Positions 1 to 64,000 of a DNA stretch of 64,000 nt are shown here, one piece after another (the stretch's first letter is position 1; each line of letters begins with the position of its first letter). Origin of the DNA: Patescibacteria group bacterium. Lineage in GTDB: Bacteria > Patescibacteriota > Microgenomatia > UBA10105 > UBA927. The notes below the pieces were generated by a model, which saw only the letters and a list, made by a program, of their open reading frames with translations, had not been told where the DNA came from and made no database searches. The translations under genes and the position numbers were made by a program. The stretch lies in contig DATKGN010000008.1 in the NCBI GenBank assembly GCA_035510735.1, positions 76,466 through 140,465 on the forward strand. Reading direction: 5' to 3'.

Positions 1-176
1 ACGCTCCGTATCATTTCACGCGTGTTATCCTCGCTTCCATTATCAACGTATATAAACTCGAATACATATCCGGGAATATCTTTAACGACAGAAGAAAGAG
101 CTTCATAGGCAGGAATAACATTCAGCTCTTCGTTATAACAGGGAATTCCTATTGAAATAAGTTTTTTGCGACCCAT
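1..176 (-). CDS. Glycosyltransferase family 2, N-terminal fragment (gene continues past window start)
   Basis: Reverse translation from ATG at 176..174 gives MGRKKLISIGIPCYNEELNVIPAYEAL. IPCYNEE is the canonical GT2 N-terminal motif. Not in the ORF track because it is truncated by the window edge. Confidence 0.55.
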   Translation of the reverse strand, partial: MGRKKLISIGIPCYNEELNVIPAYEALSSVVKDIPGYVFEFIYVDNGSEDNTREMIRS

Positions 177-234
177 AAAGCGAACCCATCATAATCGTAA
201 ATCCTGCTCTTGTAAAGCGCTTTTTGGTTGCCAA

Positions 235-1122
235 TCAAATTCTAACGGAGGACTTTTTGAAGAATTCGTCCTTTTTGATTTGCGCAATATTGAGGCTTCT
301 GTAATGAGTTTTATAGTACGCATACAGTTTAGCTATCCCCTCTTCATATGTATGGAAACGAAACCGGGGAAGCTCGTGCCTTAGCTGTCGGTTACTGCCG
401 GTATATTGAAAATTGAGCCCCGGGTATCTGACCATAACAGAACCCTTTACTCCTGAGAGTGTTTGAATAATCCGGACAATGTCTGATAATTTTATCGACT
501 CATCAGGCGTCACATTGTAGACGCGATGACGCATCTGGTGTGTCAGCATATGCTCAATAATTTTAACGAGGTCGTCAATATACAAATAATCAAAAATAAC
601 ATCCTGTTTAATTACAATGGGAATTCCCGAGAGCTGTTTCACGATCGCATTAGAAATGAATTTGATGCAATAATCTTCATGAGACCCATACACACCAAAC
701 GGCCGAAGTGTTATGATATTTTTCCGGGTTTTTGAAAGAAGACTCATGAGATATTTAGCCATCCCGTACTCATCGGCGGGCAACAATTGCCCAAAAGAGC
801 TCTCTGTAACACGAATTAAATCCCACCGTTTATCATATTCTGCGCCGGATCCGAACGTAATAATTTTTGAAAGCCTGTCGCCCTGTTCAAGTAAATTCAC
901 AAACATCCTAACACTTTCTGCAAACCCACCGAACCGTTCTCCCGTTGCACAATGAATGACCGTATTAATGCTGTGCTTGGTGATGTAGCTACTAACCTTT
1001 ACCCCGTCCAGAAGATCCAGTTCTTTATGCGACGGAGCAAAGACTGAAAATTTCCGCTTGAGAGTTGTTGCGATATTACATCCGAAAAATCCGCTCCCGC
1101 CGGTCACAAGTACATGTTTCAT
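235..1122 (-). CDS. NAD(P)-dependent sugar epimerase/reductase, Fcl/RmlD-like short-chain dehydrogenase
   Basis: 295 aa. Rossmann motif VTGGSGFFG at the N-terminus, catalytic YGMAKY (YxxxK), and ELDLLD...VIHCA as in GDP-fucose synthase / dTDP-4-dehydrorhamnose reductase. Confidence 0.8.
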   Translation of the reverse strand: MKHVLVTGGSGFFGCNIATTLKRKFSVFAPSHKELDLLDGVKVSSYITKHSINTVIHCATGERFGGFAESVRMFVNLLEQGDRLSKIITFGSGAEYDKRWDLIRVTESSFGQLLPADEYGMAKYLMSLLSKTRKNIITLRPFGVYGSHEDYCIKFISNAIVKQLSGIPIVIKQDVIFDYLYIDDLVKIIEHMLTHQMRHRVYNVTPDESIKLSDIVRIIQTLSGVKGSVMVRYPGLNFQYTGSNRQLRHELPRFRFHTYEEGIAKLYAYYKTHYRSLNIAQIKKDEFFKKSSVRI

Positions 1123-1214
1123 GTCGAATCATTATATCCCGACACGTCGATTTGTCTACCCGCTATATTTTCATCTTCTGACACGTATGGTAAAAGATAA
1201 AGATTAGACCTACC

Positions 1215-2597
1215 ATGATAACTATGTCACGGATTCGCTATTCCACTATAGTATCAGGCATTATTTTTATCATTATTCTTACGGCTGTATTCCTCCTACG
1301 GTATTTCTACCTTAGAAACGCGGGAGAACTCCTGACTCCCCCAGATAGCACCGGCTATTACGAGCGCGTAGAGGAATTTACGACATCGCCGCTTACCGCT
1401 TTTTTCTCGGAATACCGGACGCCCGGCTACCCGCTCTTCATCCTTTCAATTTTCAAACTCACAGGGACTGCGATTGCTCCTGTCTGGTCTCCCGCATTTT
1501 TCCGTGGTATGGAGGCCGTCGTCTTTACGCAAACACTCATAGGCATAGCCGGTCTCATATTGCTTACCTATATTTGTCTTCGGGTCGGCATCCCAAAATC
1601 GGTAAGCTATGTTTTTATACTATTTACCGGCGCAAATATTCTCCTTTTTACCTGGGAACGGTCGATTCTGGGCGAAAGTCTGTCAACAACAGTGCTTATC
1701 CTATACGTGTATCTCTTTCTGTTGCTCCTTGATAAAGCGACAATCCGTAAATTGTTTTTATTTACACTCATCTCGATCGTATTGTTTTTAGTGCGGCCGA
1801 TATTTATCGTACTCCCGTTTGCAGTCCTTCCGATTGTTGGAATGTATCATCGAAGTAAAACGGTGACAAACAAAGTTCTGCTTTTCATGGCCATATGGCT
1901 TCTCATTCCGCTCATCTATATGAATGCCAATACGATCCTTCACGGATACTCAGGTGTCAACCACATCAACGATATCAATGTGCTTGGCCGTATTTTAGCC
2001 CACGATTTACCGATAAATTCCGGAAAAGACGTTCCGTATTTCTACAACAATGTTAATAATTTTAGAACAAATCACGGTGACACCTCAATGCCGTACATTT
2101 TCCTCAATTACATAGATCCTACAATTTACGGAAACACGCTTCGCCTGAACGAACTGCAAAAATTTGACGGACAAATAATGCTGGGAGCTCCCCTGCCGTT
2201 TTTAGAAAGCGTTATTGCAGACGTCCCGACGATGCTCCTTCACACGGACTTTACCGATATCACCGGTATTCAAACAATACAGAGTCCGCGCATCCGTTCC
2301 TTTTATCAGATGTTGTTTACTTTTTACCACTCAATAAAACCGCTCACCTTTTTATTTCTACCGTTATTTCTGTTCATCTTTTTTAAACTGATGCACACAA
2401 AGAAAAATATATGGCTTGCGTTTCTGACGTGTTTAGGAAGTATTACGCTGTATCAGATTGTCGTCGCGCTCGTGTTTGGCTATGCGGAATTCGACCGCCT
2501 CATCATTCCTATAGAGCCGCTTCTCTATTTATTTTGTTTTGCAGGGATTTGGGAATTTATTCAGACGGTAAAACAAAGTATCTACCGCACCCGATAA
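1215..2597 (+). CDS. Polytopic membrane protein, putative GT-C glycosyltransferase (PMT_2/ArnT-like), subfamily A
   Basis: 460 aa with at least 10 hydrophobic segments. The first loop has DSTGYYERVEEF...RTPGYPLFIL, resembling the PMT_2 loop motif. Its soluble segment (INDINVLGRILAHDLPINSGKDVP) is paralogous to ORF 14074..15387 (ISDVNLWGKLLVLHLPIDQVPDIQ). Confidence 0.65.
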   Translation: MITMSRIRYSTIVSGIIFIIILTAVFLLRYFYLRNAGELLTPPDSTGYYERVEEFTTSPLTAFFSEYRTPGYPLFILSIFKLTGTAIAPVWSPAFFRGMEAVVFTQTLIGIAGLILLTYICLRVGIPKSVSYVFILFTGANILLFTWERSILGESLSTTVLILYVYLFLLLLDKATIRKLFLFTLISIVLFLVRPIFIVLPFAVLPIVGMYHRSKTVTNKVLLFMAIWLLIPLIYMNANTILHGYSGVNHINDINVLGRILAHDLPINSGKDVPYFYNNVNNFRTNHGDTSMPYIFLNYIDPTIYGNTLRLNELQKFDGQIMLGAPLPFLESVIADVPTMLLHTDFTDITGIQTIQSPRIRSFYQMLFTFYHSIKPLTFLFLPLFLFIFFKLMHTKKNIWLAFLTCLGSITLYQIVVALVFGYAEFDRLIIPIEPLLYLFCFAGIWEFIQTVKQSIYRTR

Positions 2598-4237
2598 AGT
2601 ATTGTGTCCCCTTCTTGATATACAGGTACGAGAAATTGATACGGAAGCACCGTAAACGCCGGATTCATGTGTTCCGTCGGAGAATAAAGAACAAAACGAA
2701 TAGTATTTGTTTTGATAAACTGCGCAGCTTCACTTTGCGTCATATTGCCGCTGTAAAAAGATTCCATACGGTTTCCCACATCCCAAAACCCGGGCGATTC
2801 CATAAGCCGGTGCCACCAACTCGTATAGGTTACGTTACCCGAAAACGCAGGGATGAGGTTGCCGGTAAAGTAACCGCTCAGGATAACATCATCTTCCTTG
2901 GAATGTTTTGATAACCAGGATAAGGTATCAATAACCGTTTTCTTTGGATACCCAAACGCAAACGCATCGGCATTACAAAAACAAACGAACAGACGATTAT
3001 AGCTTACCTGATATGAGTAATACCCTGACAGCAGTACAATTGCCAATAATCCTCCGGCAATAAGCGACGTCGAAATTGTATGAACGTACTTCTGAATTAT
3101 CCGTGCGATATCAAATAAACCCACTGTCGCAAGCATGCCGAATCCCACGTAATACGGCAAAAGGAAATATCTGATCCTGTTGATGTGCAGTAATACCGGC
3201 AAAATATATTCGCCAACAGGGTGCATGATTATCCAGGGAAGGATGAGAAGAAATATCGTTTTCCCGTCTTTCCAAACCCGATAGGTGGCAATAATGGAAA
3301 AGACATACGTCGCGCCCATCGTGAGGATGTATTGCATAACGGTGAGATGAAAAGGATTTAGTTCCTCCGTATGGGAAAACGAATACGGGCCCCAAATCGT
3401 AGTCATGACGTAGCGGACATACAGAATTGGTAAACCCGAAATGAGTGCATAGGAAAATAAAATTTGCGCCTGCGTGATAAGAACTTTTTTGATCTGACGA
3501 TTTTTGCGGAGTCGGAAAGCAATGAGACAAAAATACAAAGGCAAGGAACTGACGATTAGGACCATCCCAGGGGCATTAATAAGCGACGCAAGAGCTCCGG
3601 TTGCGACCGACCAGATAAAATAACGGGTGCGGGTCGGGGCATCGAGTACTCGCGATAGGAAATAAAGCGATGCTACGGTGAGTGCGCCGCCCAAAAGATA
3701 ATGAATTCCTGCGGTTGTTAACCGTTGGGTCACAAGCGCATCCATCACGCTCGTCGCTACAAAATCCTTGAGAGGAGAAATCGTGATGCTCGTCCCGAAT
3801 AGAACAAGAATATAAGCAACAACGCGCTCGAACGGACGTTGCCATACATACGCAATAACACGGTAAATAATATAAAAAAACAGGAGTGATGTAATGAACC
3901 GCGCAATGTGAAATGCAATGAGCGGGTCGATAAGAAGGAGTCGCGCGAACATTCCGATCGTCGTATATTCCATTTTTACGAATGACCAGCTCGCTGGAAG
4001 GGTTGAAGAAATATTAAGGAACGACTCAAGGTGGCCGTTATACCCCTGACGGATAAGACCTAAATTCCATGTTGTATCAATCGGATATTCATCGGCCATA
4101 CCATAATAAAACAAGTCATGCGGCGCCCGCTGGTAATTAACGTAAATCGGGTAATATGAAATAATAAGGAGAACGAGGGCGGCAATAACGCACCAGAATA
4201 TATTACTGCGGAACCACGAATATATCTTTTTTGTCAT
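2582..4237 (-). CDS. Polytopic membrane protein, putative GT-C glycosyltransferase, subfamily B (shared C-terminal extracytoplasmic module)
   Basis: 551 aa, multi-TM. The C-terminal DVILSGYFTGNLIPAFSGN...FYSGNMTQSEAAQFIKTNTIRFVLY module is shared with ORFs 9782, 17892 and 19896. Confidence 0.7.
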   Translation of the reverse strand: MTKKIYSWFRSNIFWCVIAALVLLIISYYPIYVNYQRAPHDLFYYGMADEYPIDTTWNLGLIRQGYNGHLESFLNISSTLPASWSFVKMEYTTIGMFARLLLIDPLIAFHIARFITSLLFFYIIYRVIAYVWQRPFERVVAYILVLFGTSITISPLKDFVATSVMDALVTQRLTTAGIHYLLGGALTVASLYFLSRVLDAPTRTRYFIWSVATGALASLINAPGMVLIVSSLPLYFCLIAFRLRKNRQIKKVLITQAQILFSYALISGLPILYVRYVMTTIWGPYSFSHTEELNPFHLTVMQYILTMGATYVFSIIATYRVWKDGKTIFLLILPWIIMHPVGEYILPVLLHINRIRYFLLPYYVGFGMLATVGLFDIARIIQKYVHTISTSLIAGGLLAIVLLSGYYSYQVSYNRLFVCFCNADAFAFGYPKKTVIDTLSWLSKHSKEDDVILSGYFTGNLIPAFSGNVTYTSWWHRLMESPGFWDVGNRMESFYSGNMTQSEAAQFIKTNTIRFVLYSPTEHMNPAFTVLPYQFLVPVYQEGDTILYRVR

Positions 4238-4256
4238 AGGAACTCTTCTTAGAGTA

Positions 4257-4997
4257 TTACGACTTTAACCCCAATGGCAAATAGACGAGGGGCCGGAATA
4301 TGCTCCACCAACTTTTCAAAGAAACCATTTTTGTATTTAATTTCATCTCCTTATGATATTTTTTTGTTACAGCAATCTCCCCCACTTTATAGTGCAATTT
4401 GATCACTTTGTAAAAAAAATACGGCTCAAGCTCATATCGATTGAGCCATGTTTGTTTAAGCCTGATTCGCTTATCAGAAATAAGTGAGCTTTTAAACGCA
4501 CGAAGCCCGTTGGTCGCGTCGGTTGTAGGAAATCCTGATACGAGTGCAAAAAGTACCGAATATATTCTCGTAAGAAACGATCTACTAAAGGGGTGTTGGA
4601 TTCTTTTTCCGCCTTTCATCCAGCGTGAGCCGTGGATATACGAATAACCGCCGTCCGTGAGTTTTGCGACGAGTGGTTTGATATCATTTGGGTCGTCCTG
4701 ATCATCTCCTGCCATGAGAACAGTAATATCATAATTGTGTGTGTTTGCCCAGAAAAATCCAGTTCTGATGGCAGCTCCTGCTCCTGAATTAACCGGGTGG
4801 CTGATGACGGTAGCGCCTGCTTTTTTCGCCTCAACGGCTGTTGCATCAACCGACCCGTCGTCAACGACGATAACCGCATCAACCAAGCCATAACAAATCT
4901 TCTTCAATCGCTCTACCGATGGCCCTATTTTCCCTGCTTCATTAAGACATGGCATAATGACGGCAACAGTATTTTTTTTATACATACGATGACGCAA
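4257..4997 (-). CDS. Glycosyltransferase family 2 (polyprenyl-phosphate sugar synthase / DPM1-like)
   Basis: 246 aa. VAVIMPCLNEAGKIG and VVDDGSVDAT (DxD region), typical of GT2. Confidence 0.85.
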   Translation of the reverse strand: MRHRMYKKNTVAVIMPCLNEAGKIGPSVERLKKICYGLVDAVIVVDDGSVDATAVEAKKAGATVISHPVNSGAGAAIRTGFFWANTHNYDITVLMAGDDQDDPNDIKPLVAKLTDGGYSYIHGSRWMKGGKRIQHPFSRSFLTRIYSVLFALVSGFPTTDATNGLRAFKSSLISDKRIRLKQTWLNRYELEPYFFYKVIKLHYKVGEIAVTKKYHKEMKLNTKMVSLKSWWSIFRPLVYLPLGLKS

Positions 4998-5997
4998 ATT
5001 TACGGAAATCTACTTCCTTTTTTTCTCTCAGTGACTGCGATATCGCTTCAAGAAGAAGAACATTCGTAAACCCGTCGGACACCGAGGTAATCGGTTCCTG
5101 CTCTTTATTAATACATGCGACAAAATGCTTAATCTCGGTCGCCAAAGGATCAATCGGCTCAATTCTCGGGATAAACACATTCCCTAAGCGGAATGCGGCT
5201 TTATACGGATCGGTTTCCGACGGATACCGAATAATGGTATTATAAATTTTCACAGGTTCAATCTGATTGGTATCTTCAAAAACCGCCATCCTTTTCCGTC
5301 CCAAGAGAGTGAGCATCCGGATTTTCATAGGATAAAGCCACGCAACGTTAATGGTCACGAGCATGGAGCTTCCGTATTCAAGCATAATGGACGCGATGTC
5401 TTCCTGCGGGTGTCTCATATACCGTTTGGCTTTTGCAAAAATTGAGGTGGGCATTTTATTTCCGAGAAGGTACGTAATCATGGAAAGGTCATGCGGGGCA
5501 AAATCCCAGATGATATTGACGTCATCGCGGATCGGCCCGTAACTTTGCCGCTTACATTCAATGTGAAAGAGTTTTCCGAAATATCGTTTATCAACTTTCG
5601 CTTTCAGCCATCGGACCGCCTGATTATAAAGAAACGTATGGCCTACCAAAACGCATGCCTTATACTTTTTCACCAACTGTTTAAGCTCTACAGCCTGGAC
5701 AAGTGAACTCGTGAGCGGTTTTTCGATAAGGAGAGCAGTGCCGGTCGGAATGATCTTTTTAGCGAGCGCGAAGTGCGTTGTTGCGGGCGTAGCAATAATG
5801 ATGCCATCGAGTTTTTGTTTAATCAGCTCATCGACGGAGGCGGTAGTGTGAACGTGCGGATATCTTTTCTTAACATCTGATAACATCTCGGGCCTGAGTT
5901 CGCACACCCAGGAAAGCTCCGCATCAACCGTGGTATCCAAATATTTAATATAATTTCTTCCCCAGTATCCCCATCCGATAATGCCGAGTTTAATCAT
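4978..5997 (-). CDS. Gfo/Idh/MocA-family NAD-dependent sugar-nucleotide dehydrogenase (WbpB/WlbA-like)
   Basis: 339 aa. N-terminal Rossmann MIKLGIIGWGYWGRNYI and EKPL motif (LLIEKPLTSS). Paralog of ORF 6820..7842. Confidence 0.85.
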   Translation of the reverse strand: MIKLGIIGWGYWGRNYIKYLDTTVDAELSWVCELRPEMLSDVKKRYPHVHTTASVDELIKQKLDGIIIATPATTHFALAKKIIPTGTALLIEKPLTSSLVQAVELKQLVKKYKACVLVGHTFLYNQAVRWLKAKVDKRYFGKLFHIECKRQSYGPIRDDVNIIWDFAPHDLSMITYLLGNKMPTSIFAKAKRYMRHPQEDIASIMLEYGSSMLVTINVAWLYPMKIRMLTLLGRKRMAVFEDTNQIEPVKIYNTIIRYPSETDPYKAAFRLGNVFIPRIEPIDPLATEIKHFVACINKEQEPITSVSDGFTNVLLLEAISQSLREKKEVDFRKFASSYV

Positions 5998-6053
5998 AGT
6001 GTGTTTGTATGCAAATCTACCTCATTTGTCAATAGAATCGCACATGATATCAT

Positions 6054-6755
6054 ATGCCCATGCGTCTTTCATCACTATCAATACTCATTCCTGCATACAA
6101 TGTTGAGCATACAATTAACAAAGTGGTTACAGATGCCCATGCGGTTGGAAAACAAGTAACGGACAATCTTGAGATCATCGTAACTGACGACGCCAGCGGT
6201 GATGCAACGGGTAAGCAGCTCCTTCACCTGAAACAAACGGTGCCGCATCTCCGGATTATTACGCATAAAATTAATCGGGGATACGGAAAAACCATTAAAG
6301 AACTATACCAATTAGGCCGAAGGGAATGGTTATTTTCGCTTCCGGGTGATGACCAATTTGATGCAAAAGAACTCATGGCGTTACTGCCCGAAACAAAACA
6401 TGCTGACATGATTTTGGGTTGGCGGGAAAAACGTCAGGACTCACTACGACGCCTCATCCAATCCAAAACGTACAACGCAATTCTCAATATTCTCTTCCAT
6501 CTCAACGTCCATGATGTGAATACCATTCGACTCATGAAACGATCTGTTGTTCATTCAATCCCCCTCAATTCTGATACCGCTTTCGTCGATGCAGAACTTG
6601 CGATACGATTACAGAAAAAGAAATTAAAGATTATTGAAATTCCGATTCATCATAAAATGAGAAAAGATACAGGCGCAACCGGCGGAAAATTTATTATAAC
6701 TATCTATCCGACAATCATTGATATTATCCGGATGAAATTCAGCGGGAATACGTAA
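6054..6755 (+). CDS. Glycosyltransferase family 2
   Basis: 233 aa. LSILIPAYNVEHTI and IVTDDASGDAT (DxD). Confidence 0.8.
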   Translation: MPMRLSSLSILIPAYNVEHTINKVVTDAHAVGKQVTDNLEIIVTDDASGDATGKQLLHLKQTVPHLRIITHKINRGYGKTIKELYQLGRREWLFSLPGDDQFDAKELMALLPETKHADMILGWREKRQDSLRRLIQSKTYNAILNILFHLNVHDVNTIRLMKRSVVHSIPLNSDTAFVDAELAIRLQKKKLKIIEIPIHHKMRKDTGATGGKFIITIYPTIIDIIRMKFSGNT

Positions 6756-6819
6756 GCTCTTGAATTTTTGGTGAGTATTATGGTACTGTGAGCGGTGACC
6801 TGCCTCAATTACGCTTATC

Positions 6820-7842
6820 ATGACAACGCATATTGCAGTTATTGGGTACGGCTACTGGGGACCAAACATCGTCCGCAATTTTTCGAAGGTCGACGATACT
6901 GAAGTTACATGGGTCTGCGACATGAACCCCAAGGTTGTAGCCGAAATTCCCCATCTCTATCCGACAATTCATGTAACGAACGATGTCACAGAAATGTTAA
7001 ACGATGACAATGTTGATGCCGTGGTCATCGCCACTCCGACAGCCAGTCACTACGCGCTTGCAAAACTTGCGCTTGCTGCAGGGAAACATGTGCTCGTTGA
7101 AAAACCGATGACGCAAACGGCAAAAGAAGCCGACAAATTAGTACGCTTCGCGAAAAAGGCAAAAAAAGTTCTCATGGTCGATCACACATTTATCTATACG
7201 CCGGCAATCCGGAAAATTAAATCAATTATCGATAAAGGCGAACTCGGTGAGATCTACTATGTCGACAGCGTAAGGACTAATTTGGGTATACTGCAAAAAG
7301 ACAGTAATGTAATTTTTGATCTGGCAACTCATGATTTTTCCATCATGGATTATTTGTTTCATCAAATGCCACTGACCATTTCGGCAACCGGAATTTCCCA
7401 TAAACAATTAAATCAGGAAACAGTCGCCCATATCGCGGCAATGTATAAACATAATCTATTCCTCCACTGTCATGTCAATTGGCTTTCACCGGAAAAAATC
7501 CGGAGAATGATATTCGTCGGAACGAAAAAGATGCTGACGTATGATGACATAGAACCTTCGGAAAAAATTAAAATCTACGACAAAGGAGTGTCGTTTACCA
7601 AAGACCCGAAGCAGTCGTATCAACTCCGGATCGGTTACCGGAGCGGCGACATCACCTCTCCCCATATCCCTATCGAAGAAGGACTGTATGGTATGGCGAA
7701 AGAATTTGTAAAATCAATACAGTCTAAAAAGCATCCGATTACCGACGGCGAAATGGGTGTTCGGGTTATCCGTTGTATAACAAAAGCAACGGAATCATTG
7801 AGGTCAGGAGGAAAACCCGTTTCTCTGTCATTCCGGGCTTGA
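6820..7842 (+). CDS. Gfo/Idh/MocA-family NAD-dependent oxidoreductase (second paralog)
   Basis: 340 aa. IAVIGYGYWGPNIV Rossmann motif and VLVEKPMTQT. Aligns along its length with ORF 4978..5997. Confidence 0.85.
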   Translation: MTTHIAVIGYGYWGPNIVRNFSKVDDTEVTWVCDMNPKVVAEIPHLYPTIHVTNDVTEMLNDDNVDAVVIATPTASHYALAKLALAAGKHVLVEKPMTQTAKEADKLVRFAKKAKKVLMVDHTFIYTPAIRKIKSIIDKGELGEIYYVDSVRTNLGILQKDSNVIFDLATHDFSIMDYLFHQMPLTISATGISHKQLNQETVAHIAAMYKHNLFLHCHVNWLSPEKIRRMIFVGTKKMLTYDDIEPSEKIKIYDKGVSFTKDPKQSYQLRIGYRSGDITSPHIPIEEGLYGMAKEFVKSIQSKKHPITDGEMGVRVIRCITKATESLRSGGKPVSLSFRA

Positions 7843-7859
7843 CCCGGAATCCATTATTT

Positions 7860-8150
7860 ATGATCAAACACTACTTTGTCTACATGTTAGCCAGCAAAGC
7901 AAATGGGACTATTTATATCGGTGTAACTAATAACCTTCCAAAACGAATTACTGAACACAAGCACGATTTCGCTGACGGTTTTTCGAAAAAATATCGTGTC
8001 CATAGACTTGTCTACTATGAAATGTATACTGATATTAAAGAGGCAATTCATAGAGAAAAACAATTAAAGTGGTGGAAAAGAGATTGGAAAATAAAACTGA
8101 TTATTGAAAAAAATCCTGGGTGGAATGATTTATATAAAACAATTTTCTAA
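7860..8150 (+). CDS. GIY-YIG nuclease-family small protein (UPF0213-like)
   Basis: Internal Met of the 7773 ORF (MIKHYFVYMLASKANGTIYIGVTNNLPKRITEHK) gives a 96-aa protein with the GIY..YIG..R..EH motif. The upstream part of the track ORF overlaps the preceding gene in another frame, so the start was moved. Confidence 0.7.
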   Translation: MIKHYFVYMLASKANGTIYIGVTNNLPKRITEHKHDFADGFSKKYRVHRLVYYEMYTDIKEAIHREKQLKWWKRDWKIKLIIEKNPGWNDLYKTIF

Positions 8151-8165
8151 ACAATAAGACTGGAT

Positions 8166-8183
8166 CCCGGCTCAGAGGCCGGG
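8166..8183 (+). terminator. GC-rich hairpin cccggc-tcagag-gccggg downstream of the GIY-YIG gene
   Basis: Perfect 6-bp GC stem, 6-nt loop, 16 nt after the stop at 8150. Not followed by a T-tract, so an intrinsic terminator is uncertain. Confidence 0.3.
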
Positions 8184-8199
8184 ATGACAAGAAAAGACT

Positions 8200-8670
8200 A
8201 TGATCAAAAAAGATGTAAAACTCGGAAAGAATGTGGTCATTCATCATCCTGAACAGGTTAACCTCTACGGCTGTACCATCGGCGATGGTACACGGATCGG
8301 AGCGTTTGTCGAAATCCGAAACGGCGTGACAATCGGCAAAAACTGTAGACTTCAGGCTTTTATTTTTATACCTGAGGGAATCACGATTGGTGACGGCGTT
8401 TTTATCGGTCCGCATGTCTGTTTTACCAACGATAAACATCCGAAAGCGGTCAATAAAGACGGTTCACCGCTCACTGCCGACGACTGGAAACTTGAAAAAA
8501 CGATCGTCAAAGACCGCGCAGCTATCGGAGCCGGAGCGGTCATTCTACCGGGATTAACCATCGGCCAGGGTGCGGTTGTGGGTGCCGGGTCAGTCGTGAC
8601 CAAAGACGTACCGGACGGCACCACCGTCGTAGGGAATCCCGCAAGAATTCATAAAAAACAAATAATATGA
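8200..8670 (+). CDS. Left-handed beta-helix (hexapeptide-repeat) sugar N-acetyltransferase (WbpD/PglD-like)
   Basis: 156 aa. Repeated [LIV]G-x4 hexapeptides (IGDGTRIGAFVEI, IGDGVFIGPHV, IGAGAVILPGLTIGQGAVVGAGSVV). Confidence 0.85.
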   Translation: MIKKDVKLGKNVVIHHPEQVNLYGCTIGDGTRIGAFVEIRNGVTIGKNCRLQAFIFIPEGITIGDGVFIGPHVCFTNDKHPKAVNKDGSPLTADDWKLEKTIVKDRAAIGAGAVILPGLTIGQGAVVGAGSVVTKDVPDGTTVVGNPARIHKKQII

Positions 8671-9776
8671 ACATCCCACTCGTCGATTTACAGGCACAAT
8701 ATAAAACAATTAAAACTGATATTGATGCGGCGATCAAACAAGTCGTTCGTAAATGTGATTTTATTTTGGGCGATGAGGTGAACGAATTTGAAAACTCTTT
8801 CGCCAAATACATCGGGGTTCACTATTGTATCGGCGTCGCAAGCGGTACGGACGCAATACACCTCATGCTTCTTGCGGCGGACGTGAAACCCGGCGACGAG
8901 GTGATAACACAGGCCAACACGTTTATTGCAACCGTGTTACCCATGATGGAATTGGGTGCAAAACCGGTGCTCGTCGACGTTGATGAGATGACCGGCGCAA
9001 TTGACATCGATAAGGTGAGAAAAGCGATCACGAAAAAAACCCGCGCCATCCTCCCTGTCCACCTTTTCGGTCGACCAGCACCTATGAATGAATTATTTCG
9101 AATCACGAATCACGAATCACGAATCACGGTTCTCGAGGATGCCGCCCAGGCTCACGGATCAACGATCAACGGGAAAAGGGCGGGTTCGTTTGGATCTATG
9201 GCTGCATTTTCCTTTTACCCGGGGAAAAATTTAGGGGCGTACGGCGATGCAGGAGCAATTACGACGAATAACAAAAAATTGGCTGACATGATACGGATCG
9301 TGAGAAACATCGGCATGCGCGAAAAATATAACCACGTGGTACCCGGCTTCAACAGCCGGCTTGATACGATCCAAGCGGCAATATTATCGGTAAAATTAAA
9401 ACACTTGAATGATTGGAATGCGAAACGGGATAACATCGCAAAAACATTTGTTCGTGAATTATCGGGTGTCGGCGATCTTGTCACTCCCCCGCTTTCAACA
9501 TCGGACGCAAAAACCAACTGGCATATTTTCCCGATACGAACAAAAAAACGGGACCAATTAATAAAGTATTTAGCGGAAAAAGGTATCCACTGCGGCATCC
9601 ATTATCCGGTCCCGCTTCATATGACACCGGCACTCAAATCCCTGGGATATAAAAAAGGAGATTTCCCGATTTCGGAACTCCGGGCGGAAACAATGCTTTC
9701 ACTGCCGATGTATGCGGAATTAACAGAACGACAGCAAGCCTACATCGTCGCAACAATCAAACGATTCTTCCGTTAA
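8667..9776 (+). CDS. DegT/DnrJ/EryC1/StrS-family PLP-dependent sugar aminotransferase (WbpE-like)
   Basis: 369 aa. Family hallmarks are the N-terminal MNIPLVDLQAQY, the LEDAAQAHGS motif, and the NLGAYGDAGAITTN lysine region. Its start overlaps the acetyltransferase stop (ATGA at 8667-8670). Confidence 0.9.
   Translation: MNIPLVDLQAQYKTIKTDIDAAIKQVVRKCDFILGDEVNEFENSFAKYIGVHYCIGVASGTDAIHLMLLAADVKPGDEVITQANTFIATVLPMMELGAKPVLVDVDEMTGAIDIDKVRKAITKKTRAILPVHLFGRPAPMNELFRITNHESRITVLEDAAQAHGSTINGKRAGSFGSMAAFSFYPGKNLGAYGDAGAITTNNKKLADMIRIVRNIGMREKYNHVVPGFNSRLDTIQAAILSVKLKHLNDWNAKRDNIAKTFVRELSGVGDLVTPPLSTSDAKTNWHIFPIRTKKRDQLIKYLAEKGIHCGIHYPVPLHMTPALKSLGYKKGDFPISELRAETMLSLPMYAELTERQQAYIVATIKRFFR
9100..9128 (+). 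repeat. Heptanucleotide tandem repeat (CGAATCA)x4 inside the aminotransferase coding sequence
   Basis: Read directly: tcgaatcacgaatcacgaatcacgaatcacgg, encoding ...FRITNHESRIT... in frame. Confidence 0.9.
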
Positions 9777-9781
9777 TCCGA

Positions 9782-11428
9782 GTGTATAATCCGGAAATTC
9801 TCATAATTGCTCATTTATACGAAGACTATTATGATACAACCATGTTTCATATTCGGATGCATCCGCTTGTTTTGACAACGATATTGCTTCTTGTGCAACT
9901 GAGCCTATTTCTCTTTCTTTCCGTCCGTCCGAACAGAATAGCCCCACCGGATCGGGAATATCCGCCGATCGGTTACGGATATTATTACGTCAATGTCATG
10001 CGCCAGGCCATCGATGGTGCTTGGGATGTACGGGATCCGAGTTCCACCCGCCCGGTGCCGCGTATACACATCTTTACCTTTTTTACAATTCTCGGAAAAC
10101 TTGCGAAAATTACCAAAACTGATCCGGTTCTTATCTACGAACTGTTTCATGTCGGAGGCGGGGTTGTTCTCTTTTTCATCTCCTACTGGTTTATCTGTAT
10201 TCTGCTACCAAAGAGCTATCATTTTTTTGCCGTACTTTTGGTACTTGGATATGAACTCATTCCCGTAAATAACATTGGTTTTCCGTTTACTGCACATTCG
10301 CTCATCGCCCGCCATTTCGGGCTCCCCCATCATGTATGGGGTGAAGTATTCGGACTTCTATCTTTTGGTTATTTATATATTTTATGTAAAAAAATATCAG
10401 TCGCAGGCGTTATCATGCTCTTCATATTGGGAATCATCGCAACCCAGATGTTGCCTTCATACATGTTCTCAGTCGGAATTCCGGTATTTGTCACCATATT
10501 TATCTATACCATATTCACAAAAGGGATAAAAAATGCCCTTATACCAATGGTCGCTTTAGGACTCTCCATGCTTATTATGGGAATTTCACTTCATGTCGAA
10601 TCCCAAAAGGGGATTCCGTTCTCAAATCTCGTTTCTGAGGAAAAATCCTGGGCAACCAATAGCGGTCTGATCATTTCATATCTGACCTCGTGCATCGTTT
10701 ATATTCCTTTTCTCATAATGCTTGCCGTCATATCAGTGAAAAAGTGGCGCATATGGAATTCTCAAATTCACTTGACCATTCTTCTGTGCACCGCCTGGAT
10801 ACTATTTCCGCTTATAGGATTTCAATTATCGCTACAATCATGGTTTCCTATTGCAAACTGGCGGTTAGTGGAGGGCACTCATTATGTCCCTCTGGGAATT
10901 CTCTCTGCAATCGGACTTGTCCAATTCTTCTCGCTTATTTCACACCCGTATTGGAAACGCGTCGTTACCATGATAAGTCTCATCAGTATTCTTCTCTATT
11001 CCGGATGTGCGCTTACGATATATACACGGAAGAAAATGGACTTACAAAATACATTCTGGTCAAATATTTACCCGCTGAAAAGCACGATGCGGGCTATCTA
11101 CTTTTTAAATACCTTACCCAAACAAAGCGGCATCATGGTCAGAGAATATGTTGGTGAAATTATTCCCGGTTTTGCCGATGTACATGTGTTTATCGACGGT
11201 CCCATTGGATACCCCGATTGGCCGCAGCGGCAGTGGCTTTCACAACAATTTTTTTCGGGAACACTAACTGATGCTGCGGCGCTCAAACTGCTCAAGGATA
11301 ATCATATCGACTACGTTTTCGATGGCCAGGATGAACAAGCCCTCACCACAACACCCAAATTATATCCGTCCATATTAACTCCAATATTCTCAACCGATTC
11401 GGTTGTTATATTTTCGTATCACAAATAA
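9782..11428 (+). CDS. Polytopic membrane protein, putative GT-C glycosyltransferase, subfamily B
   Basis: 548 aa, many TM segments. C-terminal FFSGTLTDAAALKLLKDNHIDYVF matches the module found in 2582, 17892 and 19896. Confidence 0.7.
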   Translation: MYNPEILIIAHLYEDYYDTTMFHIRMHPLVLTTILLLVQLSLFLFLSVRPNRIAPPDREYPPIGYGYYYVNVMRQAIDGAWDVRDPSSTRPVPRIHIFTFFTILGKLAKITKTDPVLIYELFHVGGGVVLFFISYWFICILLPKSYHFFAVLLVLGYELIPVNNIGFPFTAHSLIARHFGLPHHVWGEVFGLLSFGYLYILCKKISVAGVIMLFILGIIATQMLPSYMFSVGIPVFVTIFIYTIFTKGIKNALIPMVALGLSMLIMGISLHVESQKGIPFSNLVSEEKSWATNSGLIISYLTSCIVYIPFLIMLAVISVKKWRIWNSQIHLTILLCTAWILFPLIGFQLSLQSWFPIANWRLVEGTHYVPLGILSAIGLVQFFSLISHPYWKRVVTMISLISILLYSGCALTIYTRKKMDLQNTFWSNIYPLKSTMRAIYFLNTLPKQSGIMVREYVGEIIPGFADVHVFIDGPIGYPDWPQRQWLSQQFFSGTLTDAAALKLLKDNHIDYVFDGQDEQALTTTPKLYPSILTPIFSTDSVVIFSYHK

Positions 11429-11432
11429 TCGT

Positions 11433-12152
11433 TTACTCCACCCTATACGTAACCACGGTTGTCCCATTTTCTTCGGTAATAAGGGGAACTGTAATATGAC
11501 CGACTTCACTGGTGTCTGCGACTTGCGTACCGCCATCGGCGACTGACCCGATCCCGGTAAGCGTCAGCTTACGGAGGGGTTTGTTAGACGGCAAACCGGG
11601 TTGCAAATAAATTGCCTCTTTTTGCAATTCTTCAAGCGGCATGAATGCAGTCACAAATGCAATCTTTTTTACTATTAATTCGTTAGCTTTCGCTTCTAAC
11701 TCCTGTTTTATATCACGGCCCAGAGTCCCCTGATATACGATAAATGGTTTTTTCCCGTGATCGCCTTTCATAGGCATGAGGGTTTTTGGCGAATATCCCA
11801 AAAGGAACATTGCAAAATCCACGACATGGCCCCCAGAGTGAATTTTCATATGACGATACCTGCGATCCCAGTCGATAACGCCGTGAACCTTCATTCCGGC
11901 CGTCGGAGCCGTAGGCGACTCAATGTAATGCCAAATTTCCCCTTCCTTCATAAGCGCCTGATACACTTTTCCGGTCCAACCATCCGACGTAAGCGCCCCC
12001 TGATCAGTCGGTTGTCCGCCGCCCATCGGATAAAAAACGGTTTCATCTAGAATCACACGATAGCGGATACCGCCCTCAGGCATTACGTCAAGAACGGTCG
12101 CATTCATTTCTTTTTTGTAGGAATCCTCCAAATAGATCGCATGTGTTTTCAT
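11433..12152 (-). CDS. AlaX-like tRNA editing-domain (tRNA_SAD) metal-dependent hydrolase
   Basis: 239 aa. YLEDSYKKEMNATVLDV...VILDETVFYPMGGGQPTDQGAL matches the AlaX/AlaRS-editing N-terminus. HSGGH forms an HxxxH zinc motif, and GGTQV...EVGHI is the second metal motif region, with Cys replaced. Confidence 0.55.
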   Translation of the reverse strand: MKTHAIYLEDSYKKEMNATVLDVMPEGGIRYRVILDETVFYPMGGGQPTDQGALTSDGWTGKVYQALMKEGEIWHYIESPTAPTAGMKVHGVIDWDRRYRHMKIHSGGHVVDFAMFLLGYSPKTLMPMKGDHGKKPFIVYQGTLGRDIKQELEAKANELIVKKIAFVTAFMPLEELQKEAIYLQPGLPSNKPLRKLTLTGIGSVADGGTQVADTSEVGHITVPLITEENGTTVVTYRVE

Positions 12153-12210
12153 AAAATTCCTTTCAAAATAACTCCTTATTTATACCACAATTTCTATATT
12201 TTGTGTTATT

Positions 12211-13209
12211 ATGAAGCCCATGAAACTCGTTAATAAAAACATACTTGTTACGGGCGGGGCCGGGTTTATCGGGTCCCACTTTGTGGAAGCGATTGCGAAG
12301 ACAAATACGGTAACGGTGTATGATAATTTCTCTTCCGCCGTCATCATACCTACGGAATTAACGGACTTCGGAGTATCCGATGTTATAAAAGGTGATATTC
12401 TCGACGGAATAAAATTAGAGAAAGCGATGCAAGGGATTGATGTCGTTTTCCACTTCGCTGTTGCATGCGTACGGCTCTCATTGTCACAGGAACGACATGT
12501 GCATGATGTCAATGCGACCGGAACACTCAACACGTTATTAGCTGCAAAACGAGCAGGGATCAAACGGTTTGTCTATATTTCATCCTCAGAAGTCTACGGC
12601 ACGGCAGATGGCGGGCGTATGAACGAATCGCACCCAATAAATCCCACGACCGTCTATGGCATGAGCAAATATGTGGGCGAACTTTACACAAAACATTTTA
12701 ATGATATGCAGGGCTTGCCGACCTTGATCGTTCGGCCATTCAACACATACGGCCCCAGAAGCCATTTTGAGGGAGTGTATGGTGAAGTGATCCCCCGCTT
12801 TGTTGTACGCACTCTAAATGGAAAGCAACCGATTATTTTCGGTTCTGGTAAACAAACCCGGGACTTTACGTATGTGACCGATACGGTTTCGGGGATTATG
12901 AAAGCGTTCCAATCTGATCGATTAATCGGCGATGCCATCAACATTGCGAGGGGTCAGGAAATTTCTATTTTGGATATCGCAAAAACCATCTGTAATGAAA
13001 CGCATCTCCCCTTCTCTCCGCTTATGAAACCCCCACGCCCCAATGATGTCATGCGGCACTTTGCTGACATTGCAAAAGCAAAAAAACTATTATTATTCTC
13101 GCCCAAAATTCCGATTGAAAAAGGTTTACATGAGTACGTTGAGTGGGTGAAAAAAACGTTTCCGCAACCTGAAAAACTCCTCCGCCTTGTGCCGGATACA
13201 AATTGGTGA
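12211..13209 (+). CDS. NAD-dependent nucleotide-sugar epimerase/dehydratase (extended SDR)
   Basis: 332 aa. ILVTGGAGFIGSH Rossmann motif, catalytic YGMSKYVGE (YxxxK), and the SSSEVYG motif. Confidence 0.85.
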   Translation: MKPMKLVNKNILVTGGAGFIGSHFVEAIAKTNTVTVYDNFSSAVIIPTELTDFGVSDVIKGDILDGIKLEKAMQGIDVVFHFAVACVRLSLSQERHVHDVNATGTLNTLLAAKRAGIKRFVYISSSEVYGTADGGRMNESHPINPTTVYGMSKYVGELYTKHFNDMQGLPTLIVRPFNTYGPRSHFEGVYGEVIPRFVVRTLNGKQPIIFGSGKQTRDFTYVTDTVSGIMKAFQSDRLIGDAINIARGQEISILDIAKTICNETHLPFSPLMKPPRPNDVMRHFADIAKAKKLLLFSPKIPIEKGLHEYVEWVKKTFPQPEKLLRLVPDTNW

Positions 13210-13272
13210 GCAAAAAAATTATCGCAGGAGGTATATATTTGCCAGCACCGTCACCCGCGCGGGAACAGATTT

Positions 13273-13497
13273 TTTTGGTTAACGCGCTTACGGTCGCAAT
13301 GAAATTTAGATCCGGGCTTCAGTTCGTTCGTGAAATAATGGTTTTCTGCATTCGTAGATTATCCTCGCTCGCAAATGAATCCGGACTAAATTTTATTGGC
13401 TCCCCGCGCGGGAGGTCCAATTCTATTCGACCTAAGAAAGGTAAGCGTTGACGGATGTCCACGATCCTGCGATCGTTGGATCGAAGGACGCACAAAT
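13273..13497 (-). repeat. Copy 1 of a ~230-nt intergenic repeat element (reverse orientation)
   Basis: Reverse complement aligns over ~230 nt at ~85% identity to 16118..16349. Shared blocks include ttgtgcgtccttcgatc, ggacatccgt, cctcccgcgcggggagccaat, aatttagtccggattcatttg, cgaacgaactgaag and gcgcgttaacc. It fills the whole spacer between two convergent genes. Confidence 0.85.
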
Positions 13498-13520
13498 ATA
13501 TACCGACGAAAGATAATTTT

Positions 13521-14066
13521 TTACATTGATAAATTTTTTGTGTTTATCCCAAAAAGTTTCGTAATAACTTTATAAAATTGGAGAATAAATTGACCAAACG
13601 GAGTGATCCTGTATCCATCCCCTATTCTGGTAATTGTCCCCGTGTGAATCTGTTCGTTAAACCGTTTATCCATCGCTCCATTTTTATTTACATATGTATC
13701 AATAAATGCATTCGTAAACTCTTTCTGTGTAATCTCTTGGTTATTATTGCCTCCCATATACCCCAGAAAATATACGGATATAGACCTGTCGGCAGTTACC
13801 GGAACAAGCGTAAAAAACACGAGGTTGACACAAAAAAGAACGGTGATCGCAAGAATGATATCGTGATTTGTAACACTTGGAATAATTGCACGTACTTTTA
13901 ATAATCCCAATCCGATTGAACATACGACACAAACTATGAAAAGAAGAATAATTCCTCTATAGAAAAAAATTGTCTCGCGAAATAACGGCGTATGAAACAG
14001 TGCGATATATAATACTGTTCCCGCAACAAAACTCATTACATAAAAGAGAATCGTTTTCTTTAGCAT
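13521..14066 (-). CDS. Small integral membrane protein (3-4 TM), unknown function
   Basis: 181 aa. Hydrophobic helices (MSFVAGTVLYIALF, IILLFIVCVVCSIGLGLL, IILAITVLFCVNLVFFTLVPV) followed by a soluble tail. Confidence 0.55.
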   Translation of the reverse strand: MLKKTILFYVMSFVAGTVLYIALFHTPLFRETIFFYRGIILLFIVCVVCSIGLGLLKVRAIIPSVTNHDIILAITVLFCVNLVFFTLVPVTADRSISVYFLGYMGGNNNQEITQKEFTNAFIDTYVNKNGAMDKRFNEQIHTGTITRIGDGYRITPFGQFILQFYKVITKLFGINTKNLSM

Positions 14067-14073
14067 ATAAGTA

Positions 14074-15387
14074 CTAACCGTTGCTGACGCTGCTCTTCAA
14101 ACGCGTAATCAACCGATACCATAACACAAATGACGTCAAATACAGAAACGGCTGTGCAATACTGATATGCCGTGCATAATCGTTATATCCTAAATACACG
14201 CCGATGCCAATCTGATATAGCCCGACAAGCGCGAAAAGCACAAGTGCAATATTGTAGGTAGTTTTCTTCTTCCACGCCTCGTAGAGGAAAACAGGAAACG
14301 CAACGATGACCGTGTAATTAATATACATTGCATATTGATAGGTTCGTTGAAGCGTTTGAAACAACCAATCAAACCGGTTTGTTGCCATGACGTCAACGAT
14401 GTCGCTCTTCGAGACCAGTGCACCCGGTAGTTCAAGAGTTGATTTGATAACATATGGCAAAATTGATTGACGTGTCGCTTTCGTAATAAACTCATGAAAC
14501 GGCAAAGCGTTCTTCGCATCATACATCTCAGGAAATTGACGGTAGACTTGCCAGGGGTCATCTGATTTCATATCAATCGTCGCTTGGAGCATTGGTTTAA
14601 CTCCCTGGATATCCGGGACCTGATCTATCGGCAGATGAAGAACCAGTAATTTCCCCCATAAATTCACGTCACTGATACGACTAATAGTGGGATAGCCTGC
14701 TGTCTTTGCGTTACCCCAACTGTATCCGGCAAGCACAGCACCATAGATAAGAAGACCCAACAGGCTCCAGATGATAATATTCCGGCTCCAATGTTTCCAA
14801 ATAAGGATCACTGATAATACGACGGGAAGCGCAATAAAACTTGGACGCAGGAAGGTTCCGATTATCCACATAAGGACAAATATAATGAACGAACCCACAG
14901 TGAAACGGGATAATAATCGTATGGTTAAAAAAATTGTTAACACTAACCATAAGGAGGCAAACGCCTCTGTCAGCATCGTGTGTTCAAATAAAAGAAACGA
15001 ATAATTACACGCCATAAAAATACAAAAAATTCCGGCTGCCCACAATGTAAACCGCAAATGCACAAGTAAGAAAAACAAAAGTACGACCATCAAAATACCC
15101 CCGATTGATTGGAGGACGCGAATCAACCAAAATTCAGGAACATAAACGCCGACAACAGTATCCGGCATCGCATTTGCTTTAAATAAAAACGGCGATGCGA
15201 GAATTATCGGATATAACGGGGTCCGCCACGGATCAACAATAGTTCGATTTTGAATCATTGTTTTCGCAGTTAAATAATAACTGACTGTATCACCGGTTGT
15301 TTCAAAGAAAGGAGAATGAATATTGTAAAGAACTCTGATAGCAATCGCAACGCATATGATACAAATAACCCAAAAGAATGATTTCAT
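14074..15387 (-). CDS. Polytopic membrane protein, putative GT-C glycosyltransferase, subfamily A
   Basis: Multi-TM. GDTVSYYLTAK...RTPLYPIIL loop parallels ORF 1215. The start is set at the internal Met MKSFFW (15387), which forms an ATGA overlap with the upstream GT2 stop. The track ORF starts at 15414. Confidence 0.7.
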   Translation of the reverse strand: MKSFFWVICIICVAIAIRVLYNIHSPFFETTGDTVSYYLTAKTMIQNRTIVDPWRTPLYPIILASPFLFKANAMPDTVVGVYVPEFWLIRVLQSIGGILMVVLLFFLLVHLRFTLWAAGIFCIFMACNYSFLLFEHTMLTEAFASLWLVLTIFLTIRLLSRFTVGSFIIFVLMWIIGTFLRPSFIALPVVLSVILIWKHWSRNIIIWSLLGLLIYGAVLAGYSWGNAKTAGYPTISRISDVNLWGKLLVLHLPIDQVPDIQGVKPMLQATIDMKSDDPWQVYRQFPEMYDAKNALPFHEFITKATRQSILPYVIKSTLELPGALVSKSDIVDVMATNRFDWLFQTLQRTYQYAMYINYTVIVAFPVFLYEAWKKKTTYNIALVLFALVGLYQIGIGVYLGYNDYARHISIAQPFLYLTSFVLWYRLITRLKSSVSNG

Positions 15388-16115
15388 ACAGATTTCCCGA
15401 AATGGATATCCCAAAATACGCGCATCATATCAACAGTCGCTTCCCATACATGGATCATCCGGATTCCGCGTTTTACCTTCGCTGCTTTCTTATGAGAGAC
15501 ATTCAAAAACCCGATTCTATATCCCAATTTCTCCGCGCGAATAAGACGCTCTGCTTCATCAAACACTCCCCAGGAAATTATCGGAATGCGTGTCACGTCT
15601 TTTCGAAACGCTTTTATACTTCCTGCATCACGGGTGTCAACGCCAAAGAAATATGACGTAAACGTATTATATAAAGCGGAAACCATACTCCTCCAAACGG
15701 TATATCGCTTTTGTCGACGGACCCCAACAACGATATCATCGTTCTCTGTATCAAGTGTTTTGGCAAGCCTCAGGGTGTCTCCTGGATCCCATTCGCCATC
15801 GAGACTGAAAAGCACGATAATATCGCCCTTCGCTTTGCTGTACAGTTCACGATATGTTGTTGCAATTCCCTCATTCTTTGAGTGAAAAAACAATTTAATG
15901 TGAGATATATTTTTACAATAATTTCTCGCCCACTCCCGACTTCCGTCGAAGCTTGCGTCATCGATAAGAACGATTTCCCATTTGCGGAAAGCCTTCTTCA
16001 GTTCTTTAACAAGCTCAGGTAATATAAACGGCAAACTATGCCGGTCATTATAAATCGGCGAAACGATGGAAACTGATCTGTTCATAAAATTGTTAAAACG
16101 TACTTTAGTCGGCAT
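15384..16115 (-). CDS. Glycosyltransferase family 2
   Basis: 243 aa. SVSIVSPIYNDRHS (GT2 N-terminal motif) and IVLIDDASFDGS (DxD). The true start is possibly the internal Met at 16085 (MNRSVSIV). Confidence 0.8.
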   Translation of the reverse strand: MPTKVRFNNFMNRSVSIVSPIYNDRHSLPFILPELVKELKKAFRKWEIVLIDDASFDGSREWARNYCKNISHIKLFFHSKNEGIATTYRELYSKAKGDIIVLFSLDGEWDPGDTLRLAKTLDTENDDIVVGVRRQKRYTVWRSMVSALYNTFTSYFFGVDTRDAGSIKAFRKDVTRIPIISWGVFDEAERLIRAEKLGYRIGFLNVSHKKAAKVKRGIRMIHVWEATVDMMRVFWDIHFGKSV

Positions 16116-16117
16116 GT

Positions 16118-16349
16118 ATTTTGTGCGTCCTTCGATCTAAAGATCTCAGGATCTTGGACATCCGTAACGCTTAAGTCTTTTGCGGACTAAATATAATTTA
16201 CCTCCCGCGCGGGGAGCCAATGAAATTTAGTCCGGATTCATTTGTGAGCGAGGGTAATTTGCGAAAACAGAAAACAGTGATTTCGCGAACGAACTGAAGT
16301 CCGGATCTAAATCTCATTGCGACCTCAAGCGCGTTAACCATATACGTTT
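16118..16349 (+). repeat. Copy 2 of the ~230-nt intergenic repeat element (forward orientation)
   Basis: See copy 1. It lies in the divergent spacer between the GT2 gene (start 16115) and the GT-C gene (start 16389). It contains the 10-bp GC palindrome cccgcgcggg and the hairpin aagatc-tcag-gatctt. Confidence 0.85.
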
Positions 16350-16388
16350 AACTCACGTTAAATCTTTCTTATGCTATTATAAAGAGCA

Positions 16389-17891
16389 ATGAAAAGTAAA
16401 CTCTCCGCGAATATTTATCCCGTCATAGGCAAAATTCTTATTGCCGCAACGCTAGTCCTTTGTGCAATCCTCCTCTACTCCGTCATCAAAAGCGGATATG
16501 CGTACCAATTCGATTCAGATGAACTCCATCACGCAAATCTCGTCTACCTCTACCTGCATGGTTATTTGCCCTACAAAAATATTTACAACTCATTCTATAC
16601 TCCGATTTTCGAGTTGGTCATTATGCCGGCATTTATCCTTTTCGGATTTACGTTCAGCGCTGTCGCGTTTGCGCGGTATATCATGATTATTCTTTTCCTT
16701 ATCCGGCTCATTGCGGCATATTTGTTTATAAAACAAATATTTTCCAAACGCGCAGCACTATTTTTTTTGCCGCTTTTATTGTTTGACCCGTTTCTCGTAT
16801 ATTCCGCCATGCAAATCCGTCCGGATAATCTCATGATGACCCTCTATACGATCGCGCTTGCCCTCCTTGCATACGGTCTCAAACGAAAAAATAGTATTCT
16901 CCTCTCTATCTCCTCATTTTTCTTCGGATTATCAGTGCTCACGTTTATGAAAATACTCCCCGGAGTTGCGGTCGTAGGCATTGTCATACTTATCTATTGC
17001 ATCGCAAAACGGATGACAAAATTTCTTGTCCCCATGGCAATCGCATGTTTCTTACCGTTTATACTATTTGCTCTCTATGGCGTCGCAATCGGTGCACTTC
17101 ACGAAATGATACTGCAGCTATTTTTAGAAGCCAAAACCGCGTACAACGTATTTCAGTATCCAATACCGTTCGGCAATTTTAATGAGCCCAATAATATTTT
17201 TGTGTATGGCGCCATGGGGACGCCGTCAACATGGACCTATGTATGGATTCTGCCGATGATCGGCGGTGCCGGATTTTACGCCTGCATGCGCGACGTATTC
17301 GATAAGGAAAAGAATTCGCGAGAATCCGTCATAAAAATAATTCTCTGTTTATCCGCTATCGTACAAATCTTCGTCATATTTTCCGTTCCGTCTGTTTTTT
17401 TACAACACTATCTCCTGGTCAATTGGTTATTTGCCCTATTTGGCGCTATCACGATTGATAACGCTTTAACCCTCCTTGGGCGGTACCGCATTATTCAGGC
17501 TGTACTCATTATCATCCTCATGTATTTCTATGTAATCCTTGTGCACGACAGCTATACATATAATCTCGTGAGGTCAGGAATTACGGCTCCCGAAAACCTC
17601 AAACCGTATGAAACAACGTGGCACATCATCCCCCCCAATGAAGCGGTATTTCCCAATTATCTCTTCCGCCCACCCTCCTATCCCGTCCCCTTCGGGTACT
17701 TTATCGGCAACGTCCCTCCCGCTATTCTTGCCCGCTTGCCGTCAATTACAGGAATGCTTGAAACCAAAAAATTGAAACATTTGGTGTTAGATGACTATAC
17801 AATGAAAACGCTTCAACCCGATGTGCAGAGATATATCGCCGACCACTATGCCCGCCTCGCGGCCAACAGCGCTATCTGGGTAAGGAAATAA
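16389..17891 (+). CDS. GT-C glycosyltransferase (PMT_2/ArnT-like)
   Basis: 500 aa with at least 11 TM segments. The first extracytoplasmic loop has FDSDELHHANLVYLY, a DE-x-x-H/Y motif characteristic of ArnT/PMT-type GT-C enzymes. Confidence 0.75.
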   Translation: MKSKLSANIYPVIGKILIAATLVLCAILLYSVIKSGYAYQFDSDELHHANLVYLYLHGYLPYKNIYNSFYTPIFELVIMPAFILFGFTFSAVAFARYIMIILFLIRLIAAYLFIKQIFSKRAALFFLPLLLFDPFLVYSAMQIRPDNLMMTLYTIALALLAYGLKRKNSILLSISSFFFGLSVLTFMKILPGVAVVGIVILIYCIAKRMTKFLVPMAIACFLPFILFALYGVAIGALHEMILQLFLEAKTAYNVFQYPIPFGNFNEPNNIFVYGAMGTPSTWTYVWILPMIGGAGFYACMRDVFDKEKNSRESVIKIILCLSAIVQIFVIFSVPSVFLQHYLLVNWLFALFGAITIDNALTLLGRYRIIQAVLIIILMYFYVILVHDSYTYNLVRSGITAPENLKPYETTWHIIPPNEAVFPNYLFRPPSYPVPFGYFIGNVPPAILARLPSITGMLETKKLKHLVLDDYTMKTLQPDVQRYIADHYARLAANSAIWVRK

Positions 17892-19820
17892 TTAGTACTG
17901 GACCTGATAGATGCGGACTGTCTGATTCTGGAATACCTGAGTGAGCGCCGGATACATCGTCCGCAAATCATCGACCCCGCCTGATATTTCCTGTTCTTCA
18001 GGACCGTAAAAAATATAATTAATGTGCTGAGAGGTTATCCAGCCCATTTCTTCGGCAAGTGTCAACCGTTTGACGTAAAAATTATTGACCGCCGCCATTT
18101 TATCTTCGAGCTGGACGGTATTGGCGTGGCCGACAAATGCGGTATTGCCGGAATAAACGGGAATATAATTTCCGGTCGTCATGCCGGATAATATGATGGC
18201 GCTTCTCGGCGTATTCACTTCAAGCCACACGATCCCGTCGATGATGTCGTGCATAGGATACATGACCTCAGCTCCCGACGGTACAAGCGGAATTGTCGCC
18301 CGGAGTTTGTGATCAACGAAATCCTTGAGCCACATGTAAGAGGACGACATCGTACCCATGCCGAAGAGGATAATGATGAGCGGAATAATAAGAATGACAC
18401 GCGCGGGGAGGTTTGTTTTTTCGAGCACTGTCACTGCGCGGGTTCTGGAAGCGGGTCCTGCCTCGGGCTTTCCCTCAAGAATACCCACAAGGGGACCCCT
18501 TCTTGGGGGTCCTCCAGCCCGCGTCACCCGCTCACCAAGCACTGACGGATGCGCAGAAAAAAGCAAACCGACCTTAGCGCGCGTATACAATTCATAAAAT
18601 AAATATGCTGTCAGAATTGCAAGCGGCACGTGCGGAGCCATCTGGGTAAACCGCGTCGGCGACTGGGCCGGAATTTTTTCAAATACGAACAAAAAGACGA
18701 GCCACGATGCAATCCACGCGATAAATACGCTGAATTTCGCGAACACATTCCACCGACGCAAAATGATAATAAGGAGGATCGCCAATAACCCCAAGGGCAG
18801 CGTCGGCCCCATCGCCATAAAATATTCAATCATAGAAAATTTCGTCGGATGAAGGACGTCGAATTCCGCAAGCCGTTTCCACGGATATTGAGACAGGAGA
18901 AGCGCAAAGTAGATAAATGTGGGCCCTGAAAGAACACCGAACACGAACCGTCCAAAGAGATCTTTTAGAAACCAGGACTTAATAACCGCGAAAGTAATTT
19001 TCCCCCCGCCTCGGCCTCCGAGTCCCCGCTCCCACCAGATTTTCATAAATTCAAAAAACGTAATGACTCCTAACACGCCATAAATAAACAGAAGTCCGGG
19101 TGGAAAAATAATTCCTAAAACGATACCGACAACGCCTAAAAATATATAATTCCCCGGATGTTTTTTCGAAATGAACCCGCCGGAGAATACCCAAAAAATA
19201 AATACCATCATCGCCTGGGCAAGAGTCACATGCGGCATAAACGTCGTCCGCTGAAGACTGTCCGACATCGTATACCACCCCATCCAGCCGCCAAGCCGTG
19301 GGACGCCTGCAACCACTTCAAACTTCGGCCAGGTCGACGCGGTAACGACAAGAAGAAATGCGATGAACTGCCACAATGGTTCAGTTTTGGGAACGATTCC
19401 CTTATCGCTGAAAAACCACTCAGCCGTCTTCCAGATGACCCAAAGAAGAAGCGCGCCGAAAAATACACGGGCGACATGATACGCAAACCAGATATACGGC
19501 GTCTGCACGTGAGCGTAATCAGCAAGTCTTCCGATAACGACATACATCACCTGCGAAAGTGACGGTGCATGAGGCTCTGATGTATATTTTTCCGTTGCGA
19601 GCCACGCTCCCTCTTTCCCCTCACGTATTCGGGATAAGTAAAGGTTATAGTCGGTTGGAAAGTTGTGGACGAGTTCAAAAAAACGGTCAGCGTGTATGCG
19701 CCCCCGCGCATTCCATTCATAGAACGTCGGCGCCATAGAAAGAAGAATAAAAAAGATAATAAACCCGACAACGATGTATTGAATTTGTGAATTTCCGCTC
19801 GTTCGTTTCATGATAATCAC
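17892..19820 (-). CDS. Polytopic membrane protein, putative GT-C glycosyltransferase, subfamily B, with a GC-rich Pro/Gly/Arg-rich in-frame insert
   Basis: 642 aa, multi-TM. C-terminal AIILSGMTTGNYIPVYSGN...FYVKRLTLAEEMGWITSQHINYIFYG module shared with 2582, 9782 and 19896. Residues ...GERVTRAGGPPRRGPLVGILEGKPEAGPASRTRAV... are encoded by an unusually GC-rich block at about 18,420-18,560. Confidence 0.7.
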   Translation of the reverse strand: MIIMKRTSGNSQIQYIVVGFIIFFILLSMAPTFYEWNARGRIHADRFFELVHNFPTDYNLYLSRIREGKEGAWLATEKYTSEPHAPSLSQVMYVVIGRLADYAHVQTPYIWFAYHVARVFFGALLLWVIWKTAEWFFSDKGIVPKTEPLWQFIAFLLVVTASTWPKFEVVAGVPRLGGWMGWYTMSDSLQRTTFMPHVTLAQAMMVFIFWVFSGGFISKKHPGNYIFLGVVGIVLGIIFPPGLLFIYGVLGVITFFEFMKIWWERGLGGRGGGKITFAVIKSWFLKDLFGRFVFGVLSGPTFIYFALLLSQYPWKRLAEFDVLHPTKFSMIEYFMAMGPTLPLGLLAILLIIILRRWNVFAKFSVFIAWIASWLVFLFVFEKIPAQSPTRFTQMAPHVPLAILTAYLFYELYTRAKVGLLFSAHPSVLGERVTRAGGPPRRGPLVGILEGKPEAGPASRTRAVTVLEKTNLPARVILIIPLIIILFGMGTMSSSYMWLKDFVDHKLRATIPLVPSGAEVMYPMHDIIDGIVWLEVNTPRSAIILSGMTTGNYIPVYSGNTAFVGHANTVQLEDKMAAVNNFYVKRLTLAEEMGWITSQHINYIFYGPEEQEISGGVDDLRTMYPALTQVFQNQTVRIYQVQY

Positions 19821-19895
19821 CCTTGCAACGATCTCACTAATACTCTACAGTCTACTATGCTATAAAGAGAAGGACAACGTACTGAATTTACTGTT

Positions 19896-21500
19896 ATGAA
19901 TCTTATCGTCACCGGAATTATTATCCTTACCACGTTCTTGAACATCAGCAGTTATTTTGTACTCGCGACACGGACACCGCAGTTTACGGTATTTTTAGGA
20001 ACCGTCCACTACCCGATGGATTATCTCGACTACCTTGCATTTATCACGCAGGGGAAAAACCACTGGTTCTTAAGTTATCACGTTTTTACCGGTGAAACCA
20101 CGCGGCTCGAACTGTTGAATTGGATATACACATTTGGCGGACACATCGGGTCTTTTTTTCATCTCACTGCACCGATCACCTATCAAGTGCTTGTTGTAGT
20201 GGCGAGCGCCGCATATCTGTATATCGCCTACCGGCTCGCATCACTTCTGTTTCCGACAAACAAAACCACCAGGCTTATCGCCTATATTCTCTTTTTGTTA
20301 AGCAATGAGTTTCCTAAAATTTATGCAGATCACGGAATTTGGATATTCTCTTACTTTTACCCCTGGAATAACATTGGAGAACCGCTTGTCCGGCTGACCA
20401 ACGTACCGCATCATCTGTTCATCCAGTTCGGCATTATGGCAGCGTTCGTCGCTGGGATTACCTACTGGCTCAAGTTAGGAAAAAAGCATCTTATCATCCT
20501 CGCATTCTTAGGATGTTTCGTCGCAAGTATGCAGCCCCTCCAGTGGGCTCTGGTCACCGGGGTTTTGGGGGTAAGCGGTTTGTTTGCCTGGTGGCAAACA
20601 AAAACAGAGGAACGGAGAACTACACTCGTCAAACAGGGATTATTTGCATTTCTTCCGTCCGTTATCTTTTTCCTTTCCGGATTACCCGTTGCCATATATC
20701 TCAAACATCTCTATGTACTTGCGCCCTATGATTACACGCTCATATGGGAAGCAACACAACAGGTGCGGTTAACTATCCTCCAATTTATTATTCTCAACGG
20801 TCCTCTCATGGTACTTGCCATTCTTGCGATCCCGTTCGTCGTTAAGAAAATAACAATACGGGAATTTCCGATTATTTTTTACTCCGTCTTCGTCATCGCC
20901 GTCTTTTTTTCACCGATTCCTGATTATGCAAAAATATTAAACCTCAGGTTTCTCTCCGTCATCCCGACGTTCGCATGCGCGTATCTGGCGGCCCGCCTCA
21001 TCTGGCTTGCCGCCGCAAAAGTTGATCCGAAACGAAAAAACATGCTTGCCTGGTTTTTAAGCATTGTGGCACTATCAATTACCCTTCCGGTCACCGCGAA
21101 CCAGTTTTATAGCCGGACATTAACCGTAGGACCGACGGATGTGAATGCGTACCTGCCCCTTGGAGCATATGAGACATTCAATGTTGCACAGCGGGTCGTT
21201 GGCCCCACAGAAACAGCACTGGTTGAACCATTGTTTTCCGATACATTCGCCGGTTTAACCGGAAAACATGTATTTGTTTCCAATGAATTTGCAACAATTG
21301 ATTACACAAGAAAAATACAGGAAGCCACGGATTTTTATTACAATAAACAGTTATCGGATTCTTATAAAATCGCATGGCTTCACAAAAACCATATTTCATA
21401 TATTTTTACTTATGCGTGGGTGCCGATTTATCTCCCTAATCTTAGCATCGTGTATCAGAATCAATATGCTATATTCTATAAAGTAACAAACGCGAAATGA
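19896..21500 (+). CDS. Polytopic membrane protein, putative GT-C glycosyltransferase, subfamily B
   Basis: 534 aa, multi-TM. HYPMDYLDYLAF loop. C-terminal FYYNKQLSDSYKIAWLHKNHISYIFT module homologous to the other subfamily-B members. Confidence 0.7.
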   Translation: MNLIVTGIIILTTFLNISSYFVLATRTPQFTVFLGTVHYPMDYLDYLAFITQGKNHWFLSYHVFTGETTRLELLNWIYTFGGHIGSFFHLTAPITYQVLVVVASAAYLYIAYRLASLLFPTNKTTRLIAYILFLLSNEFPKIYADHGIWIFSYFYPWNNIGEPLVRLTNVPHHLFIQFGIMAAFVAGITYWLKLGKKHLIILAFLGCFVASMQPLQWALVTGVLGVSGLFAWWQTKTEERRTTLVKQGLFAFLPSVIFFLSGLPVAIYLKHLYVLAPYDYTLIWEATQQVRLTILQFIILNGPLMVLAILAIPFVVKKITIREFPIIFYSVFVIAVFFSPIPDYAKILNLRFLSVIPTFACAYLAARLIWLAAAKVDPKRKNMLAWFLSIVALSITLPVTANQFYSRTLTVGPTDVNAYLPLGAYETFNVAQRVVGPTETALVEPLFSDTFAGLTGKHVFVSNEFATIDYTRKIQEATDFYYNKQLSDSYKIAWLHKNHISYIFTYAWVPIYLPNLSIVYQNQYAIFYKVTNAK

Positions 21501-21531
21501 TGATCAAAATATTTACAAAAGTTGTGCTACA

Positions 21532-22299
21532 ATGACGAAAATTATGGATACGGGTGAAAGTGAACAAATTCCGCCGATAAAAAATACCGCGATTATCGCA
21601 ATAGGCGTAAGTGTGGCCGTCATTGCCCTTATCATCCTCCAACATAACCTGGCGTTTCAGGGAGTCGGAACCATCGTCCTTCCGGCCGGCGGCACATATT
21701 TGGGTCCGACGGATACAACAACCCCCGCGCCTGCGATTACGACACCCGCACCGGTTGCGCCAACGGTAACCGTATCAACAACTCCGACCGCACCGACTAA
21801 AAACGGCACATACACGACCGCACAGGGTAAATTTGCCGTAACGAAAGATGCCGTATGGGTCACAGTGAAAGGAAATAAATATCCGTATTCATTTAAGAAG
21901 CCGTCAGCGTTAAACCTCGTCACGTTTCCTAATGACCAGTTCGATATCTATGCTATTTCCTGGAACGGACAGCCGCCGGATCAGAATGTACTCATCGGAG
22001 TCGACAATCTCAATAGAACTGATGCATTGAAACAATATATCGATGTATCAAAACGGACATATGTCGAGAACTGGTGGAAACAATTCGGACTGAAAGGAAT
22101 CGGATCGATAACAGAATTTACCAACAGCCACGGCCTCAAAGGCTACCGCGCAAAATTCCTCAATAGTGCGGGCCAGACTCCTAATGATGATGTCTTTTTT
22201 GAAACACCAAATCCCATCTACGTCATCCATATCGCAAGTGGCGTACTTGATTCTTCCGTTTTTGATCCGCTCATTGATAGTGTCGCGTGGGGAAAATAA
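21532..22299 (+). CDS. Membrane-anchored protein with a Thr/Pro-rich linker and a C-terminal globular domain
   Basis: 255 aa. One N-terminal TM (AIIAIGVSVAVIALIIL), then TDTTTPAPAITTPAPVAPTVTVSTTPTAPT, then an aromatic-rich domain. Confidence 0.65.
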   Translation: MTKIMDTGESEQIPPIKNTAIIAIGVSVAVIALIILQHNLAFQGVGTIVLPAGGTYLGPTDTTTPAPAITTPAPVAPTVTVSTTPTAPTKNGTYTTAQGKFAVTKDAVWVTVKGNKYPYSFKKPSALNLVTFPNDQFDIYAISWNGQPPDQNVLIGVDNLNRTDALKQYIDVSKRTYVENWWKQFGLKGIGSITEFTNSHGLKGYRAKFLNSAGQTPNDDVFFETPNPIYVIHIASGVLDSSVFDPLIDSVAWGK

Positions 22300-22313
22300 T
22301 CCGCTCACTCACT

Positions 22314-24218
22314 ATGAAAAAAGTGTTGACATTTGTCACGAATCCGACTAATTTTCAATTCCTGCTCGGTGTTGCGCTTTTACTCCGGCTTGTTCTCATC
22401 CCGAATCCCGGATTTGAGGCAGACGTGGCTTTCTGGAAATCCTGGGGATTGGCGGTACGCGATTTCGGCATCGTCAAAGGGCTCCCGCTCACGAATTTTA
22501 ATTATCCTTCACCCTTTGCCTACGTTTTGGCGCTTATGGCCGATGTGTACAGCTTTTTTGCCAATCCGCATAATTATAATGAATACTGGAACAACGCCAA
22601 CGTCCTTTTTCTCGCCATCTGCAAAACGCCGTCGATTCTCGCAGACTTCGGCATATTTGCCGTCATTCTCTGGATCGGTAAAAATGCCAAACGCATAGGA
22701 TTCCCCCAGCTCCCCATGCCGTTTTACACGACCCTCGCATTTATCTATCTCTTAAGCCCGCTTGCCATGCTTGACGGCGCGCTTTGGGGCCAGGTGGACA
22801 GCCTCGGCGTCGTTATTTTCCTTATCGCAAACTGCCTCGTCCTCCGGAAAAAACCGTTCCTCGCCGGCATCGTCTATATGATCGCGATGATGACAAAACT
22901 CCAGAATATGATTTACGGCCCGGTATTTTTCCTGTTTATCTGGCAGTACTTGGGATTTGAAGGATTCATGCAGGCGGTCGGCGGAGCGGCGCTCACCTTT
23001 TTCTCACTCAATATTGAATTCGTTTTAAATAGGGATATGTCGCGGGTCGCCGGTGACTTGACCGGCAACTACGATTACTTCCCGTGGATGTCCTTAAACG
23101 CCTATAACGTGTGGTGGATCGTATCGGGCGCACATGGTATGCAGATGTCGGATAAAAATATGGCCATAGGCATCGTAAACGCCAAGACGGTCGGACTTTA
23201 TATGTTTGCCTCAACGTATCTTCTCTCCGTTCTCACGATGCTCAAGGGGAAATTTTTGCCGTCCAACAATAGAGCAATTCAACAATTTAACAATGAAGGC
23301 ACCCTGAATAGTCCGATTGTCTCCCGCGAGCTCCTATTTAGATATTTGAGCGGATTAATAATCGCTGCCTCCGGCTTTTTTCTTTTTCAGACGGAATCCC
23401 ACGACCGGTACGCGTTTCCGGTAATCGTGTTTTTACTGCTCTGGGGGCCATTATGGATCACAAGAAATAAGAAAGAAATAATCGAACGGGAAATCACCCC
23501 CTTATTTACGTCATTTATCGTGGGATATATTCTCATCACGCTTCTCTATTTTTACAATCTTCACAACGCATTTATTCAGAACTACCCTCATAACGGCATT
23601 TCGTTTCTGACGGGACTCAATATTCCCACCCTAACGATTCTTGCTTCCCTTGCACAGATCGGGGTATTTGGCTATTTTCTCTATATATTACGGCGCTATA
23701 TCACAACACCGATTTTTGCATCGTGCGTGGGTATTTGTATCCTTCTTATTATTGCCAAGGATATGCCGCTCATCACGAAAAAACCGGTCTATATCACAAA
23801 ACTTACACCGATCTCAGCGACGGCAGGCTATGGAAGCCGCCAGGTTGATATGCCGGTCATGGCAAGCTTCGGATTTAGCAAATGGGGCTTCTTATCAACC
23901 CAATACGCATTTTACCATCATGGTATCGGCACCCACGCGCCTGCACGCGAGGTGTATGATATCAACCGGAATTTTAAAACACTAACGACGGATGTCGGCA
24001 TCGACACAAACGGCGGGCCTCAGGGAAGCGTCGAGTTTGACGTCTACGGCGACGGAAAACAGCTTTATTCGTCAGGTCTCGTCACGCGGTATCAATTCCC
24101 GAGACACGCAAATATCAATGTCACCGGCGTCAAGACACTCGAACTCATTGTGACAGACGGCGGCAACGGCAATGTCGATGATCACGCGGATTGGCTCAAT
24201 ACACAATTGATACCATAA
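22314..24218 (+). CDS. GT-C-like polytopic membrane protein fused to a C-terminal NPCBM-type carbohydrate-binding domain
   Basis: N-terminal EADVAFWKSWGLAV loop after TM1 and at least 10 TM segments. The C-terminal ~150 aa (YAFYHHGIGTHAPAREVYDI...VGIDTNGGPQGSVEFDVYGDGKQLYSSGLV...LELIVTDGGNGNVDDHADWLNTQL) match the NPCBM/NEW2 signature. Start moved to Met at 22314, because the track start at 22287 overlaps the previous gene. Confidence 0.7.
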   Translation: MKKVLTFVTNPTNFQFLLGVALLLRLVLIPNPGFEADVAFWKSWGLAVRDFGIVKGLPLTNFNYPSPFAYVLALMADVYSFFANPHNYNEYWNNANVLFLAICKTPSILADFGIFAVILWIGKNAKRIGFPQLPMPFYTTLAFIYLLSPLAMLDGALWGQVDSLGVVIFLIANCLVLRKKPFLAGIVYMIAMMTKLQNMIYGPVFFLFIWQYLGFEGFMQAVGGAALTFFSLNIEFVLNRDMSRVAGDLTGNYDYFPWMSLNAYNVWWIVSGAHGMQMSDKNMAIGIVNAKTVGLYMFASTYLLSVLTMLKGKFLPSNNRAIQQFNNEGTLNSPIVSRELLFRYLSGLIIAASGFFLFQTESHDRYAFPVIVFLLLWGPLWITRNKKEIIEREITPLFTSFIVGYILITLLYFYNLHNAFIQNYPHNGISFLTGLNIPTLTILASLAQIGVFGYFLYILRRYITTPIFASCVGICILLIIAKDMPLITKKPVYITKLTPISATAGYGSRQVDMPVMASFGFSKWGFLSTQYAFYHHGIGTHAPAREVYDINRNFKTLTTDVGIDTNGGPQGSVEFDVYGDGKQLYSSGLVTRYQFPRHANINVTGVKTLELIVTDGGNGNVDDHADWLNTQLIP

Positions 24219-24389
24219 ATAAAAAGTTATTTAGTTAGTTTGTTACTTAGTTACTTAGTTTAATGGAGAGTTGAGTAAATAGATTTATATAATGAAATCA
24301 AGCTATGCGAAGGATAAAATTTTATCACAAGCAATAGAAGATATTGCATAAAATAATAAGGAGGTTCGCAATACATTTTTGAAGACAAC

Positions 24390-24436
24390 TGCGCGTTTGC
24401 GCTAGACTGAGAGAACGACATGATGGCAAACGCGCA
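24390..24436 (+). promoter_or_regulatory. 11-bp perfect inverted repeat tgcgcgtttgc / gcaaacgcgca (25-nt spacer) in the leader of the 24499 gene
   Basis: Read directly at 24390-24400 and 24426-24436. A consensus SD, aaggagg, lies at 24357-24363 with no conventional ORF behind it. Confidence 0.35.
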
Positions 24437-24498
24437 TTTAGTGAGGTCGGAAATAACTGATACGTCGAGGGCATCACGCCGAACGGGTCTGAAAAAAT

Positions 24499-27213
24499 GT
24501 GTTGCGAATCTTAAATGAGATGAAAAAACTGACGAAAGAAAAAATAGTTGCACTCATACTCCTCCTCTTTGCCGTGGGATTTAATCTATGGTTGTATAAA
24601 TTGGAGCCGACGGCGACGATTGACCCGAATGACAATGCATTCCAATTCGGTTTGGTTGATAGGACAAACACCATATGGGATTTTGCAATCAAAAAGTGTT
24701 CATCTTCGCTCGGCGGGATTCTCACCTTCCCCATTTGTCAATTCAGCTATCTCGGCGACCACTGGGTCCACAACTGGGCGGATGGATTCAACTTGCCATT
24801 CTACTACTCCCACGTGCCCCAGATCCTTATCGTGGCCTCATGGCGGTTTATCGCCCTTTTTGCGCCTCAGTTGAGCCTATTTACCTATTATCATATAGTT
24901 ATCTACTTATTATTATGTCTCTTCCCCATTTCCGTCTTTATCGCTCTCCGGGTAATGGGCCTCTCGTGGATGACGGCAGGCGTGGGAGCTCTGTTTGCCA
25001 CAAATCTCTCAACCGACGGCCTTTATGGCCTGGACCCGTCATCTTTCCTCTGGCGGGGCTACGGCCTCTCAAGTCAGCTGTTTGCCATGATCTGGCTCCC
25101 GCAGGCTATCGCCTACAGCTACCGGTTCTTCGCCGCTCAGGAGGGTGAGGAAGTCGGGAAACGATTTTTGAGAGAACTGGCGTCCGGACTCAAATATCTT
25201 TGGGTAAAAATGAACAGAGAAGGACGCCATTTAGCGAGCGGGGGAAACTCCAACCCTGTGCAAGAAGCCCAGCGAGCGACTCGAAAAAATTCGTTTCACG
25301 AATTCCTGATACCCGCGATCTTCTATATTACAGCGACAACCGCGGGACACTTGGGAATCGGCATGATCGCCATGCTCTCCGCCGGATTTCTCGGAATCGC
25401 TATTCCCATTATGAAAGTTTTCCGTCAGCAGACGTTCCGTGACGTCGTCGGATCGCTCAGAGAACAAATTATACGCGTCATTATCGTCTGCGGCGTCGCT
25501 ATATTTATTCTCGGCTATTGGATCATCCCGATCTTCATCTACGGCAACTATCACAACATCTCATTCTGGGACCCTGTGTGGAAGTTCAACTCCTATGGAA
25601 CCAAGGAAGTCATGATCCGTCTGTTTAACGGCGACCTCTTTGATTTTGGGCGGCTGCCGATTCTCACCTATCTCTCTATACTTGGAATAATAGTAAGTCT
25701 TAGCGCGGCGAGTTGGAAATTTTTTGAAGATCGCTTCTCGAGCTTAGCAAAATCAGGCAAAACAAAAAGTGAGCCTGTTGCGAGTAGCGGATCGAGAAAA
25801 ATTACCAACTCGCAAAGCCCCAACGAACCGACCTCAGCACGAACTGAGGATTATTCCCCTCTCGCCTTCCTTTTTATTTTCTGGTTATTATTCTACTTCG
25901 GGAGAACCACCTGGGGAGGACTCATCGACCTTATCCCGGGCATGAAAGATTTCCATTTATCCCGGTTTATCGTCGGTCTTCATGCCGCTGGTATGCTCCT
26001 TGCCCCCATCGGGTTTGTGTGGCTTGCCGAATTCGGATCACGAATCACGAATGACGGATTACGGAAACTTACGACGCTTCGTATTAATTATTCGTTTATT
26101 CGCTTATTCGCTTATTTAATTATTGGATTATTGTTAATCCCCCCCGTTTTTCAATGGACCATCACGTACAACACGTTGAATAATGACCTTATCGTGAGAG
26201 CAAACACTAACCACGCGAAAGTGGCGGCAGACGAGCAGAAATTATTTGCAAAACTCAATTCGCTTGAGCCCGCACGCGTGTTTGCCGGACGGGGCGGGAG
26301 CTTCGGCAAGAACTTCCGCGTTGCCGAGACCCCATACTTCATGGATCTGTCCACGTACGGCATTCCTACGACCCTGTGGCTGCCTGAAACATGGTCTATG
26401 AATTCGGACACCGAACAGTTTTTCTCCGAAGATCAGGCAAAAGACTACGATCTTTACAATATGAAATACGTGGCTGCCCCACCGGATCAGACACCGCAGC
26501 CATTTTGGACTCTCATCGATCAGGCGGCGACATGGAAACTCTATAGCGTCCCGACATCAGGTTACTTCACCGTGGGTATAAGGCCTGCCATCGTATCCAT
26601 CAATAAAATCAACTTTTACACCGTTGTCCACCTTTGGGTCCAGTCAGACGCGCACAAAAACGGGCTTTTCCCCGAGTTGACCTTTGATGCATCCTATCCC
26701 AAAACAACCGGTCTCCCGAATTTCAAAATGACCGATGAAGTGACCTATGTAACGCCCGATAAAAAAACACACAATCTGTTTGCCGAACCTCCAATCTACT
26801 TGCCTCCCGGTTTTATGTCGGTCGAACAATTTAACAATACAACAATAAAACAATACAACAATCTGAAGTTGATTGGCCCCGAGAAAAATGATACGAATAT
26901 GATTTTTTCGACGAAGGTAGATGTAGGCACAAATTGCCAACAGTGTCTCGTGATCCTCAAACAAACGTATCATCCATCCTGGCGCGCGTGGGTCGACGGA
27001 AAGCCGGTTAAGCCCATTATCGTCTTCCCCTTCTATATCGGTGTGCAGGTTGGTCAGCCAGGAGTCCATGAAGTAACGCTCGCCTATGAACCGTCACTCA
27101 TGAAAATGGCACTCCTCTATCTTGCGATCATCGCAATCGTTCTCTGGGTGATTGTGATAATATTACGAAGAAAAGATCAGAAATCCCTAACGTCTACGGT
27201 GAAACACGGGTAA
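24499..27213 (+). CDS. Large polytopic membrane protein (YfhO/GT-C-like size class) with low-complexity inserts
   Basis: 904 aa with at least 12 TM segments and a C-terminal TM anchor (ALLYLAIIAIVLWVIVIIL). Hydrophilic inserts (…NREGRHLASGGNSNPVQEAQRATRK…, …SGKTKSEPVASSGSRKITNSQSPNEPTSARTEDY…) separate TM blocks. The start may be Met at 24520. Confidence 0.7.
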   Translation: MLRILNEMKKLTKEKIVALILLLFAVGFNLWLYKLEPTATIDPNDNAFQFGLVDRTNTIWDFAIKKCSSSLGGILTFPICQFSYLGDHWVHNWADGFNLPFYYSHVPQILIVASWRFIALFAPQLSLFTYYHIVIYLLLCLFPISVFIALRVMGLSWMTAGVGALFATNLSTDGLYGLDPSSFLWRGYGLSSQLFAMIWLPQAIAYSYRFFAAQEGEEVGKRFLRELASGLKYLWVKMNREGRHLASGGNSNPVQEAQRATRKNSFHEFLIPAIFYITATTAGHLGIGMIAMLSAGFLGIAIPIMKVFRQQTFRDVVGSLREQIIRVIIVCGVAIFILGYWIIPIFIYGNYHNISFWDPVWKFNSYGTKEVMIRLFNGDLFDFGRLPILTYLSILGIIVSLSAASWKFFEDRFSSLAKSGKTKSEPVASSGSRKITNSQSPNEPTSARTEDYSPLAFLFIFWLLFYFGRTTWGGLIDLIPGMKDFHLSRFIVGLHAAGMLLAPIGFVWLAEFGSRITNDGLRKLTTLRINYSFIRLFAYLIIGLLLIPPVFQWTITYNTLNNDLIVRANTNHAKVAADEQKLFAKLNSLEPARVFAGRGGSFGKNFRVAETPYFMDLSTYGIPTTLWLPETWSMNSDTEQFFSEDQAKDYDLYNMKYVAAPPDQTPQPFWTLIDQAATWKLYSVPTSGYFTVGIRPAIVSINKINFYTVVHLWVQSDAHKNGLFPELTFDASYPKTTGLPNFKMTDEVTYVTPDKKTHNLFAEPPIYLPPGFMSVEQFNNTTIKQYNNLKLIGPEKNDTNMIFSTKVDVGTNCQQCLVILKQTYHPSWRAWVDGKPVKPIIVFPFYIGVQVGQPGVHEVTLAYEPSLMKMALLYLAIIAIVLWVIVIILRRKDQKSLTSTVKHG

Positions 27214-27901
27214 ACATAATAGGTACATTCGCCCAAGGCACGAGCTTCTCCGTATCATCATACTTCCCGTTATTATTCGCATCCTGGTACAAACGGATGA
27301 CGACAACTGCCTGACTCGTATTCCCCGGCATAATAGGGCTTGTTGGTTTATTCATGACCCAGGCAACAATTGAAGTCCACACATGAGTAACGGTCGATTG
27401 AAAACTTTTCCAGGAAAAGGCGGCAGATCGATATGCCACCCGACCGCCACCACTTGTTAATTTCATGGCAATATCAACGGTATTGATGCTCATCGCGCTC
27501 AGGGCCATCGTCCGCGAGGGCAATGTCATTGTCACACCTGCGACCGGCTGGGAAGCGATAGTATAGGTACCCGCAGGCACTTGCCCGATCGCGGTTCCGG
27601 TTATACCGGTCATCCCTTTGTAGCCGGTCCCGCTTAGGGTAATTGTACCGATAGATTCAACCATCCCGGCGGTTTGGGCCTTAAAAACGATATCGATAAG
27701 CTGCTGCGGAGTTAAATTTGCGGCATTGCTCGCCGTAATCGATTGGTTGGCCGACGCTTCTTCCTGAGCGATCGAATACAGAAGCGGGCTCACGGACTGA
27801 AGATCTGCGGCTTTTACCGTTTGAGCGCCATGGGGAGCTAAAAATAATAAAAACAGGATACCGAATCCAAACAGTACGAATAATTTCTTTATCGATTTCA
27901 T
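27194..27901 (-). CDS. Small secreted/exported protein, unknown function, immediately downstream of the giant gene and co-oriented with it
   Basis: Start chosen at MKSIKKLFVLFGFGILFLLFLAPHGAQTVKA (signal peptide), preceded by agaggaa 5 nt upstream. It lies 48 nt after the giant gene stop. Its 3' end overlaps the convergent 24499..27213 gene by 20 nt. Confidence 0.65.
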   Translation of the reverse strand: MKSIKKLFVLFGFGILFLLFLAPHGAQTVKAADLQSVSPLLYSIAQEEASANQSITASNAANLTPQQLIDIVFKAQTAGMVESIGTITLSGTGYKGMTGITGTAIGQVPAGTYTIASQPVAGVTMTLPSRTMALSAMSINTVDIAMKLTSGGGRVAYRSAAFSWKSFQSTVTHVWTSIVAWVMNKPTSPIMPGNTSQAVVVIRLYQDANNNGKYDDTEKLVPWANVPIMFTRVSP

Positions 27902-27949
27902 AGTTCCTCTATTCATCATGCCAGGCTAATTCATATTTATCAACCAACA

Positions 27950-30900
27950 TTATTGCGCCCTCATACTATTTGGCATTACCTGCTTTCCGCACATTTTTTC
28001 CAGCTGTGGATTTGAACTATGTGAATCAAGCAACCTGTTCACCGTATATAAATCGTTTATTGCATAATAATCCGTCTCCAACTTGCGTAATCCCTGATAA
28101 CTTAATTCACCTGGATCGAAATATAGCTTCTGTATAAGGAAACTAACGACGTCGGGTGATACTTTATCCAGCAATGCAGACATCGTTACCACATGATATG
28201 GTGATCCCATACGGTCGCTCAAATTATAATCATAGTAGATATTATCAAGAAGACTCATGGAATTTGCATCACCGTTGTGAATGGCTGCATAAACCTCAGG
28301 ATGAGCCTGAACCAAAAGCTGGTTATAAGGCAGCGAGGTTGAAAACGTATCAAGAATATTTTTACTCATCCAATATTCATTCATATAATTATTCATCGTC
28401 TCATCGCTGGTGCCCCATTCACGTTCCCGGGCGGCATACTTATAAAAATCGGCTAAATCTGCCACACTGGCATTTATATTGCCATTATCTTGTTCTAAAA
28501 ACAGTTCAAGAACATGAGAGGATGAGGTTGGCGCACCGCTTGTTTGAGACTCTTGTTCTATAAAGGAGGAGAGCATATCAAAATAATTGCGTCTCTGATC
28601 CGTAAGATCGGTAAAATGCCCGCTTCCCTGCATCCCATATAATAATCTTCCTAAATCATGAGAACCGTTAGATTTTGCTAAATATAACAATCCCATAAAA
28701 TTACTAGGACTCGTCTTACCTAAATACATATCAGCATTTGCGCTCATTAAATTCGTTTTATACTGCAGGATACTTGCTAAATATTCCGGCGATACGGTAT
28801 CAATCGGATTTTGATTTTTTAGGTCTGAAGGGGAAATATCAATGGATTTCGTAACGAATGAATAAAAATCACTTGTTGAAGTATAGCCGCCGGAACGGTT
28901 CCAATAAACGGCATTTCCTGGATGTGCTTCTTTATACAAATTAATGGAATCCTGTATCGTTTGTGAAAACGGCTGATAATATTTATTCGTCACTGCCGGA
29001 ATGTTTCCCGGCCGTATCACATTATATGCATTTGCAATTACATCAATTGGAAGCGCCAGGAGTGACGGCAAATGCCCGATTCCACTTAATATATCAGATA
29101 TTGCGGGCTGCGCGTTACATTGCAGTGCATCAGATCTGGTTAATAAAAGGAGTAAAAACGCTAATGAGAGTCGTTTACGGCGCTCATCACCTGGCCCTCC
29201 AAATTCTTTTGTCATAAAACCCCGGACATCATCCGAATAATGTTTTATCCAAATAAAGTTCCCTATCCCACCTAACCCTGATGTAGCTTTGAACCCGACC
29301 CGAATGGATATTGAACAGTTTGTCCCAACACTCGTTCCATCCTGGGCATACACGCGGGAGACAAGAGGGTTATAGGAAAAACAATCAGGATTATTTACTT
29401 TACTCAAAAAGCTCTTCACTTTTTCCCACACTCTCTGGTACCATGGAGGCTGAGTAGCCGGCGGAACGTAATTGTTCGGCGCTAATGAAAATCCGGAAAA
29501 CTTAGATTGCACACCGCCCGGACCGGACATGGTATATGGTTCGTTGTTTTCCTGTACGAATCGGAGTCCCTGCGCAGTGAAGCGCCAGAAAGGTTCAGGG
29601 TGTTTTAGTTTTTCCGTACCTATCGGAATGTGATAATCCAAGTAACCAATCCGTATAAGTACGGCAAATAGGACATTATTCGGTTCTAACGTAAATACCG
29701 CACCCTCTTTCATAACAGAGCTAACATACAGATTCATCATGCTTATATCTGACTCACTTCTTTCAATACCAAACCCTTTGGGACCCAGGTCAGCTGCTAT
29801 TTTACCGATTGCCGACACTGCATTGACGATGTATGCGCTTGCCATATCACGGGCATCGGATTGATTCACAGCCCCGTACATCTCTGATGTTGAATATCTC
29901 GGATCAATAATAAAGTGACTAAGCTCTTGAACTTCGACATCAGATAACATTGGTCTTACGGCATCAATCAATGTGCGAAACGTCGTATGACCATGGAGGG
30001 GTTCAAAGACGTTAAGATTTCCCAGATTAGAAGCAGGGATACCCGCGGGCATGATTCCAATCCGGTTGATACCTTTCCAAAATTCTTGTAAGAGTTCCCT
30101 TATTCCGTATGTTGTAGTAGACGGATTAATCGGTTGCGCCGAATTTTGCACATTTAACGGAACGAGCGGAGCCACCAGGGCTTGTGTATAAATACGCTCC
30201 CGTTCGATCGCCCATTGTTCGTCTTCCGGTACAAAACCGCGGAATTGACCGCTCGTCATATAGGCATTCAAGAGCAACGTTATTTGTTCATTGGTCAACA
30301 CGCCCGTTTTCTCGAAGATCCGACGCAACGTTCCGGTCAAAAAGCCTGGGTGTCTATCTTTTTTCACAGGATCGATACTTAAGAGCCAATTTTCTAAACC
30401 GGACGTCGGATTATCTATTCCTGTCCGATAATCAAGAAGGAGAAATTTTTCCCAAAGCGAAAAATTTGAAAGATCGGCGCGGGATAATTTTATGGTCGCA
30501 TCATCAGATGTTGCGTAATTTTCCGCAGCGCTCCTCGGGATACCGGAAAGTAACGCCAAGCGGATGGTGTGAAGCCTATCATAGCTGGTAGATGTATCCC
30601 ATTCACTAGGATTGTCCGTAAGCCACTCTTTTGGATCCGCAAGCGATTCCTCAGGGAAAACTCCTGTATTTGCCGGTGCGCGGATAACCTTTCCTGCTGC
30701 TTGAAAATTCAGAAGCGAATATTGTCCGTTTGCGTGCCGCACAACTCCATAGGTCGGATTCTTCCCTATTGCAGCAATAAGTAGCGCTCTATCCTCCGAT
30801 GAAAGCTTATTCATCCAGATGGTAAATTGTGTACTATCTTCAGGGTAATAACCGGCGTAGACTTTACGGACATTGTCAGTTTTCGTAATGACACTCTTTA

Positions 30901-33900
30901 CCTCGTCGGGCAAGCGGGAAAGAAGCTGATCATACGCACGTAAACCCTCCTTGGCATTTGCCAAATCTATGGGCAACGCGGACACATCCACTCCTCCAGA
31001 TGACTTTGGCGCGGGTGAAGGTTGGCTTGAATTAGGAAGTATAATTCGCAAGCCTCCCAGTACCCCACGCCGCCACCACGGAAGCCGTATGATAAGACTA
31101 CCTAGATACCGCTCCCATGATTGATATTTTGCAACATCGGTAGTTGTCGTGATTGGCGCTGTCGGGGTCAGTTTCATGAGCTGGGTCATCTCCGTATTGG
31201 TCACGCCATATTGCTGAATTAACCGAAGCGCTCCTCGGGTATCAGATGGATCAAGTCGTCCGCGCAAGTATTCCCATTCGTACGGCTCGCGTGCAAGTGG
31301 CGTACCGATCACATCAAAGAAGTATGCGCGCGTCTGTCGGGCATCATCCAATGCATTTGCCGTATCCAATGTACTGATAACCCCCTCAAGCCGGCTTAGA
31401 TTTACAGCGTCTGATTGATCCAAGCCGGTTGGCACCAGATCCATAATCGCTGAGGACACCGTCGGGCGGACGAGATATTTCTTCCCTCCTTTTTCAATAT
31501 ACGGAAGCTGGGTTAAGAAATACGACCGTAATTCTTCCAAATCACGTGCCTGACTCGCGTCCAAAAGTACGTACATATCGTTCGCTGCCTCGCGTTTTAT
31601 GAAAATATTTTTTACCCCCCACCGGTGGAAGAGAAATTGGGCATATTTTTCAAACTGCATCTGTATCACTTCGTCCCCTGCAGCATCCCCAAAATCGGTA
31701 TTAAAAGGCTTTATGAGCTGTCCGATGCTGAGGCGTACTACCAACAGTTTTGTCGGATGGGTGGCAATGCGGGATGATAAAATAGCATCAAACCGATCCG
31801 CAAACGCGGTAACGGTGACTGACTGGTCGCCCGACTCCGCGCGGAATGATTTTTCAAGATCCTGTGCTTTTTTATCCAGTACATCATCAACCAAAATTGA
31901 AGCCGCCAGTTGCTTAAGAAAATCCCGTATCGTCGGCCCGCCAAACGTTGATCCCATCTTCTGCTGTATCTCATCTGTGAGGAGGGTAAACAAACTATGC
32001 TGCTTTCCGATGCGATCAAGATCGGCAGGCGTATACGGCCAAGCTCTCTGGTCGGGCTGCAACACTTTTTCCATCGTCGTTAAGTCAGCTAAGCCCACCC
32101 CGTCTTCATCTTGAGGCGCCGGCACATACGGTGCAAAATGAACATCTATGGGTTTTTTGACAACGTTACCCCCTTCACGATACAACATCGGAAGGAGTTT
32201 CAATTGCTCGGTAACACTAGCCTCAACCTCCGCTGTAGACGTATTCTCCGGCCCGATGATGCCGTACGTATCGCCCTTGAGACGGACGATAGAAAAACCC
32301 GGACCTAGCGCTTTTTGTATGCCGTAGACGATAAGCCGAAGCGCATAATTCCCAAGCACACTCTGCCCGCCGTTGGCGTTCATCACCTGATTGATACTAT
32401 AAATCGTTTTGCCATCGATCGTGGTTATTATCTGTTTACCGGGCCCAAGAACAATCGGCAATGAACTCGAGCGCCATACTGGTTGCGGTATGCCGTCGGC
32501 ATCGTCAAGCATCTGCAGGAAGGCAGCGTCGACGAGTGGTCTTGCATCCGGCGGAAAATCCTCAATCGTCAGATGTGCAATCGATTGTTGGTGGAGCCGG
32601 TCGTAAAATCGTTCCGTGAAGAACGACAGGATGTCTGGGTGAGAGACCAGTTGCGCCACAATGCTTTGCCGCATCATTACGCGCGTCTTATCATCTAGAT
32701 ATGCATAATTGTTCAAAAATCCGTCAGCAATCGCCTCTGCCACCTGTCTTTGTTGCTCTACCAGAACGAGAGCTGCTTTCGGATCGGTATTTTGCGGTGG
32801 TGTGGGCGGATTAGATCGAGCTGGATTTTGAAACGGACCTGGTTGAACGATCGTCCTTGCGCCCGCAAACGTTAAACTGTTTTGCACGCTTTCCGGCACT
32901 ATTGACTGTACTAATGCCGACGTGCGATCGAAGAGATATTGCCACGTGCCGGGTTGAGTAAGAGCATATATTGAAGATGTAGCCACCCGCGGTAAACCTG
33001 GTATCCATGTCCAAAGTGGCGCGATCCAGTTTCCTAAAAATAAAAGACTATGTTGGACGAACGGAATCGCGCCGAAACCGAAATTCGCCCCTCCCGCCGG
33101 ATAGAGCACATCTAAATCATCGACCGATTTACTGATAAGGGTTATTAAATCCGCAACAGCCGCCACTTGTTGGTCCTTGGTAAATGCGTTGTATCTGGCG
33201 GGGTTGTTATCGACGATAAATTGCAGCACCTCGTCCTGGACTGATCCGGCAGGGAGAATGGACAATAGTTCATTTGCCACGCTTTGCATCTTCGTAATAT
33301 TCAGCTTTGAGCTCGTCATCGTCTGCAGGAACAGCGGAAACAGTTTGTCTCCTTCGAATCGGTATATATCTCGTAGGGTTGCGTTGACACCGGCCCTAAA
33401 GCCCTCTCGCTCAACGCGTAGTTCAAACGGATCTTCAAGTGTCGGCCACGAAAGATAATCTTGAATATCTGTACCCGCGTTTTCAAATTCTTTCTTCTTA
33501 TCCGGCACGATTTCCTGTGCTCGCAGTAATACGTTTTTAGCCCGATTACTTAGACTCGACATCGCCGTCGCATCCTCGGGAATTATGTTATAGCCTGCGC
33601 CCGAGAATATATTTCCGAATGCCGCCTGCTTTTCAGATTGGATTTGCGCTTCGGTAACATCGCGGAATGCTGCGACCGTAACTCTTCTCCCCTCATCCAT
33701 TGCAATATATTTAAGCGCTAACTCAGCTAAACCCTGTAATTCCCTTACTCTTTGTAATTTCTGACTATCATTTAAATCGCTATAGGGCCTTATTTTATAA
33801 CTTTCGAGTACATTATTTATATTTGTTTGAAAATCCTGAGGGTACTGTGGCAACTCAAATGATAAGGCAACGTACATGTTGGTCACAATTTGCGGATCTA

Positions 33901-36900
33901 TTGATGGTGAATTTATATACGCGCGGATCGTCTGAATAATAGATTGTGCCGTTTCCGTATTATTTTCAGGTAGGAGAGGCGGGATCTTCGGTGCGGCGAT
34001 GGGCTGCGGTTTGACGGGCTGCGGCGCATTCCCAACCGCACCCGGAACAAGGTCCTTGCCGTCTACGAGCATCACAGCGTTATTCAGATCATACTTTCGA
34101 GCCCAAATGTCACCGACAAGAATTGATTCGGTCGTAGGAACGCGTATTTGAGGATCTAGAATTGCCATAAATTGACTGACATGGCCAACCGACTTCCCCT
34201 CCTCGGTTATCACACCATACCAACCGGCGAGTGGAAGCTCCATTTCTTTCTTCTTTCCAAGGCGCCCATTTATGATTTCCGTCGCCATTATCTTTTGTCC
34301 GGGCGTGAGTGTAATACAGGGGAGTTTACCGTTCTGGGCAAAAACGGATGGAATCAGTCCAATTGGGGTATCACAACCGACAGTTGCTGTGGTATTTGTT
34401 TGAGCTTGAAGCGCCGCTTTCTTCTCTTCAGCGGCTCGTTTTTGTACGTATGTTTCAAAGTCAAAATATTGTGCAAAATTATAGTCGTTATCAGCGGCTT
34501 GACCGGCTACGGCGAGCATATTTGTATTACCCCAGTCAAAAATGACAAGCGTCCCATCATCCTGGTATCCCATCTGGTCCAGGCGTACATCACCGGCTTT
34601 TAGCGTATTACCCATAAAATCCAAAAGCTCCCGTACCCGCACAATATCTTCTTCCTTACGGATGCCGTATGGTAAGAGTAATGCTTTAATTTCCTGATCT
34701 GCTATGGCAGCATCGGGTACATACCTATGAACATCTGCGATGGACTTCACAAGCTCGTCTATGGGTCCAAACGATTTCAAAGGCACTACCCGGGCTTCCC
34801 TGATATACTTCGTATCTGCGGTTGTATCTGCCACCATGCCCCATCCGGTCACCCTGGCCAGGTTCTTGCGAAATTGCGGGAAAAATAGCCATATATACGC
34901 CTCCGTTATCGTTTCTACACTGGTATCAACCTTTATAACTTCTGCGTTTTTCAAATCATATGTTTGACGACCCGAAGTAGCGGGCGATAATCGGGCAAGT
35001 GGAACAGAGTCATAATACAATTGGTTACTTCGCTGAGTCGCACTATGGACGTCGGGTTGGATATAGAGAGTAACAAGTTGATCAATAGTCTGCCGAATAG
35101 ATTGTTTCGCCTGTTCGTCAAGTCCCTGATGACTTGCGACCATGAGCGCATCCAAAAATGCCGAAGAGGAAAGGGTAACACTCGAAGGCGCATTCGTTAT
35201 AACTGGAACAACATGCATGGTTTGGTTTGCGTCTATATTGACGCGCCAAAAGCCCGACGGCGTCTCAATCAAATCGTTATTCTTTATATGGATTGGTTCT
35301 GATGTATGGGTAATAACCGGAACCCCGTTTATCCAAACATCCTTACTTCGTTGAGTCGAGGATATTATCCAATCTGCCTTCTTACCGGCCCCGACATAGT
35401 CCGTCTGAAGCAAATATCCAGGCTCAACATATGGACGTATTTCTGTTAATTGGCTATTTAGCCAATACTGACCGTCTGCAAAAATCTTGGTTTGCCGTTT
35501 GGGGTCAGGCTTATCGGCAAGCACTGGAGGCTGATTCTGAGCTTGGCCCCCTACGACATCTTCCCCCCACACCTGTATGATGGGTTGGTTGGATAATCCC
35601 GAAGAAATATCAATTTGTTCATCAGCGGCAACGGTGGGCTGGGTTCCGAATCTCCAGGCGAACCAATTCTTTACCTTGTCCCCTACTTTCCACCATCGAC
35701 CCGCGATCGGAACGGTCATGTCGGTTGCTGTAGGGGCAACAACGCCGTTTTGATCGATCGCATAGGCTTTATACCTATTCCCAGGCTTAAGCGCACAGGA
35801 TGGCGTTTGGGCAAATACGACACCGAAAAGGTTGAATGAGAAGGGCGAACAATTACCTAACGCACTCTGATCTGTTATGGTTGACGAAAACCATGGTAAC
35901 TTATTTTCAGAAACTTTAATCCACCCCCGAAGCTCCTGATCGTCTTTCAATGGACCGGTTTGTGTATCACTCCACTCCCACCTCCGAACCGAAAAGTCTA
36001 AAAATGGGGTTAATCGGTATATCAGGCGCTTTATTGATGTTAATACACGCACTACCGGATTTTGCTGGGCTAAGTTATCAACGATTCGAATGGCATGCGC
36101 CGACGGATACAAGACAATAATTTGATTTGTATCCGTACTTCCGGGAGTGGCTTCAAACTCTTTAGTTGCTAGAGCAATACCTTCAGCAGCAAATATACGC
36201 CGGGCGTCTTCCAAATGGGTCAATATTGCTTCATACCAATGAATATTATTTGGATCGAATGCGCCAACTCCGAAGATAACCATTGCTTTCACAATCACAA
36301 AATGAAGTGCGTGGAACTGAACGAGTGGACTGACTAAACCAGTAAACACTACGTCGCGCAAGAAGCTAATTGACGGAAGAAGATAACGTGCCAAGGTCAC
36401 ACCTGTAGTTAATACGCCAATATCATCTCCCCTCATAGCCATATAAAGGGGTTTATTGGCAATATCTGTAGCCAGAAGTGGTTTATGAACATCTCGGGCT
36501 ATATTTGAAACAGACCGATCAAAACGAAAACGTGAATCCTCAACCAGGGCTGAGCCATATATCGACTGAACAAGGCCTGTTTGCAAGCTTGGTAATACGT
36601 CCGGCCCCACATATTCATCCACAATAGCTTTTGTACGTTGGTTACGTATATACGCCTCGATAATAGGATCAACAAAACTCCCATACGTGTCATGATTCGC
36701 GCTAATCACTGTTACATCCACCCCATTTATGGTTACAATCTGAACTTTATCGCGTATAAACTGTTCTAGATCTGCTTCGGTGAATTTTCCCTGCGATAAT
36801 TCGATCGCAAAATCATGTTTAGCTTTATCGAGAATCTGTTGATATTCGAGTGCTCCGGGAGATCGTTTAAGCAGTTGACCTGGAACAACCCTCCCGGGAA

Positions 36901-39900
36901 TCTGTTTCAAGGTTTCAGGAGCACCAACTGCCTCAAGTGCAACATTAGCTACTAATTCTGGCCGTATATAGAGATTTTGACTTTCAGCCGCACCGTAAAA
37001 CTTCTTAGTAAATGTAAACACTGCTTTCCGCAAATCAGAATACTCCGGGGAATTTGCAACATCAATTCTCGTGACGAACGAATGGTTTGCTACAGCATTT
37101 GCTAGTTTACTCAACGCGGATACCATTGCTTTTCCCGTTGAATCATCTAAATATTCTGGATCGATTTTTTTGCTATCAGGATCATCTATCACATCTGCCG
37201 CAGTCAATTGTTCCCTAAGTAAATTTTGGTCAATAACGTTGGTTTGAGACGTAGATAGAAGAGGTAAATGCTGATATCGCGTAACAATTGTAGTAACGAC
37301 CAAGGATATAACGATTTCCATTTGGTCCGGCGGTCCTCGCTCCGTATCCGACATGAGACCATATTGATTTTCAACTATCCGTCGAACTTCTTGAGGTGCA
37401 TTCACAGAGGTAAAATCAATTTGATCAAGTTCGGTTATACGTTTTGTTAACACAGCCTGTTGAACCACCTGAACCGGATCTTGAACCTGCGGTTTGGGTT
37501 GGATTTGAGAAATTGCTCGCACTGGTTCTTGACCCGTCCCCAAATCTCCTCCATCCACCTGCATAATTGGTTGATTGGATAATCCTGAGGAAATGTCAAT
37601 TTGTTCATCAGCGGCAACGGTGGGCTGGGTTCCGAATCTCCAGGCGAACCAATTCTTTACCTTGTCCCCTACTTTCCACCATCGTCCCGCGATAGGAACG
37701 GTCATCATTGTCCCCGTCGGGGCAACCGTGCCATCCTGATCGATTGCATGGGCTTTATACCTACCCCCCGGCTGAAGCGCACACGATGGCGTTTGGGCAA
37801 AAACAAGGCCGAAGAAGCTTTCAGTTGGAATACATGAGTCATTACTCAGCGCATGCCTTGCAAAGATAGCTTTCAATCTCCTCATTTTTAAAGGACTCCA
37901 CTGACTACTGTTAAGAATATTCCACACTTCATTTGAGTCATCTCCAACAACCCGTTCAAGTAATTGGAAAAAATCAGCCTCGTGACCCGGTGCAGCAAAA
38001 TATGAATGGCCAAAGGCAATCTGAGCGCTTCCGGGCGGCAATCCCGCAAGCTGATCAACCGAAGTCAGTACGTATTCAATTGGACCATGACTTCGAAAAT
38101 ACCCGACAATAACTGACTCTAAATGAAGTAATATATAGCTTACCTTTTTATATAAAGAAGCATGTTGGACTGCTTCCTCATGGAAATAATCCGTAAAGGT
38201 CTCATTTGGTAAATTATTAGTAAAATTTATCCGAAATTGATTACTTACTACACTTGCATGTGTAAGCTCGTGTTGAATGGCTGCTGGAATGGTAAAAGGT
38301 TGTATCCCTAATAATACAGTATCTGGTATCAATGTAAGTGGATTCGGGGGGGCTCGAAAGGCATAAAAATATAAAAAGGCAGTAGCTGGGAAAATACTTA
38401 CCCTAACTGCCCCACTCGAATTATTGCTATACCCACTCATCAAAGACGTCAGAAAAAATATGGGAATGTAAAGTACGCGATATTTTGTTTTTTCCCAAAA
38501 CGTTGATGAATTATCCCGAGCTATAGTATTTTCCAGTGTCCTATGAAACATAGAAATAGTTTTCACTACAAAACTAATTGGGTCATCGATAGTGGCAGTC
38601 CGAATAATTGTAGGGAGCAGCAATTTGGGCAACCCATATTTCCTCTGCGCGCCAATAAAATCCGAGTACGCTTCCCGACGATATAATCCGGATATTAATC
38701 CGCTACTTCGCAGATCATTATTGATCACATCCGTTGGAACTCCTTCTTGTGCGGCAACCCATCCATCCATAATTCGCTGATCGAATCGCTCATATATTTC
38801 TATTTCCTTCCTTTGATCTTCGGTAACATATTGCGCGCCGTACCACTTTGTTGTCATACGAGTTGAGATCAGACTCTGATCAATCCACGGAATGAGAGAC
38901 TTATATTTCTCCATTTCCCGTCTTAATGTATCTTTTTCCGCTTGAGTCCTTGGTGTTACCTTTTGTGTTTGATTTAATATAGTTATCAACTCATCAATCG
39001 TTGGCCTCTCAGTTTCTGGACTGACTTCTGTGGCCACGCTATTACGCAATACAGTTTCAAGGTGAGATTGCTGATGAGGTATAACAGGAAAACCCTCTAA
39101 TAGACTTGTCAGATTTATTAGTTCCGGTGTCATTTTCGCAGCGAACATTATTTTGGCTATTTCTTGTTCGATGGTTCTCGTCGGGCTTGAAGCTAATCCC
39201 GAAGGAAATAATGCTGAATTCTCTTCAATTACGGCCGTTACCGCTTTTATGTTAACCAAAATATATGTTCCTTTACTGCTTGTTAATAACAATACTCCTA
39301 AATATTTTTTGAAATATGATTGTAATTGTTGAAGCTGATCTTGAGAAAAATCAATGGAGTTATTCATATATCCGACAGGAATTAATCCTGTAGCGACACG
39401 TATAAATGTGGTGTAATCTAATGACTTGCGGGTTTCCAATGGAAGTGAATCAAGTAATTGTTGAAATGATTGTAAACCCTGCATGACACTTTCTTCGGTT
39501 ATATATTTCGGTTTTACACCGCTTTTTTGAAACTCCGACACCGCGTTTTGGACAGAATTTTCTACAATAGACCAATCTATATAATCTGATGAATTTTCTT
39601 TTGTCGATGTTGTATTAGGTTGCGCTTCGGCGGTTATTCCGGAGGCATCTATCGCGGTGATGATAGGTGCATCCATCGCAGCCTCAACTATCGGTTCCGC
39701 CGCATCAATAATGTGTCCGACAACACAGCCTGCACCACCCACCGTGCCTCCCGCCGCATATACCGCCGGAACGAGATGCATCGCACCAACGCCGCACGCT
39801 TGCCGCCTAATAGCTTTGGCTTTTTGTCTTATATAATCTTTTGCCGGAAGCGCTACGTTACGAAGTGGTTGTCCTGCACGAACTGCGGCAAGGGCAATAG

Positions 39901-42900
39901 ATGGATCAATTTTAAACGTTGGTGCTAACCGGACTCCGGGCCTTGCTGGTTTTGCTTTTTTCACCGACGTTTTTGCGTTAGTAGTTTTTACCTCAACTGC
40001 TTGTTTAAGTGTCACAGTATTAATCTGAGGAACAAACTGAATATTTCTATATTGGGACAACTGACTCGCAAGTTGGTTCAACGACTTCAACGCACCGGCC
40101 CAATATCGGAAAAATGTGATAATGTTTGGCAAAGAGAGAGATTTTGCTTGTTCTTGTGTTTGCCACTGTACATTTAGCTGTTGGAAACGATTAAAAAGAA
40201 CGGTGACAGCTGCATTTCGAGCAGTTGATTGAACAGTCGTTACTTTCACGATTGCCTTTCTGTTGCGGTAACGTTCAACCAAACCCGCAAGTAGCTGCGA
40301 TCGGAATATCAGCGAACCGAAGGCATCTGATAATTTAAGAAGCGTTCCCGCGAGAAAACCAACAGGAAGAACCGAATTTTGTGCCATCTGCGTCGCGGCT
40401 TGCGCTTCTTCTTTGGTTAGAACAATGGCGATCTGGCTTTTCCCGGGGCCGGGCGCAATTGTGCCGTATTTATTAACAAACTCATCAAACGTAAGCTCGC
40501 TGTAGCGCACCTCTCCGTCGGATTTAATCGTTTTTATCCCGTTTACATTCACTGTGCCATCATCAAGATAATTCGCATCATACACACGATATTTTCCGTC
40601 GGCCGTCTTGTCGGAAAGTAGGAATAGAATATGACCGGGCTCTTTTGAACCTTTGTTATACAGAACAATAAAGTGCCCTAATCCTGCATCCAAATCTGCC
40701 TGTGACTGCACGCGCTGCACGGCATACTGGCCTTTTACATACACAATTCCCGCTGGACTGTTGTTCAAATCATTGCCGACAATCTGCTTTGCAACTGCTC
40801 CACCAATGGTCGAAAAATCATTTATCCCACCAGGAAAATCAGTCAACCCACTTTGCTGCATAATGTTTGCGAATGCAATACATTGCACTTCCTCATTCGA
40901 AAAACCTGTTGAGGTGAAATCCAAAAATGTATACGCACTTGTTCCTTCTAATTTATCTGCCATATCGGCAAATCCATTTGCTTTGAGTCCCTGCCGCAAC
41001 GCGTCGCTTGCAGAAATTGCGTTACGTTTTGTTGGATCATTCTGCCAGTCATCAAGAATCTTCATTACTGCTCCGCCGAATTTGTCGACTTGAGAAGTAT
41101 AGACATGCCTATTTATAGAACCAGGGACATTTGCCACCGATAGAGAATTATCCGCGGCAACCTGAACATTGGTTGCAGATTGTGCAACGGGCGCAACTGC
41201 TGATTGAGGAACAACGACCTCTTGCGACACTGAAGCTGGCGGTTGTATCGGTTGTTGGTTCACAGCGGGCGGTGCATTTTGTTGTTGTGAGGTAGAATTA
41301 TTCCCAACCTGCTCATTATTTCCCGCCACAGGATTAACTGCAGAATTGGCCGGGTTAACCGGATTAACCGGGTTAACCTGAGGATTTATGGTGTTTACTG
41401 ATGGTTTTTGCTGCTGTACAACCTGGACATTATTCACCTGAGAAGGAAGGGACGCGCTGTTTCGATTGTTTTGAATCGTTGAAAAATAACCGGCAACAAT
41501 CGCAGCTAATGTGAGCCCGATGAGTAACACGGTTGCTCTCCTTCTGATCATTGGTGCACGGAAGGCAAAATATGCAAGCGTGCCGATGCCCGCGATACCG
41601 GCGAGTATACCCACCGTCGGCAGGGCTGTCATGATAACCGGTGAGATTACGGCTCCAGCCGCCGCTACAGCTGCCGTAATCCGCGCGCCATTACTCTCCA
41701 GTGCTTTTATAATGAAATATGCCGCCGCAGTTACAAGCGGGAAACCGGCAACCGCCGCGATACCACGGAAATGATCTTTTATGAAATTTCCAATAGTATC
41801 GATTGTTGAAGAAATGAATGATGGTGATTGTGAAGTTTTTATAGACGGATTTATCCGTGCACGTTCCGCCGAGATTCGTGCTAGATGTTGAACGTATTGA
41901 TTAGGAGTTACATCTGATCGGTTCGGCGTAAAAATATTTAATAGCCTTAATTTCTCCGTGACAGAAATATCGCTTCTGTCTATGGACTCTATAGCGCGTT
42001 GTGTAATAATCGCTTCGACAACACAATTAGCCATTGACCCTTTACAGGTATCCCCCGTACGTATGGCATACCCGCTCGCAATAGTATCGACGGGAATGGT
42101 CTTTAAGATCTGAGCTATCAAATCTCTCAGTAATTGAGACGACCTGTTTGCGTAATAGACGGGTTGATCTATTTTTTCATTCATAGCACCCATCCATGCA
42201 GTTGTTTTTAATTCTTCAAGATTTTGGAGATATTGTTTCCAGGCGTCTCCTGCTGCTTGCAAATATTTGTCTTTTACGTCTTTGGCACCTGTAGCATTGA
42301 TGATCCGCTGAAGCATCCAGTCGTACGTTTGTCGGGCGGCACCAAAACCTTTGAGTGCATCCGTCCTGTTAGTCGCTATCATCTGATCGTTCGCATTATC
42401 AGAGAGGAATTGTGTCTCACGCGCAACCTGTTCCCGGTTTTGAATTGTGGTCTCTGCTTCATCAACGAGCGCCATAAATGATGCATATCGGCTGTCAGAC
42501 GGGAGTATTTCTCCGGATAAACCGTTCTCGAGGTTGAGAATCCTCGCGTCATTTGCACCGAGAACTTCTTTCAAATCGTCCAATGATATGTATTGTCTCG
42601 TTGCTCCCCATGACCGTATCTGATCCTTTCCCTTGCTTACAGGGATAAGCCGGCCAACCCTCCCCCTGATTTGTTCGAGTGTGCTACTCTTTTGAAGCCC
42701 GCTGATGAGCTCAAAAAATCCTCCCGCCTCCCGGACCTGCTGGTCGGGCTGGAAATCAACACCACGGCCGATATTCGCAGTACCTACGGCAATATTCCCC
42801 GATGTGCCTGCTCTTGCAATATTTTCAGCTTTATCTCCGCCCGCGCGTTCGGATATAAAGATGGCATTCGCAAAAGCTGCAGTACTGCGAAGAGCGCTTA

Positions 42901-45900
42901 AGGCTCCTTCATTTTTAACTGCAACTAATACTGCCCTGTGTTGTGCCCGAATCGATTGTGAATCCTGACCCAATGCTTGTTCTTTCGCGCTATCTGTGAT
43001 GAACAGTCGTGGGGAGTAATCAACTCTGTCTTTTTCAAGGATAACCCATGCACCCGACTGCTTATGGACGACGCTATATATCCACTGCTTGCTTGCCTGG
43101 TCATATAACTGAACTAACAAATACTCAGGATTATTCTGATTTTGTTTTGCCATGGATATATAGAGCGGGAAAGGAATCGCTTTCGGAATCAATCCATAGT
43201 ATGTCTCAAGCTCATTCCCCTCCTGAAATGCAGTCGCGGTAAATATGACGACCGATCCCGCCTCTCTCACGAACGTCATGGTGGTCTGTAAATCAAACGT
43301 CGTATCGCTTATCTGGGTAAAATTTTGCGTCCGCCCATGCTTCGCTTCAAGCGCCCATTGGAGGCCACTTTGGAACTTTTTGTCAGCGTCCGTTATCTGT
43401 TCATCATCGAGTATCGTAATTTCCCCGGTCGTCTGATCGTAAAGGTAATCTACCCCCTCTTTCATAAGCGAAGCCTCACGGGCAAATTCGACGTAGCCTG
43501 CAAACGTGTCATCTGACATTCCGGTTGGTTGCAGTATGGATAACTCGGCAATTGCTTTCGGCGTGAGCGATGATAAGGTAATATCCTCAGGATCAAACGT
43601 ATAATAATCCCGATTCCCTGCCCATCCCTGCATTTTACCGGCAAGAGCTGACAATACATTCATCTCTATAGTGCTCAAATTTTCCGCTTCAGCGGCTTGC
43701 CCGGTACGTACTATCGGTGTTAACGCCTCTTGTAATACACTTTTATCGCCCTCATCAGGAATCAGCGTATAATCGGCCAAAGGAATGTTGACGCCGCTTT
43801 GCAACGCAAGAGAGTAGGCTTGCGCGATATCAGTTAATTTTCCGTAAATAATCGGCACATTAGGAGTGAGGTATTGTCCTTTATCCACAACTCCGGACGG
43901 CACACCAAACACGGAGAACAGATCCGAAACGTCATGTAAGTCCCGTGTAGCTAAATCGACGTTCGCTGAACTGACCAAGACTCCTGACTGGAATAATGAG
44001 CGCACTAACGCGACACAGGCAGCAGCATATGTTTTACCTGTTCCTGTCGGCAGCTGTACTGCGATATGATCGGAAGCTATCGCATCATAAATAGCAAATA
44101 GTTGAGCATCCGTAAACGATTTCCCTTTATTCGCCTGTAACACTAAATCGAAAAGTGCGACGGCACGGATTATCCGCGTATTTTTTTCGCTACCCGAAAC
44201 GTGCTTACCGGTTTTCATAACTTCATTCATAAATTCCGAGACCAGGAATTTAACCGGTCTTCCTGATTTGGTAATGCGCGCCTCTTCAGCCGCAATGGCA
44301 TCAGTAAACGTCAACTCTCCTGAATACTCGGTCCGTATAAACTTCACCATGTCGTCTTGTTCTTTACGGACGTAATTCACAGACCGGGATACTGATTTGC
44401 CATTTGTCCCCACAGTATCGGTAACGTTCATAGTTACTTTCGGAACAAAGAAATTCCCGATAGTGTGGACAACTGTTGTTACCGAGGTCGCCCGATTACG
44501 GATATCCTCCTGTAATTTTGTTCGAATGGAATCTACTAATGTCTTTACTACACCCTTATCTTCGTGGATCACATACGGTAACTCGTTTTGTACGAAGTCA
44601 TTCGTTTGATTTTTCAGACTCTCTCTCATCAGCGCTAACTCATCCGTAAACAATGAAGGATTGTTGACATGGAGAGCAAAGTTGGTAGAAAGATCCAGTG
44701 TATGGGAGTTGACCTCGCTTAACGGAACAAACAGGCTTCCAACGCCTACTGTCGTTACGGGTAATAAACTCATGTTTTTGGAATCCGGGTTATTCGGCAA
44801 ATAAAACTCTTTCAGAAATATATCGAATGGGACCGTGACTACCTGACGTACTCCTTGTCCGCCGGCTCCGGCAAAATACCTCTGAATCATATCCGTCTCC
44901 CCCATTGCGACTCCGGGGTACTTTTTCTTTAAAGCGTCAAAATTTTCCGAGGAATATAATGTCGTGTCAGCGCCAATTTCATTAGAGAATGAAAAATCCA
45001 TTGCATATCGGGTGCCGTCAATAACCGTTGTTACCACTGCGTGTGCGTCACGAATTGCCAACCACGTTACAGAGGACGGAATACCCATCGTTGATAAATA
45101 CGCCTGTGCAAGGGTTGATTGATCGCCACACGCACCAACCCCTATGGCGTCGGGTATATGATAGGTTTGAGGTGAGCGGGCAGCGGTAGTTTCTGTATAT
45201 GGATCTACTATGGAGATAGCCGCGTGAATTGCATTTAACGCATCAACTTTTTCCTGTGTACTACCCGATTGGAATATTATCTCAATGGCATCCCGTGAAT
45301 AATCTCTTCCTTTGTTTTTACCGATAATTTGGAGCTCCGAATCCAATGCAATTAATATCCCCTTCCATGCTTTGCTCTGCAAATCCTGATCATTCAGAAT
45401 GACATTGGGAAGATTCGGATTTCTTAAATATTTATTTTCATATAATGAATTAGCTACCTGAACATAAATTTTGGACGGATCATTTGTGATATACGCTCCG
45501 GTATCAGCATCATAATATTTCCCGTTATTCTCTATGACATGTTGTCCGAATGGCGTCGTATACACGGGATGATCCTTCTTTAATTGCCCCAGTGAATCAA
45601 CGTTTAATCCATTTGGTGTACTGATAGGTTGTATGGGATTTAACTGTGCATCCGCCAGTGATGGAATATTCGCGATATCGGAAGGTGAATACGTCATAGG
45701 AGTTTGTCGGCTATAGTTTGCAATAAGTGAAAGGAGATTTTTATCAACTCTTGGTGCTGCCTGCACAGATAGTGGCTGGCTATTAGATGAAGCGCCTGTT
45801 GTTGAGTTCGCCAATGAAGCTTGCGATGGATTCGTCTGAAGCGAAAGTTGGTCCAGTTGACCCTGAAGCGTATTTACCTGAACTATTACATTATTTATCG

Positions 45901-48900
45901 TTTTTATATTTACCTGTGAATTGGCATCTATTGCTGGTTGATTATTTAACGAAGCAAAATATTTTTGATTTATTGGTGAGTTCGGTATCGGGTTTCCGGT
46001 CTTATCGACCTCCAAAACCCACGCCGTAATCTTAAACGATTCTTTATTTATAACCTCGAGTGAATCTGGGACGATATTATTGGTCGAATCCGTTGGGGCG
46101 TTTTTCCCTAATATATATCCATTATTTGCAAACCACGGATTTAGGACAGCGGTATTCGGCTTCGATTCATCAAGAGTAAAATAATTACTCGTATATACGA
46201 TCTTCAACCGTTTGTCTGAATTATTAACCACAACATATGGAAACCCCGTTGAAAATGAATAATTGGAAAGATTCCCGTACCACCCCGCTAAAAATGGTTC
46301 ATGATCAAAAGGTTCATGGAGAGCATATCCGGGTTTGACAAATAATCCGTCAATGCCAGTCTGTTCTATTGCGGTCCCCAGTGTTGCCGCATCAGTGCAT
46401 ATGCCAGATCCATTTAGGCCGTTGTACACCACAAAGTGTGTCGGCATTGTTTTTCCGAAAGCAATATTTGCAATATTGACAGATTTTCCTGGTTCAATGA
46501 TTGTCCCGCTAATCCTACTCGAGACATCCGCCACATTACTCAACTTCCCCCATCCTTGTTGACCCCTTTCACCATCATAATATGCCGTAGCGGTTTGTGC
46601 CCTATTCTGCTGGAGGTATGCCATTCCGGTATCAAACGCTGTAGCGATGGTCGCACCTAAATGGGCTGTTTCATAATCCAGAAGAGATGCACCTTCAATG
46701 AAATTAAAATCTCGATGAGACAAGTTATCACCATTTATCGCCATTGATACGCCAAACCGCTGACCGTTCGGAAGTTGAATAATACCGCTGTTGTTCTCCC
46801 GAATCCAGAGATGTGGTGAATCTGTATACGATGAAAATAAGTTAATCGCAAACGGATCCTTTGTTTGAATGGAGGAAAATCCTTTTTGATTGAGTAAATT
46901 ATCGTATCCGCTCCCCTTCGGCACAAAACCACCTCTATAATTTAAAATAGACAATAAATAACCCTGTTCATCCTGATGCGACCACCAATCTGATGTTCGC
47001 AAATCTTCATTAAGAAGCGTCAATGACTGTGTCATTGCCTGAGAAACGGTTGCGTCTTGTATCGGATGTGCATTGTAATATGACCAGAATTTCATAATAT
47101 CTGCCGTAGTTGAAGTATTTGATGTGAGGTCTGTATCAGACATACCGATGGTGGCAAGCAAATTGTTTACTTGGTTACTTACTGAGGATGTAGAAAGATA
47201 TTGTGTTAATTGAGTCGCCACTTTTTGTTCACCTTTTCGTTGGGCAAGCTGTGAATCAATAATTTGTGACACCGTCATCCCGTTAAATCCTTGAGGCGAA
47301 TAGTTTAAAAGATCTTGCCCCGATAATCCTTGTTGCTCCAACAGCGAAATCAGCGCATAGACCTTTACTGTATTTAAATTTGAATCCATGGTCATATGTA
47401 CTGAATCATTCACGCCAAAGATTTTCCCTGTGTTAAGATCAATTACACTTATACTCACAACGGCATGTTTATCATTCGTAAAGTATTTATTCTGAATTTG
47501 TGTAGCTTGACTAGTTAGCGCCGCCTGCAAATTCTGGTAATTCGTCTGGCGGATTTGTTCACCGGTTACCGAACGGGTAGAAACCTCAAGATACTTTTGC
47601 CCAACGTCCGTTGACAAAAACGTATTTATATATTGGGTAATGTGATTAGTGTCCGTTTGATTACCCGACACATAGGATTGAATGGTAGTCGCAACAGTAT
47701 TCATAGTAGCTACATCGTCACTTGAAAATTCTAAATTTGAATAATTTTGTGAAACGCCCTTCAGGTCTGAAGCGAATGACGTAAGGGAAGTATTGAGAAG
47801 TTGCCTCTGCGAGGCAATTTGTTGTGAAATCTGCTCCGAAGGAGAAATATTTTTATTTGACGGTACATTAACCTGAGTATTACCTACATTGGCATTAGTA
47901 ACAGTACTTGGATTAGCCACCACTCCGGTTGTCGTATTCACTTGATTACCGCTTACGGGACTGTTTGCAACAACCGGCTTTGATTCCAACAATTGTTTTG
48001 TTGTATATTTAGCCGCGTCAGGCAATGTTGTATATTCCGGCGGAGCAATGACGGAGAAGAGCGTTGGTGTTATTAAAATACCCGTTGTTACAAACCCTAT
48101 CCAACTTAACAATCCAATGGAGAATGGTACAGCGCTACCAAAAGTCAAAATCGTAAGGGCTACCGAGGCTATTCCAAGAGCAGCAAAAACGTAAGCGCCC
48201 GTGGGGATTGGTCGACGTTGTGGTGCATATGAGGAGAGCGGTTTTGGAAATTGAACCGGCACAACAACATCGTTAGTGTCACCCTTCGCCCGTATCACGA
48301 GTTCATAATTCGTTGCATTTGTACGACGAAGGAGAACGTTGATTTGTGAACCATCCTGCATTTGGACGGTGATTGTGTTATCTACGGTCAACGGCACCCG
48401 ATCATTTCCTATAAACATCTTTATTTGCGGATCGACACCATTTTGAAGTATCTGCGGATCAAAACCGATCTGTAACGAAGAGGCGTAGACATATCGTTTA
48501 AAATCCGAAGGAGATACTATCCAAGACAACTGAATTCCATCCTGAGTTGCTTTCACGAAATGGAGCCTCCATCCAATCGTCTGCATCGGAAGTATATTTG
48601 CAAAAACATAATTTTTGTCACCCCGTGGATGTGTTGCAAGAAGTGCCTGTAGCCCTTCTTGAACGTGGACGGCAAAAAGAAAATGAAGAATTGATTTTGC
48701 CTGTTCTCTTTGAGATGCGGTCGCATATGTCGCCTGGATATCAGCATTCTTTTCAAACGCAGCCAATACAGTATTCCATTGCAATCCGGCAACATCACCC
48801 GTACGCATCGCCTGATCGACAACGCTCCGGACAAAATTATCAAGATAAAGAAGATCTGGATTTTGAGTAAAATCTTCCTCTTCGGGGCGGAAAAGAACGA

Positions 48901-51900
48901 TTTGTAATTCTTTTGAAAGGTTGCTGTAATCACCTTTCTTGAACAAATTCCATCCGGTTTTTGAAATATAATCATTAACCCTCTGAAACATTGTCAGCTG
49001 AGCGGTTAATTGAGCAGCTTGGGCTGTTTGAGCATTATTGTTTGCTTGTTTTTCTTCAATAGCGGCCAGGACTCTCAGTAATGCATTACGCGTGCTCGCG
49101 ATCCACAAATTCTCATCAACATTTGCACTGGCGAGCACGCCGTCGGCGACACCGTTTTGACGCAAATACTCCCGAAGCGCATTATCAATCTGATCTCTCG
49201 ACCCGGTCGTAATCGCGCTTCTCACTGATGGATCATCAAGAAGGGTACGCTGTAAAGATAAAAGCAAGTCTACATAGTTGATAAATACCGGCCGGCGCGC
49301 GATTTCCAGGGCTGTTACCACCCTATCGATTATTACTTGCTGCGGGGATTTCGAAGCAGCCGCGTGATACAGAATATCTCCGGTTGTCCGCGCCGCCGCG
49401 AGATTAGATTCCAAATACAATGCGGGCAGAAGTGCTGATACGATCGGTGATGTTACAACACGTGCGGCTGCCGATTCATGGACCGCGCGCTCTTTGGCAA
49501 GCGCTTCCGAACCGGCAATCAAGGCTCTGGTGTCATCTGCGGAAATAACTGAAGATGATTGCCATTGAGCCTCGGCGTCAAGTAGCTGTGCTTCCAGCGC
49601 CTGTTTTTGCTGCTCTCTCAGCGTGAGTTGTGCTTGTTGCGCCTGTCGTGTTTCGACAATCGAACGGGCCCGTGTCACCTGCGCAACCACCGTCGGTACA
49701 TCGTGTAAACTGCTCAATTCGTGAGCTATTTGATTCACAATGGATGCATCCCGGGCGTCTGCATTTTGCACCAGCCGTGCTGCAATTGTTTCCCCTGTCA
49801 GGTTCCGCATCGATTCGTCAAGAGGATTACCAATTTCTGCGATAAACTGTTGGATCGCCGCTGTATCAGTAGGGCCAACGATATTCGCAAGGACGAATGC
49901 AGTTTTAGATTCCCCGGGGTTTGTAAGATATTCATTCATTGCGACTTTTAAATCTGCGCGGCTTAGTTTCTGATCGGCATACATACTTACAAGTAACTGA
50001 TCCAAATCCGTAATGACAGCCTCCTGATTCTTTCCGGCAATTGCCTGAGTAAGTAATGTGTCCGTAACGCCAAAATATGTTAGACGCTCTTGGATAGTCT
50101 GACGGATGACTGTATCGCTTGCGCCATTAACATACTGGGTAAGCACGGGACCGGGGCCCAAAATATCCATCATTGCAAGTTCGTTTGCGGCGTGGAGCTC
50201 CTGTTGTTTTTGTTCTGTCCAAAGACCAATAAGCCGGAAAAATAGCAGACGTGTTGCGATTTGTTGTTGATCCGTACCCGTCGTTGTACCGCCATTCGTT
50301 TCGGTCGGACCGGCATTTGATCCTCCGCCGCCCGGCGGCTTAGTTCCTGTTGGTGGGGCACCCCCACCCGGTGGCGAAGAAGGCGATTCGGGATTGGTCG
50401 GCGGCTTTTGATAATTTTCAATTGATTGGATGAGCGCATCTATTGCCTTTGAAGCATTTGCCGGAAACTTGCTGCCCGCGGGCATAAGTGTACGCAACTC
50501 CTGGTAGATAGTTTGTAACGATGACTGTATCGTCTCCGACGATAAATCAGAGCGTAATAACTGGGAAATATCGGAATCTATTTTACCCAATGTTACGGCT
50601 TGTTTCTGCAGCGAATCCAGACTGCCATGCGCTTCATGGTATTCTTGGACCGTCAGGATAGTGTCCAAAAGCCATCCGGCAATGTGTGCACGGGCGTACT
50701 CCTCCGTTGAGGCAAAATTGCTATATTGAAGCGCTTCCCGGACGCCGGTTTGAAATTCTGAAGCATCAGGCTGGTTTTGACCAAAATCTGTATTTATCGA
50801 CTGACCTCTTGAGCCAATGATTGATCCGGCTTTTAAAAGTGCCATTACGTTTGGCCATGGATGCATCATGAGAGAAGCGGAGATGAATGTTACGTTAGAT
50901 AGCGACTGTGCAAACGGACCATACGTCGCCATGATGATGAGCCGGTTAATCTCTTCTGGTGTATATTCTTTGGGCTCGGGTAAGTATGCGTTTTGTATAT
51001 CCTCAAATGCTGTAGTTACCATGTCAGTTCGAAACGTAATCTGATTTGTCAGTATTTCTTGTACATACCGTTCATCCTCTCCCGCCGGCAAATGTAATGA
51101 AGCAACAAATTTCCGTACGTCGTTTTCGTTAAAATTTGCCTCCACTTTGTTGTTTGGGGAAAAGTCCGGTAATCCCTGCGGCACTGCTACCTGCGGCAGG
51201 TTCGTCGTAAGGACAATCATGGCGTTTATCGCCACATCGATATCCCCACGCATAACAGACCAAACCGTGTTGTCCCCGCCGGCCAGACTGATAGCCTGTT
51301 TCAAGAGTGTAAACGCTTCGCCGTATAATTCCTGAGTATTTTTGTCAGAAACCTGATAGAGGATTTGTTTCACCGCCGAGGACTGTGCATATATAGTCGG
51401 CCAATCATACGGTCGATCCGGTGTATGCAGAATGACACTGGCAAATACGCTCGTATTCACTCTCCCCCCATACGTATCAAGCACTCCCAGAACATCCGCG
51501 CGTTTACCACCTGGAGTAAAATCCGTAGTCATATGTTCCAAAGACATACTGTCAGGATATGAAACGCGGAGTGCAGCGATAATGTTGTTCTGCTCCGCCT
51601 GTGACAACAACCCAAATTGGTCATTACGAGCGCTAAGGAGAGCGGCCATCTGATCTCTGATGATTACCTCAGACTGATCGTTATTGAGTATGTCTTGTTT
51701 TCTCCCCCACTCATATTCCGTTACGGCAGCTAAGAGGTTTGCGAATTCACTTGTATTGATGCCGTATTGTTGGGTAATTCGAGCAGTAGATTCAGCAGGG
51801 GTGCTTCCAGCGTTCGCGCCGAGGAGTGAATTGAAGAGTTCATTTTGAACGATTACGTTAACATCAGTAAGATCGATGAAATCATGAAGAGTCGTCGCTT

Positions 51901-54900
51901 TTTTAACTTCTGCTGGCAAGCTCGTATTCTTTTCCAGGGCATTAATGGCAAGCTGAGTCTGGGAAAGCGCCTGGGGAATTTGGTTAATATTCGTGGACCC
52001 GATCACACGCACAAATATCGGCAGCCGGGCAAGGAAATCCGGAAAATTGCCGCTTGCTTTGGCCAATGTATTTATCGCTTGTTGGATACTTTTGAGTTCT
52101 GCAGGCGTGGCTCGCGCGAGATCATTTAGTGATGCAATTGGTATCGTACCGGATAGTAATGCATCAATAAACATCTGCTCAACTTGAGGGTTCCCTTTCC
52201 ATCCTGCAGGCAATCGGGCGAATAATTTACTGGCAACTGTTCTTGCTGTTTGTTCTTCCAACATAGTAACGATGGATTGAAGTTTCGTAAAGCTATATGT
52301 TCCCGTAATAGCATCAACACTACCCAGAGCAATTGCACGCTTCGCTAATGTAACGATTGCTTGTTGTTTTTCATCGATAGCCTTACGCAAAATAGGATCT
52401 ACCGCTGGAACACTCATCGTCGTACCGTCAAAAAGCGTATACATCTGCTCTGGCGCAGCATTCCTTTGCAAGGAATCTAAATTATTCTGGCTTTCGCCGG
52501 TCCGAAAATTCAATCCATCGGCAAGATTGAGCACTGCTGCATTCTTCAGGCTCCACATCCCCATACCGCCAAAATGATAGGTATCCTTTGCCACCGTCTC
52601 AATCGCGCTGATTACCTTGGTACCGATACCCTGATTTGTCTGTTTAGCGACAATCATCGCCAACACCGGTATCGTCTGTTCCCCTGATGTGCCGAGTAAG
52701 TTATTCCGGGTTTCCGTTAATACTGGCGGTAAATTATCCGATCCGACTAAAAATTGATTAGGATTAATAAATGTCAACCCCAACATATCCAATTCGTTAC
52801 TCTTTAGAATATGGATTGCCATCGTATAGGCGTTACCTGTTTTTTGGTATGTAGTTTCCAATTCAGTAGCAGGAATGCGTTCCAGTGCAGATTCTTGATT
52901 TTCATAGAGGATGCCTACATCAGTCATCAATCCCTGCTGATGTAGCTCACGGGTAAGATCCGACGCGAACCTGGTCATCAAGACTAATTCGTGAAAATCG
53001 GTACTCCTTCTCACCGGGTCGATATAGCGATAGTTTTCCAAATAGTCGTCAACCGAAACGCCGTCATCCTTAAGCGCGTTAAGCATATCCAGTGTCGCAG
53101 GCCTGTTGGCTTTTTTGAGCTTATCCAAATCCGCCTGTGCCGTTGCAGCGATATAATGCTGCCAAACATTTTGCCCGTTCTCTCCGACTTTACCCATAAA
53201 ACGGACAACGATCGGTTCATTTGATCCCAAATGTAATCTGACAAAATCACCCGGCTGTATTTGCTCAGAAATATTCTTATCCAAATCTGAACTTATTGGA
53301 ACCTGCTTGTAACTTCCAAACGCAATGCCGGTTTCATCTGCCTTATGAGTACTGACATCAATAATCCCGTTAACGTCCTCACTTCTCCAGGCGGTAAGAA
53401 GCGGATTAAGTGCCGTTCGTTCGGCAGCCACATACGGCACAGCATTGACTGTTGCGGTTCTCCAGGATTGCGGGAGTTCTACTTCGGAGGGCACATAGCG
53501 CTGCCAGGTATTCGTCCCGTCCGATAACGTTCCTGCAAAGAGGAAATAATACGTCAATTCGGACTCGGCAACTGGACGAATGCTTACGACTCCCCCGTTT
53601 TTCTCATCCTGATACTTTTCGATCAATGCGTTTTCCCAATCACGAAGATTTGATGAAGAAATAACAGGATAATCCGTTGTATCATCTGCGCCAAACCCGC
53701 CATCCGTTCCAAGTGAATAATGGCTCTGTCGAACTGCGATTGGTCCTGATTTCACGACGTCGGCAAGCAAGCTGGATAAGCTACCCCGAGTTAGTTTGTT
53801 TTTGGTAGCAGTACTTTTGGCGTAGGTCGTATTGTTGATAGTGATAATCGGAGGTGTAGTCAGCGTATCATTAAGAATTGTTGTGTTGATGAGGGTGATA
53901 TGCGCCTGAATGTGGTCAATAAGTTGTTGAACATTAATCGAAGCCTGGATTATCCCGGTTAAACCGGTTTGGTCGGCAAGTCCGTCCTCAATACCCCTCA
54001 GGAGTTTATCCAGATTCGTAAGTTGGCGGATGGTGATGCCATCGGCGTCGATCTTTGTATCAACGAGAGCGGCAACTTCACCAAGAAGCGACTGGAGACC
54101 CTGAACGCCTTTATCCCCGTTTCTCCAAGCCTTTACCGCTGAGCGAAAATCGCCTTCTAATAGTGGCTGAAGCGTGTCGGTGACTAATGTGTCTGCCGCC
54201 AACGCTAATCCGTCTTTCTGACCCTGTGCAAACTCGCTTTCTAATGTTTGATCGAGGAGCGCCGTGGTCCATGTGGTGTTTTCTGCACCATAGGCGCCCG
54301 TTGAAATAGACGTAAGGAGAACTCCCATAGCCGTAAGATGTTGTTCGATGACTTGAGCGCTTTGCCCGGAATCCGTCATCCTATTGAGACCGGCATACCA
54401 CACAGCATGCAGCGCGTCATCGACGATACCACTTGCGATACGTGCTCGGGCGTCCTGGATGCGCTCTTGAAGCCTTGTCGCCTGTGTTCTGAGACTTGCT
54501 AAGTCCGGATCAGTTGCGACCTGCCCTATGGCAATAGTGACATCCGCAATATTGGGAGCGCTAAACCAACCCTCGGTTATTGATCTTGGCACTGATCGGA
54601 ATATTTCCTCTGTATCAGTTTGTTTCTGTTTGACCTTGTCTAATACTGGTTTGATTATGGCTAATTGATCAGCCACTGTCACATTAATCCACCATGCTTG
54701 AATGGTTGCAGGGATGGGTTTGCCATTAAATTGAGACACATCGGCAATAGCGGTTATCCTTGACACGACAAGCCCATCAGGATCGTCAGCAGCTACAGCA
54801 TCGGTCTGAATTGAATTACGTTCCTGTACGAACGCTGTATTTAATGCCGAAAGCATGCCGATGGCATCGGTATGAAGGCCAACCAGAATATTCTGGAATA

Positions 54901-57900
54901 GCGTACTTTGATCCGGATCCGCACTATCCAGTGAGGGTCGACCCGACCAGTTGATAAGATTGGATACATCATACCGACCACCCGCTGCTTCATTAGCCAA
55001 GATTGCCCGAATAATGCTGACGCGCCTTCTCGAAACAGTAAAATACGCCTGGATGGCATCATGTTTTTGTGTATATAATTCTTTTCCTTTGGCCTGTGCA
55101 CCAGAAATGGCAAAATCTAATGCCGTAAGATCATCTGCTGTTAATGTTATGTTGTATGAGCCTAATATAGTAATAACGTTACTAGCGGTTAACGTAGTTG
55201 TGCCGGTTGTGGAAATAGCGTTCGTAATATCCTGTACTACCGATTTGACAACAGCATCGACAATTTGACCCCGAAGCGTTGTAAGCGCCGTATCAATCGT
55301 CGATTGCTTCGCCGTCGAAGGAAGCCTGCGGACGGAAAGTAACTTTGCGTTTTGTACGGACGTAACCAGCGCATCGTAGCTAGTACGGTCGGACGGTATC
55401 GCGGCTTCAACTTTTACTATGAACCCCTGCAATTGATAATTAATTTGTGTATTTTGAGCTATTTGAGCATCAACATTTTCTTGCGTATATGAACCGCTGT
55501 TGAGTAAGTCATTCCTGTTGGTGGTTAGCTGAGAAGCTAATAGCCTGCTCCGTAATGCTTGGAGACTAAAGTCTTCTCCTCTTGCGATATCTGCATCAAC
55601 GAGCTGACTCACTAAGTCCAAACGGGAAATATCAACTTTTTCCGTCTGAAGCCCGTGTACATTTGTCCACTGTTGATATTCGCTATCCGGCAATCGTGCC
55701 GCCTCCCGTGGAGGTAATAGAGTGATGGCATTAAATCGTGCTACAGCTTTATCAGCAATTACTTGTTCAGCGGGTGATTTTGGACCATTCAATTTTATTG
55801 AATTATTATATATATCTCGTTCCTGATCGGTTAATGTAGGCGGCAGTGATTCAATTGTGGCCGGAAATGGCTTAGTTTTTTTGGCCAACTGAATCGCCTC
55901 AATTTTCAATGAAATCTCAGAAATCAAACTTTGTATATCCCGCTCCAATCCGTACACCCGATAGATTGGTAGAACAGCCGATTCCAGTGCCTGTTGCAGA
56001 CGTGTTAAGGCGTTGACGCTTTGTAACGAAGCTATCCTGTCGTTAATTAACGGCAGAATATCGTTCTGTAGCTGGGTAATTAATGTCGCCCGGTCAACTG
56101 CGGTGATCGTAAATCCGTTCAATGATACATTGATCGATTTGAGCGCATTTACTACTTTTGCCAGCTGCGACTGCGTCTGTTTCACCTGCGTTTTAGCGGC
56201 TGCTCGTGCTGTTGTTTTCGGTGGTTTCACAACTGGTGTCGTCGGTTTGACGGCCTTCGTGAGACTCTGATCAATCAGGTATTGTAAAAATGCCGCCACG
56301 CGCTTCTCGACAGGGTCCCGCAATATACTGGTCGTATCAGTATATTGAAACGTCGCAGGCGGAACTTCACTGCTAAATTGGGCAATTGCAGAAGCGAGAA
56401 GATTTTTCGTTCTTGTAAGATCATTTTCTGCTATCGGCGAATTCATTGAGTTAAATGCCTGTATAAACCCGTTATAAAAATCCATAAGATCCTTCATCGT
56501 ACCGTTCTTAAGTTTTTCTATGATGATATCTGTTGTCGCGTCAGCACTATGGACGCCGTCTCCGTTAATCATGTCGGTTAATAAAGAAGTTGTATCGGAA
56601 TACCCAAGGCTTTTGGCGAACTGCTCGATACTGATGTTTATCGGCGCGAGCGTGGTCGTTAACAAGTGCTGGCCGTTAGTTACAAGCGTATTAAGACCTG
56701 TTCCGCTCGGTTCTAGGCGCAGGGTCGTCCTGATATCGCGCAGTCTTGCTCCCAATCCACCTATGATGCTTTCATCATAGAAAACCGGTGTCGTGATGCT
56801 TCCGCCCTCGGCCGTCTGTATCCACCGATCAAACAAACTCACAGGATCAGTGAATAATGGCTGAACTTTTTGAAAAACCGGATCAGCGGTAATAATCTTA
56901 AATTGCGCGCGCAGAAGATCCGCTTCCAGGTCTCCCCTACTTTTTACCGGAGCCGACGCCGCTTTTTGAAGCTGTTTGATCATTGGAGCAAGCGCTGGCG
57001 AAAAACCCGCCTGATGATATGCCTGCCGTAACGCATCTTTAATCAAGGGGAACATCACCAGGTTATTATTACCCTGCACATCCTGATAGGTCGACACCGG
57101 GATACCTGACTTCTTGCTCAGGGAGTTATAGATACTCTGTCGGAACGTATCGGCAAGCTTATTCGGTTGGATCGTATAATATTTGTTTGCAAGACTGGTG
57201 ATTTCGGATGTTACAATTCTATTCGTCATCGTAAGACCACTCATTTGCTCGTCAGCCGCCGTAGAATCTGCATCATACTGTGCACTCAAACTATCATAGA
57301 GCCATTTGCCGTACGCGTACGCGAGCTCTTCCCGTTGACTGCTTTTATCGGCGTCTTTACCCGCAATATTCATGAGTATAAACGGCTTCACAAGTCTCGT
57401 CTGCTGATCTTGTATAAATTGATCCAAATCGACTTTCACTCCACCCCATGATTCATAATTTGTCGTATTCACACGTAGCGCCTGCTGCAATATTTTTAGA
57501 TTACTCTGTATTATTTGAACTCTATCCGCATTTGAAGCGATTGTTCCGATAGCGAGATTGATGATTTCTTCATTGTTACCGGCTTTACGCGCAATCCCCA
57601 AAATACTTCGCCACAGGGCGCCGGTAACCTCCGACTGAAGAGCTTTCGAGATATTGTTAACAAGAGCCATGGAAGGCAACGAGCTTGGGCCAGAAAGGAG
57701 ATCTTCAATAAACTTGCGTATAATCTTTGCCACCGCCGGATTAATCCCCTTTGGCGTAAATGCAGCGACAACGGCTTCAACGGTGCTCGTTTGCGGCTTT
57801 GTCGGATTTAACGCGTCAAGCGCCTTTGCGAGATTCTCAAGCGGAGTCTTCAAATCTTTCGGAGCTGTATTTTTCAGATCCCGAACTTTTTGAGCAAGAT

Positions 57901-60900
57901 CGGGCGCCGTATCCTTGAGGGCTGTTGTCGTAAACACTACTGGTATGTTTGCCGTGGTCTGGTTAATTATTTTTTGCGCATACGCACTTCCGCCGACTGT
58001 TCCCGCGATAAAGCCATTAAGCGACGTCCCGGTAAAAATGGTTGCTAATGCGTCTATCGTCGTTTGATAAGACGCGAGTTGATTTGTTTGTGCCGTGGGA
58101 ACATCCGGAAGCCGGAGCGTTGAAGGCAGCTTCCGTATCGCATCCTGTTGGACGACCGGCACCGCGACCTTGGCGCCCGATTTAGGCAGTTTATTCACAA
58201 ACATCGCGATTCCCGATGTATCATCAATGGGTTTATTGCCGATTAATTGTGCCACCCTGCCGACCATTTTACTTGCAGCCATATCCGGCGTAAGACCATT
58301 ACCGCTTAAGATATTAAACACTTCAGTATTAAAGCCGGCTCCGCGCCTGGCGTATTTCCGAAAACCATCAGACAGAAGCATCACCCGGTCTCCCTCGTAC
58401 ATTTGGTACATTTCGATATTCGCTCCCCAAAATAATGTCGATCCGAGTCCATTCGGGAGATTCCCCTCCGCCTGGATAAGCGGAGAACCGTTGATTACGT
58501 CCGCACTTGCACGCCGCAGGGTATTTAACGGATATATTCGTCCCTCACGCAGAAGCATCATATCGCCGTCACCAACGCGGATGGTAATGAGACGCCCTGA
58601 CGGATGGATAAATGCCCCAGAATAGATGGTTCCCGCGTTTTTATCACCGAATTCGTTAATCATCTCGCCATTTACATCCTTCATCTGTGCCTGAAGGAAC
58701 CCGGTAACCTCAGGTAGCGGCAATTTCATTGCAGCTTTTTGAATTTGTTGCATGCGCGCCACAACATATTGCGCGCCTTCCGCTGACCGCGGCCGTTTGG
58801 ATGCACCGTCTGCATCACCAATGGAATATACACCGGGCTTTGTTGTGATCACGGCGTCCTGACCCATCGTTTTTGAAGCCTCCGGTTTATCTGTGTGATA
58901 GGCCGTTCCTTTACCCTTTCCGACTAAAACGTCTGTGACCCCTGTTACATCAGATGCATCAAACACACTCGCGACGCCATCAGCGGTGATATGCAAATAA
59001 TAGGTGCCATTAAATTCGGTAAAATCAATCTCTCCGTGATTATTAATCTGTGCTATCCATTTCGTACTCCCGATTTCGATTATCGATTTATCCTGAATGG
59101 TCGTTTGTGCTCCTATGGCCGAAACTCTTCCGTCAATAACGACGACATTATCAATATTCGGAATTATGTAGAAACCGGTTGGCGTATGCCCAAGCGTAAA
59201 CGCATTCGCCGGTATGGTCACATCTGCTATCCGGATACCTGCGTCTTTTCCTGATCCGATTGTTGTATCCCACGTATCAACCACGGGCTGCACGGGAACG
59301 ATGGTAACACTCCCATCCTCGTAAATTGCGATAAATTGTGATCCGTCAGTTTTCCAAAGATACGGCAATCCATCGGCGTCAATCCTAAATGTATACGTCA
59401 GCAAATTCGGTAGGATTATTTTATCGATTTCATGAATGAGGGCTTGATCACCAATATTCATGGCGATTCCGTTGAGTGTAACATTAACTTTCAGAGCTTT
59501 AATATAAAAAGCTCCATTTTGATCCTGAATGATATATATTGAATTATCTCCGATTAGCTGAGATGTAAAGCCGGATTGTGGAGCTGCAGCGATCTGATCC
59601 CGTGCCGCCTGGATAATGGCATCGACTACCGGTTGATTGATAAGCGGGCGGAGCTCGGTATTTGATGGACCTCTCCTCCCCCTCACGCCGGCCGGTATCG
59701 TATTAATAAGCAGGTTTCTGACAATTTCCTGTGTCACCGATAATTGTGTGTTCGGCGCTTGTAAGGATGTTACTGCCGCATCAACCGCCTGTTTATATGC
59801 CGCATCCGTGGATGCAAGAGCATTGAGGCGTGCAATGGCAGCCGTAATGGCCGCGCTCATCGTTGTCGGCGCCGTTACCCGGCCCTTAGCGCTAACGAGT
59901 TTCCCTTTAATTTGCACAAGCAGACTGGGCAACCAACGGTCACCGGTAGTTTGACGTGCGATTCTGTCAATTATTGCACTGGCTTTATCATAGTTTTGTT
60001 TTTGCGTCGTAACAGAGGCCCCGGTTGTAGTCCCATTCAATGCATCATAAAATGCATTTTTATCATCTATCGACCGGAATAACCCAGTGTACAACGTATT
60101 TGATAGTGCATCATTAACATATTCCACAATACTTTGTGCATCAAGCGTCAGCGTCGGTCCGGTCGGTCCCGCTGTATTAATTGCTTTCGTCAGCGCACGG
60201 GAGGCTTTCGCGATATCACTCCCCCGTTTGATGAGACTGGTAAACGGATGTGCATCCGTCCAGTTCGCTTTCATGTAATCGATAAGCTGTTGATACGGGG
60301 TGAGCGTTGTACTCGGGGCCGCAGCCGCAATCTGATCGTTAATCTCGACAGATAACGCGCTTAAGAATGCCCGCACTCCACTCACAACATCTGACACTTG
60401 AGCACCAAGAGTTCCGAGCGGAGAATTAATTGACGGCTTGCCCTGCAATTGAATATGTAAATCATTCCACGCACGAATTGCGGCGGCAAGATCCTGACTT
60501 TCGTTCATTACTTTATTGATCATTCTTGTCGACGTCCGCTTCTCGACTCCTAACGTGGTAAACCAATTCGTGAGATATGACTTTTCCAGAGTTGCTGTGT
60601 AGAGCGGATTTGCGACAAACGCATCCCGGAGTTGAGGGGAAATTGACTCTGTCGCGATTGTGATAAGTGCAGTCTTCGCATCCGTTAATTGCGATTTTGT
60701 GATAAGCGCGCGGCTTTTCATCGACGCCGTTAAATTATTCAGATTCTCCCACGCATTGATTTGGATAGCCACCTCATCTACCGGATGAACGCCTCCGGCG
60801 CTGATAAAGGTTCTTATGTTCTCCATCATTTGATGAGCCTCCGCAACCGGATCAGGTGGAGTATTAATAATGAGGTCATATTCAGCCTGAGCTGCCGGCC

Positions 60901-63900
60901 ACAGACTTAGAAGTTCATGGGCAATCCACGCGTCATAAACATCCTGCGCTCTTGTACCCCGCGGCACTGCGCGGTTGAGTTCTGTTGTAATCGCTGCGTC
61001 TCGGGCGGCGCTATCCCCACCCGCTACAAGGGCCTGAGCTCCCGCCTGAACCATGGAAGTTACATTCGTGATGGTCGGAAAGCTCCCTATATCCGTGACA
61101 ATATTGTTGGCCTCTGCCGTAATATACGTATCAGCGATTACCGTTGGTTCAAGAGCTTTGAGCGCCGTAAATTGCGGGACAAGTTCAAATGCGGCTTTGC
61201 GGGAAGTAACGGCCGCCGGTACCGTTTGTCCGGCAAAAAGATCAGCAATAAGTCCCGGCCTTTGGGTTGTTACGTACCCTCTGAATGCGACGCGCGCGCT
61301 ATGGATCTGTATCGCCTTTACGTTGGCAGCGGCAAGCGCACGGGCCAGTTCTGCAGCTTTCGCAGCAGCATCCGGGAACGTTAAACTATTAAGGGCGGTT
61401 TCAATTACCGTCTGAGCCTGCGCAACGTTGACGGCATTGGTAAGGTTGTTTTCATCTTTCAATAGTTCATTTGCGGCATTTGCAATATCCGCGTCGCTGG
61501 CCGCCGCGACAGGCGTAAACGCCCGGGAGATATTGAGCATTTGCCCAATCCATAACATATAGGCATCATCATCGGCATTAAAGCCGTCACCCATCAAAGG
61601 TTGAGGCAGTATATGATCATCTGCCATAAAATTCCGGTCATCAGGAGTAAGCACTGCTACTTTTTGCAATATTGCCAACACATCGGCGCGGGGCAATACC
61701 ACTCTACCGGCCCAATGATCGCTAAGCTTCGTTAAATCTTCAGGGCTTAATGATGAGAGTCTTATTTTAAGAGCCTGAAAACGAACAAATTTTTCCGTAA
61801 TACTTCTCGGGTATCCACTCAATACTCCATACCGCATATTCCCCTCCGGTAAACCGTTTTGGAACCAATCTTGCGGATGGTTTTGCATCCACAATGCAAC
61901 ATTCGTCCAATCAACCGACGGGAATAAATTGAGATTTGACGGAAGCTTCATCACACGCTCTACAGCAGCAAGATTTATAATAACGAGTATATTTGAGCTG
62001 CTGGGTGCCGGTGTTGTTACTTCAAAAGCGGACATTCCCGCTACCCGGTTTATTGCACTCATTAAGATTGTGCGGTTGGGTTGAGCCAAACCATTACTCC
62101 GTTCCGCAATGATACCGGTAAATACCAATTCCAAATTGATATCATCTTTGATTTGCTGTCGTACCGTACCCGGCAAGCCGGCTAAAAACGCTCTGTACCG
62201 GGCGTGGCCGGCGTTGGCCTCATTCTGGGTCGGGAGTGCTACCGGACCGACACCGGGAGGCACCGCAGTCGGCATAGTTGCGGCCTTCTTTTGGGCCGCA
62301 TAGGCTACCCATTTCTCGTAATACACCGGATTCTCACCGGCGGCGATACCAACAAACGCTTTGACTTGGTTCGTTAAAGTCGCAACGTCATTGGTATTTG
62401 AAAGTCTTGAATCGGGCTTCAATGCATTTTCCCACCTCTTTATTTGACCAAGACGTCCATTGATAAAGTCTTTTGCCTGTAATGTGACAATCGTATCTGA
62501 CGGCCTGTTGGCTGCATCGGGGATCGCGCTTTTTATAGCTGCCACTATCTGGGTAATTATCGGCGCAATTATTGCATCATCTGTTTGCGGTGGTGTCGCC
62601 CGAAGCCCGTCAGCTATTGCACCAACCCAATCCTTTGCTTTCCCGTCGGCAAAAGGAATCACGAGGGCGCGTACCAAAAGCAATTGATGAGCAAGTTTTC
62701 GTATTCCGGGTAAGTCTTTTGTAAACTGTGCGTCTTTATTAAAGAGCGCAATTGAGGGGTACACATACGTTTTCATGTACGTCTTAAGTTCCGTAATGGC
62801 AGCTGTCGTTTCGACGCCGTCGATATCACTTTCCGCAGCTATAATCGTGAGTAGCTTTGTGGCACCCATATATATTTTATCTTTTGTTACAGCGGCTTCT
62901 GCATTTACTGCTGCTTCCGCAAGAGCTACTGCGTGCTGTTGATATGGATCGGATTTTGAAAATTCATACCATCCTCCGGGGGTAAAGGATATTCTGATGA
63001 GATCAAAAACATTTGGCAACGCAAATGACTTTAATGCCCAAGGAAGAGTCGGCGGAAGAGGGTTTCCGAGCGTATATATAACACCGATTCCATAAAGAGC
63101 TGCCGGTATAATCCGACGGGATACATTATACCAGGCAGGGTGGGTTTTCGGCGTCGCCAATAGCAAATCCCGTAACGATTTAACTCCTTTTGGCAAAGGA
63201 TTATCAGACCACATCCACTTGACATACCATGGTAATTCGTTATATTTTTTCGTCGTCGGATTAAATCCGGGAAGTTTACGAAGTAAAGCATTGAATCCCG
63301 TGTGCGTTCCGGTCGGAGGTGGCAATGACGTCGGTTGTCCGGTCAATAAATGATTGATCCCCGGAATAAATCGGGCTAAATCATGCGCAACAAATCCTGC
63401 TAATATCCATTTTGATACCGGATCGGGCGAACTGATCAAAACGGTGTAGATTGGAGCTCTCACTCCAAAACCGCCAATCAGGGCAGCAGTTTTGCTATAT
63501 GGACCGAACGTCGTTGACGATATGTGCATTTTTAACATATCCAACATACCGTACTGGGCCACCGTACTTGCTAATATCCTCGTGAACGGGTCCCATTGCC
63601 AACCCAGCGCCTGAACGACGCCGATAACCGGATTAATTGGAGCAGTTATTGTCCCGACGAATACATGCCCAAAGACAAATCGAACCGTTTCCGCCACGCC
63701 GTATTTCGAAAATGCATATCCTAAATTCCAACCGGGTTGTCCGATACCGAACGGCGTTGCGTTGAACCACTTAAAGAATGTATTGTCACGACGACCAAGA
63801 AGTCCCGCTGTTTCCTGAGTCGGCATGAGCATTCCAAAATCATCTTCATACTGTTGTTTAGTTGGGACACTATTGATCCATTGAATAGTTTTTGTAAGTG

Positions 63901-64000
63901 GATTTGAGGCTGTTTTCCCTTGAGCCACTAGTATGTCATTCCGGATACTTAGGCCAAAGAGAGCGATGCCGATAATCCCTACGACGATACCCCCCGTCGT
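27950..64000 (-). CDS. Giant multi-domain membrane-anchored protein (at least 12,015 aa in window; 5' end beyond window)
   Basis: A 35,979-nt reading frame with no stop; the track gives 11,992 aa from the first in-window Met at 63928. The frame stays open to nt 64000, where it encodes ...TTGGIVVGIIGIALFGLSIRNDILV, a TM-like helix. It contains recognisable catalytic-domain motifs, TM clusters and low-complexity linkers (see sub-features). Confidence 0.9.
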   Translation of the reverse strand, partial: TTGGIVVGIIGIALFGLSIRNDILVAQGKTASNPLTKTIQWINSVPTKQQYEDDFGMLMPTQETAGLLGRRDNTFFKWFNATPFGIGQPGWNLGYAFSKYGVAETVRFVFGHVFVGTITAPINPVIGVVQALGWQWDPFTRILASTVAQYGMLDMLKMHISSTTFGPYSKTAALIGGFGVRAPIYTVLISSPDPVSKWILAGFVAHDLARFIPGINHLLTGQPTSLPPPTGTHTGFNALLRKLPGFNPTTKKYNELPWYVKWMWSDNPLPKGVKSLRDLLLATPKTHPAWYNVSRRIIPAALYGIGVIYTLGNPLPPTLPWALKSFALPNVFDLIRISFTPGGWYEFSKSDPYQQHAVALAEAAVNAEAAVTKDKIYMGATKLLTIIAAESDIDGVETTAAITELKTYMKTYVYPSIALFNKDAQFTKDLPGIRKLAHQLLLVRALVIPFADGKAKDWVGAIADGLRATPPQTDDAIIAPIITQIVAAIKSAIPDAANRPSDTIVTLQAKDFINGRLGQIKRWENALKPDSRLSNTNDVATLTNQVKAFVGIAAGENPVYYEKWVAYAAQKKAATMPTAVPPGVGPVALPTQNEANAGHARYRAFLAGLPGTVRQQIKDDINLELVFTGIIAERSNGLAQPNRTILMSAINRVAGMSAFEVTTPAPSSSNILVIINLAAVERVMKLPSNLNLFPSVDWTNVALWMQNHPQDWFQNGLPEGNMRYGVLSGYPRSITEKFVRFQALKIRLSSLSPEDLTKLSDHWAGRVVLPRADVLAILQKVAVLTPDDRNFMADDHILPQPLMGDGFNADDDAYMLWIGQMLNISRAFTPVAAASDADIANAANELLKDENNLTNAVNVAQAQTVIETALNSLTFPDAAAKAAELARALAAANVKAIQIHSARVAFRGYVTTQRPGLIADLFAGQTVPAAVTSRKAAFELVPQFTALKALEPTVIADTYITAEANNIVTDIGSFPTITNVTSMVQAGAQALVAGGDSAARDAAITTELNRAVPRGTRAQDVYDAWIAHELLSLWPAAQAEYDLIINTPPDPVAEAHQMMENIRTFISAGGVHPVDEVAIQINAWENLNNLTASMKSRALITKSQLTDAKTALITIATESISPQLRDAFVANPLYTATLEKSYLTNWFTTLGVEKRTSTRMINKVMNESQDLAAAIRAWNDLHIQLQGKPSINSPLGTLGAQVSDVVSGVRAFLSALSVEINDQIAAAAPSTTLTPYQQLIDYMKANWTDAHPFTSLIKRGSDIAKASRALTKAINTAGPTGPTLTLDAQSIVEYVNDALSNTLYTGLFRSIDDKNAFYDALNGTTTGASVTTQKQNYDKASAIIDRIARQTTGDRWLPSLLVQIKGKLVSAKGRVTAPTTMSAAITAAIARLNALASTDAAYKQAVDAAVTSLQAPNTQLSVTQEIVRNLLINTIPAGVRGRRGPSNTELRPLINQPVVDAIIQAARDQIAAAPQSGFTSQLIGDNSIYIIQDQNGAFYIKALKVNVTLNGIAMNIGDQALIHEIDKIILPNLLTYTFRIDADGLPYLWKTDGSQFIAIYEDGSVTIVPVQPVVDTWDTTIGSGKDAGIRIADVTIPANAFTLGHTPTGFYIIPNIDNVVVIDGRVSAIGAQTTIQDKSIIEIGSTKWIAQINNHGEIDFTEFNGTYYLHITADGVASVFDASDVTGVTDVLVGKGKGTAYHTDKPEASKTMGQDAVITTKPGVYSIGDADGASKRPRSAEGAQYVVARMQQIQKAAMKLPLPEVTGFLQAQMKDVNGEMINEFGDKNAGTIYSGAFIHPSGRLITIRVGDGDMMLLREGRIYPLNTLRRASADVINGSPLIQAEGNLPNGLGSTLFWGANIEMYQMYEGDRVMLLSDGFRKYARRGAGFNTEVFNILSGNGLTPDMAASKMVGRVAQLIGNKPIDDTSGIAMFVNKLPKSGAKVAVPVVQQDAIRKLPSTLRLPDVPTAQTNQLASYQTTIDALATIFTGTSLNGFIAGTVGGSAYAQKIINQTTANIPVVFTTTALKDTAPDLAQKVRDLKNTAPKDLKTPLENLAKALDALNPTKPQTSTVEAVVAAFTPKGINPAVAKIIRKFIEDLLSGPSSLPSMALVNNISKALQSEVTGALWRSILGIARKAGNNEEIINLAIGTIASNADRVQIIQSNLKILQQALRVNTTNYESWGGVKVDLDQFIQDQQTRLVKPFILMNIAGKDADKSSQREELAYAYGKWLYDSLSAQYDADSTAADEQMSGLTMTNRIVTSEITSLANKYYTIQPNKLADTFRQSIYNSLSKKSGIPVSTYQDVQGNNNLVMFPLIKDALRQAYHQAGFSPALAPMIKQLQKAASAPVKSRGDLEADLLRAQFKIITADPVFQKVQPLFTDPVSLFDRWIQTAEGGSITTPVFYDESIIGGLGARLRDIRTTLRLEPSGTGLNTLVTNGQHLLTTTLAPINISIEQFAKSLGYSDTTSLLTDMINGDGVHSADATTDIIIEKLKNGTMKDLMDFYNGFIQAFNSMNSPIAENDLTRTKNLLASAIAQFSSEVPPATFQYTDTTSILRDPVEKRVAAFLQYLIDQSLTKAVKPTTPVVKPPKTTARAAAKTQVKQTQSQLAKVVNALKSINVSLNGFTITAVDRATLITQLQNDILPLINDRIASLQSVNALTRLQQALESAVLPIYRVYGLERDIQSLISEISLKIEAIQLAKKTKPFPATIESLPPTLTDQERDIYNNSIKLNGPKSPAEQVIADKAVARFNAITLLPPREAARLPDSEYQQWTNVHGLQTEKVDISRLDLVSQLVDADIARGEDFSLQALRSRLLASQLTTNRNDLLNSGSYTQENVDAQIAQNTQINYQLQGFIVKVEAAIPSDRTSYDALVTSVQNAKLLSVRRLPSTAKQSTIDTALTTLRGQIVDAVVKSVVQDITNAISTTGTTTLTASNVITILGSYNITLTADDLTALDFAISGAQAKGKELYTQKHDAIQAYFTVSRRRVSIIRAILANEAAGGRYDVSNLINWSGRPSLDSADPDQSTLFQNILVGLHTDAIGMLSALNTAFVQERNSIQTDAVAADDPDGLVVSRITAIADVSQFNGKPIPATIQAWWINVTVADQLAIIKPVLDKVKQKQTDTEEIFRSVPRSITEGWFSAPNIADVTIAIGQVATDPDLASLRTQATRLQERIQDARARIASGIVDDALHAVWYAGLNRMTDSGQSAQVIEQHLTAMGVLLTSISTGAYGAENTTWTTALLDQTLESEFAQGQKDGLALAADTLVTDTLQPLLEGDFRSAVKAWRNGDKGVQGLQSLLGEVAALVDTKIDADGITIRQLTNLDKLLRGIEDGLADQTGLTGIIQASINVQQLIDHIQAHITLINTTILNDTLTTPPIITINNTTYAKSTATKNKLTRGSLSSLLADVVKSGPIAVRQSHYSLGTDGGFGADDTTDYPVISSSNLRDWENALIEKYQDEKNGGVVSIRPVAESELTYYFLFAGTLSDGTNTWQRYVPSEVELPQSWRTATVNAVPYVAAERTALNPLLTAWRSEDVNGIIDVSTHKADETGIAFGSYKQVPISSDLDKNISEQIQPGDFVRLHLGSNEPIVVRFMGKVGENGQNVWQHYIAATAQADLDKLKKANRPATLDMLNALKDDGVSVDDYLENYRYIDPVRRSTDFHELVLMTRFASDLTRELHQQGLMTDVGILYENQESALERIPATELETTYQKTGNAYTMAIHILKSNELDMLGLTFINPNQFLVGSDNLPPVLTETRNNLLGTSGEQTIPVLAMIVAKQTNQGIGTKVISAIETVAKDTYHFGGMGMWSLKNAAVLNLADGLNFRTGESQNNLDSLQRNAAPEQMYTLFDGTTMSVPAVDPILRKAIDEKQQAIVTLAKRAIALGSVDAITGTYSFTKLQSIVTMLEEQTARTVASKLFARLPAGWKGNPQVEQMFIDALLSGTIPIASLNDLARATPAELKSIQQAINTLAKASGNFPDFLARLPIFVRVIGSTNINQIPQALSQTQLAINALEKNTSLPAEVKKATTLHDFIDLTDVNVIVQNELFNSLLGANAGSTPAESTARITQQYGINTSEFANLLAAVTEYEWGRKQDILNNDQSEVIIRDQMAALLSARNDQFGLLSQAEQNNIIAALRVSYPDSMSLEHMTTDFTPGGKRADVLGVLDTYGGRVNTSVFASVILHTPDRPYDWPTIYAQSSAVKQILYQVSDKNTQELYGEAFTLLKQAISLAGGDNTVWSVMRGDIDVAINAMIVLTTNLPQVAVPQGLPDFSPNNKVEANFNENDVRKFVASLHLPAGEDERYVQEILTNQITFRTDMVTTAFEDIQNAYLPEPKEYTPEEINRLIIMATYGPFAQSLSNVTFISASLMMHPWPNVMALLKAGSIIGSRGQSINTDFGQNQPDASEFQTGVREALQYSNFASTEEYARAHIAGWLLDTILTVQEYHEAHGSLDSLQKQAVTLGKIDSDISQLLRSDLSSETIQSSLQTIYQELRTLMPAGSKFPANASKAIDALIQSIENYQKPPTNPESPSSPPGGGAPPTGTKPPGGGGSNAGPTETNGGTTTGTDQQQIATRLLFFRLIGLWTEQKQQELHAANELAMMDILGPGPVLTQYVNGASDTVIRQTIQERLTYFGVTDTLLTQAIAGKNQEAVITDLDQLLVSMYADQKLSRADLKVAMNEYLTNPGESKTAFVLANIVGPTDTAAIQQFIAEIGNPLDESMRNLTGETIAARLVQNADARDASIVNQIAHELSSLHDVPTVVAQVTRARSIVETRQAQQAQLTLREQQKQALEAQLLDAEAQWQSSSVISADDTRALIAGSEALAKERAVHESAAARVVTSPIVSALLPALYLESNLAAARTTGDILYHAAASKSPQQVIIDRVVTALEIARRPVFINYVDLLLSLQRTLLDDPSVRSAITTGSRDQIDNALREYLRQNGVADGVLASANVDENLWIASTRNALLRVLAAIEEKQANNNAQTAQAAQLTAQLTMFQRVNDYISKTGWNLFKKGDYSNLSKELQIVLFRPEEEDFTQNPDLLYLDNFVRSVVDQAMRTGDVAGLQWNTVLAAFEKNADIQATYATASQREQAKSILHFLFAVHVQEGLQALLATHPRGDKNYVFANILPMQTIGWRLHFVKATQDGIQLSWIVSPSDFKRYVYASSLQIGFDPQILQNGVDPQIKMFIGNDRVPLTVDNTITVQMQDGSQINVLLRRTNATNYELVIRAKGDTNDVVVPVQFPKPLSSYAPQRRPIPTGAYVFAALGIASVALTILTFGSAVPFSIGLLSWIGFVTTGILITPTLFSVIAPPEYTTLPDAAKYTTKQLLESKPVVANSPVSGNQVNTTTGVVANPSTVTNANVGNTQVNVPSNKNISPSEQISQQIASQRQLLNTSLTSFASDLKGVSQNYSNLEFSSDDVATMNTVATTIQSYVSGNQTDTNHITQYINTFLSTDVGQKYLEVSTRSVTGEQIRQTNYQNLQAALTSQATQIQNKYFTNDKHAVVSISVIDLNTGKIFGVNDSVHMTMDSNLNTVKVYALISLLEQQGLSGQDLLNYSPQGFNGMTVSQIIDSQLAQRKGEQKVATQLTQYLSTSSVSNQVNNLLATIGMSDTDLTSNTSTTADIMKFWSYYNAHPIQDATVSQAMTQSLTLLNEDLRTSDWWSHQDEQGYLLSILNYRGGFVPKGSGYDNLLNQKGFSSIQTKDPFAINLFSSYTDSPHLWIRENNSGIIQLPNGQRFGVSMAINGDNLSHRDFNFIEGASLLDYETAHLGATIATAFDTGMAYLQQNRAQTATAYYDGERGQQGWGKLSNVADVSSRISGTIIEPGKSVNIANIAFGKTMPTHFVVYNGLNGSGICTDAATLGTAIEQTGIDGLFVKPGYALHEPFDHEPFLAGWYGNLSNYSFSTGFPYVVVNNSDKRLKIVYTSNYFTLDESKPNTAVLNPWFANNGYILGKNAPTDSTNNIVPDSLEVINKESFKITAWVLEVDKTGNPIPNSPINQKYFASLNNQPAIDANSQVNIKTINNVIVQVNTLQGQLDQLSLQTNPSQASLANSTTGASSNSQPLSVQAAPRVDKNLLSLIANYSRQTPMTYSPSDIANIPSLADAQLNPIQPISTPNGLNVDSLGQLKKDHPVYTTPFGQHVIENNGKYYDADTGAYITNDPSKIYVQVANSLYENKYLRNPNLPNVILNDQDLQSKAWKGILIALDSELQIIGKNKGRDYSRDAIEIIFQSGSTQEKVDALNAIHAAISIVDPYTETTAARSPQTYHIPDAIGVGACGDQSTLAQAYLSTMGIPSSVTWLAIRDAHAVVTTVIDGTRYAMDFSFSNEIGADTTLYSSENFDALKKKYPGVAMGETDMIQRYFAGAGGQGVRQVVTVPFDIFLKEFYLPNNPDSKNMSLLPVTTVGVGSLFVPLSEVNSHTLDLSTNFALHVNNPSLFTDELALMRESLKNQTNDFVQNELPYVIHEDKGVVKTLVDSIRTKLQEDIRNRATSVTTVVHTIGNFFVPKVTMNVTDTVGTNGKSVSRSVNYVRKEQDDMVKFIRTEYSGELTFTDAIAAEEARITKSGRPVKFLVSEFMNEVMKTGKHVSGSEKNTRIIRAVALFDLVLQANKGKSFTDAQLFAIYDAIASDHIAVQLPTGTGKTYAAACVALVRSLFQSGVLVSSANVDLATRDLHDVSDLFSVFGVPSGVVDKGQYLTPNVPIIYGKLTDIAQAYSLALQSGVNIPLADYTLIPDEGDKSVLQEALTPIVRTGQAAEAENLSTIEMNVLSALAGKMQGWAGNRDYYTFDPEDITLSSLTPKAIAELSILQPTGMSDDTFAGYVEFAREASLMKEGVDYLYDQTTGEITILDDEQITDADKKFQSGLQWALEAKHGRTQNFTQISDTTFDLQTTMTFVREAGSVVIFTATAFQEGNELETYYGLIPKAIPFPLYISMAKQNQNNPEYLLVQLYDQASKQWIYSVVHKQSGAWVILEKDRVDYSPRLFITDSAKEQALGQDSQSIRAQHRAVLVAVKNEGALSALRSTAAFANAIFISERAGGDKAENIARAGTSGNIAVGTANIGRGVDFQPDQQVREAGGFFELISGLQKSSTLEQIRGRVGRLIPVSKGKDQIRSWGATRQYISLDDLKEVLGANDARILNLENGLSGEILPSDSRYASFMALVDEAETTIQNREQVARETQFLSDNANDQMIATNRTDALKGFGAARQTYDWMLQRIINATGAKDVKDKYLQAAGDAWKQYLQNLEELKTTAWMGAMNEKIDQPVYYANRSSQLLRDLIAQILKTIPVDTIASGYAIRTGDTCKGSMANCVVEAIITQRAIESIDRSDISVTEKLRLLNIFTPNRSDVTPNQYVQHLARISAERARINPSIKTSQSPSFISSTIDTIGNFIKDHFRGIAAVAGFPLVTAAAYFIIKALESNGARITAAVAAAGAVISPVIMTALPTVGILAGIAGIGTLAYFAFRAPMIRRRATVLLIGLTLAAIVAGYFSTIQNNRNSASLPSQVNNVQVVQQQKPSVNTINPQVNPVNPVNPANSAVNPVAGNNEQVGNNSTSQQQNAPPAVNQQPIQPPASVSQEVVVPQSAVAPVAQSATNVQVAADNSLSVANVPGSINRHVYTSQVDKFGGAVMKILDDWQNDPTKRNAISASDALRQGLKANGFADMADKLEGTSAYTFLDFTSTGFSNEEVQCIAFANIMQQSGLTDFPGGINDFSTIGGAVAKQIVGNDLNNSPAGIVYVKGQYAVQRVQSQADLDAGLGHFIVLYNKGSKEPGHILFLLSDKTADGKYRVYDANYLDDGTVNVNGIKTIKSDGEVRYSELTFDEFVNKYGTIAPGPGKSQIAIVLTKEEAQAATQMAQNSVLPVGFLAGTLLKLSDAFGSLIFRSQLLAGLVERYRNRKAIVKVTTVQSTARNAAVTVLFNRFQQLNVQWQTQEQAKSLSLPNIITFFRYWAGALKSLNQLASQLSQYRNIQFVPQINTVTLKQAVEVKTTNAKTSVKKAKPARPGVRLAPTFKIDPSIALAAVRAGQPLRNVALPAKDYIRQKAKAIRRQACGVGAMHLVPAVYAAGGTVGGAGCVVGHIIDAAEPIVEAAMDAPIITAIDASGITAEAQPNTTSTKENSSDYIDWSIVENSVQNAVSEFQKSGVKPKYITEESVMQGLQSFQQLLDSLPLETRKSLDYTTFIRVATGLIPVGYMNNSIDFSQDQLQQLQSYFKKYLGVLLLTSSKGTYILVNIKAVTAVIEENSALFPSGLASSPTRTIEQEIAKIMFAAKMTPELINLTSLLEGFPVIPHQQSHLETVLRNSVATEVSPETERPTIDELITILNQTQKVTPRTQAEKDTLRREMEKYKSLIPWIDQSLISTRMTTKWYGAQYVTEDQRKEIEIYERFDQRIMDGWVAAQEGVPTDVINNDLRSSGLISGLYRREAYSDFIGAQRKYGLPKLLLPTIIRTATIDDPISFVVKTISMFHRTLENTIARDNSSTFWEKTKYRVLYIPIFFLTSLMSGYSNNSSGAVRVSIFPATAFLYFYAFRAPPNPLTLIPDTVLLGIQPFTIPAAIQHELTHASVVSNQFRINFTNNLPNETFTDYFHEEAVQHASLYKKVSYILLHLESVIVGYFRSHGPIEYVLTSVDQLAGLPPGSAQIAFGHSYFAAPGHEADFFQLLERVVGDDSNEVWNILNSSQWSPLKMRRLKAIFARHALSNDSCIPTESFFGLVFAQTPSCALQPGGRYKAHAIDQDGTVAPTGTMMTVPIAGRWWKVGDKVKNWFAWRFGTQPTVAADEQIDISSGLSNQPIMQVDGGDLGTGQEPVRAISQIQPKPQVQDPVQVVQQAVLTKRITELDQIDFTSVNAPQEVRRIVENQYGLMSDTERGPPDQMEIVISLVVTTIVTRYQHLPLLSTSQTNVIDQNLLREQLTAADVIDDPDSKKIDPEYLDDSTGKAMVSALSKLANAVANHSFVTRIDVANSPEYSDLRKAVFTFTKKFYGAAESQNLYIRPELVANVALEAVGAPETLKQIPGRVVPGQLLKRSPGALEYQQILDKAKHDFAIELSQGKFTEADLEQFIRDKVQIVTINGVDVTVISANHDTYGSFVDPIIEAYIRNQRTKAIVDEYVGPDVLPSLQTGLVQSIYGSALVEDSRFRFDRSVSNIARDVHKPLLATDIANKPLYMAMRGDDIGVLTTGVTLARYLLPSISFLRDVVFTGLVSPLVQFHALHFVIVKAMVIFGVGAFDPNNIHWYEAILTHLEDARRIFAAEGIALATKEFEATPGSTDTNQIIVLYPSAHAIRIVDNLAQQNPVVRVLTSIKRLIYRLTPFLDFSVRRWEWSDTQTGPLKDDQELRGWIKVSENKLPWFSSTITDQSALGNCSPFSFNLFGVVFAQTPSCALKPGNRYKAYAIDQNGVVAPTATDMTVPIAGRWWKVGDKVKNWFAWRFGTQPTVAADEQIDISSGLSNQPIIQVWGEDVVGGQAQNQPPVLADKPDPKRQTKIFADGQYWLNSQLTEIRPYVEPGYLLQTDYVGAGKKADWIISSTQRSKDVWINGVPVITHTSEPIHIKNNDLIETPSGFWRVNIDANQTMHVVPVITNAPSSVTLSSSAFLDALMVASHQGLDEQAKQSIRQTIDQLVTLYIQPDVHSATQRSNQLYYDSVPLARLSPATSGRQTYDLKNAEVIKVDTSVETITEAYIWLFFPQFRKNLARVTGWGMVADTTADTKYIREARVVPLKSFGPIDELVKSIADVHRYVPDAAIADQEIKALLLPYGIRKEEDIVRVRELLDFMGNTLKAGDVRLDQMGYQDDGTLVIFDWGNTNMLAVAGQAADNDYNFAQYFDFETYVQKRAAEEKKAALQAQTNTTATVGCDTPIGLIPSVFAQNGKLPCITLTPGQKIMATEIINGRLGKKKEMELPLAGWYGVITEEGKSVGHVSQFMAILDPQIRVPTTESILVGDIWARKYDLNNAVMLVDGKDLVPGAVGNAPQPVKPQPIAAPKIPPLLPENNTETAQSIIQTIRAYINSPSIDPQIVTNMYVALSFELPQYPQDFQTNINNVLESYKIRPYSDLNDSQKLQRVRELQGLAELALKYIAMDEGRRVTVAAFRDVTEAQIQSEKQAAFGNIFSGAGYNIIPEDATAMSSLSNRAKNVLLRAQEIVPDKKKEFENAGTDIQDYLSWPTLEDPFELRVEREGFRAGVNATLRDIYRFEGDKLFPLFLQTMTSSKLNITKMQSVANELLSILPAGSVQDEVLQFIVDNNPARYNAFTKDQQVAAVADLITLISKSVDDLDVLYPAGGANFGFGAIPFVQHSLLFLGNWIAPLWTWIPGLPRVATSSIYALTQPGTWQYLFDRTSALVQSIVPESVQNSLTFAGARTIVQPGPFQNPARSNPPTPPQNTDPKAALVLVEQQRQVAEAIADGFLNNYAYLDDKTRVMMRQSIVAQLVSHPDILSFFTERFYDRLHQQSIAHLTIEDFPPDARPLVDAAFLQMLDDADGIPQPVWRSSSLPIVLGPGKQIITTIDGKTIYSINQVMNANGGQSVLGNYALRLIVYGIQKALGPGFSIVRLKGDTYGIIGPENTSTAEVEASVTEQLKLLPMLYREGGNVVKKPIDVHFAPYVPAPQDEDGVGLADLTTMEKVLQPDQRAWPYTPADLDRIGKQHSLFTLLTDEIQQKMGSTFGGPTIRDFLKQLAASILVDDVLDKKAQDLEKSFRAESGDQSVTVTAFADRFDAILSSRIATHPTKLLVVRLSIGQLIKPFNTDFGDAAGDEVIQMQFEKYAQFLFHRWGVKNIFIKREAANDMYVLLDASQARDLEELRSYFLTQLPYIEKGGKKYLVRPTVSSAIMDLVPTGLDQSDAVNLSRLEGVISTLDTANALDDARQTRAYFFDVIGTPLAREPYEWEYLRGRLDPSDTRGALRLIQQYGVTNTEMTQLMKLTPTAPITTTTDVAKYQSWERYLGSLIIRLPWWRRGVLGGLRIILPNSSQPSPAPKSSGGVDVSALPIDLANAKEGLRAYDQLLSRLPDEVKSVITKTDNVRKVYAGYYPEDSTQFTIWMNKLSSEDRALLIAAIGKNPTYGVVRHANGQYSLLNFQAAGKVIRAPANTGVFPEESLADPKEWLTDNPSEWDTSTSYDRLHTIRLALLSGIPRSAAENYATSDDATIKLSRADLSNFSLWEKFLLLDYRTGIDNPTSGLENWLLSIDPVKKDRHPGFLTGTLRRIFEKTGVLTNEQITLLLNAYMTSGQFRGFVPEDEQWAIERERIYTQALVAPLVPLNVQNSAQPINPSTTTYGIRELLQEFWKGINRIGIMPAGIPASNLGNLNVFEPLHGHTTFRTLIDAVRPMLSDVEVQELSHFIIDPRYSTSEMYGAVNQSDARDMASAYIVNAVSAIGKIAADLGPKGFGIERSESDISMMNLYVSSVMKEGAVFTLEPNNVLFAVLIRIGYLDYHIPIGTEKLKHPEPFWRFTAQGLRFVQENNEPYTMSGPGGVQSKFSGFSLAPNNYVPPATQPPWYQRVWEKVKSFLSKVNNPDCFSYNPLVSRVYAQDGTSVGTNCSISIRVGFKATSGLGGIGNFIWIKHYSDDVRGFMTKEFGGPGDERRKRLSLAFLLLLLTRSDALQCNAQPAISDILSGIGHLPSLLALPIDVIANAYNVIRPGNIPAVTNKYYQPFSQTIQDSINLYKEAHPGNAVYWNRSGGYTSTSDFYSFVTKSIDISPSDLKNQNPIDTVSPEYLASILQYKTNLMSANADMYLGKTSPSNFMGLLYLAKSNGSHDLGRLLYGMQGSGHFTDLTDQRRNYFDMLSSFIEQESQTSGAPTSSSHVLELFLEQDNGNINASVADLADFYKYAAREREWGTSDETMNNYMNEYWMSKNILDTFSTSLPYNQLLVQAHPEVYAAIHNGDANSMSLLDNIYYDYNLSDRMGSPYHVVTMSALLDKVSPDVVSFLIQKLYFDPGELSYQGLRKLETDYYAINDLYTVNRLLDSHSSNPQLEKMCGKQVMPNSMRAQ
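35585..35830 (-). repeat. Intragenic repeat copy A (giant gene)
   Basis: See copy B. Flanks are ~80% identical and the core is 100% identical. The protein repeat is FNLFGVVFAQTPSCALKPGNRYKAYAIDQNG.... Confidence 0.9.
37570..37815 (-). repeat. Intragenic repeat copy B (giant gene), ~245 nt with an 89-nt core identical to copy A
   Basis: Core 37595..37683 = 35610..35698 exactly. It encodes MTVPIAGRWWKVGDKVKNWFAWRFGTQPTVAADEQIDISSGLSNQPI within a ~100-aa protein repeat (FFGLVFAQTPSCALQPGGRYKAHAIDQDG...). Confidence 0.9.
40550..40900 (-). other. Possible papain-fold Cys-His peptidase/amidase-like segment
   Basis: EEVQCIAFANIMQ (Cys preceded by Gln) and, about 63 aa later, GLGHFIVLYNKG (His). 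Spacing and context resemble CHAP/NlpC-P60-type folds. Weak. Confidence 0.25.
41500..41800 (-). other. Cluster of ~4 TM helices in the giant protein, followed by a Q/N/P/V-rich linker (41,150-41,450)
   Basis: GIAAVAGFPLVTAAAYFIIKAL...AAVAAAGAVISPVIMTALPTVGILAGIAGIGTLAYFAF...ATVLLIGLTLAAIVAGYF. The linker has PQVNPVNPVNPAN, encoded by the tandem ccgggttaaccggattaaccgggttaacc. Confidence 0.6.
42650..44100 (-). other. Divergent SecA-DEAD / SF2-helicase-like P-loop ATPase domain within the giant protein
   Basis: Walker A QLPTGTGKTYAAAC at about 44,030-44,060. DEAD-like YTLIPDEGDKSVLQEALTPIV, as in SecA, near 43,745. IAVGTANIGRGVDF at about 42,760-42,800, matching SecA TNMAGRGTDI. Motif VI LEQIRGRVGRL. 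Confidence 0.65.
44950..45250 (-). other. Transglutaminase-like cysteine-protease core (Cys-His-Asp) within the giant protein
   Basis: AIGVGACGDQSTLAQAYLSTMGIPSSVTWLAIRDAHAVVTTVIDGTRYAMDFS follows the TGase-core pattern G.C...a.....lr..GIP.R.V.G......HaW.ev.......D. Confidence 0.55.
46600..47500 (-). other. Possible penicillin-binding/beta-lactamase-fold (D-Ala-D-Ala carboxypeptidase-like) segment, degenerate
   Basis: AVVSISVIDLNTGKIFGVNDSVHMTMDSNLNTVKVYALISLL resembles the l.DantGkvL...paSltKlmTayl start of S11/class-A folds, and a later VPKGSGYDN resembles K[ST]G. There is no canonical SxxK, so this may be inactive or mis-assigned. Confidence 0.25.
48040..48215 (-). other. Transmembrane hairpin (2 TM) in the giant protein, followed by an N/T/V-rich low-complexity linker
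   Basis: AYVFAALGIASVALTILTFGSAVPFSIGLLSWIGFVTTGILITPTLFSVIA. Confidence 0.6.
58330..58900 (-). other. PP2C (PPM)-type Ser/Thr phosphatase-like domain within the giant protein (approx. residues 1680-1870)
   Basis: GVYSIGDADGA (motif 1 region), GTIYSGAFIHPSGRLITIRVGDGDMMLL (motif 2, GT..a....vGD), DRVMLLSDGF (SDG motif), and IDDTSGIAMFV (C-terminal D-[DN]-x-[ST]-v-i motif). Confidence 0.6.
63929..64000 (-). other. In-frame hydrophobic helix upstream of the first in-window Met of the giant ORF (likely N-terminal TM anchor; true start outside window)
   Basis: Manual reverse translation of 63929-64000 gives TTGGIVVGIIGIALFGLSIRNDILV with no stop codon. Confidence 0.5.

Follow-up and report, generated by a model that had tools for sequence, protein, structure and literature searches.

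An 89-nt identical core within a diverged internal duplication of a giant patescibacterial gene, consistent with short-tract gene conversion

Introduction

Gene conversion and concerted evolution between bacterial paralogues are known from the tufA/tufB genes and from surface-protein cassettes such as pilE/pilS and vlsE. The locus described here resembles paralogue gene conversion in its sharply bounded, perfect identity, silent sites included, amid diverged paralogous DNA, and the copies of the same domain on a related metagenome contig (L003) are mosaic. It differs from these cases in that both partners lie in frame within one open reading frame (ORF), as two copies with no silent cassette archive, and in that there is no evidence of programmed exchange or of exchange serving variation. 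Gram-positive surface proteins such as Rib/alpha-C and G5-E carry near-identical tandem repeats, whose DNA recombination keeps identical and whose units it adds or removes in frame. The likeness to these repeats lies in DNA identity through recombination and in-frame gain or loss of units, whereas the present locus has two copies 2 kb apart, 84% identical, with unrelated sequence between them and no tandem array.

Two described groups of giant genes provide further comparison. In the giant surface-protein genes of Apilactobacillus kunkeei, short intragenic recombination tracts shape diversity; there strains exchange sequence with one another, and the authors found paralogues of one genome to be free of recent gene conversion (Genome Biol Evol 2026, PMC12863079). 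Short recombination tracts in giant genes are common to both cases, but here the probable exchange is between paralogous segments of one gene. A preprint (West-Roberts et al. 2023, bioRxiv 10.1101/2023.11.21.568195) describes giant proteins with a SecA-like motor domain, namely the Omnitrophota 'Archaeovorins' and some actinobacterial giants. The present gene is likewise a very long, largely non-repetitive, multi-domain single ORF in which SecA_DEAD and P-loop regions, with no match to the wing/scaffold Pfam family at E<=0.01, are followed by adjacent putative transmembrane segments and accompanied by accessory signalling domains (a PP2C-type phosphatase and a weak GGDEF match). It differs in its length of 11,992 aa, below the paper's 30,000-aa class, and in a SecA-like region that is 22-23% identical to true SecA and recovered no giant relatives. 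The duplicated Cys-loop domain that is the subject of this study did not appear in the consulted passages of the preprint.

Structure of the giant gene and its duplication

Within the window, the 64,000-nt stretch of DNA that was analysed, the ORF listing and translation place an ORF of 11,992 codons with a GTG start at 27950..63928 on the minus strand. It is uninterrupted over ~36 kb and essentially non-repetitive. Self-comparison of the protein returned two internal similarities only, with a pair of Cys-loop domains as the sole strong repeat, and TRF reported a single micro-repeat (given as 9 nt and as 29 nt) in the gene; neither search found repeat arrays, which sets the protein apart from tandem-repeat surface adhesins. 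A SecA-like DEAD/P-loop motor region spans aa about 6576-7222 (42263..44203, minus strand) and matches Pfam SecA_DEAD at 1.4e-9 and P-loop_SecA at 1e-3. NCBIfam SecA models match at 1e-11 to 1e-20, every one far below its cut-off, and the wing/scaffold Pfam family has no match at E<=0.01. The relatives retrieved with this region are canonical SecA proteins only. PP2C_2 scores above its cut-off, and GGDEF weakly and below its own. Just after the SecA-like region, a hydropathy scan reveals four hydrophobic segments that form a putative transmembrane cluster (aa 7389-7485; 41474..41764, minus strand), and all five Cys loops of the protein are C-terminal of this cluster.

The sequence-only reading had described an internal duplication of ~100 aa with its copies 2 kb apart, and this duplication is real. 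It takes the form of a single strong direct repeat that pairs 35542-35827 with 37528-37813 and extends over 286 nt at 84% identity with a start-to-start spacing of 1986 nt, or 662 codons, so that the copies are in frame. At the protein level aa 9366-9497 and aa 8704-8834 are 67% identical (E 7.5e-57), and beyond 35542-35830 similarity drops to a background of 20-35%. Copy 1 of the domain (aa 9360-9462; 35543..35851, minus strand), supported by alignment and an AF2 model, comprises a Cys-bracketed VFAQ loop and an all-beta domain of ~80 aa; copy 2, supported by alignment (aa 8699-8800; 37529..37834, minus strand), lies 662 codons upstream of it in the protein. Between them sits a different domain of ~320 aa (aa 9019-9344; 35897..36874, minus strand), supported by alignments, for which HMMER found about 60 homologues, mostly free-standing proteins of 300-350 aa. 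Pfam matched none of five stand-alone homologues (0/5), and a genome scan with this middle domain found two distant loci at 24-25% identity that are not orthologues.

Base-by-base comparison of the two copies shows an exact run of 89 nt. In copy 1 it occupies 35610..35698 on the minus strand, comprising 29 whole codons (aa 9411-9439) with the sequence RWWKVGDKVKNWFAWRFGTQPTVAADEQI, and in copy 2 it occupies 37596..37684 on the same strand (aa 8749-8777). The length and the copy-1 position agree with those proposed earlier, and the copy-2 position, given there as 37595-37683, was off by one. The edges are sharp, with mismatches restarting 1 nt beyond the run on both sides, and the second-longest exact run between the copies is 17 nt. 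Identity in the flanks, previously put at about 80%, is close to that value at 151/197 or 76.6% (72% on the low-coordinate side and 79% on the high-coordinate side), with a dip to 60% at 35722-35751 that overlaps a variable loop.

Origin of the identical core

Shuffling the 46 mismatches over the 286 nt produced a run of at least 89 nt in one of 200,000 trials (5e-6). The core shows zero differences in its 29 codons, which hold 17.3 silent sites, in the midst of flanks with a silent-site divergence (dS) of about 0.5 and a pS of at least 0.37, and the binomial probability of zero silent changes in 17.3 silent sites at pS 0.37 is 3e-4. Among degenerate codons encoding the same amino acid in both copies, 19 of 76 differ silently and all 19 are in the flanks; the run of 25 consecutive identical degenerate codons has a permutation P of 0.0027. 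The silent-site evidence, at a P of about 0.003, is good but short of overwhelming. Codon changes in the flanks are silent only in 16 cases versus 12 replacements, and being mostly silent they indicate that the flanks record time and not diversifying selection. The sequences at hand for these comparisons are one genome and one near-identical fragment (L001).

We consider it probable, at about 0.65, that the 89-nt core is a short gene-conversion tract lying where the duplicated domain is under the strongest constraint. Recent gene conversion had been one of the earlier suggestions, and it is favoured by the sharp block, the zero silent changes within flanks of dS about 0.5, and the mosaic exchange seen on L003. 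The copies are paralogous segments of one genome, and their identical fragment is longer than the divergence of the flanks predicts, silent sites included. The two 286-nt segments would be old paralogous copies of one domain that diverged under purifying selection, after which one copy may have templated the repair or overwriting of the other by non-reciprocal recombination, erasing silent and replacement differences alike. We infer the conversion event, its direction and its recency from this pattern. As residual nucleotide identity is highest in the Trp-rich strands, strand invasion and heteroduplex survival between DNAs that are about 80% identical would be likeliest there. RecA-type initiation, as known from well-studied bacteria, would call for more identity than the flanks offer, their longest exact run being 17 nt, and for this reason the tract may be the leftover of a longer, older event.

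Another account is that protein constraint and chance, or a mutational cold spot, kept the 25 degenerate codons identical with no special event. The core does encode the Trp-rich central strands, the best-conserved part of the domain in the protein, its four Trp codons have no silent sites, and only 17.3 silent sites are involved. Set against this are the permutation and binomial probabilities, and the behaviour of equally invariant codons just outside the core. The stretch of invariant amino acids is 47 aa long and exceeds the identical DNA, and 8 of its 18 codons outside the core differ silently, which indicates that the identity of the DNA does not stem from protein constraint alone. This account is therefore unlikely.

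An error of assembly or polishing, in which cores that truly differ were made alike by writing one copy's consensus over the other, appears quite improbable. The worry arises because the window is a single assembly. It is partly eased for copy 2 by L001, a separately assembled metagenome contig of 1.5 kb with a different error profile from the window (17 homopolymer indels and 1 substitution), which is a near-identical fragment carrying the same copy-2 core; for copy 1 there is no confirming sequence, and scans of protein databases and metagenomes gave the copy-2 fragment only. L001 ends 1 nt from the upstream boundary of the core, the kind of end that a true repeat produces by forking the assembly graph, and this stop fits a data set that also holds a second sequence identical up to that base. 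The intact 36-kb ORF also argues for a high-quality consensus. A typical short read is longer than 89 nt, and with flanks only 77% identical the reads spanning the core should place uniquely.

Under selection on the nucleotides themselves, the core would have to hold something needed twice, be it a structured RNA, a promoter or start inside the gene, a pausing signal, or a binding site for protein or RNA. The zero silent differences in the core would suit such selection, yet little at the nucleotide level points to a signal of this kind, and it is very unlikely. Folded as sense or as antisense RNA, the core is less stable than shuffled sequences (z +1.0 and +1.2, respectively), and Rfam gives no match in the whole window at the gathering threshold and none for 35300-38100 at E<=1, so that the embedded RNA structure proposed from the sequence finds no backing; a tRNA/tmRNA search was likewise negative. 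The proposed internal promoter fares no better, as neither strand of the core holds a sigma-70-like promoter or an intrinsic terminator, with counts below shuffle expectation. Alternative-frame and antisense ORFs across the core are short and show no sign of genes. The core codons are of low frequency, at the 2.6th percentile of the codon-usage score within the giant gene, which could mean slow decoding of the Trp-rich beta core. Being only somewhat rare, they are weak evidence for the suggested ribosome-pausing signal, and pausing is not established. As these codons are rare and not preferred, codon bias does not explain the identity. The core sequence is also missing from L003, whose identical patches lie in part elsewhere in the domain. 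A mobile or dispersed element was considered separately and rejected, the core being absent from the rest of the window and from loci L003-L006, with no plasmid match for 35400-38000.

Use of both copies by a diversity-generating retroelement (template and variable repeats) or by programmed cassette switching is barely credible. Two repeats of approximately 100 aa that share an identical stretch with variable flanks, and a 60%-identity dip lying at a variable loop, would suit such a system. The mismatches are nevertheless of all types and not adenine-specific (A>G 9, G>A 7, T>C 5, C>T 5, T>G 5 etc.), which is at odds with a template/variable repeat pair, and no reverse-transcriptase Pfam match occurs in the giant protein or nine neighbouring ORFs. 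Both copies are in frame in one expressed ORF, and neither is a silent template.

The Cys-loop domain and its relatives

The duplicated unit is roughly 100 aa, all-beta, with eight strands in an AF2 model of pLDDT 83, and a search for fold relatives with this model gave no match. It opens with a Cys-x-V[FY]A-x-Cys loop. An HMM built from the two copies finds only one other match in the giant protein (iE 0.27), an old and weak third copy, supported also by the motif, that retains the N-terminal half only and lacks the core (aa 9852-9912; 34193..34375, minus strand). Motif searching adds a Cys-bracketed VYAA loop (aa 8045-8068; 39725..39796, minus strand) and a Cys-bracketed VYAQ loop (aa 11516-11538; 29315..29383, minus strand). 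Of the protein's 18 cysteines (in 11,992 aa), 10 pair up to close five V[FY]A loops.

Relatives of the domain are confined to two adjacent large genes on the metagenome contig L003. They have about 35% amino-acid identity and are too distant to polarise changes, and Pfam gave no matches for P0065 or for L003 gene 2. Scans with the domain profile found nothing in genome contigs and viral contigs and only L001 in metagenome contigs, and a collection of 5.8 billion proteins returned only fragments of the same giant gene. No orthologue emerged from the scans of genome, viral and metagenome contigs. On L003, 10 of 13 cysteines fall in loop pairs of the same kind, and one of these pairs coincides exactly with the cleavage region of a genuine N-terminal signal peptide. 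The L003 copies are plainly mosaic. Copy c has a clean breakpoint right at the VFA codons, where its informative sites change from b-like to a-like, and a 227-nt segment at a distance of 13.6 kb shows 92% identity, including an exact run of 86 nt.

A more novel but improbable reading is that the duplicated unit is one case of an undescribed module-junction element of giant multi-module proteins, made up of a Cys-closed V[FY]A|[QA] signal-peptidase-type loop and a small orphan beta domain. At the Cys loops the giant protein could be cleaved into modules that stay tethered by disulfides. At the DNA level, the conserved sequence encoding the loops could provide homology patches for the exchange, deletion and duplication of modules, as suggested by the mosaic breakpoint at the VFA codons of L003 and by the module order, which differs between the giant gene and L003.

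Implications

The identical core is a textbook signature of gene conversion, an ordinary process, and needs no new biology. As the sequence-only reading proposed, an 89-nt identity in direct orientation between sites 662 codons apart could also let recombination delete or duplicate a module in frame; a deletion from core to core would remove the ~320-aa domain, and no variant with such a loss or gain was seen. The core marks a site at which 662 codons could drop out of the 36-kb gene, or be added to it, with the frame kept, a point of importance when such genes are assembled and compared. The surrounding gene is more interesting than the core, as an unusual and nearly orphan SecA-domain giant. 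Throughout its C-terminal third a Cys-bracketed V[FY]A loop recurs, together with a beta domain for which neither a sequence family nor a fold relative was detected. Should the loops turn out to be junctions for processing or recombination, the construction, export and rearrangement of giant bacterial proteins could be approached through them in a concrete and testable way.

The duplication and its identical core

The giant gene is a single uninterrupted open reading frame of 11,992 codons on the minus strand (27950-63928) and contains one strong direct repeat, 35542-35827 against 37528-37813, in which 286 nt are 84% identical. The copies are spaced 1986 nt from start to start, exactly 662 codons, and therefore lie in the same frame; beyond about 35542-35830 their similarity is at background level. 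At the protein level, aa 9366-9497 and aa 8704-8834 share 67% identity (E 7.5e-57). Compared base by base, the copies match without interruption over 89 nt, at 35610-35698 and 37596-37684; the second-longest exact run is 17 nt, and the flanks are identical at 151 of 197 positions (76.6%). This confirms two diverged copies with a perfect 89-nt core, as described in an earlier sequence-only reading, which was accurate in its first core interval and the rest of its description and one base off in the second (37595-37683). Self-comparison of the giant protein yields nothing beyond this duplication and one distant pair (26% identity over 189 aa, E 2e-11), which links the N-terminal and C-terminal ends of the protein, aa 550-725 (61754-62281) and aa 10967-11149 (30482-31030). 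The single Tandem Repeats Finder match in the window is a 29-nt micro-repeat at 41350-41378, a 9-nt unit (CCGGGTTAA on the plus strand, x3.2) encoding a VNPVNPVNP run in the low-complexity linker that follows the transmembrane cluster. With one strong duplication, one distant similarity and one micro-repeat, the giant gene does not encode a repeat protein, and the 286-nt duplication is conspicuous in it.

The core spans 29 whole codons (RWWKVGDKVKNWFAWRFGTQPTVAADEQI), four of which encode Trp and have no silent sites; its silent sites total 17.3. Across the flank alignment, silent changes alone distinguish 16 codons and replacements 12, and with a flank pS of 0.37 or more (dS about 0.5) the flanks are old and under purifying rather than diversifying selection. 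The invariant amino-acid stretch (47 residues) exceeds the identical DNA in length, and as its codons beyond the core do bear silent differences, protein constraint alone does not explain the DNA identity. The probability of no silent change in 17.3 sites is 3e-4, and when the silent differences are permuted over the 76 degenerate codons that encode the same amino acid in both copies, a run of 25 or more has P = 0.0027; these two values, together with the silent differences in invariant codons outside the core, make chance combined with protein constraint an unlikely explanation. When all mismatches are permuted over the 286 nt, a run of 89 or more has a probability of 5e-6. The identical block is real and non-random, the silent-site evidence being solid rather than overwhelming.

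Further sequence evidence comes from L001, a JGI metagenome contig of 1,542 nt from the same strain that is 98.8% identical to window 37683-36147. It differs by one substitution and 17 single-base homopolymer-length indels, which frameshift its gene calls, and one of these indels falls in the core (CCC to CC at 37624). L001 includes the copy-2 core and stops at window 37683, 1 nt short of the core's upstream boundary; taken as a branch point in the assembly graph, this end implies that another sequence in that data set probably matches it perfectly as far as that base, which is supportive, not proof. An assembly or polishing artefact, the worry attached to the sequence-only reading, would be in keeping with the fact that the copy-1 core found no independent confirmation in the protein collection or metagenome contigs searched, and L001, which was assembled separately and differs in its error profile, may share its sample with the window's source. 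A typical short read is longer than 89 nt. Since the core is shorter than such a read and is flanked by sequence of only 77% identity, reads are unlikely to have been misplaced, and with the reading frame intact across 36 kb and the copy-2 core present in L001, an artefact is quite improbable.

Tests for a nucleotide-level function

A function of the core as nucleic acid, whether as an embedded RNA structure, an internal promoter or a ribosome-pausing signal, had been put forward from the sequence alone and finds little in its favor. Neither strand forms a stable RNA fold, both being less stable than dinucleotide shuffles (sense, -18.1 kcal/mol, z +1.0; antisense, z +1.2), and Rfam returns no match in the whole window at gathering thresholds and none in 35300-38100 at E<=1. 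Promoter-like and terminator-like sites are absent from both cores, and the out-of-frame and antisense ORFs over the core are short. The core codons are rather rare for the giant gene, at the 2.6th percentile of its 29-codon windows (35612-35698; CGA, AGA, GTA x2, CCC, GGG), so that codon bias cannot account for the identity. The same rarity is only a weak hint of possible slow decoding, too weak to interpret. As the core sequence is also absent from the rest of the window and from all related loci fetched, a functional nucleotide element is very unlikely. Mismatches in the flanks include all substitution types, and the copies are therefore not the template/variable pair of a diversity-generating retroelement; such a retroelement or programmed cassette switching is the most improbable of the readings.

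Recombination between copies in a related locus

The JGI contig Ga0453684_0005004 (L003) carries the gene for P0065 (nt 64-5571) and the beginning of another large gene, gene 2 (6,985 aa). Domain copies a, b and c have their VFA motifs at nt 1942, 3724 and 13569, respectively, and a weaker copy has its motif at nt 8793. Copy c (13521-13861) is a clear three-part mosaic of 3676-3747 (b), 1894-2025 (a) and 1-227. With positions counted from the VFA codons, its informative sites are of copy b type between about -50 and -7 nt and of copy a type between -1 and about +55 (93-97% identity, with a 35-nt exact run), so that the switch falls at the VFA codons; its remainder, beginning at +66, aligns at 92% identity, with an 86-nt exact run, to the initial 227 nt of the locus, at a distance of 13.6 kb. 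This mosaic indicates recombination between two adjacent giant genes, and a second lineage thus shows the same phenomenon of patchy, sharply bounded identity between dispersed domain copies. Because the breakpoints and identical patches coincide only partly with the part of the domain involved in the window, they argue for generic recombination between copies and against a fixed nucleotide element. Homology between L003 gene 2 and the window giant extends to a second region (gene 2 aa 2662-2917 and window giant aa 3607-3869, about 52322-53110; 27% identity, E 1.7e-21), and as its order relative to the Cys-loop domain differs, modules have been rearranged between the two genes.

The most likely reading of the core is a short gene-conversion tract (probability about 0.65), an explanation already offered in the sequence-only reading and favored by the lack of silent change and the mosaic copies of L003. 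An old intragenic domain duplication would have been followed by divergence of the copies and then by conversion of a short tract within the most constrained, Trp-rich beta core of the domain; the event, its direction and its age are what we infer. The identical core is a confirmed observation with an ordinary mechanism. Giant surface-protein genes of Apilactobacillus kunkeei are also shaped by recombination, although there it acts between strains and paralogue conversion was not seen (Genome Biol Evol 2026, PMC12863079).

The duplicated domain and its setting

The duplicated domain is almost an orphan. Copy 1 has a sole match among 5.8 billion proteins, P0001, a fragment of the same giant gene on L001, and a HMMER search with aa 8500-9699, exhaustive over 1.84 billion representatives, adds one distant relative, P0065 (1,835 aa), which contains two copies of the domain at 35-38% identity to those in the window by BLASTP (39% in the HMMER table). 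No orthologues of the giant gene from related strains were found in the collections searched. An AlphaFold2 model based on five aligned sequences has a mean pLDDT of 83, with values over 86 starting at residue 20, and is thus confident; it predicts an all-beta domain of eight strands, with a low-confidence loop in the N-terminal 19 residues, and the 89-nt core encodes the three central strands. Foldseek finds no significant match to this model in PDB or BFVD. The HMMER search also delimits a separate domain of about 320 aa between the two copies (aa 9019-9344, 35897-36874), which has roughly 60 homologues, mostly free-standing proteins of 300-350 aa, with no Pfam family in the five checked. 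Its conserved motifs include DIANKP.Y, E(D/Q)ARR, P.AH..RI and LDFSVR.W.W.D, and distant copies occur in a Patescibacteria MAG (L006) and a Gammaproteobacteria MAG (L005).

The giant protein further contains, all on the minus strand, a PP2C-type phosphatase domain (aa about 1685-1877, 58298-58876) and a SecA_DEAD/P-loop region (aa about 6576-7222, 42263-44203) in which the wing/scaffold Pfam family is unmatched at E<=0.01, directly followed by a transmembrane cluster of four hydrophobic segments (aa 7389-7485, 41474-41764). The same architecture is described for SecA-domain giant proteins by West-Roberts et al. 2023 (bioRxiv 10.1101/2023.11.21.568195); however, the SecA-like part of the window giant shares no more than 22-23% identity with true SecA proteins, and a search with it does not retrieve giant relatives. 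A GGDEF match and a class A beta-lactamase match are both weak and sub-threshold. The upstream neighborhood (1-27919) consists mainly of sugar-modification genes (one for a DegT family aminotransferase, others resembling epimerases and glycosyltransferases by eye), a gene for an NPCBM-domain protein, and genes for large polytopic membrane proteins, at least six of which have no match in Pfam; it also encodes a protein related to alanyl-tRNA synthetase. No tRNA genes occur within the 64-kb window.

Cysteine pairs bracketing V[FY]A motifs

Cysteines are scarce in the giant protein (18 in 11,992 residues), and ten of them are arranged in five pairs around V[FY]A[QA] motifs, at aa 8045/8068 (39725-39796), 8699/8716 (37781-37834), 9360/9378 (35798-35851), 9852/9871 (34319-34375) and 11516/11538 (29315-29383), each of them on the C-terminal side of the transmembrane cluster. 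The real protein has five matches to the pattern C-x(3-14)-V[FY]A-x(2-10)-C, which is found in 4 of 2,000 shuffles. Pairs of this type also account for 10 of 13 cysteines in L003, four of six in gene 1 (aa 615-634, 1209-1228) and six of seven in gene 2 (aa 43-52, L003 6099-6128; 933-951; 2521-2540). The gene 2 pair at aa 43-52 lies in the cleavage region of a genuine N-terminal signal peptide, ...LLFVLVGEHSPC-VTS-VYA↓Q-VC (also given as …LLFVLVGEHSPCVTSVYAQVC), and the five pairs of the window giant may form disulfide-closed loops around a signal-peptidase-type site. As these pairs are shared by the window giant and L003, the duplicated domain is one instance of a 'Cys-loop plus beta domain' element that recurs at module boundaries. 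That the loops are disulfide-held processing sites and their conserved DNA the junctions for module exchange is a testable speculation, to which we give a low probability. The 89 direct, in-frame identical bases could mediate deletion or duplication of the 662-codon module, including the domain of about 320 aa, and the interest of the locus lies in the unusual gene and its Cys-loop element, less in the identical core.

Follow-up and report, generated by a model that had tools for sequence, protein, structure and literature searches.

A giant membrane protein with an embedded, wingless SecA-like domain encoded in a Patescibacteria genome

INTRODUCTION

Giant proteins with many transmembrane (TM) segments have been described in Omnitrophota ("Archaeovorins," Dockerin-type) and Actinobacteriota, and their domains include divergent SecA_DEAD and preprotein-binding regions, GGDEF domains, Ser/Thr phosphatases, acetyltransferases, and Cys peptidases (West-Roberts et al. 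2023, 10.1101/2023.11.21.568195). A 2026 Omnitrophota preprint (10.64898/2026.06.07.730766) reports that proteins of at least 10,000 aa include a "SecA DEAD-like only" (PF07517-only) architecture cluster.

We analyzed a 64,000-nucleotide stretch of Patescibacteria DNA (the window), in which a first-pass annotation had proposed a membrane-tethered giant that joins a PP2C phosphatase, a transglutaminase-like core, and a SecA-type motor. This combination held up, whereas the accompanying reading of the protein as a set of wall hydrolases in an undescribed architecture did not. The claim of an undescribed architecture was wrong, as giant SecA/GGDEF/phosphatase multi-TM proteins are already on record (10.1101/2023.11.21.568195). 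Its architecture places the protein among these very large membrane proteins, a class described only recently, in which a divergent SecA domain is embedded.

RESULTS

The minus-strand open reading frame (ORF) ends at a stop codon at 27950-27952, and from there to base 64000 the frame contains no further stop. It comprises 12,016 codons and continues beyond the window edge; the N terminus lies outside the window, and the length of at least 12,016 aa is therefore a lower bound. We number the protein so that residue i corresponds to nucleotide 64000-3(i-1) (Table 1). We conclude that the ORF is one real gene, at least 36 kb long, and that it belongs to a Patescibacteria (candidate phyla radiation [CPR]) genome. 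A giant protein had been claimed for 40550-58900, and both the stop-free frame and homologous giant ORFs in three other genomes confirm it. In NCBI, the proteins encoded next to the gene have entries under Patescibacteria, on a contig of 184 kb, and the flanking genes have glycosylation and housekeeping functions. More than 85% of the giant protein has no recognizable domain in Pfam and NCBIfam profile searches. Its composition is acidic, rich in Ala, Thr, Gln, and Asn, and poor in Cys, which is absent from the first 5,867 aa compared to 0.67% in neighboring proteins.

Table 1. Features of the giant protein and their positions in the window
Feature	Residues (aa)	Nucleotides	Strand	Basis or remark
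Giant ORF		27950..64000	-	Open at window edge
Hydrophobic TM-like segment at window edge	1-19	63944..64000	-	Kyte-Doolittle hydropathy 2.05
PP2C/PPM phosphatase domain	1709-1930	58211..58876	-	Pfam above cutoff, motif inspection
Conserved family core, ~2,800 aa	4593-7391	41828..50224	-	37-44% identity to the three other giants
Two-helix membrane hairpin	5267-5319	48044..48202	-	RR just before; conserved in P0001, L005, and L006
Beta-lactamase/PBP-fold-like domain	5508-5760	46721..47479	-	Weak profile matches, four-homologue alignment
Most conserved non-SecA block	5830-5950	46151..46513	-	GTIIEPGK...GSGxC5868xxAxTLG
Transglutaminase-like Cys protease core (plausible)	6253-6340 (C6291, H6320, D6335)	44981..45244	-	Pfam sub-threshold, conserved residues
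SecA-like motor	6596-7300	42101..44215	-	Profiles, PDB matches, AF2 model
TM cluster 2, 3-4 helices	7413-7510	41471..41764	-	Hydropathy
Claimed Cys/His peptidase-like segment	7700-7820 (C7707)	40541..40903	-	Unsupported
C-arm part with Cys-loop motifs and duplicated module		29315..39796	-	Repeat/motif analysis
Second conserved module, two GGDEF-like palm domains	10412-10992	31025..32767	-	Degenerate: KGDTY, AANDMY

The protein is one of a family of four giants, two with an NCBI Patescibacteria label and two unassigned or labelled otherwise. The homologues are collinear and come from three other assemblies; one is complete at 7,694 aa (MCL4200211.1, here P0001, labelled Patescibacteria), and the others have at least 9,022 and at least 9,106 aa. 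One homologue lies on a 1.17-Mb contig, and contigs of 1.13 to 1.23 Mb carry a neighbor of another. Long variable arms flank the conserved core on both sides. Within the core, the order is the membrane hairpin, the beta-lactamase-fold domain, the Cys-containing block (possibly VanW-like), the transglutaminase-like core, and a wingless SecA; in P0001, GNAT and GGDEF (GGDEY) domains follow the SecA module.

The SecA/SF2 ATPase noted earlier at 42.65-44.1 kb proved to be larger than claimed, with Pfam, PDB, NCBIfam, motifs, and the AF2 model in agreement. Pfam SecA_DEAD matched above its cutoff (E 1.4e-10), 24 SecA/SecA2 chains matched in the PDB (best E 8e-11), and NCBIfam SecA models matched with a best E of 5e-23, at 81 bits where the model cutoff is 862. 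Identity to SecA is 16 to 31%. The module contains NBD1, the PPXD, NBD2, the scaffold helix, and the two-helix finger, with a Walker A motif (GTGK6656T), DEGD (6749-6752), and RGRVGR (7112-7117). Its AF2 model (pLDDT 83, pTM 0.82) matches full-length SecA structures (E 3e-26), and the top TM-scores are to SecY-engaged SecA (6itc, 0.59/0.66; 5eul; 3din). The finger/scaffold motif WKQYL..GAMNEKIDQPVYY aligns with SecA W..L..LRGYGQ.DP..Y, and the fingertip Tyr is replaced in the giant. The wing domain (45 to 85 aa in canonical SecA) is the sole missing part, near aa 7231; there is a 44-aa beta insertion (aa 6948-6991), and three family members have weak SecA_SW matches at profile positions 114-190. 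The module is thus a nearly complete SecA without the wing.

Between the hairpin and the SecA module, the matches are weaker. The penicillin-binding fold proposed at about 47 kb is retained as a fold on weak but consistent matches: Pfam Beta-lactamase2 scored 21.2 bits against a cutoff of 22, NCBIfam class A beta-lactamase matched at E 6e-4, and a four-sequence profile found class A beta-lactamases as its six best PDB matches (E 0.003-0.13). For aa 5400-6560, the AF2 model reached a pLDDT of only 35, and in this low-confidence model the secondary-structure order of the domain resembles the class A topology. In all four homologues, SNLNxV[K/Q] stands in place of SxxK and [L/M]FS in place of KTG, so the domain is probably noncatalytic and would not be a working hydrolase as had been proposed. 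The conserved block that follows is possibly VanW-like by its sequence: all three homologues gave weak VanW matches (E 0.008-0.04), Pfam gave none in the window protein, and the PDB search gave no match. For the Cys-His-Asp core proposed at about 45.1 kb, Transglut_core fell short of the Pfam threshold (E 0.007-0.01, 17 bits against a cutoff of 23), but the four homologues all have C6291 and H6320, with D or E at D6335, which makes a transglutaminase-like Cys/His/acid core plausible. A further Cys/His peptidase-like segment at about 40.7 kb had to be dropped, with no Pfam match even at E<=5, only chance antibody matches in the PDB, and no conservation found in the homologues.

The N arm contains an apparently intact PP2C phosphatase, in line with the PPM/PP2C domain annotated at about 58.3-58.9 kb. 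Pfam PP2C_2 matched aa 1709-1901 above its cutoff (E 2.7e-6, 27.5 bits versus 24), SpoIIE was the second Pfam match, and inspection showed every metal-binding acidic motif (GQD1715, D1731-G1732, VGDGD, SD1878G, and D1926-D1927). We did not find this domain in the available parts of the homologues.

The predicted TM clusters were confirmed at the hairpin and at cluster 2, with one more segment at the window edge. The hairpin has two helices, and therefore both of its flanks are on one side of the membrane. In the complete P0001, it is the sole TM element, and there is no N-terminal signal peptide. The beta-lactamase-like and transglutaminase-like domains share a TM-free stretch with the SecA module, which is ATP dependent. 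Between them there is a single hydrophobic patch (aa 6410-6430), with an Arg or Lys in its middle in homologues, and it is a coil in the low-confidence model. Given this stretch, and the hairpin-only P0001 with its GNAT and GGDEF domains, the conserved core is most simply cytoplasmic. The last helix of cluster 2, directly after the SecA module, is signal-anchor-like (RAPMIRRRA [MIRRR], then a 20-residue hydrophobic run) and is followed by an N/P/Q/V-rich linker with NPVNPVNP.

In the C arm, a Cys-loop motif (C-x10-14-[VF][FY]A[QA]-x3-9-C) occurs five times, and a 147-aa module occurs twice (aa 8712-8858 and 9375-9521). All five close Cys pairs of the protein are in this arm (P about 5e-4, simulation). 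A domain at aa 10991-11173 of the C arm has a second copy in the N arm, at aa 574-749.

DISCUSSION

Like the Omnitrophota and Actinobacteriota giants, the window protein is encoded by one ORF in a small genome, exceeds 10,000 aa, and has TM segments; it has a divergent, wingless SecA_DEAD and preprotein-binding region beside TM helices, it carries GGDEF-like, Ser/Thr phosphatase, and Cys-protease-like domains (and GNAT in its relatives), and it is largely dark to HMM searches. It differs in phylum, Patescibacteria not being among those listed by West-Roberts et al., in size (at least 12,000 aa versus 30,000 to 85,000 aa), and in its few TMs with one conserved hairpin. It keeps the scaffold helix and two-helix finger, whereas those giants are reported without scaffold and wing; glycosyl hydrolase, dockerin, and C39 domains were not detected in it, and its beta-lactamase-fold domain, VanW-like block, and transglutaminase-like core are not mentioned in that study. 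We detected no sequence relationship beyond generic SecA similarity: an exhaustive search for a link from its SecA to the SecA domains of the other-phylum giants returned only ordinary-size SecAs after P0001.

The module shares NBD1 with Walker A and DExD, the PPXD, NBD2 motifs V and VI, the long scaffold helix, and the IRA1 two-helix finger with canonical SecA and SecA2, and its model superposes on full-length SecA, best on SecY-bound states. Canonical SecA and SecA2 are soluble proteins of 800 to 950 aa, and SecA2 systems are dedicated to the export of very large adhesins. In contrast, the window module is embedded in a longer chain, lacks the wing and the C-terminal Zn tail, and has the insertion, an unconserved fingertip Tyr, and low identity.

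We tentatively favor a model in which the giant is tethered to the membrane and uses its own SecA motor to export its distal arm. The hairpin would tether a largely cytoplasmic body to the membrane, and the in-cis SecA module, which keeps ATPase motifs, preprotein clamp, and SecY-inserting finger, would dock on SecYEG and thread the downstream polypeptide, the signal-anchor-like helix and then the 4,500-aa C-terminal arm, for delivery to the cell surface. Facing the cytoplasm, the PP2C and the transglutaminase-like protease would have regulatory roles or would process the giant chain. The C-terminal 4,500 aa may be exported and hence have some surface role; the helix and linker right after SecA and the restriction of Cys pairs to the arm favor this. 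Against export are the ambiguous TM count of cluster 2 (3 or 4), which could leave the C arm cytoplasmic, the homology of the C-arm GGDEF-like module to one in a cytoplasmic context in P0001, the domain type present in both arms, and the replaced fingertip Tyr. Cluster 2 is absent from P0001 and L006, and therefore self-export of a downstream arm is not the conserved role of the SecA module.

It is possible, if doubtful, that nothing is exported and that the protein is a wholly cytoplasmic, membrane-tethered mega-scaffold or polyprotein. The hairpin and a four-helix cluster 2 would then be anchors, the PP2C, GGDEF-like, and (in relatives) GNAT domains would act in signaling or modification, the SecA-like ATPase would remodel or unfold polypeptides or pass other clients to SecYEG, and cleavage of the chain may fall to the transglutaminase-like protease. 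The PP2C, GGDEF, GNAT, and SecA families all require cytoplasmic cofactors, and the domain makeup of P0001, the domain type common to both arms, and the RR on the N side of the hairpin are consistent with such a scaffold. However, four helices in cluster 2 would put the RRR loop outside, contrary to the positive-inside rule, a Cys-free stretch of 5,867 aa is unusual for a cytoplasmic protein, Cys pairs occur only in the C arm, and the kept PPXD clamp and finger indicate translocation rather than generic ATPase work. An outward-facing machine for attack, adhesion, or envelope remodeling, with the beta-lactamase-like and transglutaminase-like domains cutting or cross-linking the bacterium's own or host peptidoglycan, is unlikely. 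CPR bacteria live as episymbionts, the PBP-fold, VanW, and transglutaminase-like families are usually extracytoplasmic and wall related, and the composition of the giant also fits. The idea matches the predation hypothesis published for Omnitrophota giants (10.1101/2023.11.21.568195). Nevertheless, the peptidoglycan- or cross-link-cleaving hydrolases on which the first-pass annotation built it are unsupported: SxxK and KTG are missing in all four homologues, no TM separates these domains from SecA, the one hydrophobic patch has its central Arg or Lys and coil model, and the hairpin flanks are on the same side. Outward-facing wall hydrolases are disfavored because the core is on the ATPase side of the hairpin.

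Polyvalent proteins of phages and conjugative elements, reportedly described by Iyer, Burroughs, Anand, de Souza, and Aravind in 2017, likewise join unrelated enzymatic domains, including peptidase-like and nucleotide-signaling ones, on one polypeptide. It is very unlikely that the giant belongs here, as a polyvalent protein or an effector whose many disparate enzymatic heads a phage, plasmid, or conjugative element would deliver into target cells. A weak PBECR2 match (E 0.046, aa 6908-6987) and a match of the SecA region to one PHROG of unknown function point that way. Beyond ordinary SecA, however, there were no nucleotide or protein relatives among 50,697 phage and 72,556 plasmid records and none in IMG/VR, PADLOC gave no notable matches, and the flanking genes and the megabase-size contigs of the homologues do not suggest a mobile element. 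The giant is also far larger than polyvalent proteins, is membrane anchored, and uses a motor of the SecA type, not of the SNF2/DNA type. Separate genes merged by assembly or annotation errors, or a noncoding open frame, are hardly credible: the sequence is metagenome assembled and the protein largely matches nothing known, but a stop-free 36-kb frame at 45% GC is impossible by chance, collinear giant ORFs occur in four independent assemblies, and the 3' end of the giant gene or the same downstream gene is also on independent Logan and JGI contigs.

Giant SecA-bearing proteins are known from other phyla, and there is now one in Patescibacteria, in a CPR bacterium with a tiny genome.

The giant open reading frame and its surroundings

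The giant open reading frame (ORF) runs on the minus strand to the edge of the window. The ORF listing begins it at a GTG codon at 63928 (27950..63928, 11,992 amino acids [aa]), with no in-frame stop before that start; since the ORF leaves the window, the full protein exceeds 12,016 aa and starts beyond the edge. We numbered residues from the window edge, with residue i at nucleotide 64000-3(i-1), so the interval 40550-58900 of the first-pass annotation corresponds to residues 1701-7817. The ORFs adjoining the giant gene are identical to NCBI HUD19814-HUD19836, which are annotated as "Patescibacteria group bacterium" and come from a 184,161-bp contig, and pieces of the locus were found again in independent Logan and JGI assemblies. 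We are confident that the gene, its family, and its SecA and PP2C identities are real.

Features of the giant gene and its product, with positions in the window
Feature	Position (residues)	Strand	Details
Giant ORF	27950-64000	minus	12,016 codons; no in-frame stop to base 64000
Cys-loop motif, C-x10-14-[VF][FY]A[QA]-x3-9-C	29315-39796 (aa 8069-11562)	minus	five copies in the C arm
Internal duplication	35438-37867 (aa 8712-8858 versus 9375-9521)	minus	65-77% identity
N-arm/C-arm duplication	61754-62281 versus 30482-31030 (aa 574-749 versus 10991-11173)	minus	26%, E 3e-11
Beta-rich insertion of 44 residues	43028-43159 (aa 6948-6991)	minus	giant-family-specific; between NBD1 and NBD2
Invariant Cys pair, D-x-C-x-G-S-x-x-N-C-V-x-E-A	42023-42046 (aa 7319-7326)	minus	in the compared family members
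241-aa protein	27194-27919	minus	signal-peptide-like N terminus; 30 nt 3' of the giant gene stop

The flanks of the giant gene are chromosomal in character, and tRNA and Rfam searches showed no RNA features at the locus. Phage, plasmid, and viral collections held no relative of the giant protein except ordinary SecA, and PHROGs and PADLOC gave no useful match to it. A polyvalent protein of a mobile element is therefore very unlikely, given the lack of relatives in these collections and the chromosomal character of the flanks. The gene for the 241-aa protein, whose product is hypothetical in NCBI (HUD19836.1, a 235-aa version), lies on the same strand and is possibly cotranscribed with the giant gene. 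The 27 kb downstream of the giant gene (window 1-27213) encodes sugar-modifying enzymes and many multi-transmembrane (multi-TM) proteins. By inspection only, about 10 of these are large proteins (446-904 aa) resembling GT39/ArnT-type glycosyltransferases, interspersed with GT2-type-like ORFs; NCBI names in the same stretch include a DegT aminotransferase, a Gfo/Idh/MocA oxidoreductase, epimerases, and an alanyl-tRNA editing protein. This region looks like a large surface-glycosylation island adjoining the giant gene.

A family with a conserved core and variable arms

We searched 1.84 billion representative proteins exhaustively with HMMER, using aa 6201-7150 as the query. The matches listed contained a single true relative, MCL4200211.1 (E 9e-223, 44% identity), a complete protein of 7,694 aa from another Patescibacteria metagenome-assembled genome that NCBI names "GNAT family N-acetyltransferase"; we call it P0001. 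The other listed matches (the best 150 after P0001) had E values of 7e-20 or worse and lengths of 502-2,176 aa, and all nine that we scanned with Pfam were of the SecA type. Word-indexed homologue searches with the core, a four-sequence alignment, and the PP2C segment found nothing.

Two further organisms with giant relatives came from scans of genome and metagenome collections. One, L005, carries its giant ORF (9,022 aa or more) within a contig of 1.17 Mb; in the other, L006, the ORF spans 9,106 aa or more and sits on a contig named Hain-H43-01um, which we take to denote a 0.1-um groundwater fraction from Hainich. The giant ORF of a further sequence, L004 (CAYIBX010000002.1), agrees exactly with that of L006 in BLAST identity figures and G+C content, and we judged the two to come from the same organism. 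The L004 record is titled "uncultured Gammaproteobacteria," probably through an error in binning or naming; the rest of the family is labelled Patescibacteria.

The core (aa 4593-7391) was collinear in all four family members at 37-44% identity. It consists, in order, of a TM hairpin, a beta-lactamase-like domain, a VanW-like block, a transglutaminase-like core, and a SecA module. The VanW-like block, GTIIEPGK...GSGxCxxAxTLG, is very conserved and gave weak VanW matches (E 0.008-0.04) in each of the three relatives. The four members also share a second module, at aa 10412-10992, which is a pair of GGDEF-like palm domains that scored above the Pfam threshold in P0001, with GGDEY, and is degenerate in this giant protein, with KGDTY and AANDMY. 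GNAT domains were present at differing positions in all three relatives (L003, L005, and L006), above the Pfam threshold and in L006 just at it, but this giant protein has none. As far as their sequences were available, the relatives showed no PP2C domain. Since the core is shared and the GNAT and PP2C domains vary, the architecture is a conserved core with variable arms.

The SecA module

The first-pass annotation had proposed a SecA/SF2 ATPase, and this identity was borne out by several lines of evidence. SecA_DEAD scored above its Pfam threshold, with P-loop_SecA below. Using phmmer, we matched 24 PDB SecA and SecA2 sequences (best E 8e-11) in alignments spanning NBD1, PPXD, and NBD2. Full-length NCBIfam SecA models matched over positions ~44 to ~650, at 81 bits against a family cutoff of 862. 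The SecA motifs GTGK6656T, which includes the Walker A Lys, DEGD (6749-6752) of the DExD box, and GRGVDF and RGRVGR (7112-7117) of motifs V and VI were invariant across the homologues.

An AF2 model of aa 6534-7400, made from an alignment of 118 sequences (the segment itself, P0001, and SecA matches), had a mean pLDDT of 83 and a pTM of 0.82. Foldseek aligned it with full-length SecA and SecA2 over about 850-900 alignment columns (E down to 3e-26), and the top TM-scores were to SecY-engaged SecA (6itc, 0.59/0.66; 5eul, 3din, and 3dl8). The long scaffold helix and the two-helix finger were present, with WKQYLQNLEELKTTAWMGAMNEKIDQPVYY aligned to the SecA pattern W..L...L...LRGYGQ.DP..Y, but the fingertip Tyr was not conserved. 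The helical wing domain was missing at about aa 7231 (45-85 residues), as was the C-terminal tail. Weak SecA_SW matches in three family members fell at profile positions 114-190, in agreement with this anatomy. Because the alignment was built around SecA, the C-terminal helices, where pLDDT was 66-82, were perhaps drawn to a SecA-like arrangement. The insertion between NBD1 and NBD2 overlaps a weak PBECR2 match (E 0.046). The invariant Cys pair lies just past the two-helix finger, where canonical SecA carries its C-terminal tail.

Domains outside the SecA module

Pfam placed a PP2C_2 domain at aa 1709-1901 (E 2.7e-6, 27.5 bits against a threshold of 24, profile positions 8-198 of 209). The second Pfam match for this segment was SpoIIE, a related PP2C-type family. 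By inspection, all the metal-binding Asp motifs of PPM phosphatases were present: motifs I, II, VIII, and XI correspond to D1715, D1731-G1732, D1878, and D1926/D1927. No homologue of the segment could be aligned from the PDB or the other databases. The PP2C phosphatase predicted at first reading is upheld by a match above a curated threshold and by its metal-binding residues.

The transglutaminase-like core is plausible. Its triad, G-x-C6291...H6320...D6335, has the expected order and spacing, and across the four homologues its Cys and His are invariant and its acid is D or E. Transglut_core scored below threshold (16.6-17 bits against a cutoff of 23) and matched only two of the four family members even at E<=5, and the segment had no PDB match. 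The predicted penicillin-binding fold gave consistent matches below threshold, with Beta-lactamase2 at 21.2 bits against a cutoff of 22 and NCBIfam class A at E 6e-4; the best six PDB matches of a four-sequence profile were all class A beta-lactamases in collinear segments. Its catalytic motifs are absent, since all four homologues have SNLNxV[K/Q] at the SxxK position and [L/M]FS at the KTG position; the domain, if the fold is real, is thus not a serine hydrolase. AF2 on aa 5400-6560 from a two-sequence alignment gave a pLDDT of 35, too poor to be of use for the beta-lactamase, VanW, or transglutaminase folds.

The Cys/His peptidase-like segment proposed at about 40.7 kb was not supported as a papain-like peptidase: it had no Pfam match at E<=5, gave only chance matches in the PDB, and is not conserved among the relatives. 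We found no match to a C39 or S8 processing peptidase anywhere in the giant protein, where the sub-threshold transglutaminase-like core was the only candidate. The remaining ~11,000 aa had zero matches to the PDB by phmmer. As an observation, the first-pass annotation was largely right, with three domain calls solid or plausible, one weakly supported at the level of fold only, and one unsupported.

Membrane topology

The predicted TM clusters were confirmed. Two helices form a hairpin at aa 5267-5319, three or four form cluster 2 at aa 7413-7510, and aa 1-19, at the window edge, are hydrophobic. The hairpin is kept in all members and is the sole TM element of P0001, which has no N-terminal signal and carries its GNAT and GGDEY domains after its SecA module. 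No TM segment separates the ATPase from the beta-lactamase-like, VanW-like, and transglutaminase-like parts. The sole hydrophobic patch in this interval, at aa 6410-6430, was considered as a hidden TM segment and rejected; it is short, carries a central Arg or Lys in the relatives, and is coil in a low-confidence model. Read most simply, the conserved core lies in the cytoplasm with the hairpin as its tether, and this topology argues against outward-facing wall hydrolases. An "attack machine" with wall hydrolases, as first suggested, is unsupported for the core, given its probable cytoplasmic location and the absence of SxxK and KTG.

Of the members examined, this protein alone has cluster 2, whose helix count is ambiguous. 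The last helix of the cluster, which follows RAPMIRRRA and precedes an N/P/Q/V-rich linker, looks like a signal anchor.

Cysteines and repeats in the arms

The protein has 18 cysteines in 12,016 residues, with none in aa 1-5867 (46399-64000); neighboring proteins have 0.67%. L006 is also Cys poor (8 in 9,106). The C arm, the ~4,500 aa behind cluster 2, contains five close Cys pairs (P about 5e-4 by simulation). The Cys-loop motif that these pairs share also occurs in P0001 (aa 7150) and L005 (aa 6120 and 7957), and four of the five [VFILM][FY]AQ tetrapeptides of the whole protein fall within these loops. The motif may form a disulphide hairpin or mark a site of processing or sorting. Chunked BLAST revealed two duplications, one within the C arm and one shared by both arms (table), which whole-protein self-BLAST had missed.

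Relation to known giant proteins

West-Roberts et al. described very large and giant proteins, chiefly from Omnitrophota, with numerous TM regions; these have divergent SecA DEAD and preprotein-binding domains without wing and scaffold, together with C39 or S8 peptidases and GNAT and GGDEF domains (West-Roberts et al. 2023, 10.1101/2023.11.21.568195). In Actinobacteriota, the same study reported giants that combine SecA and GGDEF domains with Ser/Thr phosphatase domains, and it proposed that the giant proteins are exported by their own SecA domains. Among Omnitrophota proteins of 10,000 aa or more, a 2026 preprint (10.64898/2026.06.07.730766) described a PF07517-only architecture cluster. With these precedents, both the kind of object and the leading hypothesis are known, and the initial statement that this was not a described architecture was wrong.

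Like that class, the protein comes from one ORF that exceeds 10,000 aa, and it has TM regions within the chain; it is shorter than the 30,000 aa from which the authors call a protein "giant," and its TM regions are fewer than the numerous ones of the class. Its SecA module has SecA_DEAD and PPXD, lacks the wing, and retains the scaffold helix and two-helix finger. The C39 or S8 peptidase of the class has no match here. Neither source mentions the conserved core of this family, Patescibacteria are not among the phyla listed in 2023, and our literature search found no report of such Patescibacteria giants. The matches listed in the exhaustive HMMER scan included no specific sequence link to other giants; the comparison with the published giants is by description.

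Does the SecA module export the distal arm?

Our best mechanistic guess, which we hold tentatively, is that a wingless SecA, carried in cis on a membrane-tethered giant, would export the distal arm of its own chain. The signal-anchor-like helix and the Cys pairs suggest export of the C arm. Pointing the other way are the GGDEF-like module in that arm, the domain of the arm that is duplicated in the N arm, and the ambiguous helix count of cluster 2. The strongest competing explanation is a scaffold or polyprotein that stays entirely in the cytoplasm.

A fuller version of self-export, which we consider unlikely, is a CPR-specific giant that combines a private SecA in cis, VFAQ units, and cytoplasmic processing modules. 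Here the wingless SecA, directly upstream of the signal anchor, would act as a private translocation motor and feed the 4,500-aa distal arm via SecYEG to the episymbiotic cell surface. The recurrent "VFAQ" Cys loops would be repeated folding, processing, or sorting units of the arm, and the beta-lactamase-fold pseudoenzyme and transglutaminase-like protease may stay in the cytoplasm as modules for quality control or processing.

Patescibacteria are host dependent, with genomes that measure about 1 Mb, and the commitment of at least 3% of the genome to one gene implies an important function. The family is a compact, tractable example of the puzzling placement of SecA inside a giant (7,700 to >12,000 aa, one conserved hairpin, and a 2,800-aa core), and it widens the phylogenetic range of the class past the phyla so far reported. 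With the SecA module modelled confidently and its SecY-engaging parts kept, an isolated 750-residue domain suffices for a direct test of the export-motor idea. To our knowledge, the means of host contact in Patescibacteria are poorly known. If the self-exporting reading is true, it would reveal a previously unknown way of secreting very long polypeptides and provide a candidate host-contact organelle of Patescibacteria.
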